Shown here one piece after another: positions 1 through 64,000 of a DNA stretch of 64,000 nucleotides; within the stretch, counting starts at the first letter, position 1; each line of letters opens with the position of its first letter. The stretch comes from Candidatus Brocadiia bacterium. Lineage in GTDB: Bacteria > Planctomycetota > Brocadiia > SM23-32. The notes below the pieces were generated by a model, which was not told the DNA's origin, did not search any database, and saw nothing but the letters and a program-made list of their open reading frames with translations. Where the stretch lies: NCBI GenBank assembly GCA_046538485.1, contig JBKHIT010000008.1, positions 35,549-99,548 on the forward strand, given 5' to 3'. The position numbers and the translations under genes were made by a program.

Positions 1-1316
1 ACCGGAATCGGCGCGCCCCAGTAACGCTGGCGGCTGATCAACCAGTCCCGAAGGCGATAACTGACATCCCCTTCTCCCATATCGTTCTCTTCAAGGTATT
101 CTATGACCTTGTGGACGCCCTCGCGACTCGGCGTGCCGTCAAGAGATCCGCTGTTGACCATGGTTCCGTGTTCTTCGAACGCCTCTCCCATAGTCTCCAC
201 ATCGATATCGCCATCTTTCGGTTGGATCACGACACGGATTGGCAGATCGTATTTTCGGGCGAACTCAAAGTCTCTCTGGTCGTGGGCCGGCACGGCCATG
301 ATCGCACCCGTGCCGTACTCCATCAGGACGTAGTTAGCTACCCAGAGGGGAATCCTCGCACCGTTAACCGGATTGATGACATGACGACCGGTAAAACAGC
401 CCTGTTTATCAATCATCTCGCCGGAGCGGGCGAACAGACTCTGCCGTTTTGCTTCAGGAATGAATTCCAGAACATCTTCTTCCTGGTCGGTACCCGCGAC
501 CAGGTCGGCCAACCCCGGGTACTCGGGCGCGAGACACATGTAAGTCGCCCCCCAGAGCGTATCAGGACGGGTGGTGAAACACGGAATCGTCTCATCGCTA
601 TCCTCAAGCGGGAATTCGACGAGCGCCCCCTCGCTTCGGCCAATCCATTCCGCCTGCATTCGTTTCACGCGGCCCGGCCAGTCGTCCAGTTGCTCCAGAT
701 CATCCAGAAGCGGTCGGGCATAATCGGTAATTTTGAAAAACCACTGTTTGAGATCTTTCTCTTCAACCAGTTCTCCGCACCGTTCACAGCGGCCATTAAC
801 AACCTCTTCGTTGGCCAAACCTGTCTGACAACTCGGACACCAGTTAACCGGCGCGTCGGCACGATAAGCCAGGTCCGCTTCATACAATTTCAAAAACACC
901 CATTGCGTCCATTTGTAATAATCCGGCTCGCTGGTGTTGACTTCGCGCTCCCAATCATATTCCACACCGAGAGATTTGATCTGTTCTTTCATCGTCTCGA
1001 TGTTTTTCTTGACCGATTCGGCCGGGGGAATTCCGCTTTTGATAGCCGCGTTCTCTGCCGGCAATCCAAAAGCATCCCATCCCATGGGCGCCAGAACGTT
1101 GAATCCGCGCATCATTTTATACCGAGCCACTACATCGCCCATGATGTAGTTGCGCCCGTGGCCCACGTGCAGCGCACCAGAAGGATAGGGAAACATTACA
1201 AGGCAATAGAATTTCGGATCGTCAGCCATGTCGACTGCACGGAAGACATCTTCGCTTCGCCAGTATTTCTGCCAGTAATCTTCGATCTTTTTGGGATTGT
1301 AAGCCGTATCAGCCAT
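1..1316 (-). CDS. leuS: Leucyl-tRNA synthetase, N-terminal ~438 codons (gene continues past the left window edge)
   Basis: Own translation of the minus strand from ATG 1316-1314: MADTAYNPKKIEDYWQKYWRSEDVFRAVDMADDPKFYCLVMFPYPSGALHVGHGRNYIMGDVVARYKMMRGFNVLAPMGWDAFGLPAENAAIK... It carries the class I HIGH-type motif (HVGH) in a LeuRS-typical context. The frame is open to position 1. It is absent from the ORF track because there is no stop inside the window. The 111..1430 + ORF is its antisense shadow. Confidence 0.9.
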   Translation of the reverse strand, partial: MADTAYNPKKIEDYWQKYWRSEDVFRAVDMADDPKFYCLVMFPYPSGALHVGHGRNYIMGDVVARYKMMRGFNVLAPMGWDAFGLPAENAAIKSGIPPAESVKKNIETMKEQIKSLGVEYDWEREVNTSEPDYYKWTQWVFLKLYEADLAYRADAPVNWCPSCQTGLANEEVVNGRCERCGELVEEKDLKQWFFKITDYARPLLDDLEQLDDWPGRVKRMQAEWIGRSEGALVEFPLEDSDETIPCFTTRPDTLWGATYMCLAPEYPGLADLVAGTDQEEDVLEFIPEAKRQSLFARSGEMIDKQGCFTGRHVINPVNGARIPLWVANYVLMEYGTGAIMAVPAHDQRDFEFARKYDLPIRVVIQPKDGDIDVETMGEAFEEHGTMVNSGSLDGTPSREGVHKVIEYLEENDMGEGDVSYRLRDWLISRQRYWGAPIP

Positions 1317-1576
1317 GCTGTTGCTTGCTCCGCTGGATCGGGGAAACAGTTTTCATGCAATCTCAGGCAGGATATCGATTATATCGCCCAGCGCCCCCGG
1401 TTCAAACGAATTGAGCGATTTCAGCGTTAAACGCATTAGAAGAGTTCGAAGGGACTTAAGAGACGTAAGGGACACAGGTCGGGGCGAAAGCGCCGCCCGC
1501 TGCTGTTTTTAAGAGGCGCCTTCTCTGGTATACTTGGAAACAAATCGAGCCCTGTTTTCGGCTGGAATGTCAAAAA

Positions 1577-2341
1577 ATGACCGCAAACCACCTCTATCTC
1601 GCTTTCGATATCGGAAATACTACGGTCCGCATTGCCGTCCGCGGCACGGAGGGATGGGAACCCGTGGAGACCATACGCACTCGGCCGCTGGAGAACCTGC
1701 CGGACCGAGTGGGCGATGCCGTATCCCATGCGGACCTCGCCGGTGAGCCAGATCGCATTCTGGCCTCGTCGGTCTGCCCGACTATAGACGATATGGTGGT
1801 GGAGACTTGCAACAAATCGGGATGGCGAGTGCCGGAATTTTTCGGTAAGGATCTCCCGATACCGATACAAACTTCCGTCCGCGAACCGGAAAAGGTAGGA
1901 AATGATCGCTTGCTCTGTGCGCTGGGAGCTCGGGAAATGGTCGGTAGCCCCTGCATTGTCATCGGGATGGGCACGGCCATCACCGTTGATCTTATCGATC
2001 ATGAGGGGATATTCGCGGGGGGGGCAATCGCCCCGGGTTTGCGCTTAAGCGCACGGGCGCTCAATGAAGGCACAGCCGCCCTGCCCGCAATTCTCATCGA
2101 TTCTCCCGCCGAAACACCGGGGAAAGACACCGAATCTGCGATTCGGTGCGGCGTGCTGGCTTTCTGCCGCGGGGGCGTGCAAAAGCTTGTATCCAAATTC
2201 AGCGCTGAGTTTCAAAGCGACCTCGAAGTTGTACTGACGGGAGGCGATGCGAATTGGCTGGAATGTGATACCTGGGACAGATCGGTTCGGCAGGTTCCCC
2301 TGTTGATTTTCCGTGGTATGAAAGTAGCCGTCTCGGAGTAA
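1577..2341 (+). CDS. coaX: Type III pantothenate kinase
   Basis: ORF track, 254 aa. Shows YLAFDIGNTTVRIA, KVGNDRL, MGTAITVDL, GGAIAPG and LTGGDA motifs typical of CoaX (ASKHA fold). Confidence 0.85.
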   Translation: MTANHLYLAFDIGNTTVRIAVRGTEGWEPVETIRTRPLENLPDRVGDAVSHADLAGEPDRILASSVCPTIDDMVVETCNKSGWRVPEFFGKDLPIPIQTSVREPEKVGNDRLLCALGAREMVGSPCIVIGMGTAITVDLIDHEGIFAGGAIAPGLRLSARALNEGTAALPAILIDSPAETPGKDTESAIRCGVLAFCRGGVQKLVSKFSAEFQSDLEVVLTGGDANWLECDTWDRSVRQVPLLIFRGMKVAVSE

Positions 2342-2441
2342 TACCACAGGTTGAGGGGCGACCGGAATCGGGATCTTCAAACCGTGCGAAGCACCTGGCT
2401 CTTGTTCTCGGGTAAAGGGTCTATTTTCGAGAGAAACCGGT

Positions 2442-3554
2442 TTAAGAATCTTCCGCAAGCGCACGAATCCGGGCCTGCTTGTCCCATTCCTTAAGAGCTT
2501 CTACAATCGGATCCAGCTTCCCCATTAAAACGGTTTCAATCCCAAACGTATCCAGCCCGATACGGTGATCGGTCACCCGGTCCTGGGGGAAATTATACGT
2601 TCGGACCCGCTGGTTACGGTCGCCGCTGCCAACCTGGGTCCGACGGAGTTCATCACGTTTTTCTTTCTGTTCTTCCTGCTGTTTCTCGTAAATCTTTGCC
2701 CGCAACAGTTTCAAAGCCTGTTTCCTGTTTTTGTGTTGCGATTTTTCCTCCTGGCATTTCACAGCAATCCCGGTCGGTTCGTGGACAATGCGGACACACG
2801 AATCGACTTTGTTGACGTTCTGCCCGCCCGGGCCGGTTGAGCGCATAAAACTGATGTCAAGATCTTCCGGTTTGAGTTCAACTTCCACCTCCCGGACTTC
2901 CGGCAAAACGGCAACGGTCGCAAGACTTGTATGAATCCGTCCTTGAGACTCGGTTTTGGGTACCCTCTGCACGCGGTGCCCGCCACTTTCAAAACGCAGG
3001 TGCTGCCAGACCCCATTGCCGCTGATCGAAAGCACGATGTGTTTGAAGCCCCCCATGTCAGTGATACTTTTATCGAGGCAGCGAACCTTCCAGCCTTTTT
3101 GCTGGGCGTAGTGTTTGTACATCCCGAACAGATCCGCCGCGAAAAGCGCCGCCTCCTGCCCGCCGGTCCCGCTACGGATTTCCATAATAGCGCTTCGATG
3201 GGCTTCCTCGGAATCCGAACAGAGCTCACCAAGCACTTCATGAAGTATCTCGTTCTCCGATTTATCCGCCGCCTTTATTTCATCTTCGGCCAGCTCCGTC
3301 AATTCCGGATCCTCGTCGGATTCTTCAAGAAGCTCTTCCGCTTCCTTTTTCCTCTGCCGCGCTTCCTGCAGCTGTCTGTACATATCCCGGAATTTTGTAA
3401 GCTCTCCGTGTTCCCGGGCGACGTGCGCATAGCGACCGGAATTGGATGCCAGATCCGGATCGGCCAGTTTTTGCTCGAGTTCACGGTGTCGCTGGACCTT
3501 CTCTTCCAGCATCTCGCTCACTCGCTCTTTGATGTTTTCTTTCAACGCATCCAT
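2442..3554 (-). CDS. prfA: Peptide chain release factor 1
   Basis: ORF track, 370 aa. Has the GGQ motif (STGPGGQNVNKV) and an RF1-type codon-recognition region (QRVPKTESQGRIHTSLATVAVLPE, PxT type rather than the SPF of RF2). Confidence 0.92.
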   Translation of the reverse strand: MDALKENIKERVSEMLEEKVQRHRELEQKLADPDLASNSGRYAHVAREHGELTKFRDMYRQLQEARQRKKEAEELLEESDEDPELTELAEDEIKAADKSENEILHEVLGELCSDSEEAHRSAIMEIRSGTGGQEAALFAADLFGMYKHYAQQKGWKVRCLDKSITDMGGFKHIVLSISGNGVWQHLRFESGGHRVQRVPKTESQGRIHTSLATVAVLPEVREVEVELKPEDLDISFMRSTGPGGQNVNKVDSCVRIVHEPTGIAVKCQEEKSQHKNRKQALKLLRAKIYEKQQEEQKEKRDELRRTQVGSGDRNQRVRTYNFPQDRVTDHRIGLDTFGIETVLMGKLDPIVEALKEWDKQARIRALAEDS

Positions 3555-3619
3555 TGCTCAGGTACAGACTCCCCTCTCGTAATGTATATAAATGGGAAAA
3601 GCGTGTCCCCGGCTATCAG

Positions 3620-3874
3620 CTATTGGGATTCTTCCTGCTCGCCGCCGCCTGAAAGTTCCCGTTTTTTCTGTTCGATCGTGTCGCCCCAACGTTGCATAAA
3701 TTTTTCCACACGCCCGGCGCTATCAACAAACTTTTGTTGACCTGTGTAGAAAGGATGGCACTCGGAGCACACTTCAACGCGAATTTGCGGCACGGTCGCA
3801 CGAGTGGTAAAACTCGCGCCACAGCCACATTTGACCTCGCACTCTATATACTCGGGATGAATATCCGATTTCAC
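3620..3874 (-). CDS. rpmE: 50S ribosomal protein L31 (zinc-binding type)
   Basis: ORF track, 84 aa: [59 protein letters not shown]. This is the L31 signature with CxC...CxxC. Confidence 0.93.
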
Positions 3875-4142
3875 AGGAAAGTCCTTTCGTACGTTTATAA
3901 GAGATTTTCGCCCCCAACAAACCGTATCTTACACGAAACAAACGAGCTCTGCAAATTCTCGGGCTGCCTCAGACAAGCAGATCCCGCAGTGAGCAAACCG
4001 TTTAATCCTCCCGCTCGCCTCCTCCCTTATTCTCAGCCCCTGGCTCTATTCATGTCGGGTTTTGGATTTCTCACCGCTGCACTCGGACCGCCATATCAAA
4101 ACCGACGTCAGCCGAACGAAGCTCTTCGCCGTGAGCAAGAAC

Positions 4143-5054
4143 TTACGGATACGAACACGGATCGATGTATTTAAGATCGCCGTCCGGTTCAATCAAGGCA
4201 TGCGGGGCGACCAGCATTTCGTATTCCCCGGCGCACATCTTCGACTCATTGAAACCAACTTCTCCGCAGGCGATACCGATCACATGCATGTCCCACGCCA
4301 GAGCGTTGAAATGCCCCTGGTGACGGTAGAAGAGAAAGTGGTCGGAGTTGGGTGGGTGGGAGCGCCACTCGCCCCAGCGCCGGCTGGCGCCGGTCCCGCC
4401 TGCTCCGAGACCGTCGCGCATCAACAATACTTTGGAGGGATAATTCATTTCGGCAGTCAGGTAGTACCGCTCGCATCGGTATGCTCCGCCAGCCCCGTAC
4501 CAGCCCCACGTGTTCGGGTAATTGTTGTTGGTCTTAATGTTGCACCTGTAGTTGTAGAGCCCGCCCGAGGCAAGCCAGAACTTGTCGCTCGACGCATAGC
4601 TGGGGTGATTGGCAATGATAATATCAACTTCGTGCGGTACGTAGTTGTAGCAGGCATATTTCTTGCCCGATGGGGCGCACCACCCGGTATTGTCGGTGGT
4701 AAACCCGGCCGATGGACAATCCCATACACCGAGCGGCCTGGCCCACTGGGCATGCCAGGGATAACCGTTCGGCCAGTAGTCCGGCAAATACCCGTTCTTC
4801 GTCAGGGGACCGTAGGCACCGGTGCCGTAGGTAGGACCACCAAAATCATTCATGTACATCGTCTGCGCCAGCCCGAGCTGCCCCAGGTTGTTCTTGCAGG
4901 AAACGTCGCGGGCAGCGTCGCGCGCTCTTTCCAGCGCCGGCATCAACATAGCTGCCAGAATGGCGATAATCGCTATGACGACCAGAAGTTCTATCAAAGT
5001 GAACGCCGATTCTCTGTGACCGCCTGATTGCGTCACTACACACCCCCTTTTCAC
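4143..5054 (-). CDS. Prepilin-type N-terminal cleavage/methylation domain protein (DUF1559-like pseudopilin)
   Basis: ORF track, 303 aa. ...[52 protein letters not shown] is a prepilin signal plus hydrophobic helix. The rest is rich in Gly, Tyr, Trp and Asn. The first codon is GTG at 5054. An alternative GTG at 5036 lies 6 nt after AAAAGGGGG and would give a shorter leader. Confidence 0.8.
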
Positions 5055-5098
5055 TAAAATCTGGCCGAGTGAAGTTCTAACTGCGCGCTTTCTGTACT

Positions 5099-5128
5099 AC
5101 TGTATTCTCAACGCTCGCAGCCTGTCAA
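5099..5128 (-). promoter_or_regulatory. Candidate sigma70-type promoter for the pseudopilin gene
   Basis: On the minus strand: TTGACA (5128-5123), 18 nt, TACAGT (5104-5099), about 45 nt upstream of the GTG at 5054. Sequence match only. Confidence 0.3.
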
Positions 5129-5187
5129 ACTGAATCCATTAATTTACCAGGATATGGCACTCATCCCGCGAAGACCGTGCGCCCCGA

Positions 5188-5656
5188 AAAATTTGATATC
5201 GTAAAGGACGGGATTCCTCCGATCTCCTACAGTGATTGTTTGGTTTAACCAGTTCACGTGCGAGGAGCGAGGAATCCCGTGAAGGTAGTCTCCAGCGACC
5301 CGCCTCATAACGCCCTGATCGTAAGAGACCAAAACTCTGAGGATCCGAAGATAGATTAGATAACGCAGGACACATAGCGCGCCAGGCTCGGAAAGCGGGC
5401 AGGTGAATGCGACCGACCTGGGCCGGCGGTCAAGGCGGATCGGTGGGCGAAACTGGACTTGAGACGGGCAGTGCCTGCAAAAATGCCAGTGCGCGCGGAA
5501 ATCCCAACAAATCGACCCGCGTTCTGAACTCCAGTCCGCCCGCGGGGGGCTAATGGGGTGAAAAACCGTTTCTTTAGTCTAAACCGGCTCATCAACGGCT
5601 CTGAAATCCGGATTCTGGGGTAAAAACTTTTTCTGCCTACCGCTAAGTCCCGACTG
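5188..5656 (-). repeat. Two-module intergenic repeat, copy 1 (paired with 32033-32534)
   Basis: The reverse complement aligns with 32033-32534. The first 47 nt are identical (CAGTCGGGACTTAGCGGTAGGCAGAAAAAGTTTTTACCCCAGAATCC). Module I spans about 5440-5656 and module II about 5188-5292. The middle part is not similar between copies. Confidence 0.85.
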
Positions 5657-5733
5657 TGCAAATATTTCTGCTCAACGCACATGGCTCGCTCCCACTTCAG
5701 AAGCAAATGAACCGCCCACAGGCAGGCAAACCA

Positions 5734-7062
5734 CTAAAAGCTTTCACTGAACTCCACAGCCGGCTCAAGCACCTCCGTCACGACTCCCGCCCCGTTCAAA
5801 CGCCCGTGTCCCATCGCAACGGCCGAAAGCGAACGCGAACCGCACCCGTGTTCGGTAATATCGCCGAAAACTAGTTGAGCGATGCAGAAATAGGCTCGAC
5901 CCAGATCGACTGCTCGACGCAGCAATTTAATATCTTTCCTTATGATCCCCGTCAAAGCCCACAAAGGTGGACTCGGCGCAGCATCCCCGTTCTCGTCCAA
6001 CCAATCCGGTTTGTCACTTCGCATGCCGAGCGGCCCGGTCCCGACCCTCTCCGCGGGATCGACCACCATCGTCAACTCGCCGACCTCCCGAAACTGTTCT
6101 GGGGGCACCTTTTCCAAAAGTTCATCGAACTGCTCGCTCCCCGTTCGATTTCTGAAACGCCGCACGGCGGCCTGGGCTTGCCAGGCGATGGGGTTGGCGA
6201 TTTCTTCGGCCGCGACCTCTGTAATACGCGCCGCAGCGTCACGATAAATCGCATTATCCGTCTTTTCCCAAAGGGTCAGCATCGCATCGGGGACGGCCGA
6301 CGCCAGCAAATTCTCGGCTTTAGACAAAAGCAAATCCAGATCGTCGGGAGCTTCGCCGGCAAAAGATTCATAATCCCCGTCCCCGTTTTTCCGCTGGTAG
6401 ACCGGCCCTTCGGAATCGATCCCGACGGGCAGATTTTCGTCGGCCACGATGGCGTGTGCCCATCGTTGCCCGTAATGAATTGCGAAATCCAGGTAACGCT
6501 CCTCCCCTGTCGCATCGTGGGCAATCAAAGCGATCGATATCATGCGGACGTGTTCGGGGAAATTGAGGGACGGTTCGCCCACGAACTCGGTCCCGAGATA
6601 CAGAGAACGGAAAACGCCCCGGCCCCAATCGTACCAATCCGGTGCCCCCTCGCTCCAATTGCCTATGTGATGTGCGGCATCTTCGAGTTGCCGTACCGTC
6701 TCGCGATCCGTTTTGTCGAGTCCCACCAAAGATCCCAAAAAGAGTTCAAAATGTTCCGTGCCGTGATGAGCTTCCTGTTTTTTCCAGTATCCATGGCTCC
6801 AGCTGTCGTCCTGAACGAATCGCGCTCGGGTTCGATCCCGGTACATTTTCATAAACCGCAAAGGACGAGGATCCCCGGTCGTACGGGCGTAGGAAGCCCA
6901 GGGAACCATGAACGTGCCCCCATCGTGGGAACCGGAACTGATCCCTTTGGAATTGGCTTGAACGACCCGCCGCACCCAGGATTCCATTTCCGCGAGAAAC
7001 TGTTGGATCGCCGCCGCGAGCGAGGGGGATTCTGGCACCGTAGCCGTTGTGGAATCAGTCAT
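5734..7062 (-). CDS. Hypothetical protein (442 aa), no family recognised
   Basis: ORF track gives 5734..7140. I prefer ATG 7062 (MTDSTTATVPES...), which is preceded by GGAGAAG 6 nt upstream, because the longer start overlaps the rubredoxin gene. It is a long ORF free of low-complexity sequence; its opposite-strand ORF 5875..7107 looks like a shadow. Confidence 0.7.
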   Translation of the reverse strand: MTDSTTATVPESPSLAAAIQQFLAEMESWVRRVVQANSKGISSGSHDGGTFMVPWASYARTTGDPRPLRFMKMYRDRTRARFVQDDSWSHGYWKKQEAHHGTEHFELFLGSLVGLDKTDRETVRQLEDAAHHIGNWSEGAPDWYDWGRGVFRSLYLGTEFVGEPSLNFPEHVRMISIALIAHDATGEERYLDFAIHYGQRWAHAIVADENLPVGIDSEGPVYQRKNGDGDYESFAGEAPDDLDLLLSKAENLLASAVPDAMLTLWEKTDNAIYRDAAARITEVAAEEIANPIAWQAQAAVRRFRNRTGSEQFDELLEKVPPEQFREVGELTMVVDPAERVGTGPLGMRSDKPDWLDENGDAAPSPPLWALTGIIRKDIKLLRRAVDLGRAYFCIAQLVFGDITEHGCGSRSLSAVAMGHGRLNGAGVVTEVLEPAVEFSESF

Positions 7063-7085
7063 GTCGTCTTCTCCGCACGCAGAAT

Positions 7086-7247
7086 TCACTCGACGAGTTC
7101 GAACTGATCTTTCCCTACCCCACAAATGGGGCATTCCCAATCATCAGGAAGGTCTTCAAAAGACACGCCGGGATCGATTTCCGCGGCCGGATCACCTTTT
7201 TCGGGATCGTAAATATAACCACATACCTCACACCGATATTTTTCCAC
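7086..7247 (-). CDS. Rubredoxin (53 aa)
   Basis: The last 53 codons of track ORF 7086..7784 read (V/M)[52 protein letters not shown]. These are the two CxxCG knuckles and the spacing of rubredoxin. GTG start at 7247-7245 is preceded by AGGAGA plus 5 nt. The upstream part of the 232-aa ORF is antisense to the Gfo/Idh/MocA gene. Confidence 0.85.
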
Positions 7248-7436
7248 CTTTTTCTCCTGTTTTCCGTGAATTTCCGGGGCGAGAAGAGCGTCATTGTAAG
7301 TTTGCCTGTGGGCAGTGTCAACCACCCTTTTTTCCGTTTGATTTTGGGCGGGTCCCGTGTTACAAGAACCTTCTACTCGCCGTGTTTTGTTGTTTTTGGA
7401 AGACGAATATTTCCGCAGTATCAAAGGAGTGTATTT

Positions 7437-8588
7437 ATGTCGGCAGATAAGGTGCGAATTGGCATAGTTGGTGTTGGCGGTATGGGTTCCGGACATTGTA
7501 ACAGCTGCCAGAAGGTCGATGAGGTGGAACTGACCGGTGTGGCCGATATTGACGAAGACCGTGCGAAGGAGATCGGTGAGAAATACGATGTCCCGTATTT
7601 CACCTCCCACGAAGAACTCCTGGAGGCGGATCTTGCCGACGCGCTCGTCGTTGCCACGCCTCATTACTTTCACCCACCCATCGCCATCGATGGTTTCAAA
7701 GCGGGCCTTCATGTTCTGAGCGAAAAACCCATCGGCGTGCGCGTTGGATTCGCCGAGAAAATGGTCGAAGCCGCCGAAGAACACGATAAGATTTTCTGCG
7801 TGATGTTCCAGCGCCGTACGGAATCAGCCGTGCGGAAAGCCCGCGAACTCGTTGAAGCCGGTGAGCTCGGTGAGATCCACCGCACGCTTCTGGTATCACC
7901 GGAATTTCGCAGCCAGGCATATTATGATTCAGGGAGCTGGCGCGCCACATGGGCCGGCGAAGGGGGCGGACCAATGATGAACCAGGCCCCCCACATTATG
8001 GACATCTTCATCCTGCTCGGCGGTATGCCCTCCCGGGTCAATGGAACAACAAAGACCTGGATGCATGACATCGAAGTGGAAGATCATGCGGATGCCACCC
8101 TCGAGTATGAAAACGGTGCGACCGGTTATTTCTATGTCTCCACGTGCGAACCCGGTCCCGGCCAGATCATCCAGGTTTGGGGCGAAAAAGGCAAACTCCA
8201 GTTTATCGATGGTCAGCTCAGTTTTGCCCGCTACAAAACCCCTGTGAGTGAATTCAGCCGAGAAAATACCGAGATGTGGGGTAAACCGGAGACTGAAATG
8301 GTCGACCTGGAACTGCCGGAATGCGATACGGGCCATCACGTGATTCTCAGGAACTTTGCCCGATCCATTCTTGAAGGCGAACCTTTGATTTCACCCGGAG
8401 AAGTTGGCGTGAACCAACTTGAACTGGCCAACGCCATCGCCCTCTCATCGAATAAAGGTGAAGCCGTCGATATCCCGATCGACCGGGAAGCGTTCAACGC
8501 CCTGATGGAAGAACTTGCCGCCACCTCAAGTTACGACGAGTCTCAGCAGGAAGTGCACCGAGAAACTGACCCCCAGTTTGACGCCTGA
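7437..8588 (+). CDS. Gfo/Idh/MocA family oxidoreductase
   Basis: Track ORF 7047..8588, trimmed to ATG 7437 (AAAGGAG lies 7 nt upstream). [20 protein letters not shown] is a Rossmann N-terminus; HVLSEKPIG is the EKP motif. Confidence 0.85.
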
Positions 8589-8637
8589 GACTGTTATTGT
8601 TGAAACGGCGTGTCATTTTTTCTGAAGGAGGCCAAAA

Positions 8638-9666
8638 ATGGCTAAAATGAAAGCCGCAGTATGTCACGAACCATTCGACCTCACCATCGAGGAGGTTGAC
8701 AAACCTGAGCCGGGCGAGAGCGAAGTCGTCGTGAAGGTAAAAGCTACAGGCGTCTGCGGATCGGATGTTGACGGCTATATCGGCAAACACCCCTGGATTG
8801 ACCTGCCCATGATACTCGGACACGAATGCAGCGGCGTTGTGGATACTGTCGGGCCGGATGTAACGAAATTTGAGCCCGGCGATCCCGTCGTGGTCGAGCC
8901 GTTTTTTGTCTGCGGTGAATGTCCGAATTGCCTCAAAGGCGACTACAACATGTGCCGGGATATCACGATTATCGGGCATCAGGTCGATGGCTCTTTTGCG
9001 GAGTATATCCTGATGACAGAAAGGTTTTTGCATCCTCTGCCCGAGGCGGTGAGTTTTGAGGTAGGGGCGCTGGCCGAACCAATAAGCGGGGCCCTCCATG
9101 GCGTCGGGCGATGTAACCTGAACATTGGTGACTTTGTCGTTGTCCTGGGCTGCGGAACGATCGGTTATTTTTTGGTCCAACATGCGGTTAACAGTGGGGC
9201 CAAAGTACTCGTCACGGAACCCGAAGATTACAAAAGAGAGGCCGCCCTGGCCGTCGGAGCCGAATGGGTTCTCGACCCCACATCCGAATCCGTCGAAGAT
9301 AAGGTAATGGAAATCAGCGACGGGATAGGTGCCGATTGTGTGATGGAAGCCGTTGGTATCCAGGAAACAATCGGAAAAACCGTCTCCCTGGCCCGCAAGG
9401 GAGGAACCATTCTGCTCATGGGCTGGACCGGCAATGAAACAGACGATTTCGACTGCACGAATATGACATTGGACGAAATGACCGTGCTCGGCACGATGGG
9501 ATTTGCTTTCGATTTCCCCGTTACGCTCGACCTTCTGGCGCGCGATAAAGTCGATGCCGAACGTATTATCACCCACCGTTTTCCTCTCGATGAAGCCGAG
9601 GAAGCCCTCGAAACGCTTCACGAAAAACGGGACAATGTCTGGAAAGCCGCCCTCATCTTCGATTGA
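8638..9666 (+). CDS. Zinc-dependent alcohol/polyol dehydrogenase (MDR family)
   Basis: ORF track, 342 aa. Shows ATGVCGSDV, GHECSGVV, a structural-zinc Cys cluster (CGECPNCLKGDYNMC) and GCGTIG NAD-binding motifs. Confidence 0.85.
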   Translation: MAKMKAAVCHEPFDLTIEEVDKPEPGESEVVVKVKATGVCGSDVDGYIGKHPWIDLPMILGHECSGVVDTVGPDVTKFEPGDPVVVEPFFVCGECPNCLKGDYNMCRDITIIGHQVDGSFAEYILMTERFLHPLPEAVSFEVGALAEPISGALHGVGRCNLNIGDFVVVLGCGTIGYFLVQHAVNSGAKVLVTEPEDYKREAALAVGAEWVLDPTSESVEDKVMEISDGIGADCVMEAVGIQETIGKTVSLARKGGTILLMGWTGNETDDFDCTNMTLDEMTVLGTMGFAFDFPVTLDLLARDKVDAERIITHRFPLDEAEEALETLHEKRDNVWKAALIFD

Positions 9667-9687
9667 TCTCCCGGCACATTCCGAAGC

Positions 9688-9702
9688 GCCCGTTTAACGG
9701 GC
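9688..9702 (+). terminator. Short GC hairpin 3' of the dehydrogenase gene (weak terminator candidate)
   Basis: GCCCG-TTTAA-CGGGC lies 22 nt after the stop at 9666. No clear U-tract follows. Confidence 0.2.
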
Positions 9703-9882
9703 TCTCCGATTGTCCCGGCTTTGTTCCACGCGGCTTGGCCGCCGGATATCCGGCGTAATTGAGGCAGGCAAACGTTCGGAAATGGCAGGTAGCTGTAGGT
9801 CCACATCGCCGAGGCGGAACTGCCGTTGGTCGTTCTGCTGTTTTGCTCCGAGACCGAAAGTCCCAACAGACGCGACCGCGTT

Positions 9883-9911
9883 CTGAACTCCAGCCTCCGG
9901 CTGAAGTCCAG
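9883..9911 (-). repeat. Dispersed hairpin repeat unit (family R1), copy C
   Basis: The minus strand reads CTGGACTTCAGCC-GGA-GGCTGGAGTTCAG, flanked by GAGCGGA... and ...AACGCGG as in the other copies. It lies about 130 nt 3' of the co-oriented gene 10040..10903. Confidence 0.8.
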
Positions 9912-10039
9912 TCCGCTCATATGCCAGTGCCGATGATAAAAAATCGGCTGCACATCGCACTTACAAAAATCTCCGCACGAACGTGCCTTGCCAGCGCAAA
10001 CCGCTGGCTTTGCAATGCGTGCGGGATAGCGATCATATT

Positions 10040-10903
10040 TTATTTCATAAACGGGCTGAACGGGCTGATAAACCATAAGAACAAACCCAGAAGGACCAAA
10101 AGAATAAGACAACACCAGCTGGCGTGTCTTCGTTCCCGATCCTCTTTCTGGGCCTGAGTTTCGACAGGTTCCTCCCGGGACTTCCTCTTTTCTTCTTTCT
10201 GCCTTTGCTTCTCACACCGTTGAAGATTTCGATACAGGCAGATGTTCACGGTGAGGCCAAACGGCACTCCAAGCAAGATCAAGAGCGAAAACCACGCATC
10301 TGTCAGCCCGATATGGATATAGCGGAGGAACATCGTCGGGATTAACACAACAAGGCCGGCGGCGGCAAGAATAACAAGAAGGGCCAGAACCCGCCAGAAA
10401 TTCGGACGGATCAGCTCCTGGCTACGCTTGAGCGCTCTCCCGGCCCGTCGCCGGCCAAGAACGCTTTCGCAAGGTCCCAGAATGTATACAACCCCCAGAT
10501 AGATCCCGGGAATAATCAGCAATAAATATCCGACTGCAATTGCAAGGAGATACACCAGAGAGCAGACGAAGTAGTCCCACCAGTACCCCAAACCGCTTTT
10601 CAGTGCTTCCAAAACGTTGGGCGTCTTGTTCTCGCGCCGCGCAGCGTCAATTGCCACGATCAGCGAAGCAGACACCCAACAGAGCAATAATCTCTGGATC
10701 AGAAAAACGCCGAATTTGGAGCCGATGCCTGGCCAGTCGCTCACGGGAACGATCCTGGAGCTGGCCCGGCCCAACGCATAAATAGCAGCTCCCACCAGTG
10801 ATATTTTCAGGAGAGTCGCCCAGTGTGTCAGGAATATGGTCACTGCTTCCCGTATAATCCCTATGACGTCAATCTTACGCGACGGAAACTCTTTTTCGTT
10901 CAT
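10040..10903 (-). CDS. Polytopic membrane protein, unknown function
   Basis: ORF track, 287 aa. It has several long hydrophobic segments (e.g. LLKISLVGAAIYALG, LVYLLAIAVGYLLLIIPGIYLGVVYIL, VLALLVILAAAGLVVLIPTMF), a K/E-rich tail and a final hydrophobic helix. Confidence 0.65.
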   Translation of the reverse strand: MNEKEFPSRKIDVIGIIREAVTIFLTHWATLLKISLVGAAIYALGRASSRIVPVSDWPGIGSKFGVFLIQRLLLCWVSASLIVAIDAARRENKTPNVLEALKSGLGYWWDYFVCSLVYLLAIAVGYLLLIIPGIYLGVVYILGPCESVLGRRRAGRALKRSQELIRPNFWRVLALLVILAAAGLVVLIPTMFLRYIHIGLTDAWFSLLILLGVPFGLTVNICLYRNLQRCEKQRQKEEKRKSREEPVETQAQKEDRERRHASWCCLILLVLLGLFLWFISPFSPFMK

Positions 10904-11362
10904 AATAATTCCTGCCCCACAATCTTTGACGATCCTCCGGTAGCATAATATCCCAAAGCGAAGCCGTTTGAAAATGCAATCGATGCTACCACGCAGGAGT
11001 TACAGTCCGATTTCTTAAGCGGTATTTGGGGAATTTGTCAGAAAGAAAGCGTTCTCCGGCGGCTTGCCAGAACGCCCCTGTTCAGCCTGACGTCCGGGCC
11101 AAATAGGTTATTGCGAGGCCGGCGTTCGGCGCGGCGGAGCAATCCTTCTGGGCCACGGTTGGTTTACCCCATCCGGCTTCTGTTTTTCTTTCAGTCAATC
11201 GGTTCCCCTCTGGAGCCAGGCACCCCGATAGCCATGCAATGTGCGTTCGCTCCTGATCAGCCAGGATGAGAACAGAGCCCCCCGCGGGGGGCGATTCAGA
11301 CGAGATATTCCCCCTCGCACTTTATCGCGAGTTTACCGAAAGCGCCCCATATTGCGGGCAGC

Positions 11363-12289
11363 CTACGGCGCTTCCTTCGGGCAGTAAAGATTAACGTACC
11401 GCATTTCGCTGTCCCTCTCCAGTATCAGATCGGCTCGTTCGCGGGTCGACGCGCACAATTCGTAATTGGGCCTGTCAACCCGCTCGAAATGTCGACGCGC
11501 ATCCTCAGGATCCCGGCCGCCGCGGATGTGCCGCTGGATGATCCTGGATTTGATTGCCTCAAAAGGGGTATCAAGAAAAAGCGACACATCAAGATAATCG
11601 GCCACAGAAGCCCATTCCTCACCCCCGAACAGCAAAAAATTGCCTTCCACAAGGGCAATCGAATGCTCCGGTCGGACGGGAACGCGGGAACGGACGGGTT
11701 CATGCAGCTCACGGTCGTAAGCGGGGACATCAATGGAATCCCCCTTCGAAACTTCTCGCAAAACATTTACGAACGACCGAACATCGAATGTTTCAGGCCT
11801 GCCCTTAAGTTCCTGCAGCCCGTGCTCGGCAAGCCATTCATTGGAACGATGAAATCCGTCTAATGACATCATAGCGACGGCATCATCTGAACCAAGCAAC
11901 ACATCGATAACGCGTTTGAGGAGTGAACAAAAAACAGATTTGCCTCCGCCCGGTGGGCCTGCAATCCCCACCAACCTGCGGCCCGGATTGGCGTCAATGT
12001 TGCACAAACCGAGAGCCAGAGGAAGAATAAAACGCCACATCTCAACACGGGTCGTTTTGCATTCGATCTCGCGCCCATCCACATCCATTCGGCACGATGG
12101 GCAGAACTTTTCAACGCGTGGGAAGCCGTCCAGCAGGCTTTTGTCCGATGGGGAAACGATGAGGGGCGCCCGGGCAAGCACTTTCAGTGTCCGCCGAAGG
12201 TTAATATCATTCAAAACTTTCGATTTGAGTTTCCCGGAAAGCTCACCTCCATCGGCCAGCATTTTCAGGCGAGACCCCAGCTGCGTCAT
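11363..12289 (-). CDS. P-loop nucleoside/nucleotide kinase family protein (uridine kinase / PRK-like)
   Basis: Track ORF 11363..12382, trimmed to ATG 12289 (MTQLGSRLK...) to avoid overlap with the upstream gene. Walker A is GIAGPPGGGKS and a DGFH motif follows. Confidence 0.65.
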   Translation of the reverse strand: MTQLGSRLKMLADGGELSGKLKSKVLNDINLRRTLKVLARAPLIVSPSDKSLLDGFPRVEKFCPSCRMDVDGREIECKTTRVEMWRFILPLALGLCNIDANPGRRLVGIAGPPGGGKSVFCSLLKRVIDVLLGSDDAVAMMSLDGFHRSNEWLAEHGLQELKGRPETFDVRSFVNVLREVSKGDSIDVPAYDRELHEPVRSRVPVRPEHSIALVEGNFLLFGGEEWASVADYLDVSLFLDTPFEAIKSRIIQRHIRGGRDPEDARRHFERVDRPNYELCASTRERADLILERDSEMRYVNLYCPKEAP

Positions 12290-12329
12290 ACGTTTGACTC
12301 CCAAAAACCAGAACGATTTCTCGCGTGGT

Positions 12330-13406
12330 TTAATCCCGGGACAGCAGTTCGTCGGCCGTGTCGGGGTCGAGATTTTTTGCAATTTCGGTCAGCAATTCCA
12401 GCGTCGCATCGAAATCATCTACGTGGATGATGCCTGCGTGGCTGTGGATGTAGCGGGTGGGAATCCCCAGCACCACGCTGGCAACGCCTCTTGAATGGAG
12501 CTGGACCGCCCGCGCATCAGTCGCTCCCCCTTCAATGAGACTCAGCTGATGCGGGATTTCTTTCTCCTCTGCGATTTCCAGGACAAAATCGCGGAATCGT
12601 TTATGGGAAATCGTCCCGGCATCCAGCATATACAAAATTGGTCCCTTCCCGAGCTCTACTTTCGCCTCGTTTTCAATGCCCGGCACGTCGGTGGCAATTC
12701 CCACATCAAGCACGACACAGAAATCGGGATCGACCACGTCCGCCGATGTCTCGGCCCCGCGCGTCCCCACTTCCTCCTGGACCGTGCCGACACCGCAGAC
12801 GGTATTGGGGTGCTCGATTTCCTGGAGATCTTTCAGCAGCTCAATCATGAGTGCGCAGCCGACCCGGTCGTCCCAGGCTTTCCCCAGGAGATAATTCTCA
12901 TTCGCCATCTGACAGAATTGCTGCCGCGGGATGACAGGGTCGCCAATACGCACACCCCGCTCCTCGGCATCCTTTTTGTCCCTCGCTCCCACGTCGATAA
13001 ACATTTGTTTCTTCTTGATAAGCTTTTCGCGGTCCTCTTTGGGCATCATATGAGGCGGGGTACATCCGATAACACCCGGAATTTTGCCGTTGCGCGTGTG
13101 AACGACCACGTCGTGGCTCAACATGACCTGTTCGAGCCACCCGCCGAGCGTTGCAAACCGCAGACACCCGGTTTCGTCGATATCCTTAACAACAAACCCC
13201 ACTTCGTCCATATGGGCCGGAATCATAATGGACGGTTTGTCCTCGGTGCCTCTTTTACGACAGACCAGGCTGCCGAGATTGTCATTTTCGAATTCTACGG
13301 CACCTTTCAGCTCGGATTTGACACGGTTTCGCACCTCCGTCTCGAAACCCGAAACACCGTCCATTTCACTGAGTGTTTTGAGCAATTCGAGTGTGCTATC
13401 CTTCAT
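12330..13406 (-). CDS. M42 family metallo-aminopeptidase (FrvX / glutamyl aminopeptidase-like)
   Basis: ORF track, 358 aa. MKDSTLELLKTLSEMDGVSGFETEVRNRV..., MIPAHMDEVGFVV and a conserved acidic/His pattern are typical of M42. Confidence 0.8.
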   Translation of the reverse strand: MKDSTLELLKTLSEMDGVSGFETEVRNRVKSELKGAVEFENDNLGSLVCRKRGTEDKPSIMIPAHMDEVGFVVKDIDETGCLRFATLGGWLEQVMLSHDVVVHTRNGKIPGVIGCTPPHMMPKEDREKLIKKKQMFIDVGARDKKDAEERGVRIGDPVIPRQQFCQMANENYLLGKAWDDRVGCALMIELLKDLQEIEHPNTVCGVGTVQEEVGTRGAETSADVVDPDFCVVLDVGIATDVPGIENEAKVELGKGPILYMLDAGTISHKRFRDFVLEIAEEKEIPHQLSLIEGGATDARAVQLHSRGVASVVLGIPTRYIHSHAGIIHVDDFDATLELLTEIAKNLDPDTADELLSRD

Positions 13407-13640
13407 TATTTCTTCTCCTGCGGCAAAAAAAAAGGTCAGTATCCCACAACCTGTTCTGTAAACTCGTCGGGGACTACGTCCGGTGAGTCGCGCTATTATA
13501 AGACCCGTTGCGGCAATGTAAAATGCTTATCAGTAAATTGGCAGCAACCGGTTCTTGGGGACAAAAAGGCAAATCTTGAGCCGCGCGCAACGTGAACGGT
13601 CTCAGTATCGCTCCATTATCGCAAGCCTGGAAAACATTTT

Positions 13641-15107
13641 TTATGTTTCTTCCAGGTAGGGATTTTCCCCGTCGAGAAAGTGAATTTTCAGCATGTCTGT
13701 GCCGCCCGGGGTATTTGTTGATGCGCCGGCGATACAGACCATCGTATCTCCTATCTCGGCCATACCCAGTTCCAACAACCGAGCTTCCCCCCGCTCGATC
13801 ATCTCATCGGTGTTTCCGAAGATGGAAAACAATACCGGATGCACGCCCCAGACAAGACTCATACGACGAAATGTCGTTTCCTCGGGAGTCAGAGCGTAGA
13901 TCGGCTGCGAAGGCCTTTGCTGGGAGACAAACTGTGCCGTCCTGCCCGTTATGGTAAAAGCAACGATACCCTCTGCATTGATTTTTGTCGAAACATTCCG
14001 TGCCGCTTGTGCAAGAGCAAACTGCTGGGCCGTATCACTTTCGTCCCTTTCCAGTTCGTCAAAATCGCACTGAACTTCCTCCAATGCTTCCGCCTTCTCA
14101 GCAATGCGTGCCATAACACGAATCGTGACCACAGGGCGGTCCCCTATCGCGGTCTCACCACTCAACATAACGGCGTCGGTGCCGTCCAAAATGGCATTGG
14201 CCACATCCGTTGCCTCGGCCCGCGTCGGACGGTTCTGGTGAATCATCGATTCCAGCATCTGCGTCGCTGTGATAACCGGGACGCCGTGCAGATTTGCACG
14301 GCGGATGATTTGTTTTTGGACGATAGGGACTGTTTCGATCGGCATCTCAATACCCAGATCGCCCCTCGCCACCATGACCCCGTCGGCAACGCCCAGTATG
14401 TCGTCCAATTCTTCGACAGCTTCCGGACGTTCGATCTTCGCCACGATTGGAATCGGCCCGATGTTCTCGGATTCCATGTGCTGGCGAAGGCGCTCAATAT
14501 CCTCGGCTCGTCGTACAAAACTCAATGCCACATAATCAACGTGGTGGTCACGAGCAAACTGCAGGTCTTCCAGGTCTTTCTCGGTCGGTGGCGAGACCGA
14601 AAGATCGACATCGGGCAGGTTCATGCCTTCATGGGGGCCCAGTCTTCCCCCTTCAACGACGCGGCAAGTCACGGCGGGAGGATTCACTTCCGTTACTTCC
14701 AGCTCAATAAATCCATCCCGCAAAAGAATCCGATCACCAACTTCCGCGTCCTCAGCCAGATCCTCGTAGATGGTGGCAATTCTCTCAGCGGTCCCCTCAA
14801 AGTCTCCGGATTCGATCGTTACTGAACTGTTTGCTTCGAGTTCGACATACTCACTGTGCAGTTCACCGGTGCGGATTCTGGGGCCCTGCAGATCCTGCAT
14901 AACAGCGATTGGACGGTTTTCTTCCTCTGCCGCATCGCGGATTTTTTCCAGCATTTCGGCATGCCACTGGCGTGTTCCGTGGGAAAAATTGAGCCGGAAC
15001 ACAGCTGCGCCCGCTTTTATCATCTGCCTGAGGACGGCCGTCGATTCGCAGGCCGGTCCAACGGTAGCAACAATTTTCGTGCGTCGCCCCTGTTTTTTCT
15101 GAACCAT
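13641..15107 (-). CDS. pyk: Pyruvate kinase
   Basis: Track ORF 13641..15170, trimmed to ATG 15107 (MVQKKQGRRTKIVATVGPACES...). Shows FRLNFSHG, MVARGDLG and a C-terminal regulatory domain. The start lies 1 nt after the stop of the upstream protease gene. Confidence 0.9.
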   Translation of the reverse strand: MVQKKQGRRTKIVATVGPACESTAVLRQMIKAGAAVFRLNFSHGTRQWHAEMLEKIRDAAEEENRPIAVMQDLQGPRIRTGELHSEYVELEANSSVTIESGDFEGTAERIATIYEDLAEDAEVGDRILLRDGFIELEVTEVNPPAVTCRVVEGGRLGPHEGMNLPDVDLSVSPPTEKDLEDLQFARDHHVDYVALSFVRRAEDIERLRQHMESENIGPIPIVAKIERPEAVEELDDILGVADGVMVARGDLGIEMPIETVPIVQKQIIRRANLHGVPVITATQMLESMIHQNRPTRAEATDVANAILDGTDAVMLSGETAIGDRPVVTIRVMARIAEKAEALEEVQCDFDELERDESDTAQQFALAQAARNVSTKINAEGIVAFTITGRTAQFVSQQRPSQPIYALTPEETTFRRMSLVWGVHPVLFSIFGNTDEMIERGEARLLELGMAEIGDTMVCIAGASTNTPGGTDMLKIHFLDGENPYLEET

Positions 15108-15108
15108 T

Positions 15109-16362
15109 CTATTTCTCAATTTTGCTGGACAAGAACTGGATAGCGCGATCCCATTGATCTTTGCGGGCACGTTCCAGTTTCTCTCGCCATTTTTTTGCCG
15201 CTTCTAAACTTTGTTCCTGGGATGGAGGAGCAATTTCTCCTACAACGATATCCGGCTCAATGCCGTCGCCGATGGTCCTGTTCTTACCCGCGGTATAATG
15301 GGCAACCGTCAACATCATACCGGAACCATCGGGAAGGACAAAAATCCGGTTGACCGCTCCCTTGCCGAAAGTTTTCGCCCCGATCAACGTCGCACGGCCG
15401 TGATCCTGAAGCGCCCCGCCCATTACTTCCGAAGCACTGGCGCTCCGATTATTGACCAGAATGGCTATGGGAATCTCATCCGTAACCATAGTCTCACTGG
15501 AAGCTTTGAACGTTTTCGTCTCGTCACTCACCCGGCTGTCCAGGCTGGCAATTACGCCGCTACTGAGAAACAGATCGCAGATATCAACCGCCGCGCTGAG
15601 CAAACCACCGCTGTTACCACGCAGATCGATCAGAATGGCTCCCCACTTTTCTGCTTTCTTAAAATCTCTCAGAGCCTTTTTTACATCTTCCACGCAATGT
15701 TCATCAAATTGCTTCAGCTCGATATAACCGATTCCCTTTTCAAGCATGCGCGATTTAACGCTATCGACCCGGATTTTTTCGCGCTTCAGGGAAACGACTT
15801 CTTCCTTTCCTTTTTCGACGCGGCGAATATTGAGCGTCAGTTCTGTCCCAACTTTCCCACGAATCCTGGCAATCATCTCCTCAAAACTCATCTCAGATGT
15901 GGATTGGCCATTGACACCAATAATGGCATCGCCTACCTGTATGTTGGCTTTTTCAGCGGGGCTCTCGGGCTGGGTTTCCATCACGACTCCGCCACCGTTC
16001 TGCGGAGTCACGATAATGCCTATACCCCCGAATTCGCCTTCTGTGATAACCTCACTGTTTCTGACCTGGAAATCGCTCAGGTACGCGCTGAACGGATCGT
16101 TGAGGCTCTGAACCATGCCTCGCATTGCCGCTTCATAAAGCTCATCCTGGGCGGTTTCTCCAGCGTAATGGCGTGGGATGGTTTTGAGAGCGGTGCTGAA
16201 AGCCGTTGCCTTCTTCTCGAGTTCTGAAGAGGGGGTCCTGACCAAAATGAGACGAACTATCAGCCCCAGAGACAGGAAGGCCAGCAGCAAACTGAGCAGC
16301 GGAAGGTGGCGGTAACGGGAAACTCCCCCTTCCGATTGTGGATCATCCGACATGGGCCTCAT
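15109..16362 (-). CDS. Carboxy-terminal processing protease (S41 family) with PDZ domain
   Basis: ORF track, 417 aa. Has an N-terminal membrane anchor, a PDZ domain (GGIGIIV..PAEKANIQVGDAIIGVNG), the S41 block LIDLRGNSGGLL and TFGKGAV. Confidence 0.88.
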   Translation of the reverse strand: MRPMSDDPQSEGGVSRYRHLPLLSLLLAFLSLGLIVRLILVRTPSSELEKKATAFSTALKTIPRHYAGETAQDELYEAAMRGMVQSLNDPFSAYLSDFQVRNSEVITEGEFGGIGIIVTPQNGGGVVMETQPESPAEKANIQVGDAIIGVNGQSTSEMSFEEMIARIRGKVGTELTLNIRRVEKGKEEVVSLKREKIRVDSVKSRMLEKGIGYIELKQFDEHCVEDVKKALRDFKKAEKWGAILIDLRGNSGGLLSAAVDICDLFLSSGVIASLDSRVSDETKTFKASSETMVTDEIPIAILVNNRSASASEVMGGALQDHGRATLIGAKTFGKGAVNRIFVLPDGSGMMLTVAHYTAGKNRTIGDGIEPDIVVGEIAPPSQEQSLEAAKKWREKLERARKDQWDRAIQFLSSKIEK

Positions 16363-17069
16363 CCATCAGGAGTCTCGGGAACGTGGGAATAATCCTGCCC
16401 GGAGAAAAGGACTCGGCTCAACCGAGCACCATCCTCTCGGTTGATCACGTAGAGCTCGTAAGATCCTTTCTGCAATTCGATCCCGCTTTCACCGGCAAGT
16501 TCGAGCCAATGCCACCATTTCTTCGTCCCGTCGGTTACCATAAAGCTCTGTCCCTTTTCCTCTGTTTTTTCCCGGAGTGAGAAATCGAAAGAATTCGCGC
16601 AGGAATCTTCCCACCAGACTCTAACCCAGGGGTAATACGTCCCGGATTCTTCGACTTCAAAGGTGTATTTCGCTTTGTGAACCGCAGGATCATCACCTTC
16701 GCCGCATGTGTTGTCTTTGACATAGACAAATTCCACCGTGGCCTGCGTCCCCTCCGGGGTAAGTTCGTCCTTATTATCGTCCGCTTTCGCGATTTCCATT
16801 TTCCCGTGGAGGGATTCGGCATCGGCCGCCTTGATAAGAATTCTGGAAGACGGCTGGAATTGATCCCATCCTGAGAGATCCGGGGCGTCGCTGTTATTTT
16901 TTTCCCCGGGAGCGTTCTCATTGCCAGAAAGATCTGCCACCGCATTACCCCCGTTCCTGTCAGTACTCGGGCCCCCTGTGAAAGCCAGCACAAACACCAC
17001 AATAATAACAGCAACAATCCCCCCAAGGGTGACCGGTGAAAAACTCTTATTATTTCCTCGCTCGGACAT
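16359..17069 (-). CDS. Membrane-anchored/secreted hypothetical protein with a ~150-aa beta-sandwich-like domain shared with 24870..26375
   Basis: Track ORF 16359..17219, trimmed to ATG 17069 (MSERGNNKSFSPVTLGGIVAVIIVVFVLAF is an N-terminal anchor). The C-terminal domain ...YYPWVRVWWEDSCANSFDF...KKWWHWLEL...YVINREDGARLSRVLF is paralogous to the protein at 25014-25415. Its stop overlaps the S41 protease start (ATGA). Confidence 0.65.
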   Translation of the reverse strand: MSERGNNKSFSPVTLGGIVAVIIVVFVLAFTGGPSTDRNGGNAVADLSGNENAPGEKNNSDAPDLSGWDQFQPSSRILIKAADAESLHGKMEIAKADDNKDELTPEGTQATVEFVYVKDNTCGEGDDPAVHKAKYTFEVEESGTYYPWVRVWWEDSCANSFDFSLREKTEEKGQSFMVTDGTKKWWHWLELAGESGIELQKGSYELYVINREDGARLSRVLFSGQDYSHVPETPDG

Positions 17070-17331
17070 CTCAACATCTCCCGGCGTTCTGTGGATCCAG
17101 CATGAATTCAGAAAATAAACTCCCCCGAGATTCGGCATCCAATCTATAATAATGTTACCAGACCCACCAGCAGGGGGCAAACGCCGTCCTGCAAGCAAGA
17201 ACGCCGCGTATCTACACATTCATGGTATTTCTTTGATGAGGAAACTATCAGCCGCCATAGTCCTCACTTACCCACATGCCGAGGGCCCCGCGGCGTAAAA
17301 AATGGCCTCTGGGAGAGATGAAGGCAGACGA

Positions 17332-18099
17332 TCACCAGTAAATCCCATAGGACGTACCCGCGCCAAAGCGGAACCGTAGTTGTACCTCGGAGTGGTTCTT
17401 CCACTCGGCGTGAAGATCGGCGTAGAGGTAATTCGCCCCCAGGTCCTTCCTGTGCATCGGCAGGCGTCCGGCGAACCAAAAACGGTTCAGGTACGGGGTC
17501 GGACAACGGTACGTGCCGTTCTTATCCGGCGGCACAGAATAACCATCGTAAGCAATCGGTTGTTGTGTCGCCCGTTCAATGAAAGCCCCACCGAAGGTAT
17601 CCCCCAGCATCCTGAAACTCGGAAGCGGACGCGCCGCTCCCCCCCGCATGCGCCACCCGTAGAACTCCGCGCTCATCCCGTGGTCGGGACCGTGTCCCAG
17701 AATGGTATAGTAAGATGACATCACCGCACCGTTCCCCCGGAGCCCTCCTATGGGGTCCCCCATATCATTGCTCGCAGTGTGGGTCGGCTCGGTATCCGTC
17801 GGGCACCGGAATACCTCATCACTGCTGAAATAGCTGTCAAGGGGCTGATAGCTGGTGGGAGAATTGCAGCTGCGGTATCCGGCCGGCGCCTGGACGGGGT
17901 TCGCAAGGTACGGCCCCCAGCTATTATAATCGTCAGAATATGCCATCTGCCCCAGGCCCATCTGGTGAAGGTTGCTGAGGCATGCGGCGCGATATGCACT
18001 CCGACGCGCCTTCTCAAGGGCCGGCATAAGGAGCGCCGCCAATATAGCTATAATGGCAATAACCACCAACAACTCGATCAGAGTGAAACCTCGCGTCAT
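17332..18099 (-). CDS. Prepilin-type N-terminal cleavage/methylation domain protein (DUF1559-like pseudopilin)
   Basis: Track ORF 17332..18198, trimmed to ATG 18099 ([51 protein letters not shown]). C-terminal ...[11 protein letters not shown] resembles the conserved His-containing C-terminal block of this family. Confidence 0.8.
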
Positions 18100-18386
18100 C
18101 GCGTTCCTCCCAATACCCTCCCTGCTATGCAACATATTGTCCGCCCGTGTGCCGAACCCGCAGAACACGGCTTCCAGTACCAGAGATACCCCTCCCAAAA
18201 GCGTCTATTTCGCGTAATCAAGTCCTGCCTCGGGATGATCATCATGATGCACAGTCCCTTCGAATTTGTCAAACGTTCTTTTTCCTTACCACAGGGCAAA
18301 AGGCTTTGAAAATGCACTCAAACACCCATATTATACGGTAGGAGTTACCGTGCATTTACCTCAACGATCGAACTGGAGGAAGCACC

Positions 18387-20342
18387 GTGCAATATGACAT
18401 TCTTGGTAAAACCGAATTGAAGGTCTCGCGACTCGGTTTCGGATGTATGCGCCTGCCAATGAAAGACAAAACCGAAGTCGATCGAGAAAAAGCAATCCCT
18501 ATGCTCCATCGAGCCCGGGAACTGGGCATTAATCTGTTCGATACCGCCGTCGGTTACTGCGCCGGGGATAGCCAGAGGACAGTCGGCGAAGCGTTCGAAA
18601 ATGTTCGCGATAAAATCGTCCTCTCAACAAAAAACCACCACTACGATAAAAACGATAAAGACGGTTGGTGGAAACACCTGGAAAATAGCCTTGAAAGACT
18701 CAGAACCGACCACATCGACATCTATAACCACCACGGCATAAGTTACAACCGGTATCAGGAAAGCGTCGCAGGTGACGACGGGCTCTACCAGGAGATGCTC
18801 AAGGCGAAAGAACAGGGACTCATCCGGCATATCTGTTTCTCATTTCATGGCCCCAACGACCAACTTATGAAACTGGTGGATACGGGCCGCTTCGATACCG
18901 TCATCTGCCAGTACAATCTGCTGGATCGACACCTCGAAGACGCCATCGCCCACGCTTCCGAAAGCGGAATGGGCGTTCTGATCATGGGACCCGTCGGCGG
19001 CGGGCGTCTGGGTTACCCGAGCGATAAAGCCGCCAGTCTCGTCGGCGAGGTTAAAAGCACCCCGGACCTCGCACTGCGGTTCGTGCTCTCAAACGAAAAT
19101 GTCAACGTGGCACTGTCGGGTATGTCGAATATGCAGATGCTCGAAGAGAATGTCGAGACGGTCTCCTCCGCCGAACAACTGAGCGAAAAAGACCACCAGC
19201 AAATCAAAGAAGCGATCGAAGAGCGAAAAAAACTGGCCGGCCTCTACTGCACCGGTTGCAATTACTGCATGCCCTGCCCCGCCGGTGTCGATATCCCCGC
19301 AAATTTCGAAATCCTGAATCTCGAACGGGTCTTCGGACTGACCGATCACGCAAAGAAAAAATATCAAAATCTTGAGGGAAAAGCCGCTTACTGCATGCAA
19401 TGCGGACAGTGCCTGGAGGAATGCCCCCAGGACATCAATATCCCGCAACGCCTGGGAGAAGCGGTTAAAACCCTCGATCCGCGTGCCGGTCGCCTGGGAG
19501 GCTGGAGTTACCTCCGCTCCGCAGAACGCACCGAGGAGACCACAAACCTTCAAATTCGATACGTTTTGAAGAATTTCGCCGATGAGACTCGGAACGCGGA
19601 TCTGCAGTTCCAGCCGCACGGCGAAGACCGGGTCCAACCACAAAAACTTACCGTGGAAGAACTGAAACCCTACCACCGCAAAAAAATCGACCTCGAACTG
19701 TTACAACCGCGAAACGTTTCTTCTTACAATCTGGATGCTGTTGTCAGCTGGGATGGCGAAATAACGACGGAGCATCTATCCGAAATGGTGATCTGTGCAT
19801 CCAGAACCGAAGGATTTGAACTCAAAGCAGGTGAAATCGAAGGCCCGGCCGTGCATGTCCCCGCCCCCACCCATCCTATCCATAGCGCCGACTACACGCC
19901 TGAGACGACGTTTGATTTCGGCGTGTGTTACGACGAGCAAAACCTTTATATTGGGGTTGATGTCGACGCCGCCGATGAGGAAGAGGATATCGGGGCGGTG
20001 ATGGTGTATCTCGATACGCGGAAACCGGAGGAACTGTGTCGCGGTTCCTACGAGGAAGGCGTCACGAAAATCGCGCTCCACCCGCCGGCGGAGACGGAAA
20101 AGGCAGGGGCTGAGACCGATCTGGACCTGGGATTGGATCATGTGGCGACCGACAGGGGTTACGCGTTCGCCTGTGCGATTCCCTGGGAAGAATTGTGTCA
20201 GGATGACGATAGTCCGTCCGTGGCCGGATTCGATATCGGGTTGCGCTGTCAGGTCGGGGGAAAAAAGGTGCTTCTCAACTGGACGGGACGCCCGGGCGGC
20301 GACAAAGATCCATCCGCTTTCGGGAAGCTCGCGATGGTGTAA
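18387..20342 (+). CDS. Aldo/keto reductase with 4Fe-4S-binding segment and an extra ~250-aa C-terminal CBM9/DOMON-like domain
   Basis: ORF track, 651 aa. GTG start is preceded by GGAGGA. The AKR N-terminus is LGKTELKVSRLGFGCMRLP...LFDTAVGY. Cys clusters are CTGCNYCMPCP and CMQCGQCLEECP. C-terminal ...DFGVCYDEQNLYIGVDV...GYAFACAIPWEEL...AFGKLAMV resembles family-9 carbohydrate-binding-like modules. Confidence 0.8.
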   Translation: MQYDILGKTELKVSRLGFGCMRLPMKDKTEVDREKAIPMLHRARELGINLFDTAVGYCAGDSQRTVGEAFENVRDKIVLSTKNHHYDKNDKDGWWKHLENSLERLRTDHIDIYNHHGISYNRYQESVAGDDGLYQEMLKAKEQGLIRHICFSFHGPNDQLMKLVDTGRFDTVICQYNLLDRHLEDAIAHASESGMGVLIMGPVGGGRLGYPSDKAASLVGEVKSTPDLALRFVLSNENVNVALSGMSNMQMLEENVETVSSAEQLSEKDHQQIKEAIEERKKLAGLYCTGCNYCMPCPAGVDIPANFEILNLERVFGLTDHAKKKYQNLEGKAAYCMQCGQCLEECPQDINIPQRLGEAVKTLDPRAGRLGGWSYLRSAERTEETTNLQIRYVLKNFADETRNADLQFQPHGEDRVQPQKLTVEELKPYHRKKIDLELLQPRNVSSYNLDAVVSWDGEITTEHLSEMVICASRTEGFELKAGEIEGPAVHVPAPTHPIHSADYTPETTFDFGVCYDEQNLYIGVDVDAADEEEDIGAVMVYLDTRKPEELCRGSYEEGVTKIALHPPAETEKAGAETDLDLGLDHVATDRGYAFACAIPWEELCQDDDSPSVAGFDIGLRCQVGGKKVLLNWTGRPGGDKDPSAFGKLAMV

Positions 20343-20687
20343 CGGAGTCTGCTGGTTTCGGATCACGCATCGGTCCGAAAACCCGGCAGTGAGTTCTGGG
20401 GAACGTCCAATCCCAAACCGGCAGCCCGTCGCGCACGCGGAGTTTGAGGATCTGCCCGAAATGCACCCTGTGTGCCAGCCTGAGGAAACGCCGGCACGGC
20501 GCCGGCAGATCCGATGCCCTTATCTGTTTGTTTGCTTCTGCCATGTTCCTGGTTCCACGTCGGACCATTGTAGCCCTCCGGTCCTCCTTCCTGAGAAAAA
20601 GAAAAGGCCCGCCTCCCTGCGGCCTTGCGGCCCGGGAGCGGACCCTAATTCGCGGATTTTGGCGGTAAAGGTATCTCTACCCTTTAG

Positions 20688-20931
20688 CCCGCTTTTCTCA
20701 AGCGGCGCCAGTGCTGCAGCTGCGCGGAAGCCAAGCGCAGGAGTATTTTCATACTTCAAGCGCAGGCTGACAAAGAAGATGCAGTGCTGGCGCCGTTCCC
20801 GAAGGGCGAACCGGCGTTTTCAGATTCAGAATACACCGTGTGTGCTGAGATCAGCCACTCAATGCAGTGTAACGTTTGTCTGTCGTGTCGTTTAGAATAA
20901 TACTGCTTTTAGCTTCGTGAGAAATGCGGGG
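20688..20931 (+). mobile_element. MITE-like non-autonomous element, copy F1 (244 bp)
   Basis: Terminal inverted repeats are CCCGCTTTTCTCAAG (left) and CGTGAGAAATGCGGGG (right; its reverse complement is CCCCGCATTTCTCACG). The first 43 nt are identical to copy F3 at 60547. It is abutted by ..TTAG| and |TAGA... No ORF with coding character. Confidence 0.75.
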
Positions 20932-21333
20932 TAGAAAACACATTTTCAGCGCCGTCCGGGCGCCGTAGCGTTAGCTGCCTCCTTTCAGGCTCCTGTCTTC
21001 TGGCGAAAATGCGTGCCTCCGGACCTAACTGGCCCGGCCGTCATTGTTGATGCGCGACGATATTAGCTGTTCATGTGTATAGTGTCAAGTCTTTTTTGAC
21101 GGGAGATCAGGTTTTTTTTGAGGAACTTGTTTGTAGTTAATGCTTTGCGGAGGACAAAAATATTGCTTTTATTTGCGATCAGGAATCGGCGGATTCGTGA
21201 CATGAACTGTTCACCGCATTATTTGCCTCTCACAACGTCCTACGGCCCGCAGATCCAGCACGAAAAATTCCGGGTGGGTAGAGAGGACATTTTGACAGGA
21301 AATTGAACATTTCATGCCATGAGGGGGAGACCT

Positions 21334-21996
21334 CTATCGGGCAATCTCAACGACAAGACCGGGTGGAAGTTCCTCCGCTTCACGGACTCGGCCATCGGGA
21401 CCGATCAGGGTCACGCCCTTGTCGGCCACCCCGCTTCGCTTCATCTGCAGGGGATATCCTCCCCCCACGGCGTTGCTGCCGACATTCCCGCTTATGATAT
21501 GGCTCTCGGGGCCGAGATGGGTTTTCGTCTCACCGAAAAGCACAAAATCACTCAGCGGCAGTTTCTTCTGCACCTTGCCCCCGGTGATTTCGTTCATATC
21601 ATTCACCGTCAGGGGCAGACGCTGGCCGTCTATGGTGGTGGCCTGCCAGTTGCCCACAGAATCCAGCTCCCAGCTTTGGCTGGCGACCGGATCCGGGATC
21701 TCGGTCTTATCGGCGCTCAGCTCCCCGCGTTTCCAGGTGGTAAGCCGGTCCAGCTCGTCGTAGCGGTAGAGCTCGCTACCCTGCGGGTCTCTCAGGTCCT
21801 CCTGGTAGAGCTTATTCCCCATCTCATCGTACCCGTAAGCGAAACCGACGATCAGAGTGCTATCTCTATTGTACCGTCGCTCGGTGATCCTGCCAAGTCC
21901 GTCGCGGGTGTTTGAGAGGGTGACGCCGTTGCCGAAAGTTCCCCCGTCGAGCAGGTTGCGGGAGTCGTAGCCCCTGAATCCCTTAGTGGTCCCATT
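21334..21996 (-). pseudogene. Orphan RHS / YD-repeat protein fragment (no start, no N-terminal or core-end parts)
   Basis: The frame is open from the stop at 21997-21999 down to 21334. Own translation upstream of the track ORF: NGTTKGFRGYDSRNLLDGGTFGNGVTLSNTRDGLGRITERRYNRDSTLIVGFAYGYDEMGNKLYQED..LYRYDELDRLTTW... These are YD repeats. Total length is only about 220 aa, whereas RHS proteins exceed 1000 aa. Confidence 0.65.
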
Positions 21997-22141
21997 TCAC
22001 CCACAAAATGGGTCGTTTGAGTCATATATAAGGGCTACTTTTGTCATAACCACTGCCTCGACAGCAACTTCGGTTGGTTCGACCCGGATGCGCTCCCACC
22101 GGATGCGCTCCCGGGTATAATCTCCTCTCCGGAAGTTAGCA

Positions 22142-22615
22142 CTATTTCAACAGGATATTGCTGCCCCGCATGACCCGCTCGCAGTAGGTACATCGGAGAG
22201 CGGGTGGGGTCTCTTCGATGACCTCGAAACGTGTCATTACACCTTCTTGATTGGTAATACAGCGTGGGTTCTGGCATTTCACGACACGTTCGATTTTGTC
22301 AGGGAGATGGACTTTAGATTTTTCCACCACTTCGAAATTGCTGATAATGTTGAGGGTCGCGTTGGGGGCGGCGACGGCGATTTTATTAACTTCATCGGGG
22401 GTTAGCTCGCGGTTTTCGATCTTGATGATGCCTTTATGGCCCAGTTTCTCGCTTTCCAGGTTCATCGCCACCAGCACAATATTATCTTCATCTCCCACTT
22501 TCAGCAGTTTGGCCACCTTGAAAGTCGCTTCGCTGTTGATGTGATCGATGACGGTCCCGTGCCGAATTGCCGAGACGTTCATTTCGGGTCTTTTGTTTTG
22601 CTCATTCATTTTCAT
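22142..22615 (-). CDS. pyrI: Aspartate carbamoyltransferase regulatory subunit
   Basis: ORF track, 157 aa. VSAIRHGTVIDHI plus the zinc domain CQNPRCITN...LRCTYCERV. It overlaps pyrB by 4 nt. Confidence 0.9.
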   Translation of the reverse strand: MKMNEQNKRPEMNVSAIRHGTVIDHINSEATFKVAKLLKVGDEDNIVLVAMNLESEKLGHKGIIKIENRELTPDEVNKIAVAAPNATLNIISNFEVVEKSKVHLPDKIERVVKCQNPRCITNQEGVMTRFEVIEETPPALRCTYCERVMRGSNILLK

Positions 22616-23532
22616 ACCTTCCCGAGAGCCATGGCCAGAAGCGCCTGTCGGATGGGGATACCATTTTTGGCCTGTTCGAAATAGACTGCGTAAGGCGTTT
22701 CGTCAACATCCTCCGCCAGCTCATCGACTCTTGGCAACGGATGCATTATTTTCAGCTCATCTTTCACGCCGCATTCTTCCAGCAGATTTCTATCGATGCG
22801 GTAGCTGCTTTTGACCTGTTCGTATTCCAGCCGGTCGGCGAACCGTTCTTCCTGGATGCGTGTGCAGTACAAAATGTCGAGTTCGGAGATAATTTCCGGC
22901 AATTCGCCGAATTCTTCGTAATTGATTTTCTTTTTATCAAGCTCATCCAGCATATGCCGCGGCACTTTGAGGCTTTCGGGGGAAATAAAGTACTGTTTCC
23001 CCTCAAAGTGCGAGAGTGCGTTTGAAAGTGAACGGACCGTCCGGCTATAACGCAAATCTCCCACGAATCCGACATTGAGCCCGTTCATTTTGTCGTGGAC
23101 TTTTTGGATCGTGTACAGATCGAGGAAGGTCTGAGTGGGATGCTGGTTGGCCCCATCTCCTCCATTCAATACCGGGATACCGGCAATCTGTTCGGCGAGC
23201 CGTGCCGCGCCCTCCCATGGATGCCGGATAGCAAGGATGTCGCAGTATCCGCCGATCATCCGGATCGTATCCGCGAGCGATTCTCCTTTTTTAAAAGAAC
23301 TTCGTTCCTTGTCACCAAAATCCAGAACCGAACCGCCCAGTTGCATCATGGCCGAGGCAAAGCTCAGCCGGGTTCGGGTGGACGGTTCCACGAACATAAT
23401 CCCCAGGACATAGCCGTCGAGCAGGTGGATCTGGGGTTTGCGCTCCATTTCACTGGCCGTATGGAGCACGGACATAATGGCATCGCGGTCAAAATCCCTG
23501 ATGCTGATCACGTTCTTGAAACCGTTACTCAT
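22612..23532 (-). CDS. pyrB: Aspartate carbamoyltransferase catalytic subunit
   Basis: ORF track, 306 aa. Shows FVEPSTRTRLSF, HPTQ and HPLPRVDEL motifs. Confidence 0.93.
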   Translation of the reverse strand: MSNGFKNVISIRDFDRDAIMSVLHTASEMERKPQIHLLDGYVLGIMFVEPSTRTRLSFASAMMQLGGSVLDFGDKERSSFKKGESLADTIRMIGGYCDILAIRHPWEGAARLAEQIAGIPVLNGGDGANQHPTQTFLDLYTIQKVHDKMNGLNVGFVGDLRYSRTVRSLSNALSHFEGKQYFISPESLKVPRHMLDELDKKKINYEEFGELPEIISELDILYCTRIQEERFADRLEYEQVKSSYRIDRNLLEECGVKDELKIMHPLPRVDELAEDVDETPYAVYFEQAKNGIPIRQALLAMALGKV

Positions 23533-23614
23533 GGCCCGTCCGCCTATCAGTTATCAGTCTTATTTCGCTTCTATCTCAATTAACGAGCATCGGAGTGTAC
23601 GCTTTTCACACTGA

Positions 23615-23642
23615 ATTATAATTTGCTCGCCCGGCATTGCAA
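23615..23642 (-). promoter_or_regulatory. Candidate sigma70-type promoter for pyrBI
   Basis: On the minus strand: TTGCAA (23642-23637), 16 nt, TATAAT (23620-23615), about 80 nt upstream of the pyrB ATG. Sequence match only. Confidence 0.4.
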
Positions 23643-23769
23643 ATGAGGGGCAAAATATACTCGTTTCGGCGCGGCGGAGGGAGCCGGAAGCCCGGTCGCT
23701 CGCTTGCGAAAATGCGCCTGTAGCCCGTATCCTGTCTTTTTGATAATACCAACGGAGGCGGAAAAAAGT

Positions 23770-24828
23770 ATGTGCTTCGAACGATTCAACAACAACCCGA
23801 TTATCACTCGAGCAGATCTGCAGGTTTCCCGAGATGGATTTGAGATATTCGGCGTCTTCAACTGCGGCGCGGTCAAAGTCGGCGGAGAATATTTGCTGCT
23901 CCTGCGGGTCGCTGAACGTCCAACCCCGGAGCGTGACTGGCTGAACATCCCCCTGTTGAATGAGACCTGCGACGATCTCAAAATACGAAGGATACGCGCC
24001 AACGCCCCCGGTATCGACGCAACCGACAGCCGGGTGGTGCGACTCGCAAATGGGCGGATTCTTCTGACGTCGATTTCCCATTTTCGGCTTGCCCGGAGCA
24101 AAGATGGGCGCACGTTCTCGGTCGATGAAAAGCCCGCCATGTTCCCTTCAACCGAATACGAACGTTACGGTATTGAGGATCCGCGTATTACATATCTCGA
24201 TGGCCAGTACTGGATAAGTTACAGCGCGATTTCTCCCCAGGGGGTCGCCACTGCTTTCGCTTCGACTACCGACTGGCGCAGTTTTAAGCGCCATGGAATC
24301 GTCTTCGCGCCCACCGATAAGGATGTGTGCCTTTTCCCGGAAAAGGTAGACGGACACTACGTGTGCCGACACCGACCCTGGGCGGAAGGAATCGGAGCCC
24401 CGGCTATCTGGACGGCCTACTCATCCGACCTGCAAAACTGGGGGGGACACAGTTTCACGATGGGACCACGGGAAAACCACTGGGACGAAGAACGTGTGGG
24501 GTGCGGAGCTCCCCCAATCCACACAGATGAGGGATGGCTCGAAATTTACCACGGCGCTAATATCGCCGGTCGATACTGCCTGGGGGCAATGCTATCGGAA
24601 ATCACTCAACCGGCACGCGTGATCGGGCAAAGTGAGAATCCCGTCCTGGAACCCACCGCTGAATATGAAACTCACGGCGTTTATTCTCCGTGCGTTTTCT
24701 CAAATGGAGCGATCGAGGAAAAAGACGGGACATTGCTTCTCTATTACGGCGCCGCCGATACGGTGACAGCCGGGGCATCGGCCACTATTGACGACCTGCT
24801 TAACACAATCGAGCGAAACGGCTTTTAA
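23770..24828 (+). CDS. Glycoside hydrolase family 130 protein (beta-mannoside phosphorylase/hydrolase-like)
   Basis: Track ORF 23704..24828, trimmed to ATG 23770 (GGAGGCGG upstream). MCFERFNNNPIITRADL..GVFNCGAVKVGGEYLLLLRVAE..GIEDPRITYLDGQYWISYSA..DKDVCLFPEKVDGHY is the GH130 pattern. Confidence 0.8.
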   Translation: MCFERFNNNPIITRADLQVSRDGFEIFGVFNCGAVKVGGEYLLLLRVAERPTPERDWLNIPLLNETCDDLKIRRIRANAPGIDATDSRVVRLANGRILLTSISHFRLARSKDGRTFSVDEKPAMFPSTEYERYGIEDPRITYLDGQYWISYSAISPQGVATAFASTTDWRSFKRHGIVFAPTDKDVCLFPEKVDGHYVCRHRPWAEGIGAPAIWTAYSSDLQNWGGHSFTMGPRENHWDEERVGCGAPPIHTDEGWLEIYHGANIAGRYCLGAMLSEITQPARVIGQSENPVLEPTAEYETHGVYSPCVFSNGAIEEKDGTLLLYYGAADTVTAGASATIDDLLNTIERNGF

Positions 24829-24869
24829 CCGTGCATAGATCTCGCAACATATTTCTTCACGTTCTTTCG

Positions 24870-26375
24870 ATGGGCTCTGGGCAGCGTTGGCCTCGATGGT
24901 GGAAAACCTGGCGCTGGACCCTAAAAAGACGGAGCCTGCTGATGCTTTTTGCCATTTTCGGGTTCGTCTACCCCGCGCTGATTCCCTGTCAGGGGGCCGA
25001 ATCGAAAGCCAAAACCATCTGTATAGAAGCGGAACACGCCAATTCGCTCCGTTACCCATTCGTCGTGGCTCGATTCGATAAAGCCTCCGGGAAACTGGGC
25101 CTGGCAATTCCTGAGGGAGCTGGCAGCATGGAATCTTTCGGGGGAGCACGCATTGCTGCAACTTACAATGTAAAATTGCCTGGACCCGGGAAATGGAGGG
25201 CGTGGTTGCGAGTAAAATGGCATGGTATCTGTAGCAATTCGATTTTTTTTGGCGTCGGGGAAGGAAAACTCCGCAAAGTCGCAGGCGGGTCCGCCAGGAA
25301 ATGGCAGTGGCTATCGGCCGGCAACTGGTCAATCAAGAAGCAAGATGTAGTTGTTCAGATTGTCGACCGTGAAGATGGGGTGGCCGTCGACCAGATTCTG
25401 TTTAGAAACAACCAGGCGCCGCCCGAGGAAATGGAAAAGCCCAATCTGATCCCCGGTTGTGGGACGGAAGATCTCCCGGCCCGCCTTTTTTTGGGAGTCG
25501 GCTCCGGCGGTCTGCCACCCACCGATTTCGCCCTGCACCACGGCCGGACCCACCCGCTTCCGCTCAAACCTATACCTCGTTTTATTGTTCAGAAAGGCCG
25601 AACGACACGTTTGGCGGCGTGGCTTCGTAACAATCCATGTTCTTCCGATCAGTTCTCGGTTTCTCTCAGCACTACGGCGCCAGTAGAGATACAACCGGGC
25701 CAAAGACAAACATTTGCTTTAGCTCCCCAAAGACCGCTTCGAAAATTGGATTTCCGGATTCTCCCGACGAAACACACGGCCCGCCGGACCTACCGAATGG
25801 CCATCAGACTCCGGCATCCAAATGGCAAGATCGAAACCCATAAAGTGTTGCTTGAGCGGCCTTTTCAATGGCTGGTCACCAACGCCATAGCTTGTCCCGA
25901 CTCTCTTGGGCTGGAAACCCCGAGTGGGATCGAGAATAAGCTCACCAACGGTTTCCCCGGACCCGCGGATGGCGTTAGCTGGCAGGTCGCCCCCTCTGAA
26001 AGCGTATCACGGTACGGTCTCCTCAACATGCGCAAGGCCGTCAAGAACAGCACCTATGTCATGGCTTACGCCTACACCTGTGTGCGATCTCCAGAAGAGG
26101 GGACTTTTCTCTTTGAGGTGCGACACGATGACATGATCAGAGTCTGGCTGAACGGGAAGAAGACATTCACAAGTCTTCAAAGCGCCCCTTCTTCGTTGAC
26201 ACGGAAATTAGTGAAAGTGCATTTAAATAAGGGCTTGAATCATATTCTGGTAAAAATCGCCCAAAAAAAGAATTACTGGGAATTTGGGCTCAGGATTCTT
26301 GATCTTAAAACGCTCCCGGCCCACGTGGAAGGCGTTCCGACCGAGAATCTGATTGTCAAAAGCAAAAAACCATGA
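24870..26375 (+). CDS. Secreted hypothetical protein: shared beta-sandwich-like domain plus C-terminal PA14/jelly-roll-like domain
   Basis: Track ORF 24831..26375; ATG 24870 gives a basic N-region plus hydrophobic signal (..KRRSLLMLFAIFGFVYPALIPCQGAES). The domain at 25014-25415 is paralogous to 16386-16847. C-terminal ...GTFLFEVRHDDMIRVWLNGKKTF... is PA14-like. Confidence 0.7.
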   Translation: MGSGQRWPRWWKTWRWTLKRRSLLMLFAIFGFVYPALIPCQGAESKAKTICIEAEHANSLRYPFVVARFDKASGKLGLAIPEGAGSMESFGGARIAATYNVKLPGPGKWRAWLRVKWHGICSNSIFFGVGEGKLRKVAGGSARKWQWLSAGNWSIKKQDVVVQIVDREDGVAVDQILFRNNQAPPEEMEKPNLIPGCGTEDLPARLFLGVGSGGLPPTDFALHHGRTHPLPLKPIPRFIVQKGRTTRLAAWLRNNPCSSDQFSVSLSTTAPVEIQPGQRQTFALAPQRPLRKLDFRILPTKHTARRTYRMAIRLRHPNGKIETHKVLLERPFQWLVTNAIACPDSLGLETPSGIENKLTNGFPGPADGVSWQVAPSESVSRYGLLNMRKAVKNSTYVMAYAYTCVRSPEEGTFLFEVRHDDMIRVWLNGKKTFTSLQSAPSSLTRKLVKVHLNKGLNHILVKIAQKKNYWEFGLRILDLKTLPAHVEGVPTENLIVKSKKP

Positions 26376-26514
26376 GGCAGACGCGACGTTTCCGAGGGCA
26401 CATGTTAAAATAGAAGCACGATCCTTTCGAACCACAAACAGGCTGGGAAAACGGAGTTTAGAAGCTTTTCCAGTGATGTTGCCGGTCTCTTCTGCGCTTA
26501 TTGGCAAAACTGAG

Positions 26515-28776
26515 ATGCTGAAACATCAGGTGAAAAACTTTTCGCGACCGAAACAGTCTCTGGGCATCGCAATCCTGACCATCGTGCTGTTACTTTCGGT
26601 CAATCTCAATGGGGCACCCGCAGAAAATCAGAACGAAAAAGGATATCTGGAACACGCCAGTGAACTGATCAACGAAAAGAAATACAACCAGGCCATTCTT
26701 TTGCTGAAGAAGAACCTCCGGGAAATGCCACTGGACTCGCCCCACTTGTTTCGCGCGCTGGGCCGCCTGAGAACAGCAACGAAGCTATCGTGGGAAGGTA
26801 ACCTTTACGCGTCCGAAATCCGCCGCCTTTTAAATCGAATCCCCGAATCCAACCCGGGAGACGAGCGGCGTCGCGAGATCCATCAGAAATTGCTGTGCCG
26901 CCTCGCGAAGCATCACTATGATCGACGAGAATCATTCGCAGCGATTGAGGTATATGAAAAAGCCCTGGAACTTTCGACGGGAAACGAAAAAACGCGGCTC
27001 AAAAAGCGCCTGGCGAGTTTGTACGAAGAAGTGGGGGAGTTCGAAAAAGCACTTGAAATCAGAAAACAACAGCTCGCTGAATCACCCGACAGCCGCGCCC
27101 AACTTCGGCAGGTTGCCAAGCTCTATTTCCGCCTCGGCCAACAGGAAAAAGGCCTGGAACTGGTACATGATCGGGAAAATCCGGCGCTCACAGCAAGCCT
27201 GGCCCGAGAGTTGTATCGCGCCAAATTCCTGAACGAAGCCGAGCAGCTTGCTCGCCACGCCCGCCGTAACGGACAAAATCTCGACCGGTTGCTGGCGCGG
27301 ATTCTGAAAGACCAGAAGAAATTCGATGAGGCGCTCTATCTCCTCACAGAACATTACCAGCAGATGAACCTTGAAAAACGCGGCACCTGGCGGGCACGCC
27401 GAACGGCCGAAGAAATAGCAGAGGTCCATCGTCATCGTGGCACACTTCCCGATGCCATCCTGAAAGCGGAAGAAAAACTTGCTGCCCTGCCTGAGGGCAA
27501 AGGACAAAGCCGGCAAAAATATCTGATACTCCTCTACAAGCTTCATGCAACCGCAGGGAACCACCAGAAAGCGCTCGAATACTGTCTCGCTTATCGAAAA
27601 TATCTCGACGAAAAAGACAAAAGACGTGTGGACAGTTGGATCGAAAAAGTGGGGCGCCCCGCCTTCCAGAGACTGCTATCGCGACGACAGATTGAAACGG
27701 CAGAGGAACTCCTGGCAAATCTCGAGAAAAAAGGCATCAGCGGCACCTGGCTGGACTGCTGTCGCTACCACCTGCTTCTGCAGAGCGGGCAAGCTGAGGA
27801 TGCCAGGTCATATCTGGCCAAACTGGAGAAAAAATGCGCCGATAAGGAATCGAAAATCTATGCTCTCGCCGAAGAATTCGCCAACTGGGGAAAAACAGCC
27901 GATTGCGTAAAACTCTGGGAAAACATTCTGGAATCAGAACCGCACAACAGCATCTACGATATCAATGCCCACGTCCGACTGGCGCGTTACCGCCTTGCAA
28001 AAGAACAATACAGCAAAGCTGTCGAGCATTTTGACGCCGTGAACCGAAGCCTGACCGAACGCAGCATGGCCATCCTCCACGAAGAGTACTTCCGGCGTCT
28101 TGAAATGAAAGCGCGCTACGGGGCGGCCGATAGAAACGGGGATATCCTCGCAAAATTCCTTCAGGATGCCCGCCCCGTCAAACGCAGGGCTGCCGTCTGG
28201 TTCCTCGGACGTGTCGGAGCACCCGAACACATCGAGAAGCTCAAAATGATCAGAAATGGTGCCTCTCCAAAACTGCTTTCACTCGTCGACGAAGCCATCA
28301 CTTTGATCCAAACTCGTCACCTGACTGGTGAAGATCAAAGGGGACCGCGCTCGGAAAAAGAGTTTCAAGACGAGCTGGCCAAAATCGGCAAGGTTCTGTG
28401 GATAAAGGAAGATCCGTTCGCCAAAAACCAGCTCTGGGCCGCTTTCACGCACCATTTCCTCGTCAGGGCCGAGCTTGAAAAAGGCAAGATGTATCGCTAT
28501 GAAGAAGAGATCCGATGGATCATCGACGGGGTTCCAGACGTCACGGCGGTCGCGTTTACGAAAAAACGAGTGTGGGTCGGCACCAATCACGGTCTCCTTT
28601 CCTACGATCGCCAACGGAGTATGTGGGATGTGTTCGCAATCGGCGAAGAACCCGTTGATGTAAAAGTGATCGACGTTTCGGCGCGGGAAGACGGTCTTTA
28701 TGTTACGATCGCCACAAACAAGGATAATAAAACGTGGATTTACCGACTTGAGAAGCGACGCTGGGAAAAACCTTAA
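26515..28776 (+). CDS. TPR/HEAT-repeat protein with signal anchor and a short propeller-like C-terminus
   Basis: Track ORF 26353..28776, trimmed to ATG 26515 (MLKHQVKNFSRPKQSLGIAILTIVLLLSVNLNG). It is helical-repeat-rich (AIEVYEKALEL.., ALEIRKQQL.., KALEYCLAY..). The HEAT-like segment is RRAAVWFLGRVGAPEHIEKL. The C-terminus has VWVGTNHGLLSYD. Confidence 0.7.
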   Translation: MLKHQVKNFSRPKQSLGIAILTIVLLLSVNLNGAPAENQNEKGYLEHASELINEKKYNQAILLLKKNLREMPLDSPHLFRALGRLRTATKLSWEGNLYASEIRRLLNRIPESNPGDERRREIHQKLLCRLAKHHYDRRESFAAIEVYEKALELSTGNEKTRLKKRLASLYEEVGEFEKALEIRKQQLAESPDSRAQLRQVAKLYFRLGQQEKGLELVHDRENPALTASLARELYRAKFLNEAEQLARHARRNGQNLDRLLARILKDQKKFDEALYLLTEHYQQMNLEKRGTWRARRTAEEIAEVHRHRGTLPDAILKAEEKLAALPEGKGQSRQKYLILLYKLHATAGNHQKALEYCLAYRKYLDEKDKRRVDSWIEKVGRPAFQRLLSRRQIETAEELLANLEKKGISGTWLDCCRYHLLLQSGQAEDARSYLAKLEKKCADKESKIYALAEEFANWGKTADCVKLWENILESEPHNSIYDINAHVRLARYRLAKEQYSKAVEHFDAVNRSLTERSMAILHEEYFRRLEMKARYGAADRNGDILAKFLQDARPVKRRAAVWFLGRVGAPEHIEKLKMIRNGASPKLLSLVDEAITLIQTRHLTGEDQRGPRSEKEFQDELAKIGKVLWIKEDPFAKNQLWAAFTHHFLVRAELEKGKMYRYEEEIRWIIDGVPDVTAVAFTKKRVWVGTNHGLLSYDRQRSMWDVFAIGEEPVDVKVIDVSAREDGLYVTIATNKDNKTWIYRLEKRRWEKP

Positions 28777-28790
28777 GAATCGGACAAATC

Positions 28791-29522
28791 ATGATTTCCG
28801 AATCCGACGGACATTATCTTTTCAAGGCCGATCGCACTGAAGCAGACCGGGTTTACCTCGACGAAAGCGAAACCCGGCATCTCCGTTCCGTTCTGCGCGT
28901 CCAGAAAGGCGATACCGCATTCGTCACGCTGGGTCAGGGCCATATTTATCGCGTCGAAATCGAGTCTTTTCGGGATGGTGGTTGTGTGGGAAAGGTCCGG
29001 GAAAAGCAGACGCAACGCGCCGTTGAACCACAAATGGATTTTTACGTCGGTCTCCCGGACAAAACGCGTTTTGATCAAATGCTGGAACTTGTTGTGCCAC
29101 TCGGGACTCGATCCGTAACCCCTGTCGAATGCGAATATTGTCAGAAAAAATGGTGGACAAAACGTTGGGCCAAAAAAGAAAAACGTTTCCAGCGCAAAAT
29201 CGTGGCTTCCGCCAAACAATCATGGAATGCCCGATTCCCAAGATTATCGTCCCCTTTGAGCTTTGACGCGTCTGTGGAGCGCGCTTCGGGTGAGCTTTTG
29301 CTTGCCGACCCCGAAGGCACGAAAGTAGAGGACGTGGAACTTCGCTCCGGGACAACCAATTCGTATTCCTGTTTTGTTGGCCCACCGGGAGGATTTTCGC
29401 CCGACGAAAAAGAAGCCCTGGAAACAAACGGCGCTGTGAAAATCTGGATTTCGCCTTTCAGATTACGGACCGAACTGGCCGCCGCGATCCTTGCCGGTTT
29501 GTTGGTCAGTCGCTTCGGATAA
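28791..29522 (+). CDS. rsmE: 16S rRNA (uracil1498-N3)-methyltransferase
   Basis: ORF track, 243 aa. Has the PUA-like N-terminus (ETRHLRSVLRVQKGD) and the SPOUT C-terminus (CFVGPPGGFSPDE...FRLRTELAA). Confidence 0.8.
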   Translation: MISESDGHYLFKADRTEADRVYLDESETRHLRSVLRVQKGDTAFVTLGQGHIYRVEIESFRDGGCVGKVREKQTQRAVEPQMDFYVGLPDKTRFDQMLELVVPLGTRSVTPVECEYCQKKWWTKRWAKKEKRFQRKIVASAKQSWNARFPRLSSPLSFDASVERASGELLLADPEGTKVEDVELRSGTTNSYSCFVGPPGGFSPDEKEALETNGAVKIWISPFRLRTELAAAILAGLLVSRFG

Positions 29523-29730
29523 GATACAGCAAATGACCGGGGCAAAGGAAAAAAGCAGAAAGATAAAAATGGAATTCAATCCTGATTTTGAAGAAGCTGT
29601 CCCGCATTTGAAAGCCTTCTGGCACGGTGAATTCATAGATCGACCATGCATGGATGTCACCGCACCTGAAACGCTCCGAGACTCTCGCCCATTGGGTAAA
29701 TCTGAATCCCGTCTTCGGAGGCTCTATCCC

Positions 29731-30441
29731 CTATTTTTCGGGGACGGGCGAGTTACGCATATCGAGTGCGATCACAAATTCTCCGCGCCATTTTTGCCCC
29801 TGTTTCTCCACAATGACATCCTCAACGGCCCCTCGCAGGCGTTCCTCGTGGACTTTTGTCGCCTCCCGGATCACGGCAATGCGTGTGCGCGGCCCCAGGA
29901 CATCCGCGATATCCTCCAGAACGCGATCGATCCTGTGCACAGACGCAAATATAAAAAACGTGGTTTCCTGTCCGACCAACTGTTCGAAGAAACGTCGCCT
30001 TTGCCCCGTTTTCCGCGGCGGATACCCCAAAAATGTGAACTGGTCCACCGGAAACCCCGACGCAAGCACGGCAAAGGTCAGGGACGATGGGCCGGGGACG
30101 ATAATCGGTTCGATGTCCCGTTTCAAAGCCTCCCGGACGATGAGAAAACCGGGATCAGAAATGCCGGGAGTTCCTGCGTCAGTAACCACTGCTATTCGTT
30201 GTCCCGCAACCACTTTATCAAGAATCTCAGGCGTTTTTTTGTGTTCATTATGGGCATGATAGGAAATCAACGACGTATGAATATCGAAGTGACTGCAGAG
30301 TTTCCGCGTCCGGCGGGTATCCTCCGCCGCGATGATATCGGCTTCCTCAAGAAACCGCTGCGCTCTCAAGGTGATATCTTCAAGATTGCCGATTGGCGTT
30401 GCCACAAGGGCAAGCCAGCCATTTTGATTCTTTGAAACCAT
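29731..30441 (-). CDS. rsmI: 16S rRNA (cytidine1402-2'-O)-methyltransferase
   Basis: Track ORF 29731..30477, trimmed to ATG 30441. GWLALVATPIGNLEDITLRAQRFLEEADIIAAEDTRRTRKL and VVTDAGTPGISDPG are characteristic. Confidence 0.85.
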   Translation of the reverse strand: MVSKNQNGWLALVATPIGNLEDITLRAQRFLEEADIIAAEDTRRTRKLCSHFDIHTSLISYHAHNEHKKTPEILDKVVAGQRIAVVTDAGTPGISDPGFLIVREALKRDIEPIIVPGPSSLTFAVLASGFPVDQFTFLGYPPRKTGQRRRFFEQLVGQETTFFIFASVHRIDRVLEDIADVLGPRTRIAVIREATKVHEERLRGAVEDVIVEKQGQKWRGEFVIALDMRNSPVPEK

Positions 30442-30684
30442 GGGCCTCACAGGGTGGGAAGTTCCGTTAACCCACAAACAGACTTGGCCACCAACGACAA
30501 AAAGTCAAGCGTGCTGCATTTAAACCGACTGCTTTTTTTGCAGATGGCGTGCCATTCCAGTTATTCTAAGGGAAATCCTGCATTCTGATCATGGTCCTCC
30601 GGCGGGTTTTTGCTTGCCTGACATGTCGGTGGAAAGCTTGAATCTTTTGCGCTGTGGAACGATGGCTTTATAAGAGACCTTGAA

Positions 30685-31983
30685 ATGTTCAGCTGGCTTT
30701 TAAACGCCTTGTATATGGATTTGCTGCTCGCTGTTTCCCCGTACTGGCTGACGCTTCTGCCACGGGCTCGACGCTACAGGTGCGGGTTGCTGGAACGCGC
30801 CGGCTTCAGTCCGGTTTTAACCAAACAAACCAGGCGACTCTGGATCCATTGCGCGAGCGTTGGCGAGGCCAGTATTCCCAGGCAACTCGTTTCAGATTTC
30901 ACCGATCGCCATCCCGATTGGGATGTTGTATTCTCCACCTGGACAGATACCGGGGCAGACCGTTTACATAAGCTCTATCCCGACGCGACGGTCTTTTACT
31001 GGCCGCTTGATATCTCCCTGTCCGTGGACGCGGCCCTCAACAGGGTCCGTCCGGATGCCATTATGTTGGTCGAACAGGAATTATGGCCGAATTTCCTGCT
31101 CCGGTGCCGGAAACGCGATATTCCGGTAGCCATCATCAACGGCCGAATCAACCCGGGTTCCGTCCGATTACTGCGGGGGCTAAATCGGCTCGTGAAACCA
31201 TTATGGGACCCGGTGGAACTTTGTTGTAGCCGTAGCGACACCGACGCGCAACGTTTTATTAACGCCGGACTGACCGCTGAGAGGGTCATCAATACCGGAT
31301 CGTTGAAATATGATTCCCTTCCCCTGGAAGTCGATCCCGTGACACAACGTGATTTGGCGGAGCTGTTTGGATTGAAAAAAGACCAGCCCGTAATCGTCGG
31401 GGGCAGCACGCATCCCGGGGAAGAAGAAATTTTATGCCACATATGGAAACGACTTCGGCGGAGCCATGCGGACCTGCAACTGCTGCTCGCACCGCGTCAT
31501 ATTGAGCGAGCGAACTCTCTTGCGGCCGATCTGAAATCGCAGGGATTTTCCGTCGTTCGGAAAACCGAACTCGAAAAAAACAGTGTTCGCCCCGGAGACG
31601 ATTCCGTGATCCTTGTCGATACCATCGGCGATCTTGTCACATGCTACTCGTTGGCAACATGCGTTTTCGTGGGCCGGAGCCTGCTGCCACCCGGTGGCGG
31701 GCAGAACATGATGGAGCCCGCGGGGCTCGGGAAACCGGTGCTCGTGGGTCCTCACACGGATAATTTTCAACCGGAGATGAAACTTCTTCGCAAGAACAAT
31801 GCCGTTAAAATTGCAGAAGACGAGGCCGCTTTGCAAAAAGAACTGGGGACAATTCTCAGGGATAACACAGAGGCCCAGAAAATGGGACAGCGCGCGCGCC
31901 AAACCGTCATTGCCAACCGTGGCGCGACCGAGGATTCACTGAACCGCCTGGAAAAGGTTCTCAGTGACAAGGGACTCCTGTGA
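30685..31983 (+). CDS. waaA: 3-deoxy-D-manno-octulosonic acid (Kdo) transferase
   Basis: ORF track, 432 aa. N-terminal anchor, RLWIHCASVGEASI motif, and a GT-B C-terminus (GGSL..GGQNMMEPAGLGKPVLVGPH). Confidence 0.85.
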   Translation: MFSWLLNALYMDLLLAVSPYWLTLLPRARRYRCGLLERAGFSPVLTKQTRRLWIHCASVGEASIPRQLVSDFTDRHPDWDVVFSTWTDTGADRLHKLYPDATVFYWPLDISLSVDAALNRVRPDAIMLVEQELWPNFLLRCRKRDIPVAIINGRINPGSVRLLRGLNRLVKPLWDPVELCCSRSDTDAQRFINAGLTAERVINTGSLKYDSLPLEVDPVTQRDLAELFGLKKDQPVIVGGSTHPGEEEILCHIWKRLRRSHADLQLLLAPRHIERANSLAADLKSQGFSVVRKTELEKNSVRPGDDSVILVDTIGDLVTCYSLATCVFVGRSLLPPGGGQNMMEPAGLGKPVLVGPHTDNFQPEMKLLRKNNAVKIAEDEAALQKELGTILRDNTEAQKMGQRARQTVIANRGATEDSLNRLEKVLSDKGLL

Positions 31984-32032
31984 GCGGGGCGAACCATTTG
32001 TGTTGATCAGCAATGCTGGCACAGTCGGGACT

Positions 32033-32534
32033 TAGCGGTAGGCAGAAAAAGTTTTTACCCCAGAATCCAGATTGCAGAGCCGTTGAGAAGATGGCTTAGC
32101 CTCAAGAACCGGTTTTTCACCCCATTGGCCCCCCGCGAGCGGACTGGACTTCAGCCGCAGGCTGGAGTTCAGAATGCGGGCCGATTGAGTTGGATCTCCG
32201 CGCATCTTGACATCTGTGAGCCACTGCCCGCCTCAAGTCCAGTTTCGCCCTCCGCTGGCGGGCTCAGCTGAACTCGAGTCTGCAGGATACGTGGTCGAGA
32301 AGCGGGGTTGCAGGCTTACAGAATGATTGAGACCAGAGATAAGGTTTATATTACAATAACCTTTAACGACTTTTCCGAAGGAAACTTGAGGGATTTGCGC
32401 ACATCTGGGTTGCATCTGTGTGCAAATCCAAAGAGACTACCTTCACGGGGTTCCTTCCCTCTACAGGAGAGAATTGTTAACTTCTCAAACCTTGCAGGGG
32501 ATCAGAGGAATCCCGTCCTTTACGATATCAAATT
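32033..32534 (+). repeat. Two-module intergenic repeat, copy 2 (paired with 5188-5656); contains R1 hairpin copy B at 32144-32172
   Basis: See copy 1. Module I is about 32033-32265 and includes CTGGACTTCAGCC-GCA-GGCTGGAGTTCAG. Module II is about 32432-32534 and includes an 11-bp stem, 32445-32455 / 32506-32516. Confidence 0.85.
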
Positions 32535-32554
32535 CCTTGAGGCACGCAAAAAAC

Positions 32555-32583
32555 TTGACGTATCCTCTGCGGAAAACTACTAT
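32555..32583 (+). promoter_or_regulatory. Candidate sigma70-type promoter for pilT
   Basis: TTGACG (32555-32560), 17 nt, TACTAT (32578-32583), 50 nt upstream of the ATG at 32633 and directly after repeat module II. Confidence 0.45.
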
Positions 32584-32632
32584 AAGTGAGGTTTTTTGAG
32601 ACATTCTTTTGAGTATTTAAGAGGTATCATAT

Positions 32633-33856
32633 ATGGCAAAAATCGACAAGTTTCTACATTTCCTCGCGGAAAATAAAGGGTCGGACCTCCATGTAAAGAC
32701 AGGGACCCCCCCGCTTCTGCGTATCGATGGTAAATTGGAACGCATGAAGATGTCGCCGTTTAAGGCCGAGCAGGTCAAAGCCCTGGCCATGGAAATTATG
32801 CCGGATAAAAACCGCAAGGAATGGGAAAGTACAAATGACACGGACTTTGCATATGAAATCCCTGATCTGGGTCGTTTCCGAACGAACATCTACAGAGACA
32901 TTCAAGGGCCCGCAATATGCATGCGGATGATTCCCTTTGAGATGTTGACGGTTGATGACCTTGGTCTCCCCGCGCCGATACGGAACCTTGCCCTGTTGCC
33001 CAAAGGAATCGTGCTCTGTACAGGGCCAACAGGCTGCGGCAAAACCACGACACTGGCCGCTCTGTTGGAATATGCAAATAAACGGAGAAAAGACCATATC
33101 ATCACCATTGAGGATCCCGTTGAATTCGTTCACGAGAACGAAGGCTGCATAATCAGTCACCGCGAGGTGGGAGAGCATACGCAAGGGTTCCAACGGGCAC
33201 TGCGGGCGGGACTTCGAGAAGACCCTGACATCATTCTGGTAGGTGAGTTGCGTGATCTGGAAACCACGGCTCTGGCCCTTGAGTCTGCGGAAACCGGTCA
33301 CCTGGTATTCGGAACTGTCCATACCACGACAGCCAGCAGTACTGTCGATCGTATCATTGACCAATTCCCACCCGATCAGCAGGCCCAAATCCGGGTTATG
33401 CTCGCCAATACGCTTAAATGTGTCATCACACAGATGCTCTGCCGCAAAAAAGGTGGTGGCCGAGTGGCTGCTTTTGAAATCCTCTATGTGCACAGCGCCG
33501 TGACCAACCTGATACGCGAAAGCAAAACGTTTCAGCTTCCCTCGATCATCCAGACGGGGAAGAAATACGGCATGTGCACTATGAATGAATCGCTGATGGA
33601 ACTGGTCTACGAAGGCACTATCACAGTCGATGAAGCTTACAGCAACTCAGTGGACAAGCAGGACATGAACGAGCGGGTGAATGAATACCTGTTGTACGCG
33701 GTAACCGAGGGCGATATGACGCCCGTGGAAGCCGTGAGCCAGTCTTATTTCCGGCCGGGGATGATGGATCGTCTCCGCGACGCCGGTTACAGCAAAGTCG
33801 TTGAAAAAATGGACCTTGACCAGTTCGAGGAAAAGACAGCAATGGGCGCAACATAA
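32633..33856 (+). CDS. pilT: PilT-family type IV pilus retraction ATPase with a C-terminal extension
   Basis: ORF track, 407 aa. MAKIDKFLHFLAENKGSDLHVKTGTPPLLRIDG.., Walker A GPTGCGKTTT, IITIEDPVEF, ILVGELRD and GHLVFGTVHT are PilT hallmarks. Confidence 0.8.
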   Translation: MAKIDKFLHFLAENKGSDLHVKTGTPPLLRIDGKLERMKMSPFKAEQVKALAMEIMPDKNRKEWESTNDTDFAYEIPDLGRFRTNIYRDIQGPAICMRMIPFEMLTVDDLGLPAPIRNLALLPKGIVLCTGPTGCGKTTTLAALLEYANKRRKDHIITIEDPVEFVHENEGCIISHREVGEHTQGFQRALRAGLREDPDIILVGELRDLETTALALESAETGHLVFGTVHTTTASSTVDRIIDQFPPDQQAQIRVMLANTLKCVITQMLCRKKGGGRVAAFEILYVHSAVTNLIRESKTFQLPSIIQTGKKYGMCTMNESLMELVYEGTITVDEAYSNSVDKQDMNERVNEYLLYAVTEGDMTPVEAVSQSYFRPGMMDRLRDAGYSKVVEKMDLDQFEEKTAMGAT

Positions 33857-33919
33857 CCTCTCCGCAACGGAGAGAATTCTCTTCAAATTGAACGTTGTCT
33901 CACCCGGAGAAACTCCACC

Positions 33920-34636
33920 GTGGAAGAAATCTTTTCACTCACAAAAGACCAGTCACGTCAGATCGACAAAATAGCTATGGACGAATACGGCATTAAAGGC
34001 GTAATGCTGATGGAAAATGCCGGGCGAGCCTCCGCCGCCGAAGCCGCTGATATGCTCGGCGACACCCGGGATGCCGACGTCACGATATTCTGCGGTAAAG
34101 GCAATAACGGCGGTGACGGATTTGTCGTCGCCCGGCACCTGTCAAACTGGGGATGCTCTGTCAACATTTATCTCTCCGGTAAAATCAACTCGATCCTCCG
34201 CGAAGCCGCCGACACAGCCGTAAACCTTGAAATCGCCCTGAACATGAATTTGCCGATAACCGAAATTGAGAACAAGGGAGATGTCCAAAAAAGCCTTGAC
34301 GACGCTCGCGAAGGCAAATTGATGGTGGACGCACTCCTCGGCACCGGGATAAGCGGTGAGGTAAGAGGGCTCTACAAGCCTCTCATCGAAGGTATCAACT
34401 CGCTGCCGGTCCCCGTTCTTGCGATCGACGTTCCTTCAGGGCTGGATTGCGATACCGGAAAACCACTCGGTGTCGCCGTGCAGGCAGAGAGAACGGCAAC
34501 TTTCGTTACCAAAAAACAGGGCTACAACAGTCCCGAAGCCGGCGAATATATCGGCCAACTGAAAGTGATCGATATCGGCGTCCCGCGCCGTATGCTGGAA
34601 CAAAGGGCACAGGAATGGGGGGCAAAAAAGGAGTGA
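33920..34636 (+). CDS. nnrE: NAD(P)H-hydrate epimerase (YjeF N-terminal domain only)
   Basis: ORF track, 238 aa, GTG start. MENAGRASA..., [18 protein letters not shown] and [13 protein letters not shown] motifs. Confidence 0.8.
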
Positions 34637-35097
34637 TCATCTATCTCTCAGCGCCCGTCTTCACTCAGGTGCAGCGACGGTGGAACAGACTACTCGCCGC
34701 GGAAGTCGAAAAACAAATCGAAGGCGCGAAAGTAATACTTCCCCAAGATTTTAAGTTCAGCGCAGCTTTCAATCGGTCTGAAGATTTCCGGGAACTCTTT
34801 CACACCTGTCTGGACAAAATTGAGGACGCTGATCTCGTGATCGCCGTGCTGGACGGGCCAGACGCTGACAGCGGAACCAGTTTTGAAGTCGGATATGCCT
34901 GTGCCCGCGAAATACCCATTATCGGTATTCGAACGGACTATCGAAAAAGCCAGGACCTGGGTGTCAACTTGATGCTCGCGCAAGCATGCAGCGAATTACT
35001 GAGAGAGATGTCCTTCAGCGAAGATCTGGAGCAGTTGGTTCGAGATCTGACGGGCAAGATCCTCGTGGCACTGCGCAAAATCGATAAGCGCGAATAG
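34615..35097 (+). CDS. Nucleoside 2-deoxyribosyltransferase-like protein
   Basis: Track ORF 34447..35097, trimmed to ATG 34615 ([17 protein letters not shown]...). DGPDADSGTSFEVGYACAREIPIIGIRTDYR fits the NDT fold family. It overlaps the nnrE 3' end by 22 nt, so the start is uncertain. Confidence 0.6.
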   Translation: MGGKKGVIIYLSAPVFTQVQRRWNRLLAAEVEKQIEGAKVILPQDFKFSAAFNRSEDFRELFHTCLDKIEDADLVIAVLDGPDADSGTSFEVGYACAREIPIIGIRTDYRKSQDLGVNLMLAQACSELLREMSFSEDLEQLVRDLTGKILVALRKIDKRE

Positions 35098-35110
35098 ACG
35101 GATTAAACCA

Positions 35111-35797
35111 TCAGTCGTCCCTCAATTCATCGGTAAAAACACACCAGGTTTGCACCGGACATTTCTCGCATTCGGGACTGGAGGGGTGACAAAGCTCCCT
35201 CCCATGTTCGATCATGTTCAGGTGAGCTGAATATTTGCGTTTATCGGGGACAAGCTCATCGAGCCGTTTGTGCGCTTTGATGCGGCTGCAATCCGCCGGG
35301 ATAAGGCGGAGCCTCTGCCCTACTCGAAGCACATGCGTGTCAACTACAAAAGTGGGTTTGCCAAATCCAAATAGCAAAGCAAGACGCGCAGTTTTCACCC
35401 CGATACCCTTAATCTGGGTGAGTTTTTTTTCCGCCTCTTCCGCCGAGAGGGGCTCCAAAAAATTCAACGAATACTCGCCCCGCTCTCCCAACCAGTCAAG
35501 TAGTTCTCCTATGGCAGCCGCTTTTTGATCGGCCAGCCCCCCACATTTGATAGCTTCTGCGATTTGAGGATTTGTTGCCCCGGCCATCTCCTCCCAAGAT
35601 CCATAAGAAACCTTTAACTCATTCCAGGCTCGACCGCTGTTAAGGTCACTGGTGTTTTGGGACAGGATGCCGTGGACGAGCACTTCCAGAGGATCAGAAT
35701 CAGCCCGTGAAGGGATCCCATAACTTTCTGCAAGAGCATCGAGAACTGGACCGATTTTTTCTTTCGGCTCCGAAAGTTGTGGGGTGGGGGATGGCAT
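35111..35797 (-). CDS. Endonuclease III-like HhH-GPD base-excision repair protein with 4Fe-4S cluster loop
   Basis: ORF track, 228 aa. HhH is LTQIKGIGVKTARLALLFGFG. VVDTHVLRV is present. The Cys cluster is CHPSSPECEKCPVQTWC. Confidence 0.8.
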   Translation of the reverse strand: MPSPTPQLSEPKEKIGPVLDALAESYGIPSRADSDPLEVLVHGILSQNTSDLNSGRAWNELKVSYGSWEEMAGATNPQIAEAIKCGGLADQKAAAIGELLDWLGERGEYSLNFLEPLSAEEAEKKLTQIKGIGVKTARLALLFGFGKPTFVVDTHVLRVGQRLRLIPADCSRIKAHKRLDELVPDKRKYSAHLNMIEHGRELCHPSSPECEKCPVQTWCVFTDELRDD

Positions 35798-35814
35798 ATT
35801 TGGTGGGATATAAT

Positions 35815-36720
35815 TCAGGGAATGCGTTGCAGAACTTCGCGATTGTAGCGTTCTTCAAGCTCGGGACGTTGCTGGTAATGTCTAAGCGCTTCCAGGCAGG
35901 TTCTAATTTTATCGATCCGTGCGTTAGGATCGGGGTGGGTTTTGAAAACTTCGAAAGCGATCTCACCGTTGGATTCCGCAGATTTCTGCAAAAACGGAAG
36001 CAACCCTCCGGGATGGTAGCCGGCACGGTAGGCATAACGTGTACCCGCAAGGTCAGCTTTTATCTCATAGCGCTGATCGTACCCCTGATGAGCCAATTTG
36101 TTGTACGATTCATCGACAAATTGTCGATATTGGCTTACATCTTCATCGAGTTCCGCTGCAAAATCCACAAGGCTCCGGATGCGCCGGTCGCGCAAGGTAA
36201 TTTCAAGTCCGTGCTTTTCAGCAATGTGCGCGATTTCATGTCCCAAAATCGCCGCGAGTTCGCTTTCGCTGTGCAACATTCTCAAAAGCTGCGTCGATAC
36301 AAAAACGAACCCTCCCGGCAAAGCCAGAGCCGTTGGATCTTCATTTTCCACGACAGCAAAAGAATAAGGAAGGGTAGGCCTGTCGCTCTGAAGTGCTACC
36401 AAAGTGCCCACCCGGGTGACATACTCATTGAGATCGCGGGCTTTGCACGGTTTCCCGAAACTGGCAAATGCCTTTACCGCAAGGCTCTGCCCCATTGCGA
36501 TTTCTTCCGCCGTATCGATCTCGGTTATCATCGCGTGAGCGGCATCAAGACCTTTCAGGATTTTTGTGCAATCCTCCTCACCCAGGATTTCGGGGGTTTG
36601 TTCCAGAATTACTCGGCTGGTCCTGACACCCTCTTTCATAGCTTCGCAGGTAGTAAACACGAACGGTAGCAGCAAAATGGCAAGACACCGAAGAAGTAAC
36701 TTTTGTAATGAAATCCTCAT
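35815..36720 (-). CDS. M48 family zinc metalloprotease, probable lipoprotein
   Basis: Track ORF 35815..37179, trimmed to ATG 36720 (MRISLQKLLLRCLAILLLPFVFTTCEA is a lipobox-like signal). HEIAHI is the HExxH motif. The start lies 1 nt after the upstream gene's stop. Confidence 0.8.
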   Translation of the reverse strand: MRISLQKLLLRCLAILLLPFVFTTCEAMKEGVRTSRVILEQTPEILGEEDCTKILKGLDAAHAMITEIDTAEEIAMGQSLAVKAFASFGKPCKARDLNEYVTRVGTLVALQSDRPTLPYSFAVVENEDPTALALPGGFVFVSTQLLRMLHSESELAAILGHEIAHIAEKHGLEITLRDRRIRSLVDFAAELDEDVSQYRQFVDESYNKLAHQGYDQRYEIKADLAGTRYAYRAGYHPGGLLPFLQKSAESNGEIAFEVFKTHPDPNARIDKIRTCLEALRHYQQRPELEERYNREVLQRIP

Positions 36721-36721
36721 T

Positions 36722-37231
36722 TCATTTCTCCTGACCATACTCACCGAGCCGGCCTTCCCGGGCGAACTTTTCAATCTCTTCCGGACCGACCTTGCGGGCC
36801 TGCATTTCCTCGACGGCCTGAACCGCCCAGTCGGGGATCTCTGCTGAGTCTGCGTATTTTTCCGCCGCTGGTGAAAGCCCTCTGAGTGCTCCTCCGGCTT
36901 CAAGTTCTGCCAGCTCGACGCCTTCCCCCGAAGCGCCCCCCGATAGAATGGCTTCAATATCTTCGGGCTTTTCATCAGCCAGCTTATTAAAGTAAATCCA
37001 ACCTTCCTCGGCTCCAGCTGAAACTCTGTAATAGTCCCCGGAACGTTCGAGGACTTCCACGGCGGCACCCTGTTCCAAACGCGCCACCACAGAGGCCCCC
37101 AGGGCGGTCCCGCCACGCAATTCCGCGGCCGTGCGAGTGTACATTGTTCTGGCTTGGGCCAGTATAGCAGGCAGCCCAATTAGCCAGGATACTAAGCAAG
37201 CGACAAAAAGAACAGAAATCAGTTTCTTCAT
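36722..37231 (-). CDS. Secreted SH3b-domain protein
   Basis: ORF track, 169 aa. Signal peptide is MKKLISVLFVACLVSWLIGLPAILAQA. TAAELRGGTALGASVVARLEQGAAVEVLERSGDYYRV...GWIY is a bacterial SH3-like pattern. Confidence 0.65.
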   Translation of the reverse strand: MKKLISVLFVACLVSWLIGLPAILAQARTMYTRTAAELRGGTALGASVVARLEQGAAVEVLERSGDYYRVSAGAEEGWIYFNKLADEKPEDIEAILSGGASGEGVELAELEAGGALRGLSPAAEKYADSAEIPDWAVQAVEEMQARKVGPEEIEKFAREGRLGEYGQEK

Positions 37232-37414
37232 TCTAAGATCCCATTTTCCCTGTAACCCAGGGCTTTTTCGCAGCTGAAAAAATCCATAATTAGAAATAAC
37301 TTTACTCCCAGCGGTCTGCTATTATTGCCCAATTACGAAAGAAGTCAAGATCGCCATGTCCCCTCAGACAGCAAATCAGCGGTAGAATATCGGGAAACCA
37401 TTCACCGCTTCTTC

Positions 37415-37443
37415 TTGACACGGGATATAGGGTAAATTATAAA
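37415..37443 (+). promoter_or_regulatory. Near-consensus sigma70-type promoter ~315 nt upstream of pckG
   Basis: TTGACA (37415-37420), 17 nt, TATAAA (37438-37443). Sequence match only. It would give a leader of about 300 nt, or a separate small transcript. Confidence 0.4.
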
Positions 37444-37756
37444 AGCAGAAATCATAAGCGGGCCGAACTCCAAAATGACAACCGTATGCGCATTTCATCA
37501 CGATCAATTCTGTGAGTTCAGTTTTCTCAGGATAGTGCGGCAGCAAACCGGAAATTTGAATCCCGCCGCCTTTAAGCGGTTCGGACCGAGCACCGTGACA
37601 ACGCGCACGTGCATTGTCCAGAAAACCCAGCGCAAACACATAACTGACCGCTCTGCTTGAAAACCCGTAGCGCTCCGGTCCCGACAACCCATCAAAGCAG
37701 GGATCAGCGCCAGGGGTTCTGCAGCTTTTTTTACATTAACGTTGAGAGTTTAGCAT

Positions 37757-39592
37757 ATGAGTAAAGAAAGAGATTTTTTAAGGCAAAATCTGAGTGAGGA
37801 AAATTGCCAGAAACTTTTCGCAATCGATATCCCGTTTCTTGAGCAGTTTGTCGCAAAATATGTCGAGCTGGGGCAACCGGAAAGCGTTTTCGTAGCAACA
37901 GACTCCGACGAAGACGTTGAGTATGTCCGCCGACTTGCCGTCGAAACCGGCGAGGAACAGGAGCTGAACACACCCGGCCACACGGTCCATTTTGATGGCT
38001 ATTACGATCAGGCCCGCGATAAAGAAAACACAAAATACCTGCTTGCCCCGGAAACCGATCTCGGTGAACGGCTGAACTCTGTTGACAAAGAAACAGGACT
38101 CAAGGAAGTGCACGAGTTCCTGGAAGGAAGCATGAAAAGCAAAGAATTGCTGGTCAGATTTTTCTGCTTGGGCCCGCAGAGTTCGCCCTTCTCGATCCGA
38201 GCCGTGCAGCTCACTGACAGCCCGTATGTTGCCCACAGCGAAGATATCCTCTACCGACGCGGTTACGATGAATTTCTTCAGATGGATTTGACAGATTCCT
38301 TTTTCCGCTTTGTCCATAGCGAAGGGAAACTCGAAGAAGGTGTCAGCACTGAAGTTGACAAAAGGCGTGTCTATATTGATCTGGATGAGGACATTGTATA
38401 CAGCTCCAATACCCAGTACGGCGGCAATACCATCGGACTCAAAAAGCTGGCGCTGCGCCTCGCAATAAACAAAGCTTCCCGGGAAGGGTGGCTCGCCGAA
38501 CACATGCTCGTTGCGGGCATTCATGGTCCCAATAATCGCGTGACTTATTTCACAGGCGCCTATCCTTCTGCGTGCGGTAAAACATCGACGGCCATGCTAC
38601 CCGGTGAATCGGTTGTCGGCGACGACATTGCGTACCTGCGGCCTATCGACGGGAAACTTCGTGCGGCTAACGTGGAATCCGGAATCTTTGGTATTATCCG
38701 CGATGTGAACACTGATGACGACCCCATAATCTGGGATGCGCTCCATAGACCGGCAGAGATAATCTTCTCAAATGTGCTGGTCGGCGATGATAATAACCCG
38801 TACTGGCTCGGCATGGGTGAAGAAATCCCCGACCACGGCCGCAACCACAGCGGGGAATGGCATGCCGGCAAAACAGATAACGAAGGCAGAGAAATTACGC
38901 CGTCTCACAAAAATGCAAGGTATACTTTGCATCTGGAAAGTCTCTCAAATTGCGATCCCCACCTTCACGACCCCGAGGGAGTGGAGGTCAGCGGCATAAT
39001 TTACGGCGGCCGCGACTCCGATACGTCGGTTCCCGTTGAACAGGCTTTCGATTGGACACACGGAATCATTACAAAAGGCGCCAGCCTGGAATCCGAGACA
39101 ACCGCAGCGACCCTGGGGGAAGAAGGGGTCCGGGTTTTCCAACCCATGTCCAATATCGATTTCGTCTCTATCCCGCTCGGCCAGTACATTCAAAACAACA
39201 TCGATGCGGTGAAAGGCCTGGATTCCGAACCCATTATTTTTGGGGTCAATTATTTCCTGAAAGGCGAAAACGGAGATTACCTGAACGGAATGCATGATAA
39301 GCGGGTCTGGTTGAAATGGATGGAACTTCGGGTCCACGATGAAGTCGAGGCCCTGGAACGGCCGACCGGGCTTATCCCAAGATATGAAGACCTCGCCAGC
39401 CTGTTCGATACCATCCTGGGTCAGAGCTATTCCCGGGTTGAATACGAGGAACAGTTCAGACTCCGCATCCCGGAGAATCTGGCCAAAATAGACAGAATCG
39501 AACAGGTCTACAGGGAAAGCGTTCCCGATACTCCTGACATTCTTTTTGAGGCCCTGGAAGCGCAGCGAAAAAGGTTGGAATCCGCGAGGTAA
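37757..39592 (+). CDS. pckG: Phosphoenolpyruvate carboxykinase (GTP)
   Basis: ORF track, 611 aa. The kinase-1a block is FTGAYPSACGKTSTAML and GTP-PEPCK-type sequence runs throughout (GDDIAYLRP, GIIYGGRDSDT). Confidence 0.92.
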   Translation: MSKERDFLRQNLSEENCQKLFAIDIPFLEQFVAKYVELGQPESVFVATDSDEDVEYVRRLAVETGEEQELNTPGHTVHFDGYYDQARDKENTKYLLAPETDLGERLNSVDKETGLKEVHEFLEGSMKSKELLVRFFCLGPQSSPFSIRAVQLTDSPYVAHSEDILYRRGYDEFLQMDLTDSFFRFVHSEGKLEEGVSTEVDKRRVYIDLDEDIVYSSNTQYGGNTIGLKKLALRLAINKASREGWLAEHMLVAGIHGPNNRVTYFTGAYPSACGKTSTAMLPGESVVGDDIAYLRPIDGKLRAANVESGIFGIIRDVNTDDDPIIWDALHRPAEIIFSNVLVGDDNNPYWLGMGEEIPDHGRNHSGEWHAGKTDNEGREITPSHKNARYTLHLESLSNCDPHLHDPEGVEVSGIIYGGRDSDTSVPVEQAFDWTHGIITKGASLESETTAATLGEEGVRVFQPMSNIDFVSIPLGQYIQNNIDAVKGLDSEPIIFGVNYFLKGENGDYLNGMHDKRVWLKWMELRVHDEVEALERPTGLIPRYEDLASLFDTILGQSYSRVEYEEQFRLRIPENLAKIDRIEQVYRESVPDTPDILFEALEAQRKRLESAR

Positions 39593-39812
39593 AATGCCCG
39601 TATTGTACGAGGGGCGCGTTTGCCTTGTTCGGTGGTTTCTTTTTCCTGGCTCCACTGCTGGAGCCAGAACCCACATAGGCGGGGTGCGATCCCCCGTTTG
39701 AGCCAGCAAATCCATTCGCAAACAGCAGATGCTGGCAAATGGCCTGGAACTCTCCTTAGAATAATCCTGACCCGTAGATGCGAGCAGGCCCACTGGACTG
39801 GGCGATGTTTCC

Positions 39813-40715
39813 ATGAATATGAAGGCGCACGAAAAACGATGGACGCTTCTCGAACTACTCAACTGGACGACCGAGTATTTCGACGAAAAGGGCATCGAAA
39901 ACGCGCGCTTAAATGCGGAATTGCTGCTCAGTGAGGTCACTGGCATGGAGCGTGTCATGTTGTATGCACGTTTCGAAAAAGTGATCCCCGAAGAACAGCG
40001 AAATGATTTCCGCAGACTCGTCAGTCGTCGGGCTGATCGATGCCCCGTGCAATACATTCTCGGAAACACGGAATTCTACGGCCGCGAGTTCAAGGTGAGC
40101 CCCGCGGTGATGATCCCTCGGCAAGAGACGGAACAGGTCGTGGATAAGTGCCTCGAAAAATTGCCTGAAAACTGTGATGGTATCCTGGCTGCTGACGTGG
40201 GAACGGGAAGCGGCGCGATTGCCGTCACGCTGGCCAGGGAAAAACCACAGCTGAGAATGATAGCAACGGATTCCAGTTCCGACGCTCTCGGCATCGCGGC
40301 CGAAAATGCGCGTCGGCATGGTGTCGAAGATCGAATTCGTTTCGAAGAAGGTCACCTCTGCGAACCGATAGAAAACCTCTCTGAACAGGGGGAAACCCCT
40401 CTCTACCTGCTCGCAAGTAACCCTCCCTACATTCCCTCAAATGAAATTGAAAACCTTCAGCCGGAGGTGAAAGATTTCGAACCGCGGAAAGCGCTTGATG
40501 GAGGGGAAGACGGACTGGCCGCAATACGCGAGCTACTCCCGCTGGGAGCAAAACTGCTTACCTCCGACGGATGGTTTGTCCTGGAGGTCGGTGAAGGACA
40601 GGCGGACGATGTCCGCGAGTATATTCGTGAAACCGATAATCTAAATGGGGATAACGTGGAAATAACAAAAGATCTGGGCGGTCACAAAAGGGTTTTGGCT
40701 GCCCAAAAGAATTGA
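39813..40715 (+). CDS. prmC: Release factor glutamine N5-methyltransferase
   Basis: ORF track, 300 aa. SAM motif is AADVGTGSGAIAV. The catalytic NPPY is in LASNPPYIPS. EPRKALDGGEDGL is present. Confidence 0.88.
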   Translation: MNMKAHEKRWTLLELLNWTTEYFDEKGIENARLNAELLLSEVTGMERVMLYARFEKVIPEEQRNDFRRLVSRRADRCPVQYILGNTEFYGREFKVSPAVMIPRQETEQVVDKCLEKLPENCDGILAADVGTGSGAIAVTLAREKPQLRMIATDSSSDALGIAAENARRHGVEDRIRFEEGHLCEPIENLSEQGETPLYLLASNPPYIPSNEIENLQPEVKDFEPRKALDGGEDGLAAIRELLPLGAKLLTSDGWFVLEVGEGQADDVREYIRETDNLNGDNVEITKDLGGHKRVLAAQKN

Positions 40716-40737
40716 TGAACTGAAGTAAAGGAAAAAA

Positions 40738-42054
40738 ATGGCGAAGCTGACCATACGAGGCGGCAAAGTACTGAACGGAAAGGTTCGAATTAACGGGGCA
40801 AAAAACGCATCCCTGCCCATTATGGCAGCCACGCTCCTCACAGAAGGCACAACAGTCCTCAATCGGGTGCCCAGACTCCGGGATATCCACACTCTGGGGA
40901 AAATACTTGACGCGCTCGGACTCGAAAACGAACGGACGGACTCCGATACAATACGGATGCAGGTGGTGGATGAAACCAATTGCACCTGCCCCCATGATCC
41001 TGCAATCGAAATGCGTGCCAGCGTCTGCATCCTTGGTCCCCTGTTGGCCCGCCGAGGAAAAGCGGAAGTCCCTCTGCCCGGCGGATGTGTCATCGGCGAG
41101 CGTCCCATTGACCTCCATCTTAAAGGGCTCCGGGCACTTGGTGCCGAAATTGAACAGAAAAACGGTTACGTCTTTGCCAAAGCCGATAAACTCGTCGGTA
41201 ATCGCATCTATATGGGAGGTCCCCGTGGTTCAACGGTTCTGGGCACTGCCAATGTCATGATGGCAGCCACTCTCGCCGAAGGTGTCACAACCATCGAGCA
41301 TGCCGCCTGTGAGCCCGAAATCCGGGACCTTGCCAATTACCTGACGGCCTGCGGCGCGCTTATCGAAGGCGCCGGCACCAACACCCTCACCATCGAAGGG
41401 GTAAAACGTCTGGAAGGCACATTGCACCGCGTGATCCCTGATCGGATTGAAGCCGGGACCTTCGCCTGCATGGCGGCAGTCGCTGGCGATGAAGTTGTGC
41501 TCGAAGGCGCCCGCCCCGATCATATGTCAGCGATAATGGATACCATGGAAAATATGGGTGTAAAATTCAAGGTTCACGATAAAGGCATTACCGTTCTGCC
41601 CCCTGAAAAGCTGATAGCAAGTGACATTACAGCTCTGCCCTACCCCGGCCTTCCCACAGATATACAGCCACAGTTGATGGCTGCGCTCACCCAGGCAGAT
41701 GGAACCAGTGTGGTGACAGACTCAGTCTTCCCCGATCGTTTCACCCAGGTCGGAGAACTGCATCGACTCGGTGCAGATATCGTGAAACAGGGCCCGCAGG
41801 CCGTGGTGAAAGGCCCCGCTCAACTTACCGGAGCCCCCGTGACCGCACGGGACTTGCGAGGAGGAGCAAGCCTCGTTATCGCCGCCCTCATCGCGGAAGG
41901 AGAAACAACAATCGACGGGATGGCTCATGTAGATCGCGGCTACGAATGCATTGAAAATAGACTGGCCACCATAGGAGCCGACGTAACCCGTCAGGGAAAC
42001 GCCCCCTTCGAAGTGGGACAGATGCAGTTGCCGTTCAAACGAGCCGCTTCCTGA
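40738..42054 (+). CDS. murA: UDP-N-acetylglucosamine 1-carboxyvinyltransferase
   Basis: ORF track, 438 aa. MAKLTIRGGKVLNGKVRINGAKNASLPIMAATLL..., with the catalytic-loop Cys in PGGCVIGERPIDLH. Confidence 0.93.
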   Translation: MAKLTIRGGKVLNGKVRINGAKNASLPIMAATLLTEGTTVLNRVPRLRDIHTLGKILDALGLENERTDSDTIRMQVVDETNCTCPHDPAIEMRASVCILGPLLARRGKAEVPLPGGCVIGERPIDLHLKGLRALGAEIEQKNGYVFAKADKLVGNRIYMGGPRGSTVLGTANVMMAATLAEGVTTIEHAACEPEIRDLANYLTACGALIEGAGTNTLTIEGVKRLEGTLHRVIPDRIEAGTFACMAAVAGDEVVLEGARPDHMSAIMDTMENMGVKFKVHDKGITVLPPEKLIASDITALPYPGLPTDIQPQLMAALTQADGTSVVTDSVFPDRFTQVGELHRLGADIVKQGPQAVVKGPAQLTGAPVTARDLRGGASLVIAALIAEGETTIDGMAHVDRGYECIENRLATIGADVTRQGNAPFEVGQMQLPFKRAAS

Positions 42055-42170
42055 ACGTAATACCCCGCTGAAATACGGTTTTCGAATCCCCTCTGCCCAC
42101 GGATAACCCGTCTCTCGCGCTGCGAGGAAAGTGCCCCGCAAATACTGCCATTGGGTGCAGACTTTTTTAG

Positions 42171-42340
42171 CCCGCATTTCTCACGAACCTGAAGGTATAA
42201 TTATTATAAACGGCCGCCAGAAAGACTTTGCACTATATTTCGCATCTGATCTCAGTACACAGTGCGTTATCTGAGTCTAAAAACAGCGGTTCGTCCTCCG
42301 GGAGCGGGTTTATGCCGGCCACCGACGATACTGGAATCTG
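42171..42340 (-). mobile_element. MITE-like element, truncated half copy F2
   Basis: The plus strand from 42171 (CCCGCATTTCTCACGAACCTGAAGGTATAATTATTATAAACGG...) matches the reverse complement of the right half of F3 (60690-60883) and of F1. The other terminal repeat is absent. The left flank is ..TTTTTAG|. Confidence 0.65.
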
Positions 42341-42466
42341 ATATCCAAAGGATCCGGCAACCGCTCTGCCACAGGCGAGGTACCATGGACAGTTTTACCG
42401 CAGGAGCCGGCCGCATTATAATGCTCTCATGAGGGGTCTCCCCTGCCACAAAACACTGGAGCTAAC

Positions 42467-43777
42467 ATGGGAATACAAACATTAGGCGTAAGGATTTACG
42501 GAAAAGAGGATCTGAGACTTGAGAAATTCGAACTCCCTGAACCAAAAGATGATGAAATCATAGCCGAAGTGATCTCCAACAGTATCTGCATGTCTTCGCA
42601 CAAAGCAGCGGAGCAGGGGGAGGATCATAAACGCGTGCCCGATGATGTCGCGGAAAACCCCACTTTAATCGGCCACGAATTTTCGGGGCGACTCCTGAAA
42701 ATCGGAGACAAATGGGCGGACCGTTTCGAACCCGGGCAAAAATTTGGGATCCAACCGGCGCTCAATTACAAAGGCTCACTCGACGCGCCTGGTTATTCCT
42801 ACCAGTGGATCGCCGGCAACACTCAGAAAATCATCATCCCTCAGGAAGTTATGCTGATGGACTGTCTCCTTCCCTATAAAGGTGATGCCTTTTTCAAAGC
42901 CTCTTTATCGGAACCTATGTCCTGTCTCATTGGAGCTTTTCGCGCCCAATGGCATTACGCCGAACCCGGCAAATACGAACACGAATTCGGGATCAAAGAA
43001 GGCGGACACTGCGCCCTGTTGGCCGCCGCCGGGCCGATGGGACAGGGGGCAATAGATGTCGCTCTGCACGCCGACAGGCAACCGGCGAAATTGTTGGTAA
43101 CTGACATCGATCCGGATCGATTGGCGCGCGCCAAACAACTATTCCCCGAAAAAGAGGCCGCTTCTCAGGGCGTCGAGCTTGTTTTTCTAAACCCCGCTGA
43201 ATTGCCCGAAGGACAAGATCAGCTCGTCGACTACGTGCGCGATTTCACCGATGGAGAAATGATGGATGACGTCTTTGTGTTCTTCCCCCATCCAGGGGTG
43301 ATCGCACAGGGAGATAGTTTACTGGCGCGTGACGGATGCCTGAATTTCTTCGCCGGCCCGCAGGAAAAAGATTTCAGCGCCCCTATTAACTTCTACGACG
43401 TCCATTACGAACGCCACCATATCGTCGGTACAAGCGGGGGGAATACTGAAGATATGCGCATCGCCCTCCACCTCATGGGAGAGAATCGGGTCAATCCCGC
43501 CGGAATGATCACTCACGTTGGCGGCCTGAATTGTGTGCCACAAACAATTCTGGATCTGCCGGATATCCCGGGCGGCAAAAAGCTTATCTATACTCACGTG
43601 CGCATGCCGCTGAGGGCAATTGATGAGTTCGAGGATGCTGCCGAAGAAGCCGATGAGCCCCTGAAAAGTGTCTTCAGCGAGCTGGCAAAAATCTGCGAGA
43701 AAAAGGGCGGGCTCTGGTGCACCGAAGCCGAGGAATTCCTGCTGAGCTGCGAAGATATTCGACTGGAAGATGTCTGA
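42467..43777 (+). CDS. Zinc-binding dehydrogenase (MDR superfamily), substrate unknown
   Basis: ORF track, 436 aa. Has the GroES-like N-terminus with GHEFSG and a Rossmann segment (LLAAAGPMGQGAIDVAL). Confidence 0.7.
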   Translation: MGIQTLGVRIYGKEDLRLEKFELPEPKDDEIIAEVISNSICMSSHKAAEQGEDHKRVPDDVAENPTLIGHEFSGRLLKIGDKWADRFEPGQKFGIQPALNYKGSLDAPGYSYQWIAGNTQKIIIPQEVMLMDCLLPYKGDAFFKASLSEPMSCLIGAFRAQWHYAEPGKYEHEFGIKEGGHCALLAAAGPMGQGAIDVALHADRQPAKLLVTDIDPDRLARAKQLFPEKEAASQGVELVFLNPAELPEGQDQLVDYVRDFTDGEMMDDVFVFFPHPGVIAQGDSLLARDGCLNFFAGPQEKDFSAPINFYDVHYERHHIVGTSGGNTEDMRIALHLMGENRVNPAGMITHVGGLNCVPQTILDLPDIPGGKKLIYTHVRMPLRAIDEFEDAAEEADEPLKSVFSELAKICEKKGGLWCTEAEEFLLSCEDIRLEDV

Positions 43778-43936
43778 CAGTTCTGGAACCGGGTCCCGCC
43801 CGAGTGAAACGCCGGGAAACGCCAATTGACTTTCCGGCGAACGATGCCCCGGTCTGTCATAAATAGTCTCAGCGTATGGCTGATTGCTTATCAGCGTCCC
43901 GGACACCCTTCAATCCTGATTATTCCAGATCCTGAG

Positions 43937-45316
43937 ATGTGCGCTAAAGACACCATCATAGCTGTCTCGACACCGCGCGGGTTTGCATTACGGTCGATCA
44001 TCCGCCTGAGCGGGGAGAAAGCCCTGAACATCGCGGAAAACAGCTTCGTCCCGGACGGCACGGGCACCGGCTGGATGCAAACGTATCGGGCAACAACCGG
44101 GGATCTTGTGTTCCAGCGTGAGAACCTTCGCGTTCCGGCGACGATTTACGTTATGAAAGGGCCAAAATCCTATACTCGTGAGGATGTGATAGAATTCCAT
44201 CTGCCAGGTTCTCCGGCAATTTTGGATATGGTGCTCGACGAGTTTCTGGAGCGGAATGAGGCATTGCGCCTTGCGCGGCCCGGTGAATTTACTCAGAGGG
44301 CTTTTCTGAACGGAAGAATCGATCTCACCCAGGCCGAGGCCGTCCTGTCCGTTATCCGGGCCCGCAACGAAGCTGAGCTGGTTGCTGCAAACGCAAAACT
44401 GGCCGGAAAGGTCAGCGACGAATGCCATAAACTTCAGGATCAGATCGGAGAACTCCGGGCCAGAACGGAAGCGGCGCTGGATTTTGCCCAGCACGGTATC
44501 GACCTGATCGGAAAGTCTGAATTCATATCCCGATGCGAAGAAATCAGGGAGCGGTTGGAACAACAGCTGAACGAAGGCCGTGGCGAGCTGGCGAGTGACG
44601 GACGCGTTCATGTCGTGCTCTGTGGTCCACCGAACGCAGGCAAATCCAGCCTGCTCAACCGCCTCGCTGAAGACGATGTGGCTCTGGTCCATGAGGTGCC
44701 CGGTACCACCCGCGATGCTGTTCAGGGCGAGGCTGAGATCGAAGGGATTTGTTTCTCAATTACAGATACCGCGGGTTTGCGGGATGAGGCCGGGAAACTG
44801 GAAGAAGAGGCCGGAAATCGGGCCCGCTCACTTGCGGCCGGAGCGCAATTACTCGTCCTGGTGCTGGACGGGTCGCAGGAACTTCCCCACGACGCTCTTG
44901 ATCCGGCAAAAGGCACTGACCCAGAACGGGTCCTCTGCGTGATTAACAAATGCGACCTTCCGGAGGTCCTTGATGAAAAACCGCTGGAAGACGTGGCGTG
45001 GGAGGCGGTTCACGTTTCGGCGCTGACCGGGGAAGGGATGGACAAGTTAGAATCGGCTCTGGGCCGGGTTGTGATGCAGGGCCGCCTGGATGCCTCGGCG
45101 GCCGACTGTCTTTTCAACGCCCGCCAGCGCGAGTCGGTTCGCCGTGCGGCGGCTTGTCTGCATGATGCGTCGTCGGCCGTGCAAGGCAGCATGGGTTATG
45201 AATTCGCAGCCCTCGATCTGCGCGAAGCCAACGAAGCATTGGGCGAAGTCACCGGGCAGGTCGAGCCCCAGGATGTTCTTGATCGTGTTTTCAGTCGTTT
45301 CTGTATCGGAAAATAA
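43937..45316 (+). CDS. mnmE: tRNA modification GTPase MnmE
   Basis: Track ORF 43826..45316, trimmed to ATG 43937 (MCAKDTIIAVSTPRGFALRSIIRLSG). The G domain has GPPNAGKSSLLN and DTAG. The C-terminal CIGK motif is present. Confidence 0.9.
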   Translation: MCAKDTIIAVSTPRGFALRSIIRLSGEKALNIAENSFVPDGTGTGWMQTYRATTGDLVFQRENLRVPATIYVMKGPKSYTREDVIEFHLPGSPAILDMVLDEFLERNEALRLARPGEFTQRAFLNGRIDLTQAEAVLSVIRARNEAELVAANAKLAGKVSDECHKLQDQIGELRARTEAALDFAQHGIDLIGKSEFISRCEEIRERLEQQLNEGRGELASDGRVHVVLCGPPNAGKSSLLNRLAEDDVALVHEVPGTTRDAVQGEAEIEGICFSITDTAGLRDEAGKLEEEAGNRARSLAAGAQLLVLVLDGSQELPHDALDPAKGTDPERVLCVINKCDLPEVLDEKPLEDVAWEAVHVSALTGEGMDKLESALGRVVMQGRLDASAADCLFNARQRESVRRAAACLHDASSAVQGSMGYEFAALDLREANEALGEVTGQVEPQDVLDRVFSRFCIGK

Positions 45317-45342
45317 GAATCTCTCTGAAACGGAGTCTCAGG

Positions 45343-46449
45343 ATGGTCTGGAATGCAAATCTTCGGAAATTGGCAAAAGTTCTGGTTCAATACTCAACAA
45401 AAGTCGAGACGGGAGACGCTGTTGCCATTATGGGATCCGATCTCGCCGCGCCGCTTGTGCGTGAGGTTTACCGCGAGGTCCTGATCGCCGGTGGGCATCC
45501 TTCGGCCCTGTGCAAGCCGGCGGACCTTGATTACATTTTTTACCAGAATGCCAGCGAAGAGCAACTCGACCATAAACCCCCTGTTTTCAAGCATATTGCG
45601 GAGAACTTCGATGCGGTAATCCGTCTCGCTGGAGAACCGAACACAAAAGCGTTGAGCGGTGTCGATAGCCAGAAGATCGCATATCGTCAACACGCCACCG
45701 AAGAAGTAATGGCGACGTTTATGGAACGGGCGGCGGAGGAAAAGCTGAACTGGGTCCTGGCACAGTTTCCGACCCATTCTTGCGCGCAAGATGCTGAGAT
45801 GTCGCTGACGGAATTCCAGGAATTCTATCTCAAAGCCTGCAAACTCAACTCCAAAGACCCGGTATCGGAATGGGAGAAAATGCAGCAGGTACAGGAGACG
45901 ATAGTCGATTCTCTTGAGGATGTGAGCAGGATCCATATCCTTTCACAGGATACTGATCTGAGAATGTCGACGGAAGGAAGAAAATGGATCAGCTGTGCCG
46001 GGCTGAAAAATTATCCCGACGGTGAAGTGTTCACCGGACCGGTTGAAGATAGCGCGGAAGGTCATATCAGATTCAATTTTCCGGGCATCTACTGCGGAAA
46101 AGAAATCCAGGATATCCGGCTGACGTTCGAAAACGGAGAAGTCAAAGAAGCGACCGCGGGAAAAGGGCAGGATCTGCTCGAAGAGCTGATCGAGACCGAT
46201 GAAGGAGCCAGCAAGCTGGGAGAACTTGGCGTGGGGACCAACAATGGGATCCAGCGATTTACCAAAAACATGCTCTTCGACGAGAAGATGGGCGGCACGA
46301 TCCATCTGGCTCTGGGACGAGGATATCCAGAGAGCGGAAGCAAAAACGAATCCGGCATCCACTGGGATTTGTTGTGCGATATGAAAAACGAGGGCAAGAT
46401 CTACGGCGACGAAGAGCTAATCTACGAGGACGGAAAGTTCACAATTTGA
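45343..46449 (+). CDS. M29 family aminopeptidase (AmpS/PepS-like)
   Basis: ORF track, 368 aa. LAKVLVQYSTKVETGDAV..., GELGVGTN and IHLALG are M29-type blocks. Confidence 0.8.
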   Translation: MVWNANLRKLAKVLVQYSTKVETGDAVAIMGSDLAAPLVREVYREVLIAGGHPSALCKPADLDYIFYQNASEEQLDHKPPVFKHIAENFDAVIRLAGEPNTKALSGVDSQKIAYRQHATEEVMATFMERAAEEKLNWVLAQFPTHSCAQDAEMSLTEFQEFYLKACKLNSKDPVSEWEKMQQVQETIVDSLEDVSRIHILSQDTDLRMSTEGRKWISCAGLKNYPDGEVFTGPVEDSAEGHIRFNFPGIYCGKEIQDIRLTFENGEVKEATAGKGQDLLEELIETDEGASKLGELGVGTNNGIQRFTKNMLFDEKMGGTIHLALGRGYPESGSKNESGIHWDLLCDMKNEGKIYGDEELIYEDGKFTI

Positions 46450-46503
46450 GCGCGCTCTCGTTGTCCCAAATTCCTTCCCCTGATTTTTTGGGCTATGAGC
46501 AGA

Positions 46504-46541
46504 CTGGACTTAAGTGCCGCTTCGCGGCGGCTGGAGTTCAG
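46504..46541 (+). repeat. Dispersed hairpin repeat unit (family R1), copy D, with extended apex
   Basis: CTGGACTTAAGTGCCGC-TTC-GCGGCGGCTGGAGTTCAG shares its base with the other copies. The apex is replaced by a GCCGC/GCGGC extension. It lies 55 nt 3' of the co-oriented M29 gene. Confidence 0.75.
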
Positions 46542-46662
46542 AATGCGGACAATTGTCGGAAAGGCTACGGAAGAACGAAATCTCCGAGACTGCCAGCACG
46601 GCAGTGGGGCTCGGCGCACGGTGCCCGTTCGTTGAAACCAGCCTCCGTCCCCTGACCTGGTT

Positions 46663-47727
46663 CTATCCACCCGCTTTGTTCACAACAATCCGCAGCCGAG
46701 AATCGTCCGAAGAAAGTTTTTCGCGGAGGATATCCTCTTCCCGAAATTGAGCCATAAGAATTTCCTCGGCGCCTCTCCGATCACGATCGTAGATTATGTA
46801 GATCAAACCGTCTTCCCGTTGCGCTCCGTCTGGATATGAAACCCCATCGCGTTCGTCGAGCATCAACCCGCCCTCCCAGGATTGCCCTTCATTATCGGAA
46901 AGAAACGCCATAAGGTGGCTGCGCCCGGTCCGGCGGTCGATGGGACCGTGTTTGCACAAAAGCAGATTGCCCGACTCCATTCGCCGAACAAAGAAACGTG
47001 AGGTCGGGTGTTCGATCCCAGAAGGTTCCACCGGGCTCCAAAATCGTCCCCGGTCGTGCGAGACACTTTCACCGATGCCATAAGAAGTGCGGACGAGCAT
47101 CCAGAGATCGCCGTTTTTCCGTTCCACAACCATGTGCTCGTCGCAATTACGGTCCGCTTCCGACGGCACGTTCGCCTTGCCACGCAAATCCCAGGATTTT
47201 CCTTTATTGGTTGAAGCATGGACCTGCGCGCTCCCGTCCTGATGCCAGCGGGCTGTCGGGAGGAGCCAATCACCGGAGGAGAGAACAAGGGGTTTATTCA
47301 TCATGATTCCATCACAGAGCCTCTGTGGCTCCGACCATTCGGGATCGTCGTCGTCGGATTTGTCTGTTTTGATGGCCCACACTCCGCTGCGTTCGTCCGT
47401 ATGGCCCTCGTAACCCTGAGCCCAGAAAAGCCAGAGTTTTCCCTCGGGATCATGCCACAGGCAGGGGTCAAAGGCTCGCACCGGACCATCTCCATCGGGA
47501 TCGACAATCAGTTTTGTGTCGAATTGCCCTGCCCCTCCAGTTTTTCTCGTCGCGAGCAGGACGTAATTATGATGATCTTCACCTGTCCCTCCACCGTACC
47601 ATGTTGCCCAGAGGCGGCCTGAGCGCGAGCATTCTATGCCGGGTATACCCTGGAACTGTCTTCGGGTTTTATCATATTCTTCGTCCGGTGGACCTGTTTT
47701 TTCCGGGGGTTTGAGGTAAGCTTCCAT
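46663..47727 (-). CDS. BNR/Asp-box repeat glycoside hydrolase (sialidase-like)
   Basis: ORF track, 354 aa. Asp-box-like motifs are STNKGKSWD, SHDRGRFWSP and SDNEGQSWEG. The N-terminus FQGIPGIECSRSGRLWATWYGG is as in sialidase-fold proteins. Confidence 0.75.
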   Translation of the reverse strand: MEAYLKPPEKTGPPDEEYDKTRRQFQGIPGIECSRSGRLWATWYGGGTGEDHHNYVLLATRKTGGAGQFDTKLIVDPDGDGPVRAFDPCLWHDPEGKLWLFWAQGYEGHTDERSGVWAIKTDKSDDDDPEWSEPQRLCDGIMMNKPLVLSSGDWLLPTARWHQDGSAQVHASTNKGKSWDLRGKANVPSEADRNCDEHMVVERKNGDLWMLVRTSYGIGESVSHDRGRFWSPVEPSGIEHPTSRFFVRRMESGNLLLCKHGPIDRRTGRSHLMAFLSDNEGQSWEGGLMLDERDGVSYPDGAQREDGLIYIIYDRDRRGAEEILMAQFREEDILREKLSSDDSRLRIVVNKAGG

Positions 47728-48214
47728 TGCAGTATCCCACTTTAAATTCTGGAACCAGAGGCTTATCGGTATACCCGAAGCGATCTATTCCTGCAAAGGT
47801 GGCGCAGGTTTGCCCGCTGAAAAAAGATCCTTCCACCCGACGTGGGGCCGGCTGTTAAATCCGCGCAGCGGGTGGTACCGACCGGCATCGCAGGCTAAAG
47901 TGATATGGTTCGCAAATACGGCACCCTTCGAAGGCCCATGGGCATCCCACCCAACCCCGCCGGTTTACACCGGGGCTATAATGCCAGCGCCATCCGAGAG
48001 GGTTTTTGGGGGGCTTTCGGCCCAATGTCCACCGGTCGTGGATCCGTGCAGCGGACGGAACCCTCAACAGCCACGGATGTGAACCCGCAGGACAGGCAGA
48101 CAAAAGAAACACTGAACCCGAACGGATGGCACGGGCGTCGTCCACTCTTTGTTCGACTCACGTCCCGGTTCGCTACCGCTGAGTTGAACTCGAATTTTCA
48201 GCAGCACCAGCGGA

Positions 48215-48243
48215 CTGGACTTCGGCCAGAGGCCGGAGGTCAG
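48215..48243 (+). repeat. Dispersed hairpin repeat unit (family R1), copy E
   Basis: CTGGACTTCGGCC-AGA-GGCCGGAGGTCAG. A-U in the other copies is replaced by G-C (a compensatory pair). It ends 19 nt before the obg stop codon, on the opposite strand. Confidence 0.75.
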
Positions 48244-48261
48244 AATGCCGACAGTTATTCC

Positions 48262-49296
48262 TCACAGCTTCGGGGGTCCCGTTTCTTCTGCTTCGCGTAG
48301 CTCTTCAACTTTTTGAAGACTGTTCAGAATTTCGCCAATCAGCTGCTTTAACCCATCACCACGTGTTGCGCTGACCGGGATCACTTCGCAGTCGAGTTCT
48401 TCGCGGAGTCGTTCGACCCCTTGGTTGGCTCCGGGCAAGTCAATTTTGTTGGCGGCAACGATCTCCGGCGTTTTGGCAAGTTTTTCGCTGTACAGTTTCA
48501 GTTCATCGCGTATTGAATGGTAATTTTCCACCGGGTCCGATTCATCCAGCGGCACGATGTCAACAAGATGCACCAGGATTCTTGTTCTTTCGATGTGCTT
48601 CAAAAATTCATCTCCAAGACCACGTCCGTTGTGCGCTCCCTGGATAAGTCCCGGCAGGTCGGCCACAGTGAAACGCCTGTAAGCTTCCGTATCGACGATC
48701 CCCAGCTGAGGTTCGAGCGTCGTGAATGGATATGAAGCGATTCGCGGATGGGCGGCGCTGATTCGGGAAAGCAAAGTGGATTTGCCGGCATTTGGTTTTC
48801 CGACCAGTCCGACATCGGCGATGAGTTTTAACTCCAGGCGCAGATTTCGTTCTTCGCCTTCTGTGCCTTCTTCATATTCCGTCGGAGCCTGATTTGTGGA
48901 AGTAGCAAAATGGACATTTCCTCGTCCGCCCTGCCCCCCTTCGGCGACCACCACGCTCTGGCCCTCTTCGGTCAGGTCTTTGAGCACGAGATCAGTATCG
49001 ATGTCCCGAATGACTGTTCCGACGGGTACTTCGATGACCACATCTTCGCCGTCGGCTCCATCTCGTTTCTTCGTTTTACCGTCCTCGCCATCTCCGGCTA
49101 AGTACTGTTTACGCGAGACCAGATCGAGGAGAGTTCCCATGTTTTCATTCGCTTTAATGATAATATCCCCGCCCTCCCCTCCATCCCCTCCGCTGGGGCC
49201 TCCTTTAGGCACATATTTTTCTCGCCGGAAACTCGCCCGCCCGTCCCCGCCGTCACCGGCTTTCACATAGATCTCAGCTTCATCGACAAAATGCAC
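48262..49296 (-). CDS. obg: GTPase Obg/CgtA
   Basis: ORF track, 344 aa. MHFVDEAEIYVKAGDGGDGRASFRREKYVPKGGPSGGDGGEGGDIII is the Obg fold. The G domain has GKPNAGKSTLL and DLPG. Confidence 0.93.
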   Translation of the reverse strand: MHFVDEAEIYVKAGDGGDGRASFRREKYVPKGGPSGGDGGEGGDIIIKANENMGTLLDLVSRKQYLAGDGEDGKTKKRDGADGEDVVIEVPVGTVIRDIDTDLVLKDLTEEGQSVVVAEGGQGGRGNVHFATSTNQAPTEYEEGTEGEERNLRLELKLIADVGLVGKPNAGKSTLLSRISAAHPRIASYPFTTLEPQLGIVDTEAYRRFTVADLPGLIQGAHNGRGLGDEFLKHIERTRILVHLVDIVPLDESDPVENYHSIRDELKLYSEKLAKTPEIVAANKIDLPGANQGVERLREELDCEVIPVSATRGDGLKQLIGEILNSLQKVEELREAEETGPPKL

Positions 49297-49384
49297 TCGT
49301 TGGGATCTCCGTAAAGATCAACAAAACGGGCCGCCGAGCAAAATGGCTCCAGCGGCCCTTAATCCAGCTTTTCCGGCTATATAC

Positions 49385-49627
49385 TTATTCCGGTATGACA
49401 TTAACGCGGCGTTGGGTTCCAAATTCCACAATACCGTCGCTTTTGGCAAAAAGGGTATAATCTCTACCGCAGCCCACATTTCGTCCGGGATGGAATTTGG
49501 TCCCGCATTGTCGAACGATAATCGCACCTGCTTTGACCTGTTCTCCGCCATATGCCTTGATTCCACGGTACTGCGGGTTGCTATCGTGAACGTTTTGTGT
49601 GGAGCCCTGTCCTTTTTTGTGAGCCAT
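49385..49627 (-). CDS. rpmA: 50S ribosomal protein L27
   Basis: ORF track, 80 aa: [52 protein letters not shown]... Confidence 0.93.
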
Positions 49628-49639
49628 TTTTTATCTCCT

Positions 49640-49954
49640 TTATTCGGGATGAATCTCGCGTATTTTTACTCTGGTATAATCCTGCCGATGGCCAATTTTG
49701 GTCTGATGGGGTCCCTTGTAACGCGCCGTGTAAACTTTTGGACCTCGCTCATGACGAAGGACTTCTACAAGAACACGAGCGCCTGCAACCTGCGGTCGAC
49801 CGATTCTTGGTTTACAATCTTCCTGATCGCCGATCATCAGAACCCGTTCGAATTCGGTCAGTTCACCAGCAGGCACTTCCATCCGATCGACCAAAATTTC
49901 GTCGTCGATTTCCACCTTAAATTGCTGTCCGCTATGATCTAGAATTGCGTACAT
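49640..49954 (-). CDS. rplU: 50S ribosomal protein L21
   Basis: Track ORF 49640..50029, trimmed to ATG 49954 (MYAILDHSGQQFKVEIDDEILVDRM...). It lies immediately upstream of rpmA, the conserved arrangement. Confidence 0.9.
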   Translation of the reverse strand: MYAILDHSGQQFKVEIDDEILVDRMEVPAGELTEFERVLMIGDQEDCKPRIGRPQVAGARVLVEVLRHERGPKVYTARYKGPHQTKIGHRQDYTRVKIREIHPE

Positions 49955-50095
49955 AGGCCGTAAACGCCTTTCTCGGGGAATACTCAGGAAAAATATATAA
50001 TAGCAAATTCGCTTGACCGCTGCAAGCAAAGGAAGTTAGTGTTTGTGGAAAACGACAGCATTCCTGTGCGAAAGACGGAAGCAAAAGGATTTCCG

Positions 50096-52369
50096 ATGGA
50101 AGAACTGGCCAAAATTCGTTGCAACAATACCTCAAATCGCAATCTGACTGGATATGGCGTCACCTATGGCGTCCCACTTCCTCAGGGACGCCTTCAGGAA
50201 CCCCAAAACGCTGCCCTCGCCATAAAACTCCCCGAGGGCTCCATTGCTCCAATTCAGTGGAAAATCGCCGAGAAATGGCCTGACGGGTCGGTCAGGTGGA
50301 TCGTGCTCGACTTTGAGATGGATCTGCCGGCCAACAAACAATCCAGTTTTGCCCTGGTGGCCGACGCCGAAACTCCCGACTATCCCAAACTGGAGATACA
50401 CGAAAATAATGCCAGTATCTCCGTCGCCAACAAACACCTGCGGGTTGAGGTTGAACGGAACTCTTTCTCCCTCTTCGAATCACTGTCGGTCAATGGGCAG
50501 GAATTGATTCAGCAGGGGGCCGATATCATCGTGGTCAACCCAAAAGGCAAACGCTATTACGCCAGTTTTACGCAAAATCTGGATGTCTCCATAGTCGAAC
50601 AAGGACCCGAACGGGTCGTTATTGAAAGCTCTGGGCGCCATACTGCCAGCGATGGCGATCAGCTGCTTTCTTTTCGTCTTCGCTACACCATAAGGCCCCA
50701 TGACCCGTGCATTCGCCTCTCCTATAAGATGGCCAATGAAGAAGAACCGGAGATGGGCGTTCACCTTGGCCGAATTTTCATGGAAATTCCTACGACACTC
50801 GGCCCCCGTCCAACACGATACGTCCGCCAAAAACACCACACCGAACTCTGGTTCACCCGGCCGGTCGAAATTCAGGAGAACGTTGAACTACAGGCCGGGA
50901 GTTTCATAAGCGAAATGGCCGAATCAGTCTATGGAAAAGCGCATTCGGGCAAGGTGGTCATACGCAACCTCCATAATTTTCGCGAAGACCTCAGCGATTA
51001 TCCCCACTACCTGCGGCCTGGAAACGCCCGTTCCGATATGAGCGGCGGTTTGCGCGCGGCATATCCTTTCCTGGCAACGGTTTCAGAAAATGGTTCTTTC
51101 ATCGGCTGGTTTTCCGAAATGGAGGCAAACCATCCCAAAGGGGTCGCTTCGGAACGCAATAAGATTCGTTTCGACATCTGGCCGCAATGGGCTGACAACC
51201 TCCGCCTCAACAGAGGGATGTCCAAAGAGCATGATATCTTCCTCTCGTTCGATGACCGGCGCCTATCCTTCGAAGATCTTGAATCTCGCTATTTCGATCA
51301 CGAAGTGATGGGATTCGGCATCTTTGCCGAAGGAGCCCCCCCGGTGAATTTCTCCATCGATCCCGAATACGCCCGTGAGTGTGAAGTTTTCGATATTCAT
51401 CGCTGGTTGCCTTACGACGAAGACCGGTACCTGAAAATCGAGACCAAAATGGGTACCATCGGCTCAAAAGGCGGCAAAATGTCACGTGGGATGCTCGATT
51501 ATGGCGACGGCATCATTCGGGACTGCAGCGCGAATAATGAAAACGATAGGATTCTTGACCGGTTCCGGGAATACTACCGCCGCGGCAAAGCGGAGTTCCG
51601 CCGGGAAGCTCTGATCTCTGCCCGTCACAACGCACATGTCGATTTGATTTCTTATGATCCGGATGAGCTCCGACAGGGCACGATGGCTGCACATTGTCCC
51701 AACCATAGCGACGGGGCGTGTTACCCCTCTCACATGTGGGTTGGCGGACTGCTGGCGGCGTTCTGCACCACCGGTGAGCCGGATTTCGAAGAAGCCGCCA
51801 TCTCCGTCGGCGAAAACATGCTCCGCTGGCAGGAAAAATGTCCTGAAGTCTTTTACTGCGACAGTCGGGAGGCCGGTTGGCCGATGCTGGCCTGGGTACA
51901 GCTCTGGCATCATAACCACGAACAGCGCTGGCTGGATGCCGCGGACCGTGTCTTCCAGTTCTACGCTGAGAAAGTGGATGAAGAGGGGAAAATAGTCTAT
52001 GAAATTCCGCACAAACTCGGGACTTTCCTGCAGGGTTACGGAGAGTTTATCGCGTGGCGGGGTTGTTTCCACTATTACGAAGCGAGCGGAAAAGAAGAGG
52101 TGAAAGATTTCCTCGTCGATGTCCTGAGTAAAGAAAATATCTACAAAATCACTCCGGCCAGAGTTGAAAAAGGTGGTTGGGCCTGCAATGACCTGTTCCC
52201 GGCCTGGGCTGTCTGGCAGCTGACCGGAGATGATAAGTTTCTCAAAGACAATTTCCCCTTCCTGGAATACATGATGGACAGAGAAGGAACTTTCCCATGG
52301 ACCGGCGTCGATGTCATGTATTACCTGAATGCCCTTCACGAACGCGGGGAACTCGAAGAATTCTGCTGA
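50096..52369 (+). CDS. Large hypothetical protein (757 aa), possibly a glycan-active enzyme with an alpha/alpha-toroid-like C-terminal half
   Basis: Track ORF 50039..52369, trimmed to ATG 50096 (AAAAGGA upstream). No motif assigned with confidence. The N-terminal beta-rich part (WPDGSVRWIVLDFEM) and C-terminal segments (HMWVGGLLAAFCTTGEPDFEEAA, GWPMLAWVQLW) recall glycoside hydrolase or lyase toroids. The product call is a guess. Confidence 0.6.
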   Translation: MEELAKIRCNNTSNRNLTGYGVTYGVPLPQGRLQEPQNAALAIKLPEGSIAPIQWKIAEKWPDGSVRWIVLDFEMDLPANKQSSFALVADAETPDYPKLEIHENNASISVANKHLRVEVERNSFSLFESLSVNGQELIQQGADIIVVNPKGKRYYASFTQNLDVSIVEQGPERVVIESSGRHTASDGDQLLSFRLRYTIRPHDPCIRLSYKMANEEEPEMGVHLGRIFMEIPTTLGPRPTRYVRQKHHTELWFTRPVEIQENVELQAGSFISEMAESVYGKAHSGKVVIRNLHNFREDLSDYPHYLRPGNARSDMSGGLRAAYPFLATVSENGSFIGWFSEMEANHPKGVASERNKIRFDIWPQWADNLRLNRGMSKEHDIFLSFDDRRLSFEDLESRYFDHEVMGFGIFAEGAPPVNFSIDPEYARECEVFDIHRWLPYDEDRYLKIETKMGTIGSKGGKMSRGMLDYGDGIIRDCSANNENDRILDRFREYYRRGKAEFRREALISARHNAHVDLISYDPDELRQGTMAAHCPNHSDGACYPSHMWVGGLLAAFCTTGEPDFEEAAISVGENMLRWQEKCPEVFYCDSREAGWPMLAWVQLWHHNHEQRWLDAADRVFQFYAEKVDEEGKIVYEIPHKLGTFLQGYGEFIAWRGCFHYYEASGKEEVKDFLVDVLSKENIYKITPARVEKGGWACNDLFPAWAVWQLTGDDKFLKDNFPFLEYMMDREGTFPWTGVDVMYYLNALHERGELEEFC

Positions 52370-52554
52370 GCGGCATTCTCAGAAAGAGCCTGAGGAGCAC
52401 CGCTGGATTGCCTCTGAGTTCTCTTAGCCCGGCAAGAAACAATGGACGCAAAGGATTCTTGGAGACGCTAAGCGGTCCTGTATAAGTAACTTAAGGATTT
52501 GATAGTAGCCATAAGATGCTTTTTCTTGCGGCCTGAAAGGCCGATTCATCGTAG

Positions 52555-52756
52555 CCCAGGCTGAAGTGGTCTGAAGTATGCGTTTAACGTTTCCCGCAGT
52601 GCCGCTGAAGAGGTCATTGCGAGGATGCCGGAGGCATCCGCGGCAATCTCGCTGTTGGCTGGGGAAACGACGAGATTGCTTCGTCGCTGTCGCTCCTCGC
52701 AATGACGGCCTGTGTACGTTAAACGCATATGGTCTGAAAGACCACTCAGGTCTGGG
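52555..52756. repeat. Nested long palindrome (three concentric inverted repeats)
   Basis: Outer arms are 52555-52590 / 52716-52756. Middle arms are GTCATTGCGAGGA 52613-52625 / TCCTCGCAATGAC 52694-52706. Inner arms are GCAATCTCG 52643-52651 / CGAGATTGC 52671-52679. A further 10-bp inverted repeat is CTAAGCGGTC 52468-52477 / GACCGCTTAG 52856-52865. Confidence 0.8.
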
Positions 52757-53013
52757 TTATGGAGAAGCACAACATGTTGCGGGCTGAAGGCCCGCCTCAA
52801 TTTGCTGTTGTTTGGAAAGCGCGTTTCTTTATCAAACCTCAGGATAGTTGTCGCAGACCGCTTAGACTCGCCCGGGTCTTTCGACCCGGTTCATAGCGGG
52901 GATCGGGTGTGTCACATGCGCCTTTCGGAGGATACTGAGAAGGACAGTTCAGACGGCGTATAGAAACGCCGGTAGAGTTCCCGTAGTTCGTTTTGCAGGA
53001 GATTTCATCACAA

Positions 53014-54150
53014 ATGACGGAAAAGAATGCTGATTTGCCTGATCCACGAAAAGTGGCGCAGCAAGAGGCAGAACAAATCAAGAACGATTACGAATTCATT
53101 TTTGAAAAGAGTCTGAAACGGGCCATTGCCGACCGTCCATCGCTCGACCGAGAGCGTTTGTTCCGGGAACTGGTGGAGTTTCATCGGGAACGGATGAACA
53201 AAATCCCGCCCCGAGCGAAATACCCCGAGGCGGCTCCGTGGGTCGGGTACGTCATTGAACGTGACCGCGAGTTGCAGCGAATCTCGGGACTTTCCGACCG
53301 GGAAATGGCCCAGCTGCGGAGTCTCAATGACTACCTCCGGTTCAGGGGTTGGGGCAATCTTTGCCCTGTCAGCTCTGAAAAATGCCGGGTCGTTTATCTG
53401 CCCGACTCGGATCGGGGGGAATTTCATATAAAGAATGTCGATGACCCCCTCACGAACTGGGAACCGTCAGACGAGCCGCCCCCCTCACCCCGTTTTCCGG
53501 AACTCATGATGGATGGGGTGGGCGCGGGGCTTCATCTGGATGACGAGCCAGAGCAGATTTTTCCGCTTCCGATCCGGCAGATGTGCTCAAAACTCGCCGA
53601 AAATCTGCCGTCGGCCCTTGAGTTTCTACAACGATACTCACCGTTCTGGGGCGCGCAAAATCTGCTGCTGCACGACCGCCAGAAATGCAGCATCGCCATC
53701 GAAAAGACAAGCTATAATTTCATGGACGTTTATGAACCCGGCACATCCGGTGAGAGCCATATCAGCGGGATGGTCTGCCGGGAACCCAAAACCGAGCAAG
53801 GACGATACGTCGAACGAAAACGCAAAGAGTTCACCGAACGGATCGGACAGGATGAAGAGGGGCCCTGCGGAAAATTCTGGCAGGCGTGCGACCGCGCGGA
53901 ACAAATGCTGGCGGAATTGCTGTCGAAGGTAGATGTCACCATCGATGAAATACTGGAGCTTTTCACCACGACCTGGCCGGAAGGACTCAACAAAGCCGGC
54001 GCGGTTTTTCATCCGGATCAGCCCTACGCCTCATGGACACTGGTCACACACGCCCGGTTGCCGGATCAAGGAATGGTTTTACGCTGGCAGCGCAGCGCCG
54101 ATGGCGCGTATCCCGATAAACCGCAAGTGTTTGAATACCCGATGGGATAA
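53014..54150 (+). CDS. Hypothetical protein (378 aa); weak resemblance to Ntn-hydrolase / peptidase C45-type acyltransferases
   Basis: Track ORF 52993..54150 (TTG start), trimmed to ATG 53014. The only hint is ..EKCRVVYLPDSDRGEFHIKNVDDP.. (Cys followed by a beta-strand and an N-x-D block). Not verifiable here. Confidence 0.55.
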   Translation: MTEKNADLPDPRKVAQQEAEQIKNDYEFIFEKSLKRAIADRPSLDRERLFRELVEFHRERMNKIPPRAKYPEAAPWVGYVIERDRELQRISGLSDREMAQLRSLNDYLRFRGWGNLCPVSSEKCRVVYLPDSDRGEFHIKNVDDPLTNWEPSDEPPPSPRFPELMMDGVGAGLHLDDEPEQIFPLPIRQMCSKLAENLPSALEFLQRYSPFWGAQNLLLHDRQKCSIAIEKTSYNFMDVYEPGTSGESHISGMVCREPKTEQGRYVERKRKEFTERIGQDEEGPCGKFWQACDRAEQMLAELLSKVDVTIDEILELFTTTWPEGLNKAGAVFHPDQPYASWTLVTHARLPDQGMVLRWQRSADGAYPDKPQVFEYPMG

Positions 54151-54492
54151 CGGGTTTTTCTGCGGTTTGGACACAAAACAGACTACCGCACCCTGCAGTG
54201 GAAACCGACACTTTTCAGCCATTCCTTCTCACGGCCCGGCATCCGTTTCCCAATTTCAGACCCAGCTTACACGTATCCGAGATGCCCCTACATGTAGGGC
54301 GTGATCGCCGGGCGCGCCCTGCCGTATTGCCCCGAAACAAAAGACGGCGAACAACAAACGGCAGTTCCGCCTCAGTCCCCCCTACCGCGGAGACCTGCAG
54401 CTTTCTGATAATTCTCCTTTCCGGTCTGTCCCCCGTCCATTGGAACGGAAGACGGTCTTCGCACGCAGCGGCCGGTTTGCGGACGCGTTGTT

Positions 54493-57400
54493 TTACGGCT
54501 GAACTTCGATCTCCACGGGCTGGGTCGCATCGCGGACCTCCGGCTCGTAGTACTGATAGACTTCCGTCGGAGGCGTCTTGGCCTTAACGGGGTATTTGGC
54601 CCGCAGGTGATACGTGAACCGTACGGGTTCGTTGCCGACAATGCTCTCGAAATACAGGATCACCTGTCGACCGGTCAGGGAATATCGCTGAATCAAGCCC
54701 TGCTCTTTCAGGCGGTCAAAATCCTCCGTCATGACCTGAAAGCCCGGCGGAATGCCCAGATCAACAATTGTCATGCGGGCCACACCGCTCCGGTTGTAGC
54801 GGATCGTCGCCTCGCACGCTAATTTGTCGTCCGGACGCAACTTCGTGGTATCGTACGCTACATCGATGCTCATGGTCTTCTGGGTGGTCGGGGTTTTTCT
54901 CTCCCAGGGGAGGTAATGGGTGGCGACGATCTGGTAGGCAAAATTCGCTTCCCCGGCCGGTTCCAGAGATATCCGGTTGGGTCCGGGTTTCTGGTGTTCG
55001 CGCAGGCTGATCAGCCGGAAAACATCGCTGGTCTCCGGCGTGATGGTCAGTTCTCTGGCGAATTTTCCGTTGACCGAGATCGTGATCGGGAGGTCTTGTT
55101 TCAGTTCGGTTGCGGGCCCGGTGCCAGCAAGGAGGGCGCGCATCGCGTGTACAGTAGCCTGGGTGGAATGCCACGTGCCGGCTGAATCTTTCTCCTCGAT
55201 GAGCCAGGCCAGAGCTCTGTGCGCCGTGCCGAGATGAGATTGAGCTTTCAACATCGCGTATGCGGCCAGGGCCGTGGTTTCAATGTTCAGGACATTGCCC
55301 CGGGAGTGGGTCACACCCTCCGATTTGGAACTCCAGTGCGCAAGGTCTCCGTCCTCCTTTTTCGTGGCGTCAAGCATCTTAATTAAATCCCCGGCGCCGG
55401 ATCGCTCGCCCGCGACGAGCGCATTGGCGCAGACGGCAAGCGTGTAAGCGTCTTCGTCGCTCGATACGTTCTGTTCGACGTAGTCGAGGGCACGTGAAAG
55501 GTTGGAGTCTACGTTTCCCGACTCCGCCAGAGCCCATGCGATGTAGGCGGTTGTTCGGAGGACGGCGCCCTGGTAGGCGTTGATGGCACCTTCCTGGATG
55601 CCCCCCTGGGTCGGTTCCCATGAGCCATTGCGTTTTTGCTGCGAGAACAACCACCGGCGCGTTCGCTGTATGACGGCGGGATCGACCTCATAAACTTTCG
55701 CCATGTCGTTGAATTCCATCAGACCGTACGCTGTCAGAACGCTGTGGGCGGGCGCGTTTCCGAACCATTCGAATCCGCCCCCGCTGACTTCGTAGGAGAG
55801 CAGACGCTGGTAACCGAGGTTGATGTAATTGAGCGCTTTCATCTCGATTTCGGGCCTGGATTGATCCGTGCGGCGCATGTAGTCGAGCGCCAGAATGTTG
55901 GGGTATGTCACTGAAGACGTCTGTTCGAAACAGCCAAACGGTTTGCGGAAGATGCTGTCCAGTCCTTCCATCACCTGGCTGAAGGCGCCGGGATAGATTT
56001 TCACCAGCAGGTCGGAGGCGCCATCGATGGCCCGATCGGGAATCACGACCGTGCGGTTCAGTTTGCCGGTGAGGCGCCCGTTATCCGTCTGGACGATCTC
56101 TTTGCCGTCGGGTCGGACGCGGACCTTACGCCGGATCGCGTCGGCCATCTCGGATCCGAAAGCGCGAACGGTGAGGGTGTGGCGGCCGGGTTTGAGCGCG
56201 CGCAGTTTCATCGGGATACTCGTAACTTCCCGGGGACCGATTTCGAGCCGGCGTTCGGTCTCCCCGAGCATCTCGCACCAATCCGCATCGTCGACTTCCA
56301 GCCGGATCAGCTGGGTTTCGTCGAGATAGTTGTAGAGGGCGATCGGGACGCTGATTTCGTCGTGTTGGGTGAGGGCGACCGGGAAATCAATATCCACAAA
56401 GAAATCCTGAAACACCCGCAGCCCGAAGGTCTCCGCGCCCAATCTTCCCTGTCTCGAGACCGCGCTCATACTGATCCGCCAGGTGGTGATGGAATCGGCG
56501 AGCGGGACTTCCAGTTGAGCCCGGCCGGCCTCATCGGTAATAAGTTCCGGTTTCCAGAGAAGTGTTTCCGGGAAATAGTGTCGGACGCGGCTGGGGGCTT
56601 TCAAACTTTCATCTGCAGCCTTTTTGCGCCCCTTTGCGGCTCCGCGAACAGGGCTTCCATCAAGCGCTTCAGTCATCTCCGCAAACTTCTGGCGTGCGGC
56701 CATCCGGGCGGGAGACAGTGCCGGGAGGAGCAACCCGGCGAAGACGAGGAGCGCGAGAACGGGCAAGGCACCGCTGCGAACGGCTATCCAGACCGCGCGT
56801 TTTGTTGAAAGTTTCTGGCAGACAGAGTGTCCCGCAATTGACAGCGCGGGCAGCGCCGCAAACCAGAGACCGATCATAATCCCCGCTTCCAGCACAATTG
56901 TTTCTTCCGCCAGGCCCAACTCAGCTTCGGCGATTGCAAGGGTTAGGATCGATACGCTGGCTGCAATATAGGCGAAAGGCAAAAGCGTGGCGAATTTACG
57001 GAAAAGCGGCAGGTTGCTGACTCCGGGGCCCTTCCGGAATTTGAAAACCTTGGCTATGAGGGCTATCAACATGCCGATCCAGGCAATCACCCCAAAACTA
57101 CCGCTAAAAAGTTCGCCGTGGTAGCGCGCAAAAGCATTCTCGATAATTAGTTCATCAATAAGCAATCCCACGATGAGTGCTGTGACGGGAATAACCAGTG
57201 CCAACAACCAGCTTGCTGTCAGCCACCAGCATGCCCGTCGGAGTCGGTTCATCTCTTTTGCATTTAGCTCCGGCACCGGACGTCGTCTGAACAGTTTGTA
57301 AAGGCCGTAACCGACCATGGGCAGCACAAACAAGACATACAGTGCAAACGGGACCTGTGCGGCCAGTTTCAGGACAGCCCTGCGGTAGTTCACTTTCACT

Positions 57401-59670
57401 TTTCGAAATCGTCTCTGTTTTTCCTCAAATGAAATGCTCTGCGCTTTCCTCGGTGTGGCCGTTCCCTCGGCGGCGGAGAACAGCGCAACCCGGGCTTCTT
57501 TCAGTTGTGGTTCCGATTCCCCACGCGGCTCAATGGCCTCTTCAGCCGTCAGCGGCATATGGCCGTGAATCTCATAGGAAGGTTTGAGTATCTCTTCCTG
57601 AAGCGTGAAATAGACCCGTTCGAGTCCCGGGCGCATTTCCTGGAGAGCGAACACGGCCTCGTCCACTCCGGCCAGGCCCAGCGCCGCCTGTGTTGGTTTT
57701 CCTTCGGTCCCGGTTACCATGAACGTCAAGGTTGCGTTTTCCCCCGGACGGTACGTTTTTTTGTCCATTTTGGTCTCGATCGAGATCTGATCGGGTCGGT
57801 TGACCTGGACCACTTTTGCGTCGCTCACGATATTACCGTCGGGCAGGATGCGATACGCGTGGAGTTCGAGTGTTCCGAACAGGTCGGGCGGTAGATCGAG
57901 TGCAACGGATCCGCGCCCTTTCTCGATATCAAGGGCTTTGCTTAACATCGTCCGGCTGTTTTTCACGACATCCACGAAAACCCGGGCCCGTCGGTCGCCG
58001 GAGAGGACGGATACCTCAGCCGTTTCCCCCGCTTTATAAACGGCTTTGTCAGTGCGGAGGAGAAAAGCGTGGACCCGCTGATCGACGCGGAGAGGTCGGC
58101 TGACTTTCACCCGGCGCCCTCCGTTGTCTTCGGCTTCGATCGTGAGTTTCATGCGGGGGGACCGGGGGGTGATTTTGACTTTGGCGAGTCCATTCTCCGC
58201 GGTGCGTGTTCTGCGGCGATCAGCACCGATGATCAGTTCGGTCTGTGCCGGTCGGCCGTCGGGATATGACGTCACGATGTAGAGGATGTTTTCGACGCCC
58301 TGGACGAGTCTGCCGCTTTCCGGGAGCACGGCCACGCGTATCGGGCGGGTTGTGACGGTCAGTTCTTCAGTAATTTCCTGGGTATGACCGGCGGTATCGG
58401 TCACTTTAGCTTTGAGAGAAACCGTGGCATCTCCCTTTTTGCGGGCGGTGCCGGTGAAATGGCGTTTCAGAGGAAGCTGGAACGAAAAATGCCCTTCAGC
58501 GTTGGTTTTGCCCTCGGCACTGGCGAACTGACGGAACTTTTCCACAAACTCCGAGGCTGTGATCTGCACCTCCGCGTTCCGAACGGGTTTCCCGAATGTG
58601 TAGCGAGCGGTTATTTCGCCGATGAGCATTTCGCCGGGCCGGTAGAACGTTTTTCCGCAGCTTATGGTGGCCTTGAACTTCGGCAAACGATAACGTTTGA
58701 CCGTCACCGTGCGTTCCGATGTGGTGTCGCCGACATGGGCGGAGATGGTGTAGCGACCGGTGTTGACCTGATCGGCGAGCTGGAAATCGGCGGCCGCGAT
58801 CCCGTATTGGGAGGTTTTCAGCGTCTTTTTAAAGACCTTGTTGCCTTTAGCGTCTTTGACTTCGATCGTTGCCGGCTGGTCGGCGACGGGGTGGAGGTCG
58901 CTGGTGAAAAGCGACAGGGTCCGCATATGAATCGTCTGCCCGGGCTGGTAGAGCGGTTTATCGCTGCTGATCATTACCCGGAAAGACCGTTCGATGGTGA
59001 TGGTGCGGGAGACGACGTTTTTCCCCGCGGCTGATTTTGCGCGCACCCGGAGGGTATAATCGCCTTCCGATAGGTCCTCGGCCAGTTCTGGCTCAACCCG
59101 GGCGTTGCCGTGTTTGTCCGTTTTTGTTGTGCCTTCCCATATCTGTTTCCCACCGGGGTCCACCAGTGCGGCGGATACTTTCGCGTTAGGGACGGGTTTT
59201 GATTTTTTGCCGTCACGCACGAAAAGCCGAAACGACGCGATCTGTCCCGGTGTGACCGCCCAGCGTCCGTAGACCATAGTTTCCTGTGGTTTCGCGTGAC
59301 GCGTGGCGATGTGGCGGTCGATTCCGAGTAAGCCGATGGTTATCAGCGCGATGGCGGCGGCGGCGATTTTCCAGAACCGTTTGCTTCCCAGCCAATCTGC
59401 CTTCGGTTCGACGGGTTCAGAAGCCATGGTTTGACCCTCCATTCCTTTCTTTTGCGTCTGCGCCGCTTTTATGGTCCTTTCGGCCAGATCTTCGGGAGGA
59501 GGAGGTGCATCCCATTCCCGCAGAGCTTCCTTCTGGCGGCGTATCTTGTCCCGTGCCTGCCGGCATTCGCGGCAGATTTGCAGGTGTTTTTCTACCTGCT
59601 CTCTTTCATCTCCATCGAGCAGATCGAAGACCAGGTCATAGAGTTTTTGCTGGACTTCTTCGCACTTCAT
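54493..59670 (-). CDS. Anti-sigma factor (zf-HC2 type) fused to a full-length thioester alpha-2-macroglobulin with a 6-TM insertion (1725 aa)
   Basis: ORF track. aa 1-38 are MKCEEVQQKLYDLVFDLLDGDEREQVEKHLQICRECRQ (H29-x3-C33-x2-C36). A TM helix spans aa ~99-117. MG-type repeats include SDKPLYQPGQTIHMRTL, TDKAVYKAGETAEVSV and MDKKTYRPGENATLTF..GVDEAVFAL. Six hydrophobic helices span aa ~766-985. The A2M block is RHYFPETLLWKPELITD..SITTWRISMSAV (Y at aa 1032). The thioester block is FRKPFGCFEQTSSVTYPNILALDYM (C1247). The C-terminus is MG8/receptor-domain-like. It starts 16 nt after the ECF sigma gene. Confidence 0.85.
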   Translation of the reverse strand: MKCEEVQQKLYDLVFDLLDGDEREQVEKHLQICRECRQARDKIRRQKEALREWDAPPPPEDLAERTIKAAQTQKKGMEGQTMASEPVEPKADWLGSKRFWKIAAAAIALITIGLLGIDRHIATRHAKPQETMVYGRWAVTPGQIASFRLFVRDGKKSKPVPNAKVSAALVDPGGKQIWEGTTKTDKHGNARVEPELAEDLSEGDYTLRVRAKSAAGKNVVSRTITIERSFRVMISSDKPLYQPGQTIHMRTLSLFTSDLHPVADQPATIEVKDAKGNKVFKKTLKTSQYGIAAADFQLADQVNTGRYTISAHVGDTTSERTVTVKRYRLPKFKATISCGKTFYRPGEMLIGEITARYTFGKPVRNAEVQITASEFVEKFRQFASAEGKTNAEGHFSFQLPLKRHFTGTARKKGDATVSLKAKVTDTAGHTQEITEELTVTTRPIRVAVLPESGRLVQGVENILYIVTSYPDGRPAQTELIIGADRRRTRTAENGLAKVKITPRSPRMKLTIEAEDNGGRRVKVSRPLRVDQRVHAFLLRTDKAVYKAGETAEVSVLSGDRRARVFVDVVKNSRTMLSKALDIEKGRGSVALDLPPDLFGTLELHAYRILPDGNIVSDAKVVQVNRPDQISIETKMDKKTYRPGENATLTFMVTGTEGKPTQAALGLAGVDEAVFALQEMRPGLERVYFTLQEEILKPSYEIHGHMPLTAEEAIEPRGESEPQLKEARVALFSAAEGTATPRKAQSISFEEKQRRFRKVKVNYRRAVLKLAAQVPFALYVLFVLPMVGYGLYKLFRRRPVPELNAKEMNRLRRACWWLTASWLLALVIPVTALIVGLLIDELIIENAFARYHGELFSGSFGVIAWIGMLIALIAKVFKFRKGPGVSNLPLFRKFATLLPFAYIAASVSILTLAIAEAELGLAEETIVLEAGIMIGLWFAALPALSIAGHSVCQKLSTKRAVWIAVRSGALPVLALLVFAGLLLPALSPARMAARQKFAEMTEALDGSPVRGAAKGRKKAADESLKAPSRVRHYFPETLLWKPELITDEAGRAQLEVPLADSITTWRISMSAVSRQGRLGAETFGLRVFQDFFVDIDFPVALTQHDEISVPIALYNYLDETQLIRLEVDDADWCEMLGETERRLEIGPREVTSIPMKLRALKPGRHTLTVRAFGSEMADAIRRKVRVRPDGKEIVQTDNGRLTGKLNRTVVIPDRAIDGASDLLVKIYPGAFSQVMEGLDSIFRKPFGCFEQTSSVTYPNILALDYMRRTDQSRPEIEMKALNYINLGYQRLLSYEVSGGGFEWFGNAPAHSVLTAYGLMEFNDMAKVYEVDPAVIQRTRRWLFSQQKRNGSWEPTQGGIQEGAINAYQGAVLRTTAYIAWALAESGNVDSNLSRALDYVEQNVSSDEDAYTLAVCANALVAGERSGAGDLIKMLDATKKEDGDLAHWSSKSEGVTHSRGNVLNIETTALAAYAMLKAQSHLGTAHRALAWLIEEKDSAGTWHSTQATVHAMRALLAGTGPATELKQDLPITISVNGKFARELTITPETSDVFRLISLREHQKPGPNRISLEPAGEANFAYQIVATHYLPWERKTPTTQKTMSIDVAYDTTKLRPDDKLACEATIRYNRSGVARMTIVDLGIPPGFQVMTEDFDRLKEQGLIQRYSLTGRQVILYFESIVGNEPVRFTYHLRAKYPVKAKTPPTEVYQYYEPEVRDATQPVEIEVQP

Positions 59671-59686
59671 ATATTTTCACTTTCGG

Positions 59687-60304
59687 TTACTGGTTTTGAG
59701 AGACGTCATGAGCTTCGGCGATATCTTCCAGCTGTTTGCGGAGTTTCTGAAGGGCCAACCGCATTCTGGATTTGACGGTTCCCGGAGGTATCTGAACAGT
59801 ATCGGCAATTTCGGCGTAGGTCATCTCGTGGTAAATCTTGAGGATGAATACCTCTTTCTGTTCGGCGGGGAGTTCGCTGACGGCCTCCTCAATTCGTTCC
59901 CCAATTTCCTGGCACTCTATTCGGTGCGGAGGTGAGGGGTCAGATGAGCGGGGTTCCGGAGAACCGTTGAGCGGACGTGAATCTCTGCTTCCTTTTTTGC
60001 GCCAGTGCGAGCGACAGAGGTTCGTCGCGATTGTGTAGAGCCAGGTTTTGAACGAACTGTTTCCCCGGAAAGATTCGGCCTTCTGGAAGACCCGCATAAA
60101 CGTTTCCTGAAAAAGATCCGCCGCGACGGTGCGGTTTCCCGTCAGTTTGTAGAGCAGACCATGGAGTGGTTTTTCATACCGCCTTACCATCGTCTCAAAC
60201 ATGGTCATATCGCCCTCTATAAAGCCAAAAAGAAGGTCTTTGTCGCTTAACTCCGTACGATCCCCGCGATAAGAGCGACTCTGCGGTGCGGGGGTCGATT
60301 CCAT
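59687..60304 (-). CDS. ECF (extracytoplasmic function) RNA polymerase sigma-70 family factor
   Basis: ORF track, 205 aa. Region 2 is LYKLTGNRTVAADLFQETFMRVFQKAESFRGNSSFKTWLYTIATNLC. Region 4 is EVFILKIYHEMTYAEIADTVQIPPGTVKSRMRLALQKLR. RBS AGGAGA lies upstream of the ATG. Confidence 0.9.
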   Translation of the reverse strand: MESTPAPQSRSYRGDRTELSDKDLLFGFIEGDMTMFETMVRRYEKPLHGLLYKLTGNRTVAADLFQETFMRVFQKAESFRGNSSFKTWLYTIATNLCRSHWRKKGSRDSRPLNGSPEPRSSDPSPPHRIECQEIGERIEEAVSELPAEQKEVFILKIYHEMTYAEIADTVQIPPGTVKSRMRLALQKLRKQLEDIAEAHDVSQNQ

Positions 60305-60546
60305 TTGTGTCTCCTGTTAAGCGTAGACGCATGGGCGTCCCGAATTGATCACCAAAAAATGCCAAAAAAACAAAAAAACAGCTCCGACGGTCAATTCGGG
60401 GTGTGCATGATAACTTCTCGGTGGTGGGAACGACAATCAAAACAGCACCGATGGCGGGGAGATAAGGGGAAGAGACGGAAGGGGCATAAGGCACGTCAGG
60501 GACTCATCGGAGTGGAGCTTTGTTTCCGCGGTAGCGGAGATCTTAA

Positions 60547-60883
60547 CCCGCTTTTCTCAAGCGGCGCCAGTGCTGCAGCTGCGCGGAAGGCAAAGGCGGG
60601 TGTATTCTTATACCTCAACTGCAGCCTGATAGAGCAGAGAGGCAGAGCCTCTTTCACCAATGTGAAAATTGTGGCGGACTCCCTGTAACTATTGGCAGCT
60701 TCTGGTAGTTTATCGTCGGAGAAACCGCCAACTGGCGGCTGGCGCCGCTCCCGCAGGGCGAACCGCCACCTTTCGACTCAGGTTAGCCACTGTGTACCGA
60801 GATCAGTTGCGAAATATAGTGCAAAGTTTTTCTGTGCCGCCGTTTATAATAATTATATCTTTAGGTTCGGTAGAAATGCGGGG
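60547..60883 (+). mobile_element. MITE-like non-autonomous element, copy F3 (337 bp)
   Basis: Same terminal repeats as F1: CCCGCTTTTCTCAAG ... CGGTAGAAATGCGGGG. It is abutted by ..CTTAA| and |TAAC... It has an internal insertion of about 90 bp relative to F1. It sits between the ECF sigma gene's upstream region and the 3' end of the aminotransferase gene. Confidence 0.75.
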
Positions 60884-60908
60884 TAACAGTCGAGGCGGAC
60901 GCGCCCGT

Positions 60909-62285
60909 TCAGACCGCGGGAACTGCCTCGTCGGCGGCTTCGGCAAGCACTGCCAGGCTCTCCTGCAATGCATCTTCTGTGATGCAGAGAGGGGGCGCTA
61001 TTTTGACGCACTCGCCTCCGACACCGACCGGTGCGAACATGAGAAGACCTTTCTGGAAACACTTCTCGTTGATTTTGAGTGCCAGCTCGGAGTTCGGGGT
61101 TTTCGAGCCCGGTTCCACCATCTGGAGTCCCGCGACCAGCCCCCGTGCCTGAATGCACCCGACGTGATCCGGATGCCGCGTCTGGATTTCTTCGAGTCCT
61201 TTTCGAAGGATCGGTCCGAGTGTGGCGGCATTTTCGATGAGGTTCTCATCTTCCAGCGCTTCAATTCCTGCCAGAGCAGCGGCACAACAGACGGGATTGC
61301 CGGAGTGAGTTGAGGTCATTGACCCCGGCGCGTACTGGTCCATGAGTTCAGCGGTCCCAAGAACGGCGGAGACCGGAAGAGAACTCGATACGCCTTTTCC
61401 GCAGCAGATCAGATCCGGCACGATATCGTAGTGCTCGAAACAAAACATCTTGCCCGTCCTGCCAAAACCGCTCTGCACTTCGTCCATGATGAGCACGGCT
61501 TCATGCTGATCGCACCACTCTCGAAGAGATTGCGCATAGGGCGCGGGTAGAAAATCGGGGCCCACGCCCTGGTAACTCTCCGTCATGACGCCGGCCACAT
61601 CGTCCGGATCGACGCCCTGTTCCGCCAGAGATTCTTCGAAAAGCTCGAAATGCCTATCCTCGGTCTTGAATCCATCGGGAAAGGGTACCTGGACAAATCC
61701 GACGTCGGTGCGCACGATCCAATCTTTAAGTTTTTCCATCCCGCCGGCGAGCTGCGCGCCGAGAGTTCGACCGTGGAACGCGTTTTCAAAAGTGACAATG
61801 ACATGTTTCTGTTCTCCGGCCATCCGAACGCCATGGGTACGGGCGAGTTTGATGGCACATTCGGTGGCCTCGCTGCCTGTGGACAGGATAAAAGCTTTTT
61901 CGATCGCCTCGGGAGCCATATCCACAAGTTTCTCGGCCAGGTCGGCCCGGGTTTCATGGGGAAATACATAGGTGGCGAGCAAAGGTCTGTCGTTCAAATC
62001 GCGGATAGCTTTCTGGATGCGTGGGTGGCCGTGGCCGGCGTTGCTTACCAGAACGCAGCTCGACCAGTCGATCCAGCGGTTGCCCCAGCGATCTTCCACA
62101 TTGAAACCTTCGGCCCGATGCCAGATTATCGGCGGCTGCCCCTGCATGGATCGTGGTTCGACGCGCCGCAGTTTTTCCAGAATCGGGACGGATTCCGGCA
62201 CGGGCAAAGGCGTTTGGATCCGTCGATATTCGGTGTCAATTTCAGGGACATCAACCGGTTCGAGACTGTATTTTCCACCGCTCAT
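60909..62285 (-). CDS. Class III pyridoxal-phosphate-dependent aminotransferase
   Basis: ORF track, 458 aa. VSNAGHGHP, DEVQSGFGRTGKMF and the PLP-lysine region CCGKGVSS are characteristic. Confidence 0.85.
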   Translation of the reverse strand: MSGGKYSLEPVDVPEIDTEYRRIQTPLPVPESVPILEKLRRVEPRSMQGQPPIIWHRAEGFNVEDRWGNRWIDWSSCVLVSNAGHGHPRIQKAIRDLNDRPLLATYVFPHETRADLAEKLVDMAPEAIEKAFILSTGSEATECAIKLARTHGVRMAGEQKHVIVTFENAFHGRTLGAQLAGGMEKLKDWIVRTDVGFVQVPFPDGFKTEDRHFELFEESLAEQGVDPDDVAGVMTESYQGVGPDFLPAPYAQSLREWCDQHEAVLIMDEVQSGFGRTGKMFCFEHYDIVPDLICCGKGVSSSLPVSAVLGTAELMDQYAPGSMTSTHSGNPVCCAAALAGIEALEDENLIENAATLGPILRKGLEEIQTRHPDHVGCIQARGLVAGLQMVEPGSKTPNSELALKINEKCFQKGLLMFAPVGVGGECVKIAPPLCITEDALQESLAVLAEAADEAVPAV

Positions 62286-62437
62286 GTTTCGCTTTCTTCT
62301 TTCTGGAGTTTAGCTTCGCCTCTATTCTGCACGTTTTCGGGCACTTCAAAATGCAGGTCTGCCATCGCTATCGCATCGCACGTCCTTACTCGATCACGTC
62401 CGTTTCTTTAGAACGGGCATCTTCCGCCACGCTTTCG

Positions 62438-63508
62438 TTACAGCTCGACGATACCGCCTTTTTCGAGGCTTTTGTGGATTCCTTCGGCGATTCGGGTGAC
62501 TTCGAGCCCGTCGCGCGGTCCGGCATAATGGCCTTCCAGTTCTTCCAGCGTCCCACCTTCCTTGATGTGGTTGACATGGTCGGCGAAGACGGCGATAGAA
62601 GCGACGCCGTACCCGCTGTAAGCCGTTTCTCCGGTCGGGAGCGTCTCTTCGAGGAAGAACACCGGGTTGAACGTGCGATGTCCCCCTTCGGGGGTGGTAA
62701 GCCGTGCGCCGCGGTCCTGGCTGTCGACTTCTCCGAGTCCTTCGGAACCGACGATGCGGATGCCCTGATTCACAACCGCTTCAAAATCATCGGGAAGGAT
62801 CCACGACGTATCGAGATGGAAAGAAATGTTATCTTCGAACTCGATTTTTGCCTCAACAGCGTCCCAGGCATCGACACCGAGGCTTTTCAGTTTCCGGCGT
62901 TGTCCCGTAGCCCAGACACGCTGTCCGTTTCGTCCGCCGATACACCAGCGGAACAGATCGATCATATGGACGCCGAGGAACCAGGCGGAGCTGGATTTGG
63001 GAGCCCAGTGGGGGAACCAGTCGCGGGGCACTTCAATTCGGTCTTCCATCCAGGCGTAACCGTATTCCGGCACTCCGAGTTCGCCGTCTTCGATGGCTTC
63101 ACGAAGCTGTATGTGGAACGGGTCGAACCGTTTATGGAAATCAACTTCCACGAGGACTCCGGCCTCTTCGGCGGCTTCCGCGATCTCTCGGCAACCTTCG
63201 ACGGTGGTATCGAGTGGTTTTTCCACGAGGGCGTGGCGTCCGGAACCAATGATGTCAAGGGCAATTTCACGGTGCAGAAAATCCGGTGTCACAACTGTGA
63301 CGGCATCCAGATCGGCCTCCTCCAGCATCGTCGCGTGATCCGGGTATCCGGTCACGTTGAACTCATCGACACGTTCCTGCCGCAGATCGTCGTCAATCTC
63401 CGCCAGTGCGATTTCATCGACCTTTCCCTGTCGCCTGAGCTGTGTGAAGACACGAAGATGCATCAAGCCGAACTTGCCACCGCCGACAATTCCTATATTC
63501 AGGCTCAT
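62438..63508 (-). CDS. Gfo/Idh/MocA family oxidoreductase
   Basis: ORF track, 356 aa. MSLNIGIVGGGKFGLMH is a Rossmann N-terminus. HALVEKPL is the EKP motif. Confidence 0.85.
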   Translation of the reverse strand: MSLNIGIVGGGKFGLMHLRVFTQLRRQGKVDEIALAEIDDDLRQERVDEFNVTGYPDHATMLEEADLDAVTVVTPDFLHREIALDIIGSGRHALVEKPLDTTVEGCREIAEAAEEAGVLVEVDFHKRFDPFHIQLREAIEDGELGVPEYGYAWMEDRIEVPRDWFPHWAPKSSSAWFLGVHMIDLFRWCIGGRNGQRVWATGQRRKLKSLGVDAWDAVEAKIEFEDNISFHLDTSWILPDDFEAVVNQGIRIVGSEGLGEVDSQDRGARLTTPEGGHRTFNPVFFLEETLPTGETAYSGYGVASIAVFADHVNHIKEGGTLEELEGHYAGPRDGLEVTRIAEGIHKSLEKGGIVEL

Positions 63509-63588
63509 CGTCTTGCTATCCTTCCTTTAAGACATCCTATTTGTGGCAAAGAGCCACATCTTTTGTTATGGACGAGGACAAATCTTCG

Positions 63589-64000
63589 TTAAAGAACGTT
63601 CTTCGCCCGTCGGTACCACCTGCGCCATTTTTGTGGATTGCTTCCCAGCGTTGCGAGGGGACCTTTTCCGGGATCCCATTTTTTGCGCAGACGGTCACGG
63701 ATCGTTTCTGCTACAGGGGGCAACTGTGCGTCTTTCCCGGCAGTTTCAATCGCTTCAAGACCGAAAGGACCGAGGGCCAGCAGGACTTTTGTAGCGCGTT
63801 TTTGATTTGTTTTCAAATGTTGGAGGGCACTCCGGGCTTGCTCACGAACGGCTGCAGTTTCCACACACCGCTTCAGAAGCATCGATCCGATTCGTGCGTT
63901 GCGGCGCAATAGATCGATCAAAACCGGAAAAGCTACTGATCCGGTATTCGTCAGTTCCTGTGCTCCTGCCATCGCCAGGACTTCCCGGGCCTGAAACGGC
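63589..64000 (-). CDS. Hypothetical helical-repeat (HEAT-like) protein, C-terminal part (gene continues past the right window edge)
   Basis: Track ORF 63589..63972. The frame stays open upstream of that Met to position 64000 (..PFQAREVLAMAGAQEL..), so the true start is probably outside the window. Confidence 0.5.
   Translation of the reverse strand, partial: PFQAREVLAMAGAQELTNTGSVAFPVLIDLLRRNARIGSMLLKRCVETAAVREQARSALQHLKTNQKRATKVLLALGPFGLEAIETAGKDAQLPPVAETIRDRLRKKWDPGKGPLATLGSNPQKWRRWYRRAKNVL

Follow-up and report, generated by a model that had tools for sequence, protein, structure and literature searches.

Two types of alpha-2-macroglobulin (A2M) have been described in bacteria, both of them periplasmic protease traps: an ECAM-like type that comes with pbpC, and a MagD-like type (PMC5764988). 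In bacterial and eukaryotic A2Ms alike, cleavage of the bait activates the thioester and is accompanied by a large rearrangement of the protein (PMC5764988). MagD reaches the membrane via its partner MagB, which has a transmembrane (TM) helix (PMC5764988).

The locus described here also has to be compared with the anti-sigma factors. Many sensor domains are known among these, and one made of a thioester protein is unreported in the literature that we searched, in agreement with the first-pass annotation of this DNA, which knew of no described example. RseA and RsiW release their sigma factors by regulated proteolysis, and release occurs by ligand capture in RsiV, which binds lysozyme, and in the RsiP/PbpP pair. 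RsiV is a precedent for an anti-sigma factor that directly binds an attacking host enzyme. The RsiP system is covered by PMC8844934 and PMC8092216. The main text of the ECF classification paper contains no A2M-type anti-sigma sensor.

Gene organization and promoter

The window, i.e. the whole stretch of 64,000 nucleotides that was analysed, contains an operon of only two genes, in which an ECF sigma factor gene lies upstream of a long ORF that begins as an anti-sigma factor and continues as an A2M. Major features of the operon are summarized in Table 1. The first-pass annotation had reported two minus-strand genes 16 nt apart; both ORFs and the spacer were found in the sequence, which reads TAA ccgaaagtgaaaatat ATG from the sigma stop codon to the A2M start codon. 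All of the motifs that it had quoted could also be located, namely HLQICREC (aa 29), GVDEAVFAL (aa 668-676), RHYFPETLLW (aa 1030-1039) and GCFEQ (aa 1246-1250). The description of the locus as a putatively co-transcribed ECF sigma/anti-sigma pair, whose anti-sigma member carries a complete thioester A2M, holds.

The small ORF is indeed an ECF sigma factor, as had been proposed. It matches Sigma70_r2 (aa 39-105, 4e-21) and Sigma70_r4_2 (aa 136-188, 8.5e-17), and scores 117.8 bits against TIGR02937, for which the cutoff is 42.9. Pfam returned no match to sigma region 3 in the 205-aa protein, and its composition of regions 2 and 4 only, within about 170-220 aa, is that of ECF group 4. Its best NCBIfam equivalog is PRK12513, at 164 bits, which is under the cutoff of 206.

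The promoter pattern RATCC-N17-RTCTA(A) was found at the same position in nine other loci of the same head class (class a, see below), in an alignment in which the surrounding DNA is otherwise unconserved. The pattern has a single match in the window, where 0.53 would be expected by chance, and ten in the 174 kb made up of the window and related loci; all ten lie directly upstream of a sigma gene. In the window the -35 element is GATCA, deviating from the consensus ATCC. The position of the pattern, and its occurrence only before the sigma gene, fit autoregulation of the putative operon.

The absence of pbpC was noted previously. No ORF of at least 150 aa in the window has a GT51 (pbpC-like) motif, which agrees with that statement but is a weak test of it, and no PBP domain was found among the called neighbours at 12 homologous loci (L094-L105). 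Near the operon, in the window and in the homologous loci, we found no linked site-1 or site-2 protease gene or other conserved partner.

Table 1. Features of the sigma factor/A2M operon (positions in the window; aa, residues of the 1725-aa protein)
Feature	Position	Strand	Basis or remark
Candidate ECF-type autoregulatory promoter, GATCA-N17-GTCTA	60324-60350	minus	about 20 nt upstream of sigma start codon
ECF (group 4) sigma factor gene, 205 aa	59687-60304	minus	ORF, Pfam/NCBIfam
Spacer, 16 nt, sigma stop codon to anti-sigma/A2M start codon	59671-59686	minus	direct sequence read
Anti-sigma/A2M ORF, 1725 aa, stop codon included	54493-59670	minus	ORF, Pfam
Zinc-type anti-sigma domain (ZAS head) and flexible linker, aa 1-80	59431-59670	minus	zf-HC2
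Conserved cytoplasmic juxtamembrane motif PVEPxxxWLGSKRFW, then TM1, aa 85-122	59305-59418	minus	hydropathy, AF2
MG1-MG6a array (MG2, MG3, A2M_BRD), periplasmic, aa 128-697	57580-59289	minus	Pfam, AF2
Pre-bundle periplasmic segment, second candidate cleavage region, aa 698-747	57430-57579	minus	pLDDT, alignment
Membrane module at bait position, one amphipathic helix then six-TM bundle, aa 748-985	56716-57429	minus	hydropathy, AF2
Candidate bait, periplasmic disordered linker from TM7 to MG6b, aa 986-1028	56587-56715	minus	pLDDT, alignment
MG6b/MG7 (Pfam A2M) and first half of CUB, aa 1029-1228	55987-56586	minus	Pfam
Thioester domain (TED), aa 1229-1513	55132-55986	minus	TED_complement, 8.9e-49
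Thioester motif GCFEQ, aa 1246-1250	55921-55935	minus	in TED
Second half of CUB and MG8/receptor-binding-type C-terminal domain, aa 1514-1725, and stop	54493-55131	minus	A2M_recep

Domain architecture of the long ORF

The long ORF encodes, in order, a ZAS head, a flexible linker, a juxtamembrane motif, TM1, MG1-6a, a six-TM bundle, a hypervariable linker and MG6b-MG7-CUB-TED(GCFEQ)-MG8. A Pfam search returned zf-HC2, MG2, MG3, A2M_BRD, A2M, TED_complement and A2M_recep, all above their gathering cutoffs and in the order that had been predicted.

That the ORF starts as an anti-sigma domain was borne out by the zf-HC2 match, which covers aa 3-37 with 34.4-39.1 bits (cutoff 22.2). The NCBIfam model NF052375 'antisigma' reached 7.7e-12, below its curated cutoff. 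The head has the HxxxCxxC motif and the upstream Cys/His ligand that define ZAS domains, and all 18 heads that were aligned share its zinc ligands C3, H29, C33 and C36. In the AlphaFold2 (AF2) model its helices span residues 3-14, 20-32, 34-51 and 62-78, with a pLDDT of 85-94 over aa 1-50, and TM1 comes after them (hydropathy peak at aa 99-117, AF2 helix 97-122). The head would bind and inhibit the adjacent sigma factor, for which the strict synteny and the way sigma clade varies with head class give indirect support. The N-terminus has neither a signal peptide nor a lipobox and begins with the cytoplasmic ZAS domain, after which comes a TM helix. Within class a, no variation is seen at E88, P89, W93, L94, G95 and F99 of the juxtamembrane motif, and the motif is kept in headless members of the family too, e.g., MSYAPVEPELRWLGSRRFW.

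The A2M part follows the canonical A2M/TEP domain order, and its fold matches CD109, C3, C4 and A2ML1 at E <1e-35. Pfam places A2M_BRD at aa 538-676, A2M at aa 1036-1125 (E 2.2e-20), TED_complement at aa 1229-1513 and A2M_recep at aa 1631-1713 (E 6.9e-16). The AF2 model of the MG array is all-beta with a pLDDT of 82-95, and the top Foldseek matches of MG1-MG6a are CD109, C4b, C3 and A2ML1, with E values down to 2.6e-40. GCFEQ conforms to the CxEQ thioester motif and is invariant in 120 of the 120 closest homologues; R1030 and the block F1033-L1037 are likewise invariant in the alignment of homologues.

Membrane module and candidate bait

The protein had been thought to cross the membrane once. 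This has to be corrected: hydropathy gives seven TM segments, one at aa 99-117 and six at about aa 767-985. TM segments were called from hydropathy together with AlphaFold, in which the six of the bundle are long helices with a pLDDT of 80-97. Modelled alone with AF2, the membrane module has a pLDDT of 89.6 and a pTM of 0.82. The predicted topology is N-terminus in and C-terminus out, and the K+R content of the loops alternates across the family as expected for it. The cytoplasmic loops of the bundle carry the conserved motifs RLFRRxP, PLLRK and SxxRxxW.

The membrane module has no Pfam match, and its best fold match in the PDB has an E value of 0.62, with a TM-score of 0.28 or lower, which we do not count as a match. 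When 1.84 billion representative proteins were searched with a profile of the module, 72 of them matched. Every match of at least 600 aa has A2M flanking motifs, the two short matches inspected are both fragments of A2M genes, and no stand-alone module was present among the matches. The bundle is restricted to the 7-TM A2M family and has no relatives outside it.

The bundle sits just before the linker that we regard as the candidate bait, unlike in any described A2M/TEP member. This linker has a pLDDT below 50 over aa 982-1021 and is hypervariable: among 103 homologues it is anywhere between 34 and 114 aa long (sd 16), and its sequence is unconserved. It ends directly N-terminal to RVRHYFPETLLW. 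The bait of human A2M precedes VRKYFPETWIW, which we take to be the equivalent place. The segment before the bundle consists of a variable P/E-rich stretch and the conserved block 'EARVALFSAAEG'. Its pLDDT is low as well (57-67 over aa about 671-720), and the distance from GVDEAVFAL to the first TM of the bundle varies fairly little in the 103 homologues (median 93 aa, sd 7). With the bundle at the bait position, the protein has to be pictured as a polytopic machine in the membrane and no longer as a soluble trap on a tether. The purpose of the bundle is left unexplained by a simple protease-trap model.

Homologue family and synteny

The 120 closest homologues are from PVC bacteria, with a few from elsewhere. 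Among PVC bacteria the family is common; it also occurs in Anaerolineae, Myxococcales and other groups. All 120 have the TM cluster along with GCFEQ, and about 80% have one of three types of cytoplasmic head; headless members exist. The 7-TM A2M family is larger, and the ZAS-A2M fusion represents one of its variants.

The first-pass annotation had asked whether an ECF sigma gene precedes every homologue. This is true of all the headed loci examined (12, 3 and 3 in classes a, b and d) but of none of the three headless ones (L092, L100 and L105). In class a, an orthologous sigma factor of 46-58% identity is encoded directly upstream in 11 of 11 metagenomic loci, retrieved by way of the head sequence, and at P0017. 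An ECF sigma gene is likewise upstream in three of three loci of class b (L001, L098, L102) and three of three of class d (L096, L103, L104), and in these two classes the sigma and A2M genes mostly overlap (L001, L096, L098, L103). The sigma factors fall into three clades, one for each head class, with identities of 46-61% within and 18-36% between clades. The class b and d heads received no anti-sigma domain call from Pfam or NCBIfam at curated cutoffs.

At one locus (L073) the sigma factor, a separate anti-sigma factor and the A2M are encoded by three overlapping genes, an unfused counterpart of the fusion. This arrangement indicates that this A2M clade can belong to an ECF operon. The headless members in turn indicate that the 7-TM A2M core does a job that does not depend on signalling, and the head could be a passive add-on.

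Proposed mechanism and alternatives

Our main reading, to which we assign a probability of roughly one half, is that the locus is a two-gene self-regulated module whose anti-sigma factor doubles as a polytopic, eukaryote-like thioester A2M, and that bait cleavage leads to release of the sigma factor. At rest, the head would hold the sigma factor at the membrane. A protease entering the periplasm would cut the exposed linker beside the bundle, which would act as the bait, and the cut would trigger, as in other A2Ms, a conformational change that exposes the thioester and captures the attacker, using up the molecule. The cut and rearranged protein would then be unprotected, and its N-terminal fragment may be removed by general membrane and cytoplasmic proteolysis in the manner of RseA or RsiW. 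The freed sigma factor would transcribe its own promoter, replacing itself and the single-use trap, and perhaps unlinked genes too. In this chain we infer protease sensing, sigma binding, bait cleavage and sigma release from sequence features. Release by degradation is favoured over allosteric release because three unrelated heads, each with its own sigma clade, are joined to the same core by a poorly ordered linker.

Bait cleavage may be dispensable as the trigger. The head might couple sigma activity to the amount of intact A2M without a dedicated protease-sensing step, so that loss, turnover or insertion lag of the A2M frees the sigma factor and restores the level of a protein that is purely a membrane-anchored trap or structural protein. 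The operon itself is the sole promoter target detected, headless members exist, and the heads are modular and joined by a low-confidence linker, all of which would suit such a tether. We nevertheless consider it rather unlikely, since it leaves unexplained why headed forms strictly retain the thioester and the hypervariable exposed linker. It overlaps heavily with the bait-cleavage reading, and the sole difference is whether or not bait cleavage is the trigger.

It is likewise doubtful that the extracytoplasmic part senses a cue other than a protease, with the bundle relaying the signal across the membrane to the head. Such a cue might be membrane perturbation or a lipid-active agent acting on the bundle, or else a nucleophile or surface with which the thioester reacts, for example when the surface of a competitor or of prey, or the cell's own envelope, is covalently tagged. 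The confidently folded, family-restricted bundle argues for a role of this kind, as do the conserved cytoplasmic loop and juxtamembrane motifs, which a trap for soluble proteases does not obviously need. However, all landmarks of protease-activated A2Ms are kept, among them a disordered linker where the bait would be; a core shared by three unrelated heads speaks against a finely tuned allosteric relay; and headless members retain the same bundle loops.

The ZAS head itself might be the sensor, by thiol oxidation or zinc release as in RsrA, with the A2M only an effector or anchor. The invariant ligand set C-x25-H-x3-C-x2-C has the same spacing as in RsrA and other redox-sensing ZAS proteins. 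For many ZAS proteins, RsiW, ChrR and RslA among them, no redox-sensing role is known, however, and classes b, d and P0016, in which the zinc motif is missing, keep the A2M core and the adjacent sigma gene, making a sensing role of the head quite improbable. That a frameshift or assembly error joined small anti-sigma, membrane-protein and A2M genes, an idea that rests on the unusual length and composite nature of the ORF and for which no support was found, can for practical purposes be discarded, since the same uninterrupted head-to-tail architecture recurs on many independent contigs, in at least 100 homologues of 41-95% identity from independent samples and phyla and in the full-length loci L081, L088, L089, L090 and L094, and the membrane module never stands alone.

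Only tentatively, a complement-like thioester protein may here serve as a transmembrane signalling receptor, in which a cut in a bait tethered to a dedicated, family-specific 7-TM module at the periplasmic side brings about sigma release in the cytoplasm. Read in this way, the locus would encode a bacterial 'innate-immune' sensor that covalently captures an attacking protease and reports the event to the transcription machinery. If the bait-cleavage reading is right, a suicide inhibitor would report its own consumption, a simple design for sensing attack and replacing a single-use defence protein. To the two known types of bacterial A2M the family would then add a third, hitherto unrecognised one that is polytopic and eukaryote-like and spans three independently paired sigma/head lineages as well as headless forms. 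With only two genes and a defined promoter motif, it would also be a tractable system for reading out A2M conformation across a membrane. The bundle, having neither homologues nor a fold match, poses a structural question of its own. That the sequence is more similar to CD109, A2ML1 and A2M than to ECAM bears on the relationship between bacterial and animal thioester proteins, and may bear on the origin of eukaryotic TEPs.

Comparison with known systems

The sequence of the protein resembles eukaryotic A2ML1, CD109 and A2M most closely, rather than ECAM or MagD. Its matches include human A2M, CD109 and A2ML1 at 1e-63 to 1e-68, and, far more weakly, ECAM at 1e-7 (5a42) and SaA2M at 3e-8 (4u48). 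The sequence matches, the thioester and the missing pbpC agree with the earlier view that it is of neither the ECAM/pbpC nor the MagD type.

Like the type I proteins ECAM/YfhM and SaA2M, it is a large multi-MG protein at the periplasmic face of the inner membrane with a CxEQ motif, a TED and a candidate for their bait-type activation site (PMC5764988), and presumably shares their protease-trapping role (PMC5764988). It differs from ECAM/SaA2M in having seven TM helices and an anti-sigma head in place of a lipoprotein anchor, and in being paired with an ECF sigma factor rather than with a pbpC (PBP1c) partner. Membership of type I was rejected: there is no lipobox and no pbpC, and the bacterial-type MG models score under their cutoffs (bMG3, 29.3 against 34.9 bits; bMG10, 20.8 against 26.2).

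With MagD (type II, P. aeruginosa mag operon/YfaS) it shares the A2M fold and the association with the inner membrane. MagD has no thioester and is encoded within an operon of six genes, whereas the protein described here has an invariant thioester, a membrane anchor within its own polypeptide and an operon of two genes, one of which encodes a sigma factor. Type II membership was rejected on the presence of the thioester and on the two genes found instead of the six-gene mag/yfa operon.

The best sequence matches are eukaryotic TEPs (A2ML1, CD109, A2M, C3 and TEP1), with a fold match to CD109 (9fx3) at E 2.6e-40, and the eukaryote-type models MG2, MG3, A2M_BRD, A2M, TED_complement and A2M_recep all score above cutoff. 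CD109 is attached to the membrane via a GPI anchor, and we know of no polytopic eukaryotic member. In contrast to the eukaryotic TEPs, the protein described here is bacterial, has a six-TM bundle at the bait/anaphylatoxin position and carries a predicted transcription-factor-binding head on the cytoplasmic side.

Finally, the protein resembles RseA, RsiW, RsiV and RsiP in its N-terminal anti-sigma domain, TM helix, extracytoplasmic sensor and operon with an ECF sigma factor. Compared with the single-pass ZAS/class I anti-sigma factors, its sensor is a thioester A2M of about 1600 aa with six extra TM helices.

General features of the operon

The first-pass annotation had described two ORFs on the minus strand, one for an ECF sigma factor and one for an anti-sigma factor fused to an alpha-2-macroglobulin (A2M). 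Both are present as claimed, with lengths of 205 aa and 1725 aa and a gap of 16 nt between them, read from the sequence. The smaller protein is indeed an ECF sigma factor: it carries Sigma70_r2 and Sigma70_r4_2 and scores 117.8 bits against TIGR02937 (cutoff 42.9), with no sigma region 3 found by Pfam. The domain order expected of the larger protein was obtained with every Pfam model above its gathering cutoff, and all of the motifs quoted for it were found, the GCFEQ of the thioester block lying at aa 1246-1250. The absence of pbpC was borne out by a weak test, as no GT51/pbpC-like motif occurs in window ORFs of at least 150 aa. Coordinates are collected in the table.

Coordinates of the operon, its encoded domains and the related loci discussed (aa, residues of the 1725-aa protein)
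Feature	Position	Strand	Basis or description
Candidate promoter copy GATCAATTCGGGACGCCCATGCGTCTA	window 60324-60350	minus	
ECF sigma factor ORF	window 59687-60304	minus	
Anti-sigma/A2M ORF	window 54493-59670	minus	
zf-HC2	aa 3-37		Pfam
Juxtamembrane motif PVEPxxxWLGSRRFW, followed by TM1	window 59305-59418 (aa 85-122)	minus	
TM1	aa 99-117		hydropathy
MG2 (two stretches) and MG3	after zf-HC2		Pfam
A2M_BRD	aa 538-676		Pfam
Six bundle TM segments	~aa 767-791, 814-838, 855-877, 893-915, 925-947, 960-985		hydropathy
A2M	aa 1036-1125		Pfam
TED_complement	aa 1229-1513		Pfam, E 8.9e-49
A2M_recep	aa 1631-1713		Pfam
385-aa ORF	window 52993-54150	plus	no Pfam match
776-aa protein	window 50039-52369	plus	PcRGLX-like N-terminal domains, rhamnogalacturonan lyase-related type
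L073 ECF sigma factor	3322-3948		
L073 putative anti-sigma factor, 562 aa	3945-5633		N-terminal helical region, TM helix, TPR-containing periplasmic part
L073 A2M	5605-10983		without TM insert
L004 A2M, 1888 aa	4779-10977		Sedimentisphaerales MAG
L019 A2M, longest ORF 2249 aa	5122-11871		
L019 sigma-like ORF	5114-5713		
L022 A2M	5608-10386		without six-TM insert
L047 A2M	5935-10662		without six-TM insert
L105 ORF, 160 aa	3315-3797		N-terminal TM segment, no Pfam match

The neighbours of the operon are unrelated genes, among them those for a class III aminotransferase, a PcRGLX-like protein, Obg, a BNR protein and, judged from its sequence without a Pfam scan, a Gfo/Idh/MocA-like oxidoreductase. 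The opposite strand carries, downstream of the operon, the 385-aa ORF and beyond it the gene for the 776-aa protein, neither of which is kept beside A2M homologues. Across the homologous loci examined there is no conserved neighbour other than the sigma factor gene.

A membrane module at the bait position

The annotation had the large protein crossing the membrane once. Hydropathy analysis instead gives seven transmembrane (TM) segments, TM1 and six more, and the latter cluster fills a gap of 360 residues between the A2M_BRD and A2M models that corresponds to the bait position. An AlphaFold model of aa 1-1200, built on a 42-row alignment (mean pLDDT 82.4, pTM 0.60), places helices at aa 3-14, 20-32, 34-51 and 62-78 in the cytoplasmic N-terminal domain, or head, and TM1 in a helix at aa 97-122; the MG array is all-beta, and long helices follow at aa 748-984 with a pLDDT of about 80-90. 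Modelled by itself, the membrane module reaches a pLDDT of 89.6 and a pTM of 0.82. The mean number of lysines and arginines in successive loops of the bundle is 5.2, 0.7, 3.9, 1.1 and 2.4, an alternation seen family-wide that fits a predicted topology with the N-terminus inside and both halves of the A2M in the periplasm.

The isolated module has no match in Pfam, and a Foldseek search of its model against the PDB gave no fold match (best E 0.62, TM-scores of 0.28 or less), leaving a rhomboid, site-2 protease, transporter or GPCR fold unsupported. No stand-alone relatives of the bundle were found when 1.84 billion representative proteins were searched exhaustively with its profile: of the 72 hits, every one of at least 600 aa has the flanking A2M motifs, and the two short ones inspected (P0122 and P0135) are fragments of A2M genes. 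The module at the bait position is enlarged, to 8 to 12 predicted TM helices, in the homologues P0008, P0024 and P0115 (2051 aa) and at the loci L019 and L020; the longest L019 ORF overlaps a sigma-like ORF and may be fused to the sigma factor.

The cytoplasmic loops of the bundle hold the conserved motifs RLFRRxP, RxRRxxAxxAxPLLRK and SxxRxxWxxxSR, and the juxtamembrane segment before TM1 is likewise conserved. Because these motifs are kept even in members that have no head, the cytoplasmic face must do more than hold the head; possible roles are packing with TM1, shielding of TM1 from site-2 protease, or binding of a partner protein. The PVEPxxxWLGSRRFW motif is kept in PVC-type 7-TM members whether or not they have a head, and comparison of N-termini shows that relatives with only a signal peptide lack it, a pattern suggesting that the motif and the six-TM bundle act jointly.

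Family distribution and head classes

A search of 5.8 billion proteins returned 1305 hits at E <=1e-10, of which the best 120 were analysed. These are 1640-1860 aa long, with 41-95% identity and 95-100% query coverage, and come from Planctomycetota/Phycisphaerae, Verrucomicrobiota, Kiritimatiellae, Thermoanaerobaculaceae and other MAGs; the top homologue (95% identity) is labelled 'Planctomycetes bacterium', which makes a Planctomycetota genome the probable source of the window. In all 120, GCFEQ is present and TM segments cluster at the bait position; it is at the N-terminus that they differ. Class a, with a zinc-type anti-sigma (ZAS) head, comprises 23 of the 120, plus P0016. About 40 belong to class b, whose head of roughly 110 aa begins '...ELTLKLLDGEL...' and has no zinc motif, and about 28 to class d, with a head of some 50-60 aa containing '...DGLLREYARTGGPGDDE...'. 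The remaining class, c (about 20), is headless and begins at the juxtamembrane motif 'MSYAPVEPELRWLGSRRFW'.

In 18 aligned class-a sequences, C3, H29, C33 and C36 of the head are invariant and make up the complete four-ligand ZAS set, with the spacing of RsrA; E88, P89, W93, L94, G95 and F99 of the juxtamembrane segment are also invariant. The head of P0016 (aa 1-60, …VSDFVYDLLDAGERRQVEEKIKSDAAWRRAY…) is class-a-like, but the His and Cys zinc ligands have been lost from an otherwise unchanged architecture, and at least one lineage therefore seems able to do without zinc binding. Class b heads are not recognised by Pfam and match NF052375 only below threshold (4.2e-6), and class d heads match neither; the putative anti-sigma role of both is assigned from synteny.

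When one genome per GTDB species was scanned, relatives, 7-TM forms counted, turned up in at least 590 genomes, from which 80 loci were kept. Among these, the 7-TM form is found in PVC, Anaerolineae, Myxococcales and Acidiferrales MAGs, and in many relatives from Armatimonadota, Hydrogenedentota and Acidobacteriota the six-TM insert is missing and an N-terminal signal or anchor is all that is present. Eukaryote-like A2Ms of this kind, with a GCFEQTSS-type thioester (L021-L060 and L062-L080, for example L022 and L047), form a broad family that spans these three phyla, Cloacimonadota, WOR-3 and others, and some of its members have one additional hydrophobic segment near aa 580-670. The L004 protein has five predicted TM helices before the MG array and no soluble head, with an ECF sigma factor gene overlapping the A2M start codon; its N-terminus may be a fourth, polytopic type of head.

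Linkage to sigma factors

The annotation had asked whether homologues are always preceded by an ECF sigma factor, and this holds for all headed loci examined. In a metagenome scan seeded with an alignment of six class-a heads, an orthologous ECF sigma factor gene (phmmer E 1e-31 to 1e-59) lies immediately upstream on the same strand at 11 of 11 loci, and on every contig long enough to show it the head is continuous with a complete A2M; the P0017 locus has the same class-a arrangement, with the ECF sigma factor upstream. The gene is likewise directly upstream at three of three class b loci (L001, L098 and L102, with start-codon overlap in the first two) and at three of three class d loci (L096, L103 and L104, again with overlap in the first two). 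It does not hold for the headless loci L092, L100 and L105, none of which has an ECF sigma factor directly upstream. At L105, a Kiritimatiellae locus, the headless gene is preceded by the 160-aa ORF.

The sigma factors form three clades that match the head classes, with identities of 46-61% within clades and 18-36% between them. The same A2M core has thus come to be combined with three different sigma/head lineages, which speaks for a functional coupling. At L073 there is an unfused counterpart, in which three overlapping ORFs encode a sigma factor, a separate putative anti-sigma factor and an A2M; the bait position of this A2M holds a very long insert of roughly 400 aa, rich in acidic residues and lysine.

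A candidate operon-specific promoter

Alignment of 10 loci reveals an ATC at -35 and a TC-A at -10, both conserved and a fixed distance apart within otherwise unalignable DNA, about 20 nt before GGAG and the sigma factor start codon. Nine of them, the window included, match RATC[C/A]-N17-RTCTA; the -10 element of L086 is ATCAAA. The pattern occurs once in the 64-kb window (0.53 expected by chance) and 10 times in the 174 kb of the window and class-a loci, each time at this position upstream of the sigma factor gene, two of the 10 (L094 and L095) being on contigs of one sample. It looks like the usual ECF autoregulatory promoter. Because no second copy was found in the window or related loci, no regulon past the operon is definable, and the operon is the sole visible target within the 174 kb searched. 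A generic scan of the operon for sigma-70 promoters and terminators gave no more hits than in shuffled sequence.

Candidate bait segments and proposed mechanism

The segment that separates the last TM helix from the invariant R-x-R-x-x-FPETLLW block has a hypervariable sequence and ranges from 34 to 114 aa in 103 homologues (median 67), whereas the distance between GVDEAVFAL and the first TM helix of the bundle is far steadier (median 93 aa, sd 7); in the AlphaFold model, aa 982-1021 have a pLDDT below 50. The bait of human A2M precedes VRKYFPETWIW, at a position equivalent to this disordered linker, which is our candidate bait. A stretch rich in proline and glutamate at about aa 700-722 (modelled pLDDT 57-65) is a weaker candidate.

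What computation shows is the architecture together with a predicted topology, the invariance of the thioester and of the zinc ligands, the strict pairing of head with sigma factor, and a candidate operon-specific promoter. In A2Ms, cleavage of the bait is established to cause a large rearrangement and exposure of the thioester (PMC5764988). By the mechanism we propose, the head would keep the sigma factor at the membrane until a periplasmic protease cut the exposed linker beside the bundle. The cut would trigger a large rearrangement in which the thioester is exposed, the protease captured and the molecule spent. General proteolysis would then clear the remnant, as for RseA or RsiW, and the freed sigma factor would re-express itself and the trap. 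We prefer such degradative release to allosteric release because the heads, of three unrelated kinds, are attached to one and the same core by a linker modelled with low confidence (pLDDT <50 at aa 54-59 and 70-83).

The main element that this mechanism leaves unexplained is the role of the six-TM bundle. Rival readings are that the protein is a stoichiometric tether with no dedicated trigger, or that the bundle or the thioester senses something other than proteases. Redox sensing by the ZAS head is weakened as an explanation and was set aside, since zinc-less heads keep the same architecture. An artefactual fusion is excluded by the recurrence of that architecture on independent contigs.

Relation to known A2Ms

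The literature searched contains no paper that combines anti-sigma or ECF sigma factors with macroglobulin or thioester proteins in bacteria, and nothing relevant on zf-HC2 with macroglobulin, on sigma factors with macroglobulin in Planctomycetes, or on bait regions with TM helices. The ECF reclassification paper names neither A2M nor MG2 nor macroglobulin in its main text, and an ECF catalogue may carry a bare listing of this architecture. Single members have been named 'anti-sigma factor RsiW' or 'YfaS' by automated annotation.

The solved structures nearest in sequence are eukaryotic, namely A2ML1 (7q1y, 6.5e-68) and CD109 (8s3o, 8.9e-67), followed by human A2M (~1e-63), C3 (~5e-49) and TEP1 (6e-46). 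The bacterial structures are far weaker matches (SaA2M, 4u48, 3e-8; ECAM, 5a42, 1e-7), and the bacterial models bMG3 and bMG10 fall below their cutoffs. The fold search agrees, with CD109 (9fx3) ranking first at E 2.6e-40 and ECAM 45th. Two types of bacterial A2M are recognised: type I, which has a thioester and is partnered with pbpC, and type II (MagD), which is thioester-less and encoded within an operon of six genes (PMC5764988). Unlike the ECAM-type proteins of type I, the window protein has no lipobox, no pbpC partner and no close sequence kinship to them, and it shares none of the defining features of type II. It is a member of the A2M/TEP superfamily outside both described bacterial types, and we rate it as a putative new type of anti-sigma factor sensor and, among bacterial A2Ms, as a new class that is polytopic.

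Follow-up and report, generated by a model that had tools for sequence, protein, structure and literature searches.

The A2M family (A2M, C3/C4/C5, insect TEPs, ECAM) is the classic model of a proteolysis-triggered conformational machine, and to our knowledge all of its described members are soluble, lipid-anchored or GPI-anchored. Within these proteins the LNK and the bait form a single insert in MG6, and the anaphylatoxin domain (ANA) takes the place of the bait in complement proteins (PMC9156758). The bacterial representatives ECAM/YfhM of E. coli and SaA2M of Salmonella are described as thioester-carrying traps for proteases, which are tethered to the inner membrane on its periplasmic side and are proposed to act as guards of the periplasm (PMC4498604). 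RsiW/RseA-type zf-HC2 anti-σ factors have an HxxxCxxC N-terminus, a TM helix and an extracytoplasmic sensor, and their genes lie directly downstream of an ECF σ gene.

We analysed a window of 64,000 nucleotides from a Candidatus Brocadiia contig and found an A2M-family variant that is absent from the literature searched: this literature yielded neither the design itself (a six-helix insert plus an anti-σ fusion), nor anything relevant on Planctomycetes or transmembrane-helix macroglobulins, nor any link of macroglobulins to ECF or anti-σ factors, nor a protease-attack input to ECF signalling. The gene, its σ factor neighbour and the domains outside the membrane bundle are as follows.

59687..60304, minus strand: ECF σ factor gene, 205 aa, with Pfam Sigma70_r2 and Sigma70_r4_2
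54493..59670, minus strand: whole A2M gene, 1725 aa, made up of the anti-σ domain, TM1, the A2M N-terminal half, the six-helix bundle and the A2M C-terminal half
59560..59664, minus strand: zf-HC2 anti-σ domain, predicted cytoplasmic, aa 3-37, with HxxxCxxC (Pfam PF13490, E 2.2e-8)
59317..59376, minus strand: TM1, aa 99-118, predicted to run from cytoplasm to periplasm (Kyte-Doolittle (KD) peak 2.07)
57634..59283, minus strand: predicted periplasmic N-terminal half (MG1 to MG6), aa ~130-679, with VDEAVFALQEM at its end (Pfam MG2, MG3, and A2M_BRD at 538-676)
57430..57633, minus strand: LNK-like segment, aa 680-747, kept across the family as RPGLE..YF.LQEEILKPRYE.H ... VVLFSAAEG
57358..57429, minus strand: basic amphipathic helix before the first TM helix of the insert, aa 748-771, predicted on the periplasmic face (AlphaFold2 (AF2) helix)
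56593..56715, minus strand: post-bundle linker, aa 986-1026, predicted disordered, variable in length and sequence (19% identity, many gap columns)
56551..56592, minus strand: BR-C/Nt-α′-like trigger motif SRVRHYFPETLLWK, aa 1027-1040, with R1030 and F1033 (R, F, P and E invariant in 93 sequences)
56296..56565, minus strand: Pfam A2M domain, aa 1036-1125, equivalent to MG7 together with the C-terminal half of MG6 (PF00207, E 2.2e-20)
55132..55986, minus strand: thioester domain, aa 1229-1513 (PF07678, TED_complement, E 8.9e-49)
55921-55935: thioester motif GCFEQ, aa 1246-1250, invariant in 93 sequences
54532..54780, minus strand: receptor-binding/MG8 domain, aa 1631-1713 (PF07677, A2M_recep, E 6.9e-16)

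The protein has the same domain order as animal A2Ms and TEPs, i.e. MG1-6, the LNK/bait slot, MG7, CUB/TED with CxEQ, and MG8/RBD; it thus shows the order MG6, LNK/bait insert and MG7, a CxEQ thioester domain by sequence, and an MG8/RBD, as expected of a family member. Its best PDB matches are A2ML1 (E 6.5e-68), CD109 (8.9e-67) and A2M (about 1e-63), and the AF2 model of aa 527-1725 is closer to native A2ML1, CD109, A2M, C5 and TEP1 (TMq 0.42-0.46) than to activated forms (0.29-0.36). Animal A2Ms are secreted or GPI-anchored, whereas this bacterial protein is predicted to be integral with seven TM helices, and it differs from them further in carrying a six-helix bundle between LNK and bait as well as a cytoplasmic anti-σ domain. 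ECAM and SaA2M are related in fold (Foldseek E ~2e-32, TMq 0.38), but their sequence match is distant (4u48 and 5a42, E 3e-8 to 1e-7, compared to 1e-68 for animal A2Ms); they have an N-terminal lipid anchor and a soluble bait loop where our protein has an anti-σ domain and TM helices, and the lipoprotein signal, close YfhM relation and pbpC neighbour of the ECAM/SaA2M type are all missing here, with no pbpC/PBP gene nearby. The closeness to animal A2Ms, far above that of ECAM, bears on the old question of A2M exchange between animals and bacteria.

Sequence alignment supports a position of the bundle in the LNK/bait insert of MG6. The query residue aa 676 aligns with residue 607 of human A2M and aa 1026 with residue 728; R1030 aligns with residue 16 of the C3b α′ chain, and the trigger as a whole aligns with RSEFPESWLW of C3b α′ and VRKYFPETWIW of A2M. 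AF2 shows β-sandwich domains flanking the insert on both sides. The LNK-like role of aa 680-747 is given by position, after the description of A2ML1 in PMC9156758, from which we also take the trigger role of the BR-C Arg and Phe; both residues are conserved in animal A2Ms and in the query, where R1030 and F1033 form part of an invariant RxxFPE that follows a stretch predicted to be disordered (aa 983-1020, pLDDT <50). The two landmarks that the original prediction had used to bracket the insert exist, with slightly different numbering: GLAGVDEAVFALQEM occupies aa 665-679, rather than ending near aa 690, and RHYFPETLLW occupies aa 1030-1039.

By alignment, the bundle stands where the anaphylatoxin domain, or alternatively the N-terminal portion of a bait region, would be expected. 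The slot that it fills is the same as that of the anaphylatoxin domain of C3/C4/C5, itself a small helical bundle, but the module inserted here is predicted to be membrane-embedded and is about three times larger, and the protein lacks a C345C domain as well as any furin-type processing site; neither Foldseek against the PDB nor Pfam on the inserts revealed homology of the bundle to ANA. The C3 convertase site, 15 residues before RSEFPESWLW, maps to aa ~1015, inside the disordered linker, and aa 986-1026 is the probable bait or scissile region. Thus, the proposal that the insert lies at the bait position names the right slot (A2M 607/728), but the replacement of the bait that it considered does not apply: a disordered, variable linker and the trigger (R1030, F1033) persist after helix f.

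The membrane bundle itself consists of six predicted helices.

57289..57354, minus strand: insert helix a, aa 773-794, periplasm to cytoplasm (hydropathy, AF2)
57157..57231, minus strand: insert helix b, aa 814-838, cytoplasm to periplasm (hydropathy, AF2)
57043..57111, minus strand: insert helix c, aa 854-876, periplasm to cytoplasm (hydropathy, AF2)
56929..56994, minus strand: insert helix d, aa 893-914, cytoplasm to periplasm (hydropathy, conservation, AF2)
56830..56898, minus strand: insert helix e, aa 925-947, periplasm to cytoplasm (hydropathy, AF2)
56716..56793, minus strand: insert helix f, aa 960-985, cytoplasm to periplasm (hydropathy, AF2)

Together they span aa 773-985 (nt 57354..56716), within the interval 56716-57375 (aa 766-985) in which six hydrophobic stretches had been proposed. 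These segments and the N-terminal anchor at aa 99-118 give 19-residue KD peaks of 1.8-2.5, while no peak in the rest of the protein exceeds 1.6; a second hydropathy scale picked five of the six, the Pro/Gly-rich helix a being marginal. In the AF2 model, which has an overall pLDDT of 84.6, the bundle forms six long helices with pLDDT >90. The K+R counts of the connecting loops alternate (8, 5 and 4 for loops 1-2, 3-4 and 5-6; 1 and 0 for loops 2-3 and 4-5), and the pattern anticipated in the original prediction is kept across homologues, with means of 6.0, 5.3 and 3.6 for the cytoplasmic loops against 1.0 and 1.1 for the periplasmic ones.

Hydropathy, charge bias and AF2, which form the basis of the topology, support a total of seven TM helices (TM1 plus six in the insert). 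Given the even number of insert helices and the positive-inside charges, both A2M halves should be periplasmic, as had been predicted; sequence, conservation and modelling together place the two MG-ring halves, as well as the thioester and receptor-binding domains, on the predicted periplasmic face. One feature is in mild conflict with the positive-inside rule, namely the strongly basic helix that precedes the bundle (aa 748-771, H69-92 of AF2 model 1), which has 6 K/R among its last 15 residues and is placed in the periplasm. Shuffling of the whole protein, a weak control for chance, produced at most 6 peaks compared to the 7 observed; the conservation across homologues is the stronger argument against chance.

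A full-length search returned >1300 relatives, and 119 homologues (41-95% identical overall) were scored. Exactly six peaks occur in the same slot in 109 of them, so that the insert is conserved, as the original prediction had allowed; its alternative, a lineage-specific insert, does not hold, since the bundle is found in seven groups: Planctomycetota, Verrucomicrobiota, Kiritimatiellia, Acidobacteriota, Chloroflexota, Myxococcota and Vulcanimicrobiota. Other clear even counts are eight helices in five scored homologues and two in one, and relatives from the genome scan include counts of 2 and 10; odd counts (5, 7, 13) appear in a few homologues and shift with the threshold. Sequence identity within the insert is 22%, compared to 51-71% in the A2M domains, and conservation is confined to Pro and loop Arg/Lys, no polar helix residue reaching 60%. 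The best-conserved motif of the insert is PL[LF]RK, before helix d, in a cytoplasmic loop (R.RR...S...PLLRK) whose P and R are at least 90% conserved.

The cytoplasmic N-terminus links the protein to a σ factor. PF13490 matches aa 3-37 with 34.4 bits (cut-off 22.2), and the NCBIfam 'antisigma' model NF052375 covers aa 12-137 at E 7.7e-12, under its own cut-off. The co-oriented upstream gene, which matches NCBIfam TIGR02937 (sigma70-ECF) with 117.8 bits (cut-off 42.9), has its stop 16 nt upstream of the A2M start. The features of class I (zf-HC2) anti-σ factors are thus present, i.e. a predicted cytoplasmic HxxxCxxC N-terminus, a TM helix and an adjacent ECF σ gene; compared to single-pass zf-HC2 anti-σ factors, the sensor here would be an entire thioester A2M of 1600 aa, whose chain returns to the membrane for six further passes. 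An ECF σ gene lies directly upstream in all five members with a long N-terminus that were compared, the query and four other loci of the same gene arrangement; an N-terminal extension of at least 35 aa is present in 96 of 116 complete close homologues.

Judged from gene content, the σ link holds only for long-N-terminus members. Two six-helix members with a short (~20-aa) anchor (P0043 and P0070) have no σ gene upstream, and six-helix loci that lack any σ gene also occur in Anaerolineae, Acidobacteriota and Myxococcota. Because six-helix members without the long N-terminus or σ gene are common, coupling to the anti-σ domain, which the original prediction offered as a possible purpose of the bundle, cannot be the reason for its existence; the bundle may still serve signalling in this clade. 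The other neighbours (PcRGLX-like, aminotransferase, GFO/IDH oxidoreductase, Obg, BNR, M29 peptidase) show no conserved link in other loci; no protease, site-1 or site-2 protease gene linked to the A2M gene was found in the window, so that the step from cleavage to σ release is conjectural, and a promoter/terminator scan of 54100-61000 gave no more sites than shuffled sequence.

The best explanation as a whole, which we hold with slightly better than even confidence, is that a thioester A2M of animal type, closest to A2ML1, CD109, A2M, C3 and TEP1, is integrated in the cytoplasmic membrane at two sites, by the N-terminal TM helix and by the six-helix bundle, and that the bundle most likely serves as a structural staple fixing the hinge of the trap to the membrane; in this clade the gene would be co-transcribed with that of the ECF σ factor. 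By analogy to the family, a protease reaching the periplasm would cut the post-bundle linker; the trigger segment R-x-x-F-P-E-T would then retract, as in A2ML1 and C3; and the body would rearrange such that the Cys1247-Gln1250 thioester covalently binds the protease to the membrane-bound trap. The last and least certain step is that cleavage or rearrangement of the periplasmic body probably destabilises the anti-σ factor and frees the σ factor, and one protein would thereby act as both protease trap and protease sensor. We consider a staple the most likely function, and signalling a possible one, because the σ link is limited to long-N-terminus members and six-helix members without it exist; the bundle also has no conserved polar or catalytic residues. 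However, the loop motif PL[LF]RK and the high AF2 confidence speak against a purely passive anchor and suggest a defined, possibly functional bundle.

If the trap is stapled in this way, a widespread bacterial clade threads its chain six times through the membrane at the trigger site, and offers a naturally occurring case of a membrane-fixed trigger; the anti-σ fusion and the linked ECF σ gene suggest that bacteria may sense attacking proteases directly. A bolder proposal, which we advance tentatively, is that the protein represents a new kind of ECF anti-σ factor, with a complete thioester A2M as its sensor: a foreign protease would cut the bait linker at the surface of the membrane and be captured covalently, and a relay of the rearrangement via the 7-TM scaffold or follow-on proteolysis would free the σ factor. 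In that case a single molecule would both neutralise and 'report' a proteolytic attack, and it would be the membrane bundle that allows capture to be coupled to σ.

A more specific alternative, along the lines of the original prediction, is that TM1 and the six helices form a 7-TM device that passes the A2M rearrangement to the anti-σ domain and frees the ECF σ factor without, or ahead of, regulated proteolysis. The well-packed bundle (pLDDT >90 in AF2), the location of the best-conserved insert residues in the cytoplasmic loop before helix d, the tight σ linkage in the long-N-terminus members and the frequency of the N-terminal extension are all consistent with such a device; but the bundle, including a PLLRK-type motif, is also present in P0043 and P0070 and in the Anaerolineae, Acidobacteriota and Myxococcota loci without a σ gene, and its low conservation and variable helix number (2, 6, 8, 10, ~12) are unlike a tuned transducer. 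We therefore consider signal transduction rather unlikely to be what the bundle is for.

The same slot in sister clades holds either 2, 8, 10 or ~12 helices or a GspG pseudopilin-like domain, and taken with the anaphylatoxin domain of complement this indicates that the LNK/bait slot tolerates very different modules, from soluble domains to 2 to about 12 TM helices. The TM-less, GspG-like sister clade (Armatimonadota, WOR-3, Pirellulales, Hydrogenedentota and others; four loci compared) is 44-50% identical over the C-terminal 1200 aa and shares the LNK motifs, an RVRxFPET trigger and a variable linker before it; it differs in having a soluble T2SSG domain (PF08334) in the slot, no anti-σ domain and no upstream σ gene. 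A crude, midpoint-rooted neighbour-joining tree allowed no firm conclusion as to whether the TM or the GspG form is ancestral.

These relatives raise the idea that helix f is a GspG-type prepilin helix cut on its cytoplasmic side by prepilin peptidase, which would yield a two-chain A2M, like the β and α chains of C3, with a pilin-like helix retaining the C-terminal chain and open to handling by a type II secretion or type IV pilus machine. The T2SSG matches of the TM-less sisters reach 36.7, 26.6 and 23.8 bits against a cut-off of 21. In three distant six-TM relatives (L044, L049 and L064) the last helix and the next match positions 2-51 of GspG TIGR01710 (E 2.8e-7 to 3.9e-5, under whole-protein cut-offs) and also match other pilins; L049 and L064 show G-S-R-[LV]-[LI]-E with Glu at +5. 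Helix f of the query runs on in AF2 to aa ~1004 as a single continuous helix of 49 residues, the length of the pilin α-1 helix, and bears a faint pilin-like motif, LLLPALSPARMAARQ. Nevertheless, it gives no NCBIfam or Pfam pilin match at E up to 1 and has no Gly(−1)/Glu(+5) pattern, the query clade does not keep the motif, and neither pilin machinery nor a prepilin peptidase gene occurs within ~10 kb on either side. The likeness may reflect ancestry alone, and we regard processing as a pilin as improbable.

Very improbable is a chance fusion of an autonomous membrane protein (transporter, channel or intramembrane enzyme such as a rhomboid-like protease) into the A2M. Six TM helices are a common core number, and in the query helix c opens with FSGSFG while a His follows helix e; but neither the Ser nor the His is conserved, and polar residues within the helices vary as described above. 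Pfam matches of nine inserts were inconsistent, and both these and the NCBIfam matches were scattered and under cut-off; the bundle fold found no match in the PDB (Foldseek best E 0.66, TM-scores mostly <0.25). A profile search of 1.84 billion representative proteins returned no clearly free-standing homologue of the bundle, and all full-length matches among them were A2Ms. A word-index search with the insert alone (aa 680-1029) gave zero matches, probably because the index copes poorly with hydrophobic queries, since the full-length search gave >1300 relatives. A rhomboid-like protease was considered separately and rejected, as FSGSFG and the His are not conserved and the topology is unfit.

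That the architecture is an artefact (two genes fused by misassembly or a frameshift), or that the protein is soluble and the insert a hydrophobic helical domain buried within it, as the marginal hydrophobicity of helix a on one scale might hint, is barely credible, given the uninterrupted reading frame, the same architecture in >100 independent assemblies from several sources, and six KD values and alternating basic loops that do not fit a soluble domain.

As a separate observation on the thioester site, some relatives carry TGA, probably encoding selenocysteine, at the position of the thioester cysteine.

We show here, by sequence analysis and structure prediction, a putative membrane-integral A2M: both of its halves are predicted to be periplasmic, its thioester motif is intact, and it retains a flexible linker and an RxxFPET trigger segment (R1030, F1033). 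The protein clearly belongs to the A2M superfamily, and its gene, domains and adjoining σ factor gene are as follows (aa numbers refer to this protein).

54493..59670, minus strand: A2M-type open reading frame, 1725 codons
59687..60304, minus strand: ECF σ factor gene, its end 16 nt upstream of the A2M gene
aa 3-37: zf-HC2 anti-σ domain (Pfam)
N-terminal half: MG2, MG3 and related MG domains (Pfam)
aa 538-676: A2M_BRD (Pfam)
57358-57429 (aa 748-771): basic amphipathic helix FEEKQRRFRKVKVNYRRAVLKLAA, directly preceding the first TM helix of the bundle (AlphaFold2)
57354 down to 56716, minus strand: six-helix bundle (hydropathy)
56881-56910 region (aa ~888-892): NLPLFRKF, the local copy of the PL[LF]RK motif
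aa 1036-1125: A2M domain (Pfam)
aa 1229-1513: TED_complement (Pfam)
aa 1246-1250: GCFEQ thioester motif
aa 1631-1713: A2M_recep (Pfam)

The remaining genes in the ~10 kb around the A2M gene have no relation to it (PcRGLX-like, aminotransferase, oxidoreductase, Obg, BNR and M29 peptidase). A search of NCBIfam with the protein returned an 'antisigma' match at aa 12-137 only and no model covering the A2M body; homologues are annotated publicly as 'MG2 domain-containing protein', as 'YfaS' or as 'hypothetical'.

All six hydrophobic stretches of the original prediction are present, at aa 773-794, 814-838, 854-876, 893-914, 925-947 and 960-985; both flanking landmark motifs are also real, although the first lies at aa 665-679 and not at ~690. 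The Kyte-Doolittle peaks of the six segments (19-residue window) reach 1.8-2.5, and the sole further segment above 1.6 is the N-terminal anchor at aa 99-118. An AlphaFold2 model of aa 680-1035, built on an alignment of 93 sequences (mean pLDDT 84.6; bundle >90), contains six long helices that coincide with the hydrophobic stretches, and a 19-residue helical extension beyond the last of them. The helix at aa 748-771 may lie on the membrane surface. Strongly basic and predicted to face the periplasm, it departs mildly from the positive-inside rule; the 15 residues preceding the bundle carry a family mean of 3.1 K+R.

A full-length homologue search returned >1300 relatives, and the best 120 of these (41-95% identity, 1640-1860 aa) belong to MAGs of Planctomycetota, Verrucomicrobiota, Kiritimatiellia and Acidobacteriota. 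Counting hydrophobic peaks in the slot between the VDEAVFAL and FPET landmarks gave exactly six in 109 of the 119 scorable homologues, eight in five and two in one; the few odd counts shift with the threshold. Other helix numbers in the slot were eight (P0008, P0024, P0058 and P0079), ten (L080), 11-13 (P0115/L011) and two (P0069, L057 and L061), where P handles are homologous proteins and L handles related genomic loci. The number is even wherever it is clear, which fits the need for both A2M halves to lie on one side of the membrane. Mean K+R in the homologues alternates between 6.0, 5.3 and 3.6 for loops 1-2, 3-4 and 5-6 and 1.0 and 1.1 for loops 2-3 and 4-5. The sequence-based topology argument is therefore strong: as the anti-σ domain is predicted to be cytoplasmic and the anchor leads outward, the N-terminal MG half would be periplasmic; and as the chain then crosses six times, the C-terminal half would be periplasmic again. 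The proposed location of both halves is thus borne out by the conserved loop charges and the even number of crossings. Conservation within the insert is highest in the motif R.RR...S...PL[LF]RK....LP.AY, which lies in the predicted cytoplasmic loop ahead of helix d; across 27 diverse inserts its Pro and Arg reach 90% conservation or more, and the motif is found also in members without the anti-σ domain.

The closest PDB relative of the protein is A2ML1 (E 6.5e-68), with further matches to CD109 (E 8.9e-67), A2M (E ~1e-63), C3 (E ~5e-49) and TEP1 (E ~6e-46), whereas ECAM of E. coli and SaA2M of Salmonella match far more weakly (E 3e-8 to 1e-7); it is thus much nearer the animal A2M family than these bacterial proteins, an observation relevant to the horizontal transfer that has been proposed between animals and bacteria. 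A second AlphaFold2 model (aa 527-1725, pLDDT 82.9) resembles native A2ML1, CD109, A2M, C5 and TEP1 (TMq 0.42-0.46) more than the activated forms (0.29-0.36). By alignment, aa 676 corresponds to residue 607 of human A2M and aa 1026 to residue 728 (6tav, in precursor numbering); the human bait region is residues 690-728 in UniProt. R1030 of RHYFPETLLW aligns with residue 16 of the C3b α' chain (RSEFPESWLW), which maps the C3 convertase site to aa ~1015. In the A2ML1 structure LNK and bait form a single continuous insert of MG6, complement proteins carry an anaphylatoxin domain in place of the bait, and conformational change after cleavage begins as BR-C, which lies past the cut and has conserved Arg730 and Phe733, retracts from a channel (PMC9156758). 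In our protein a conserved LNK-like part (aa 680-747) is followed by the bundle, a linker of variable length and sequence (19% identity and many gap columns in the homologue alignment; aa 983-1020 predicted to be disordered, pLDDT <50) and a trigger whose residues are invariant; this order places the bundle at the anaphylatoxin position, with a bait-like linker and trigger kept. The A2M and C3b alignments and the LNK/bait layout hence agree with the idea that the bundle sits exactly where the bait is, as far as the slot is concerned, but the bait is not replaced: a variable linker, predicted to be disordered, and the trigger are still present downstream.

We propose that the bundle would act as a staple that holds the trap's hinge at the membrane: a protease would cut the linker, the usual A2M-family rearrangement would follow, and covalent capture would take place at the membrane surface. 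In the clade of this protein the same event could also inactivate the anti-σ factor and free the ECF σ factor, the least certain step. An ECF σ gene lies directly upstream here and in 4/4 other long-N-terminus members examined (P0017, P0083, P0030 and P0110), including members whose zf-HC2 is no longer detectable by Pfam; it is absent from 2/2 members with a ~20-residue anchor only (P0043 and P0070) and from Anaerolineae-type loci. As the first TM helix lies past residue 35 in 96 of 116 complete close homologues and the σ gene is missing at short-anchor loci, the anti-σ fusion is typical of the clade, and the bundle occurs without it. The σ factor pairing would suit a rival reading of the bundle as a true transmembrane signalling device; set against this is its low identity to our protein across homologues (22%, vs 51-71% for the A2M domains). 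In the homologue alignment its well-conserved residues are only prolines and loop Arg/Lys, and no polar residue within the helices is conserved. At the P0030 locus (L085, Verrucomicrobia; nt 1432-2094 and 8625-9329), a single case, the σ/A2M pair is flanked immediately upstream by a Reprolysin-like metalloprotease gene and immediately downstream by a second ECF σ gene.

Less probably, the insert would be a processed pilin-like module instead of a staple. The last helix and the next one match the N-terminus of GspG (TIGR01710 positions 2-51, E 3e-7 to 4e-5) and other pilins in three distant relatives with six helices (L044, L049 and L064), and L049 and L064 keep the prepilin peptidase pattern Gly(−1) and Glu(+5). 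The last helix of our protein (…LLLPALSPARMAARQ…) shows only a faint pilin-like trace and no significant pilin match, so that pseudopilin ancestry is a lead and not a result. An example of the pilin-like last helix is GSRLLEVLAVIAIIVVLAAMLLPSLAAAKKKAQKVSLANELKQ; L080 and L057 are grouped with these three loci. TM-less relatives (44-50% identity over the C-terminal 1200 aa; Armatimonadota, WOR-3, Pirellulales, Hydrogenedentota and Cloacimonadota) carry in the slot a module that matches the GspG pseudopilin domain of Pfam (T2SSG) in 4/4 tested (bits, cut-off 21: L015 36.7, L059 26.6, L021 23.8 and, below it, L034 18.3); L018 and L053 belong with these sisters. Other relatives in the genome scan have 2, 10 or ~12-13 helices, and module exchange is frequent at the LNK/bait slot. 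A CarboxypepD_reg-like domain is added in L065 (the one checked by Pfam match), L072 and L051, and the insert of L070 is soluble and ~550 aa long.

An autonomous membrane function of the insert is the next alternative. Pfam gave only scattered sub-cut-off matches on nine diverse inserts, and the bundle model had no PDB fold match (best Foldseek E 0.66), so that nothing in these sequence and model searches relates the bundle to a known family. A profile of 27 inserts returned 74 hits among 1.84 billion representative proteins; all full-length ones are A2Ms of ~1600-1800 aa matched at aa ~660-1030, the short ones are mostly recognisable A2M fragments, and none is clearly a free-standing bundle homologue. 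The architecture is likewise undescribed in the literature searched, an absence that reflects that literature alone. The weakest alternative, an artefact, has to face the genome scan, in which the six-helix insert is not lineage-specific and occurs also in Anaerolineae and other Chloroflexota, Acidobacteriota, Myxococcota and Vulcanimicrobiota. Profile-profile comparison of these inserts with the query type (probability 86% and 94%; reversed controls 2.8% and 0.8%) suggests a common origin, the aligned region being partly the shared pre-bundle helix.

The thioester Cys codon is TGA (G-TGA-FEQ) in seven A2M relatives from Anaerolineae, other Chloroflexota and Planctomycetota MAGs, at these positions of their loci.

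L010: nt 3617-3619
L012: nt 4102-4104
L055: nt 12035-12037
L060: nt 12101-12103
L066: nt 4518-4520
L070: nt 5446-5448
L083: nt 3973-3975

The reading frame runs on for ~480 codons past the TGA, and a conserved hairpin, GTACGTC-GGN-GACGTAC, begins 10 nt past it in 5/7, about where bacterial SECIS elements sit; predicted folding energies around it are not distinctive. These features suggest that selenocysteine replaces the thioester Cys, a pairing of selenoproteins and macroglobulins on which the literature searched yielded no paper. Three database proteins of the query clade, P0124, P0125 and P0131, terminate at '...PGG', the ending that gene callers would produce by stopping at a TGA thioester codon.
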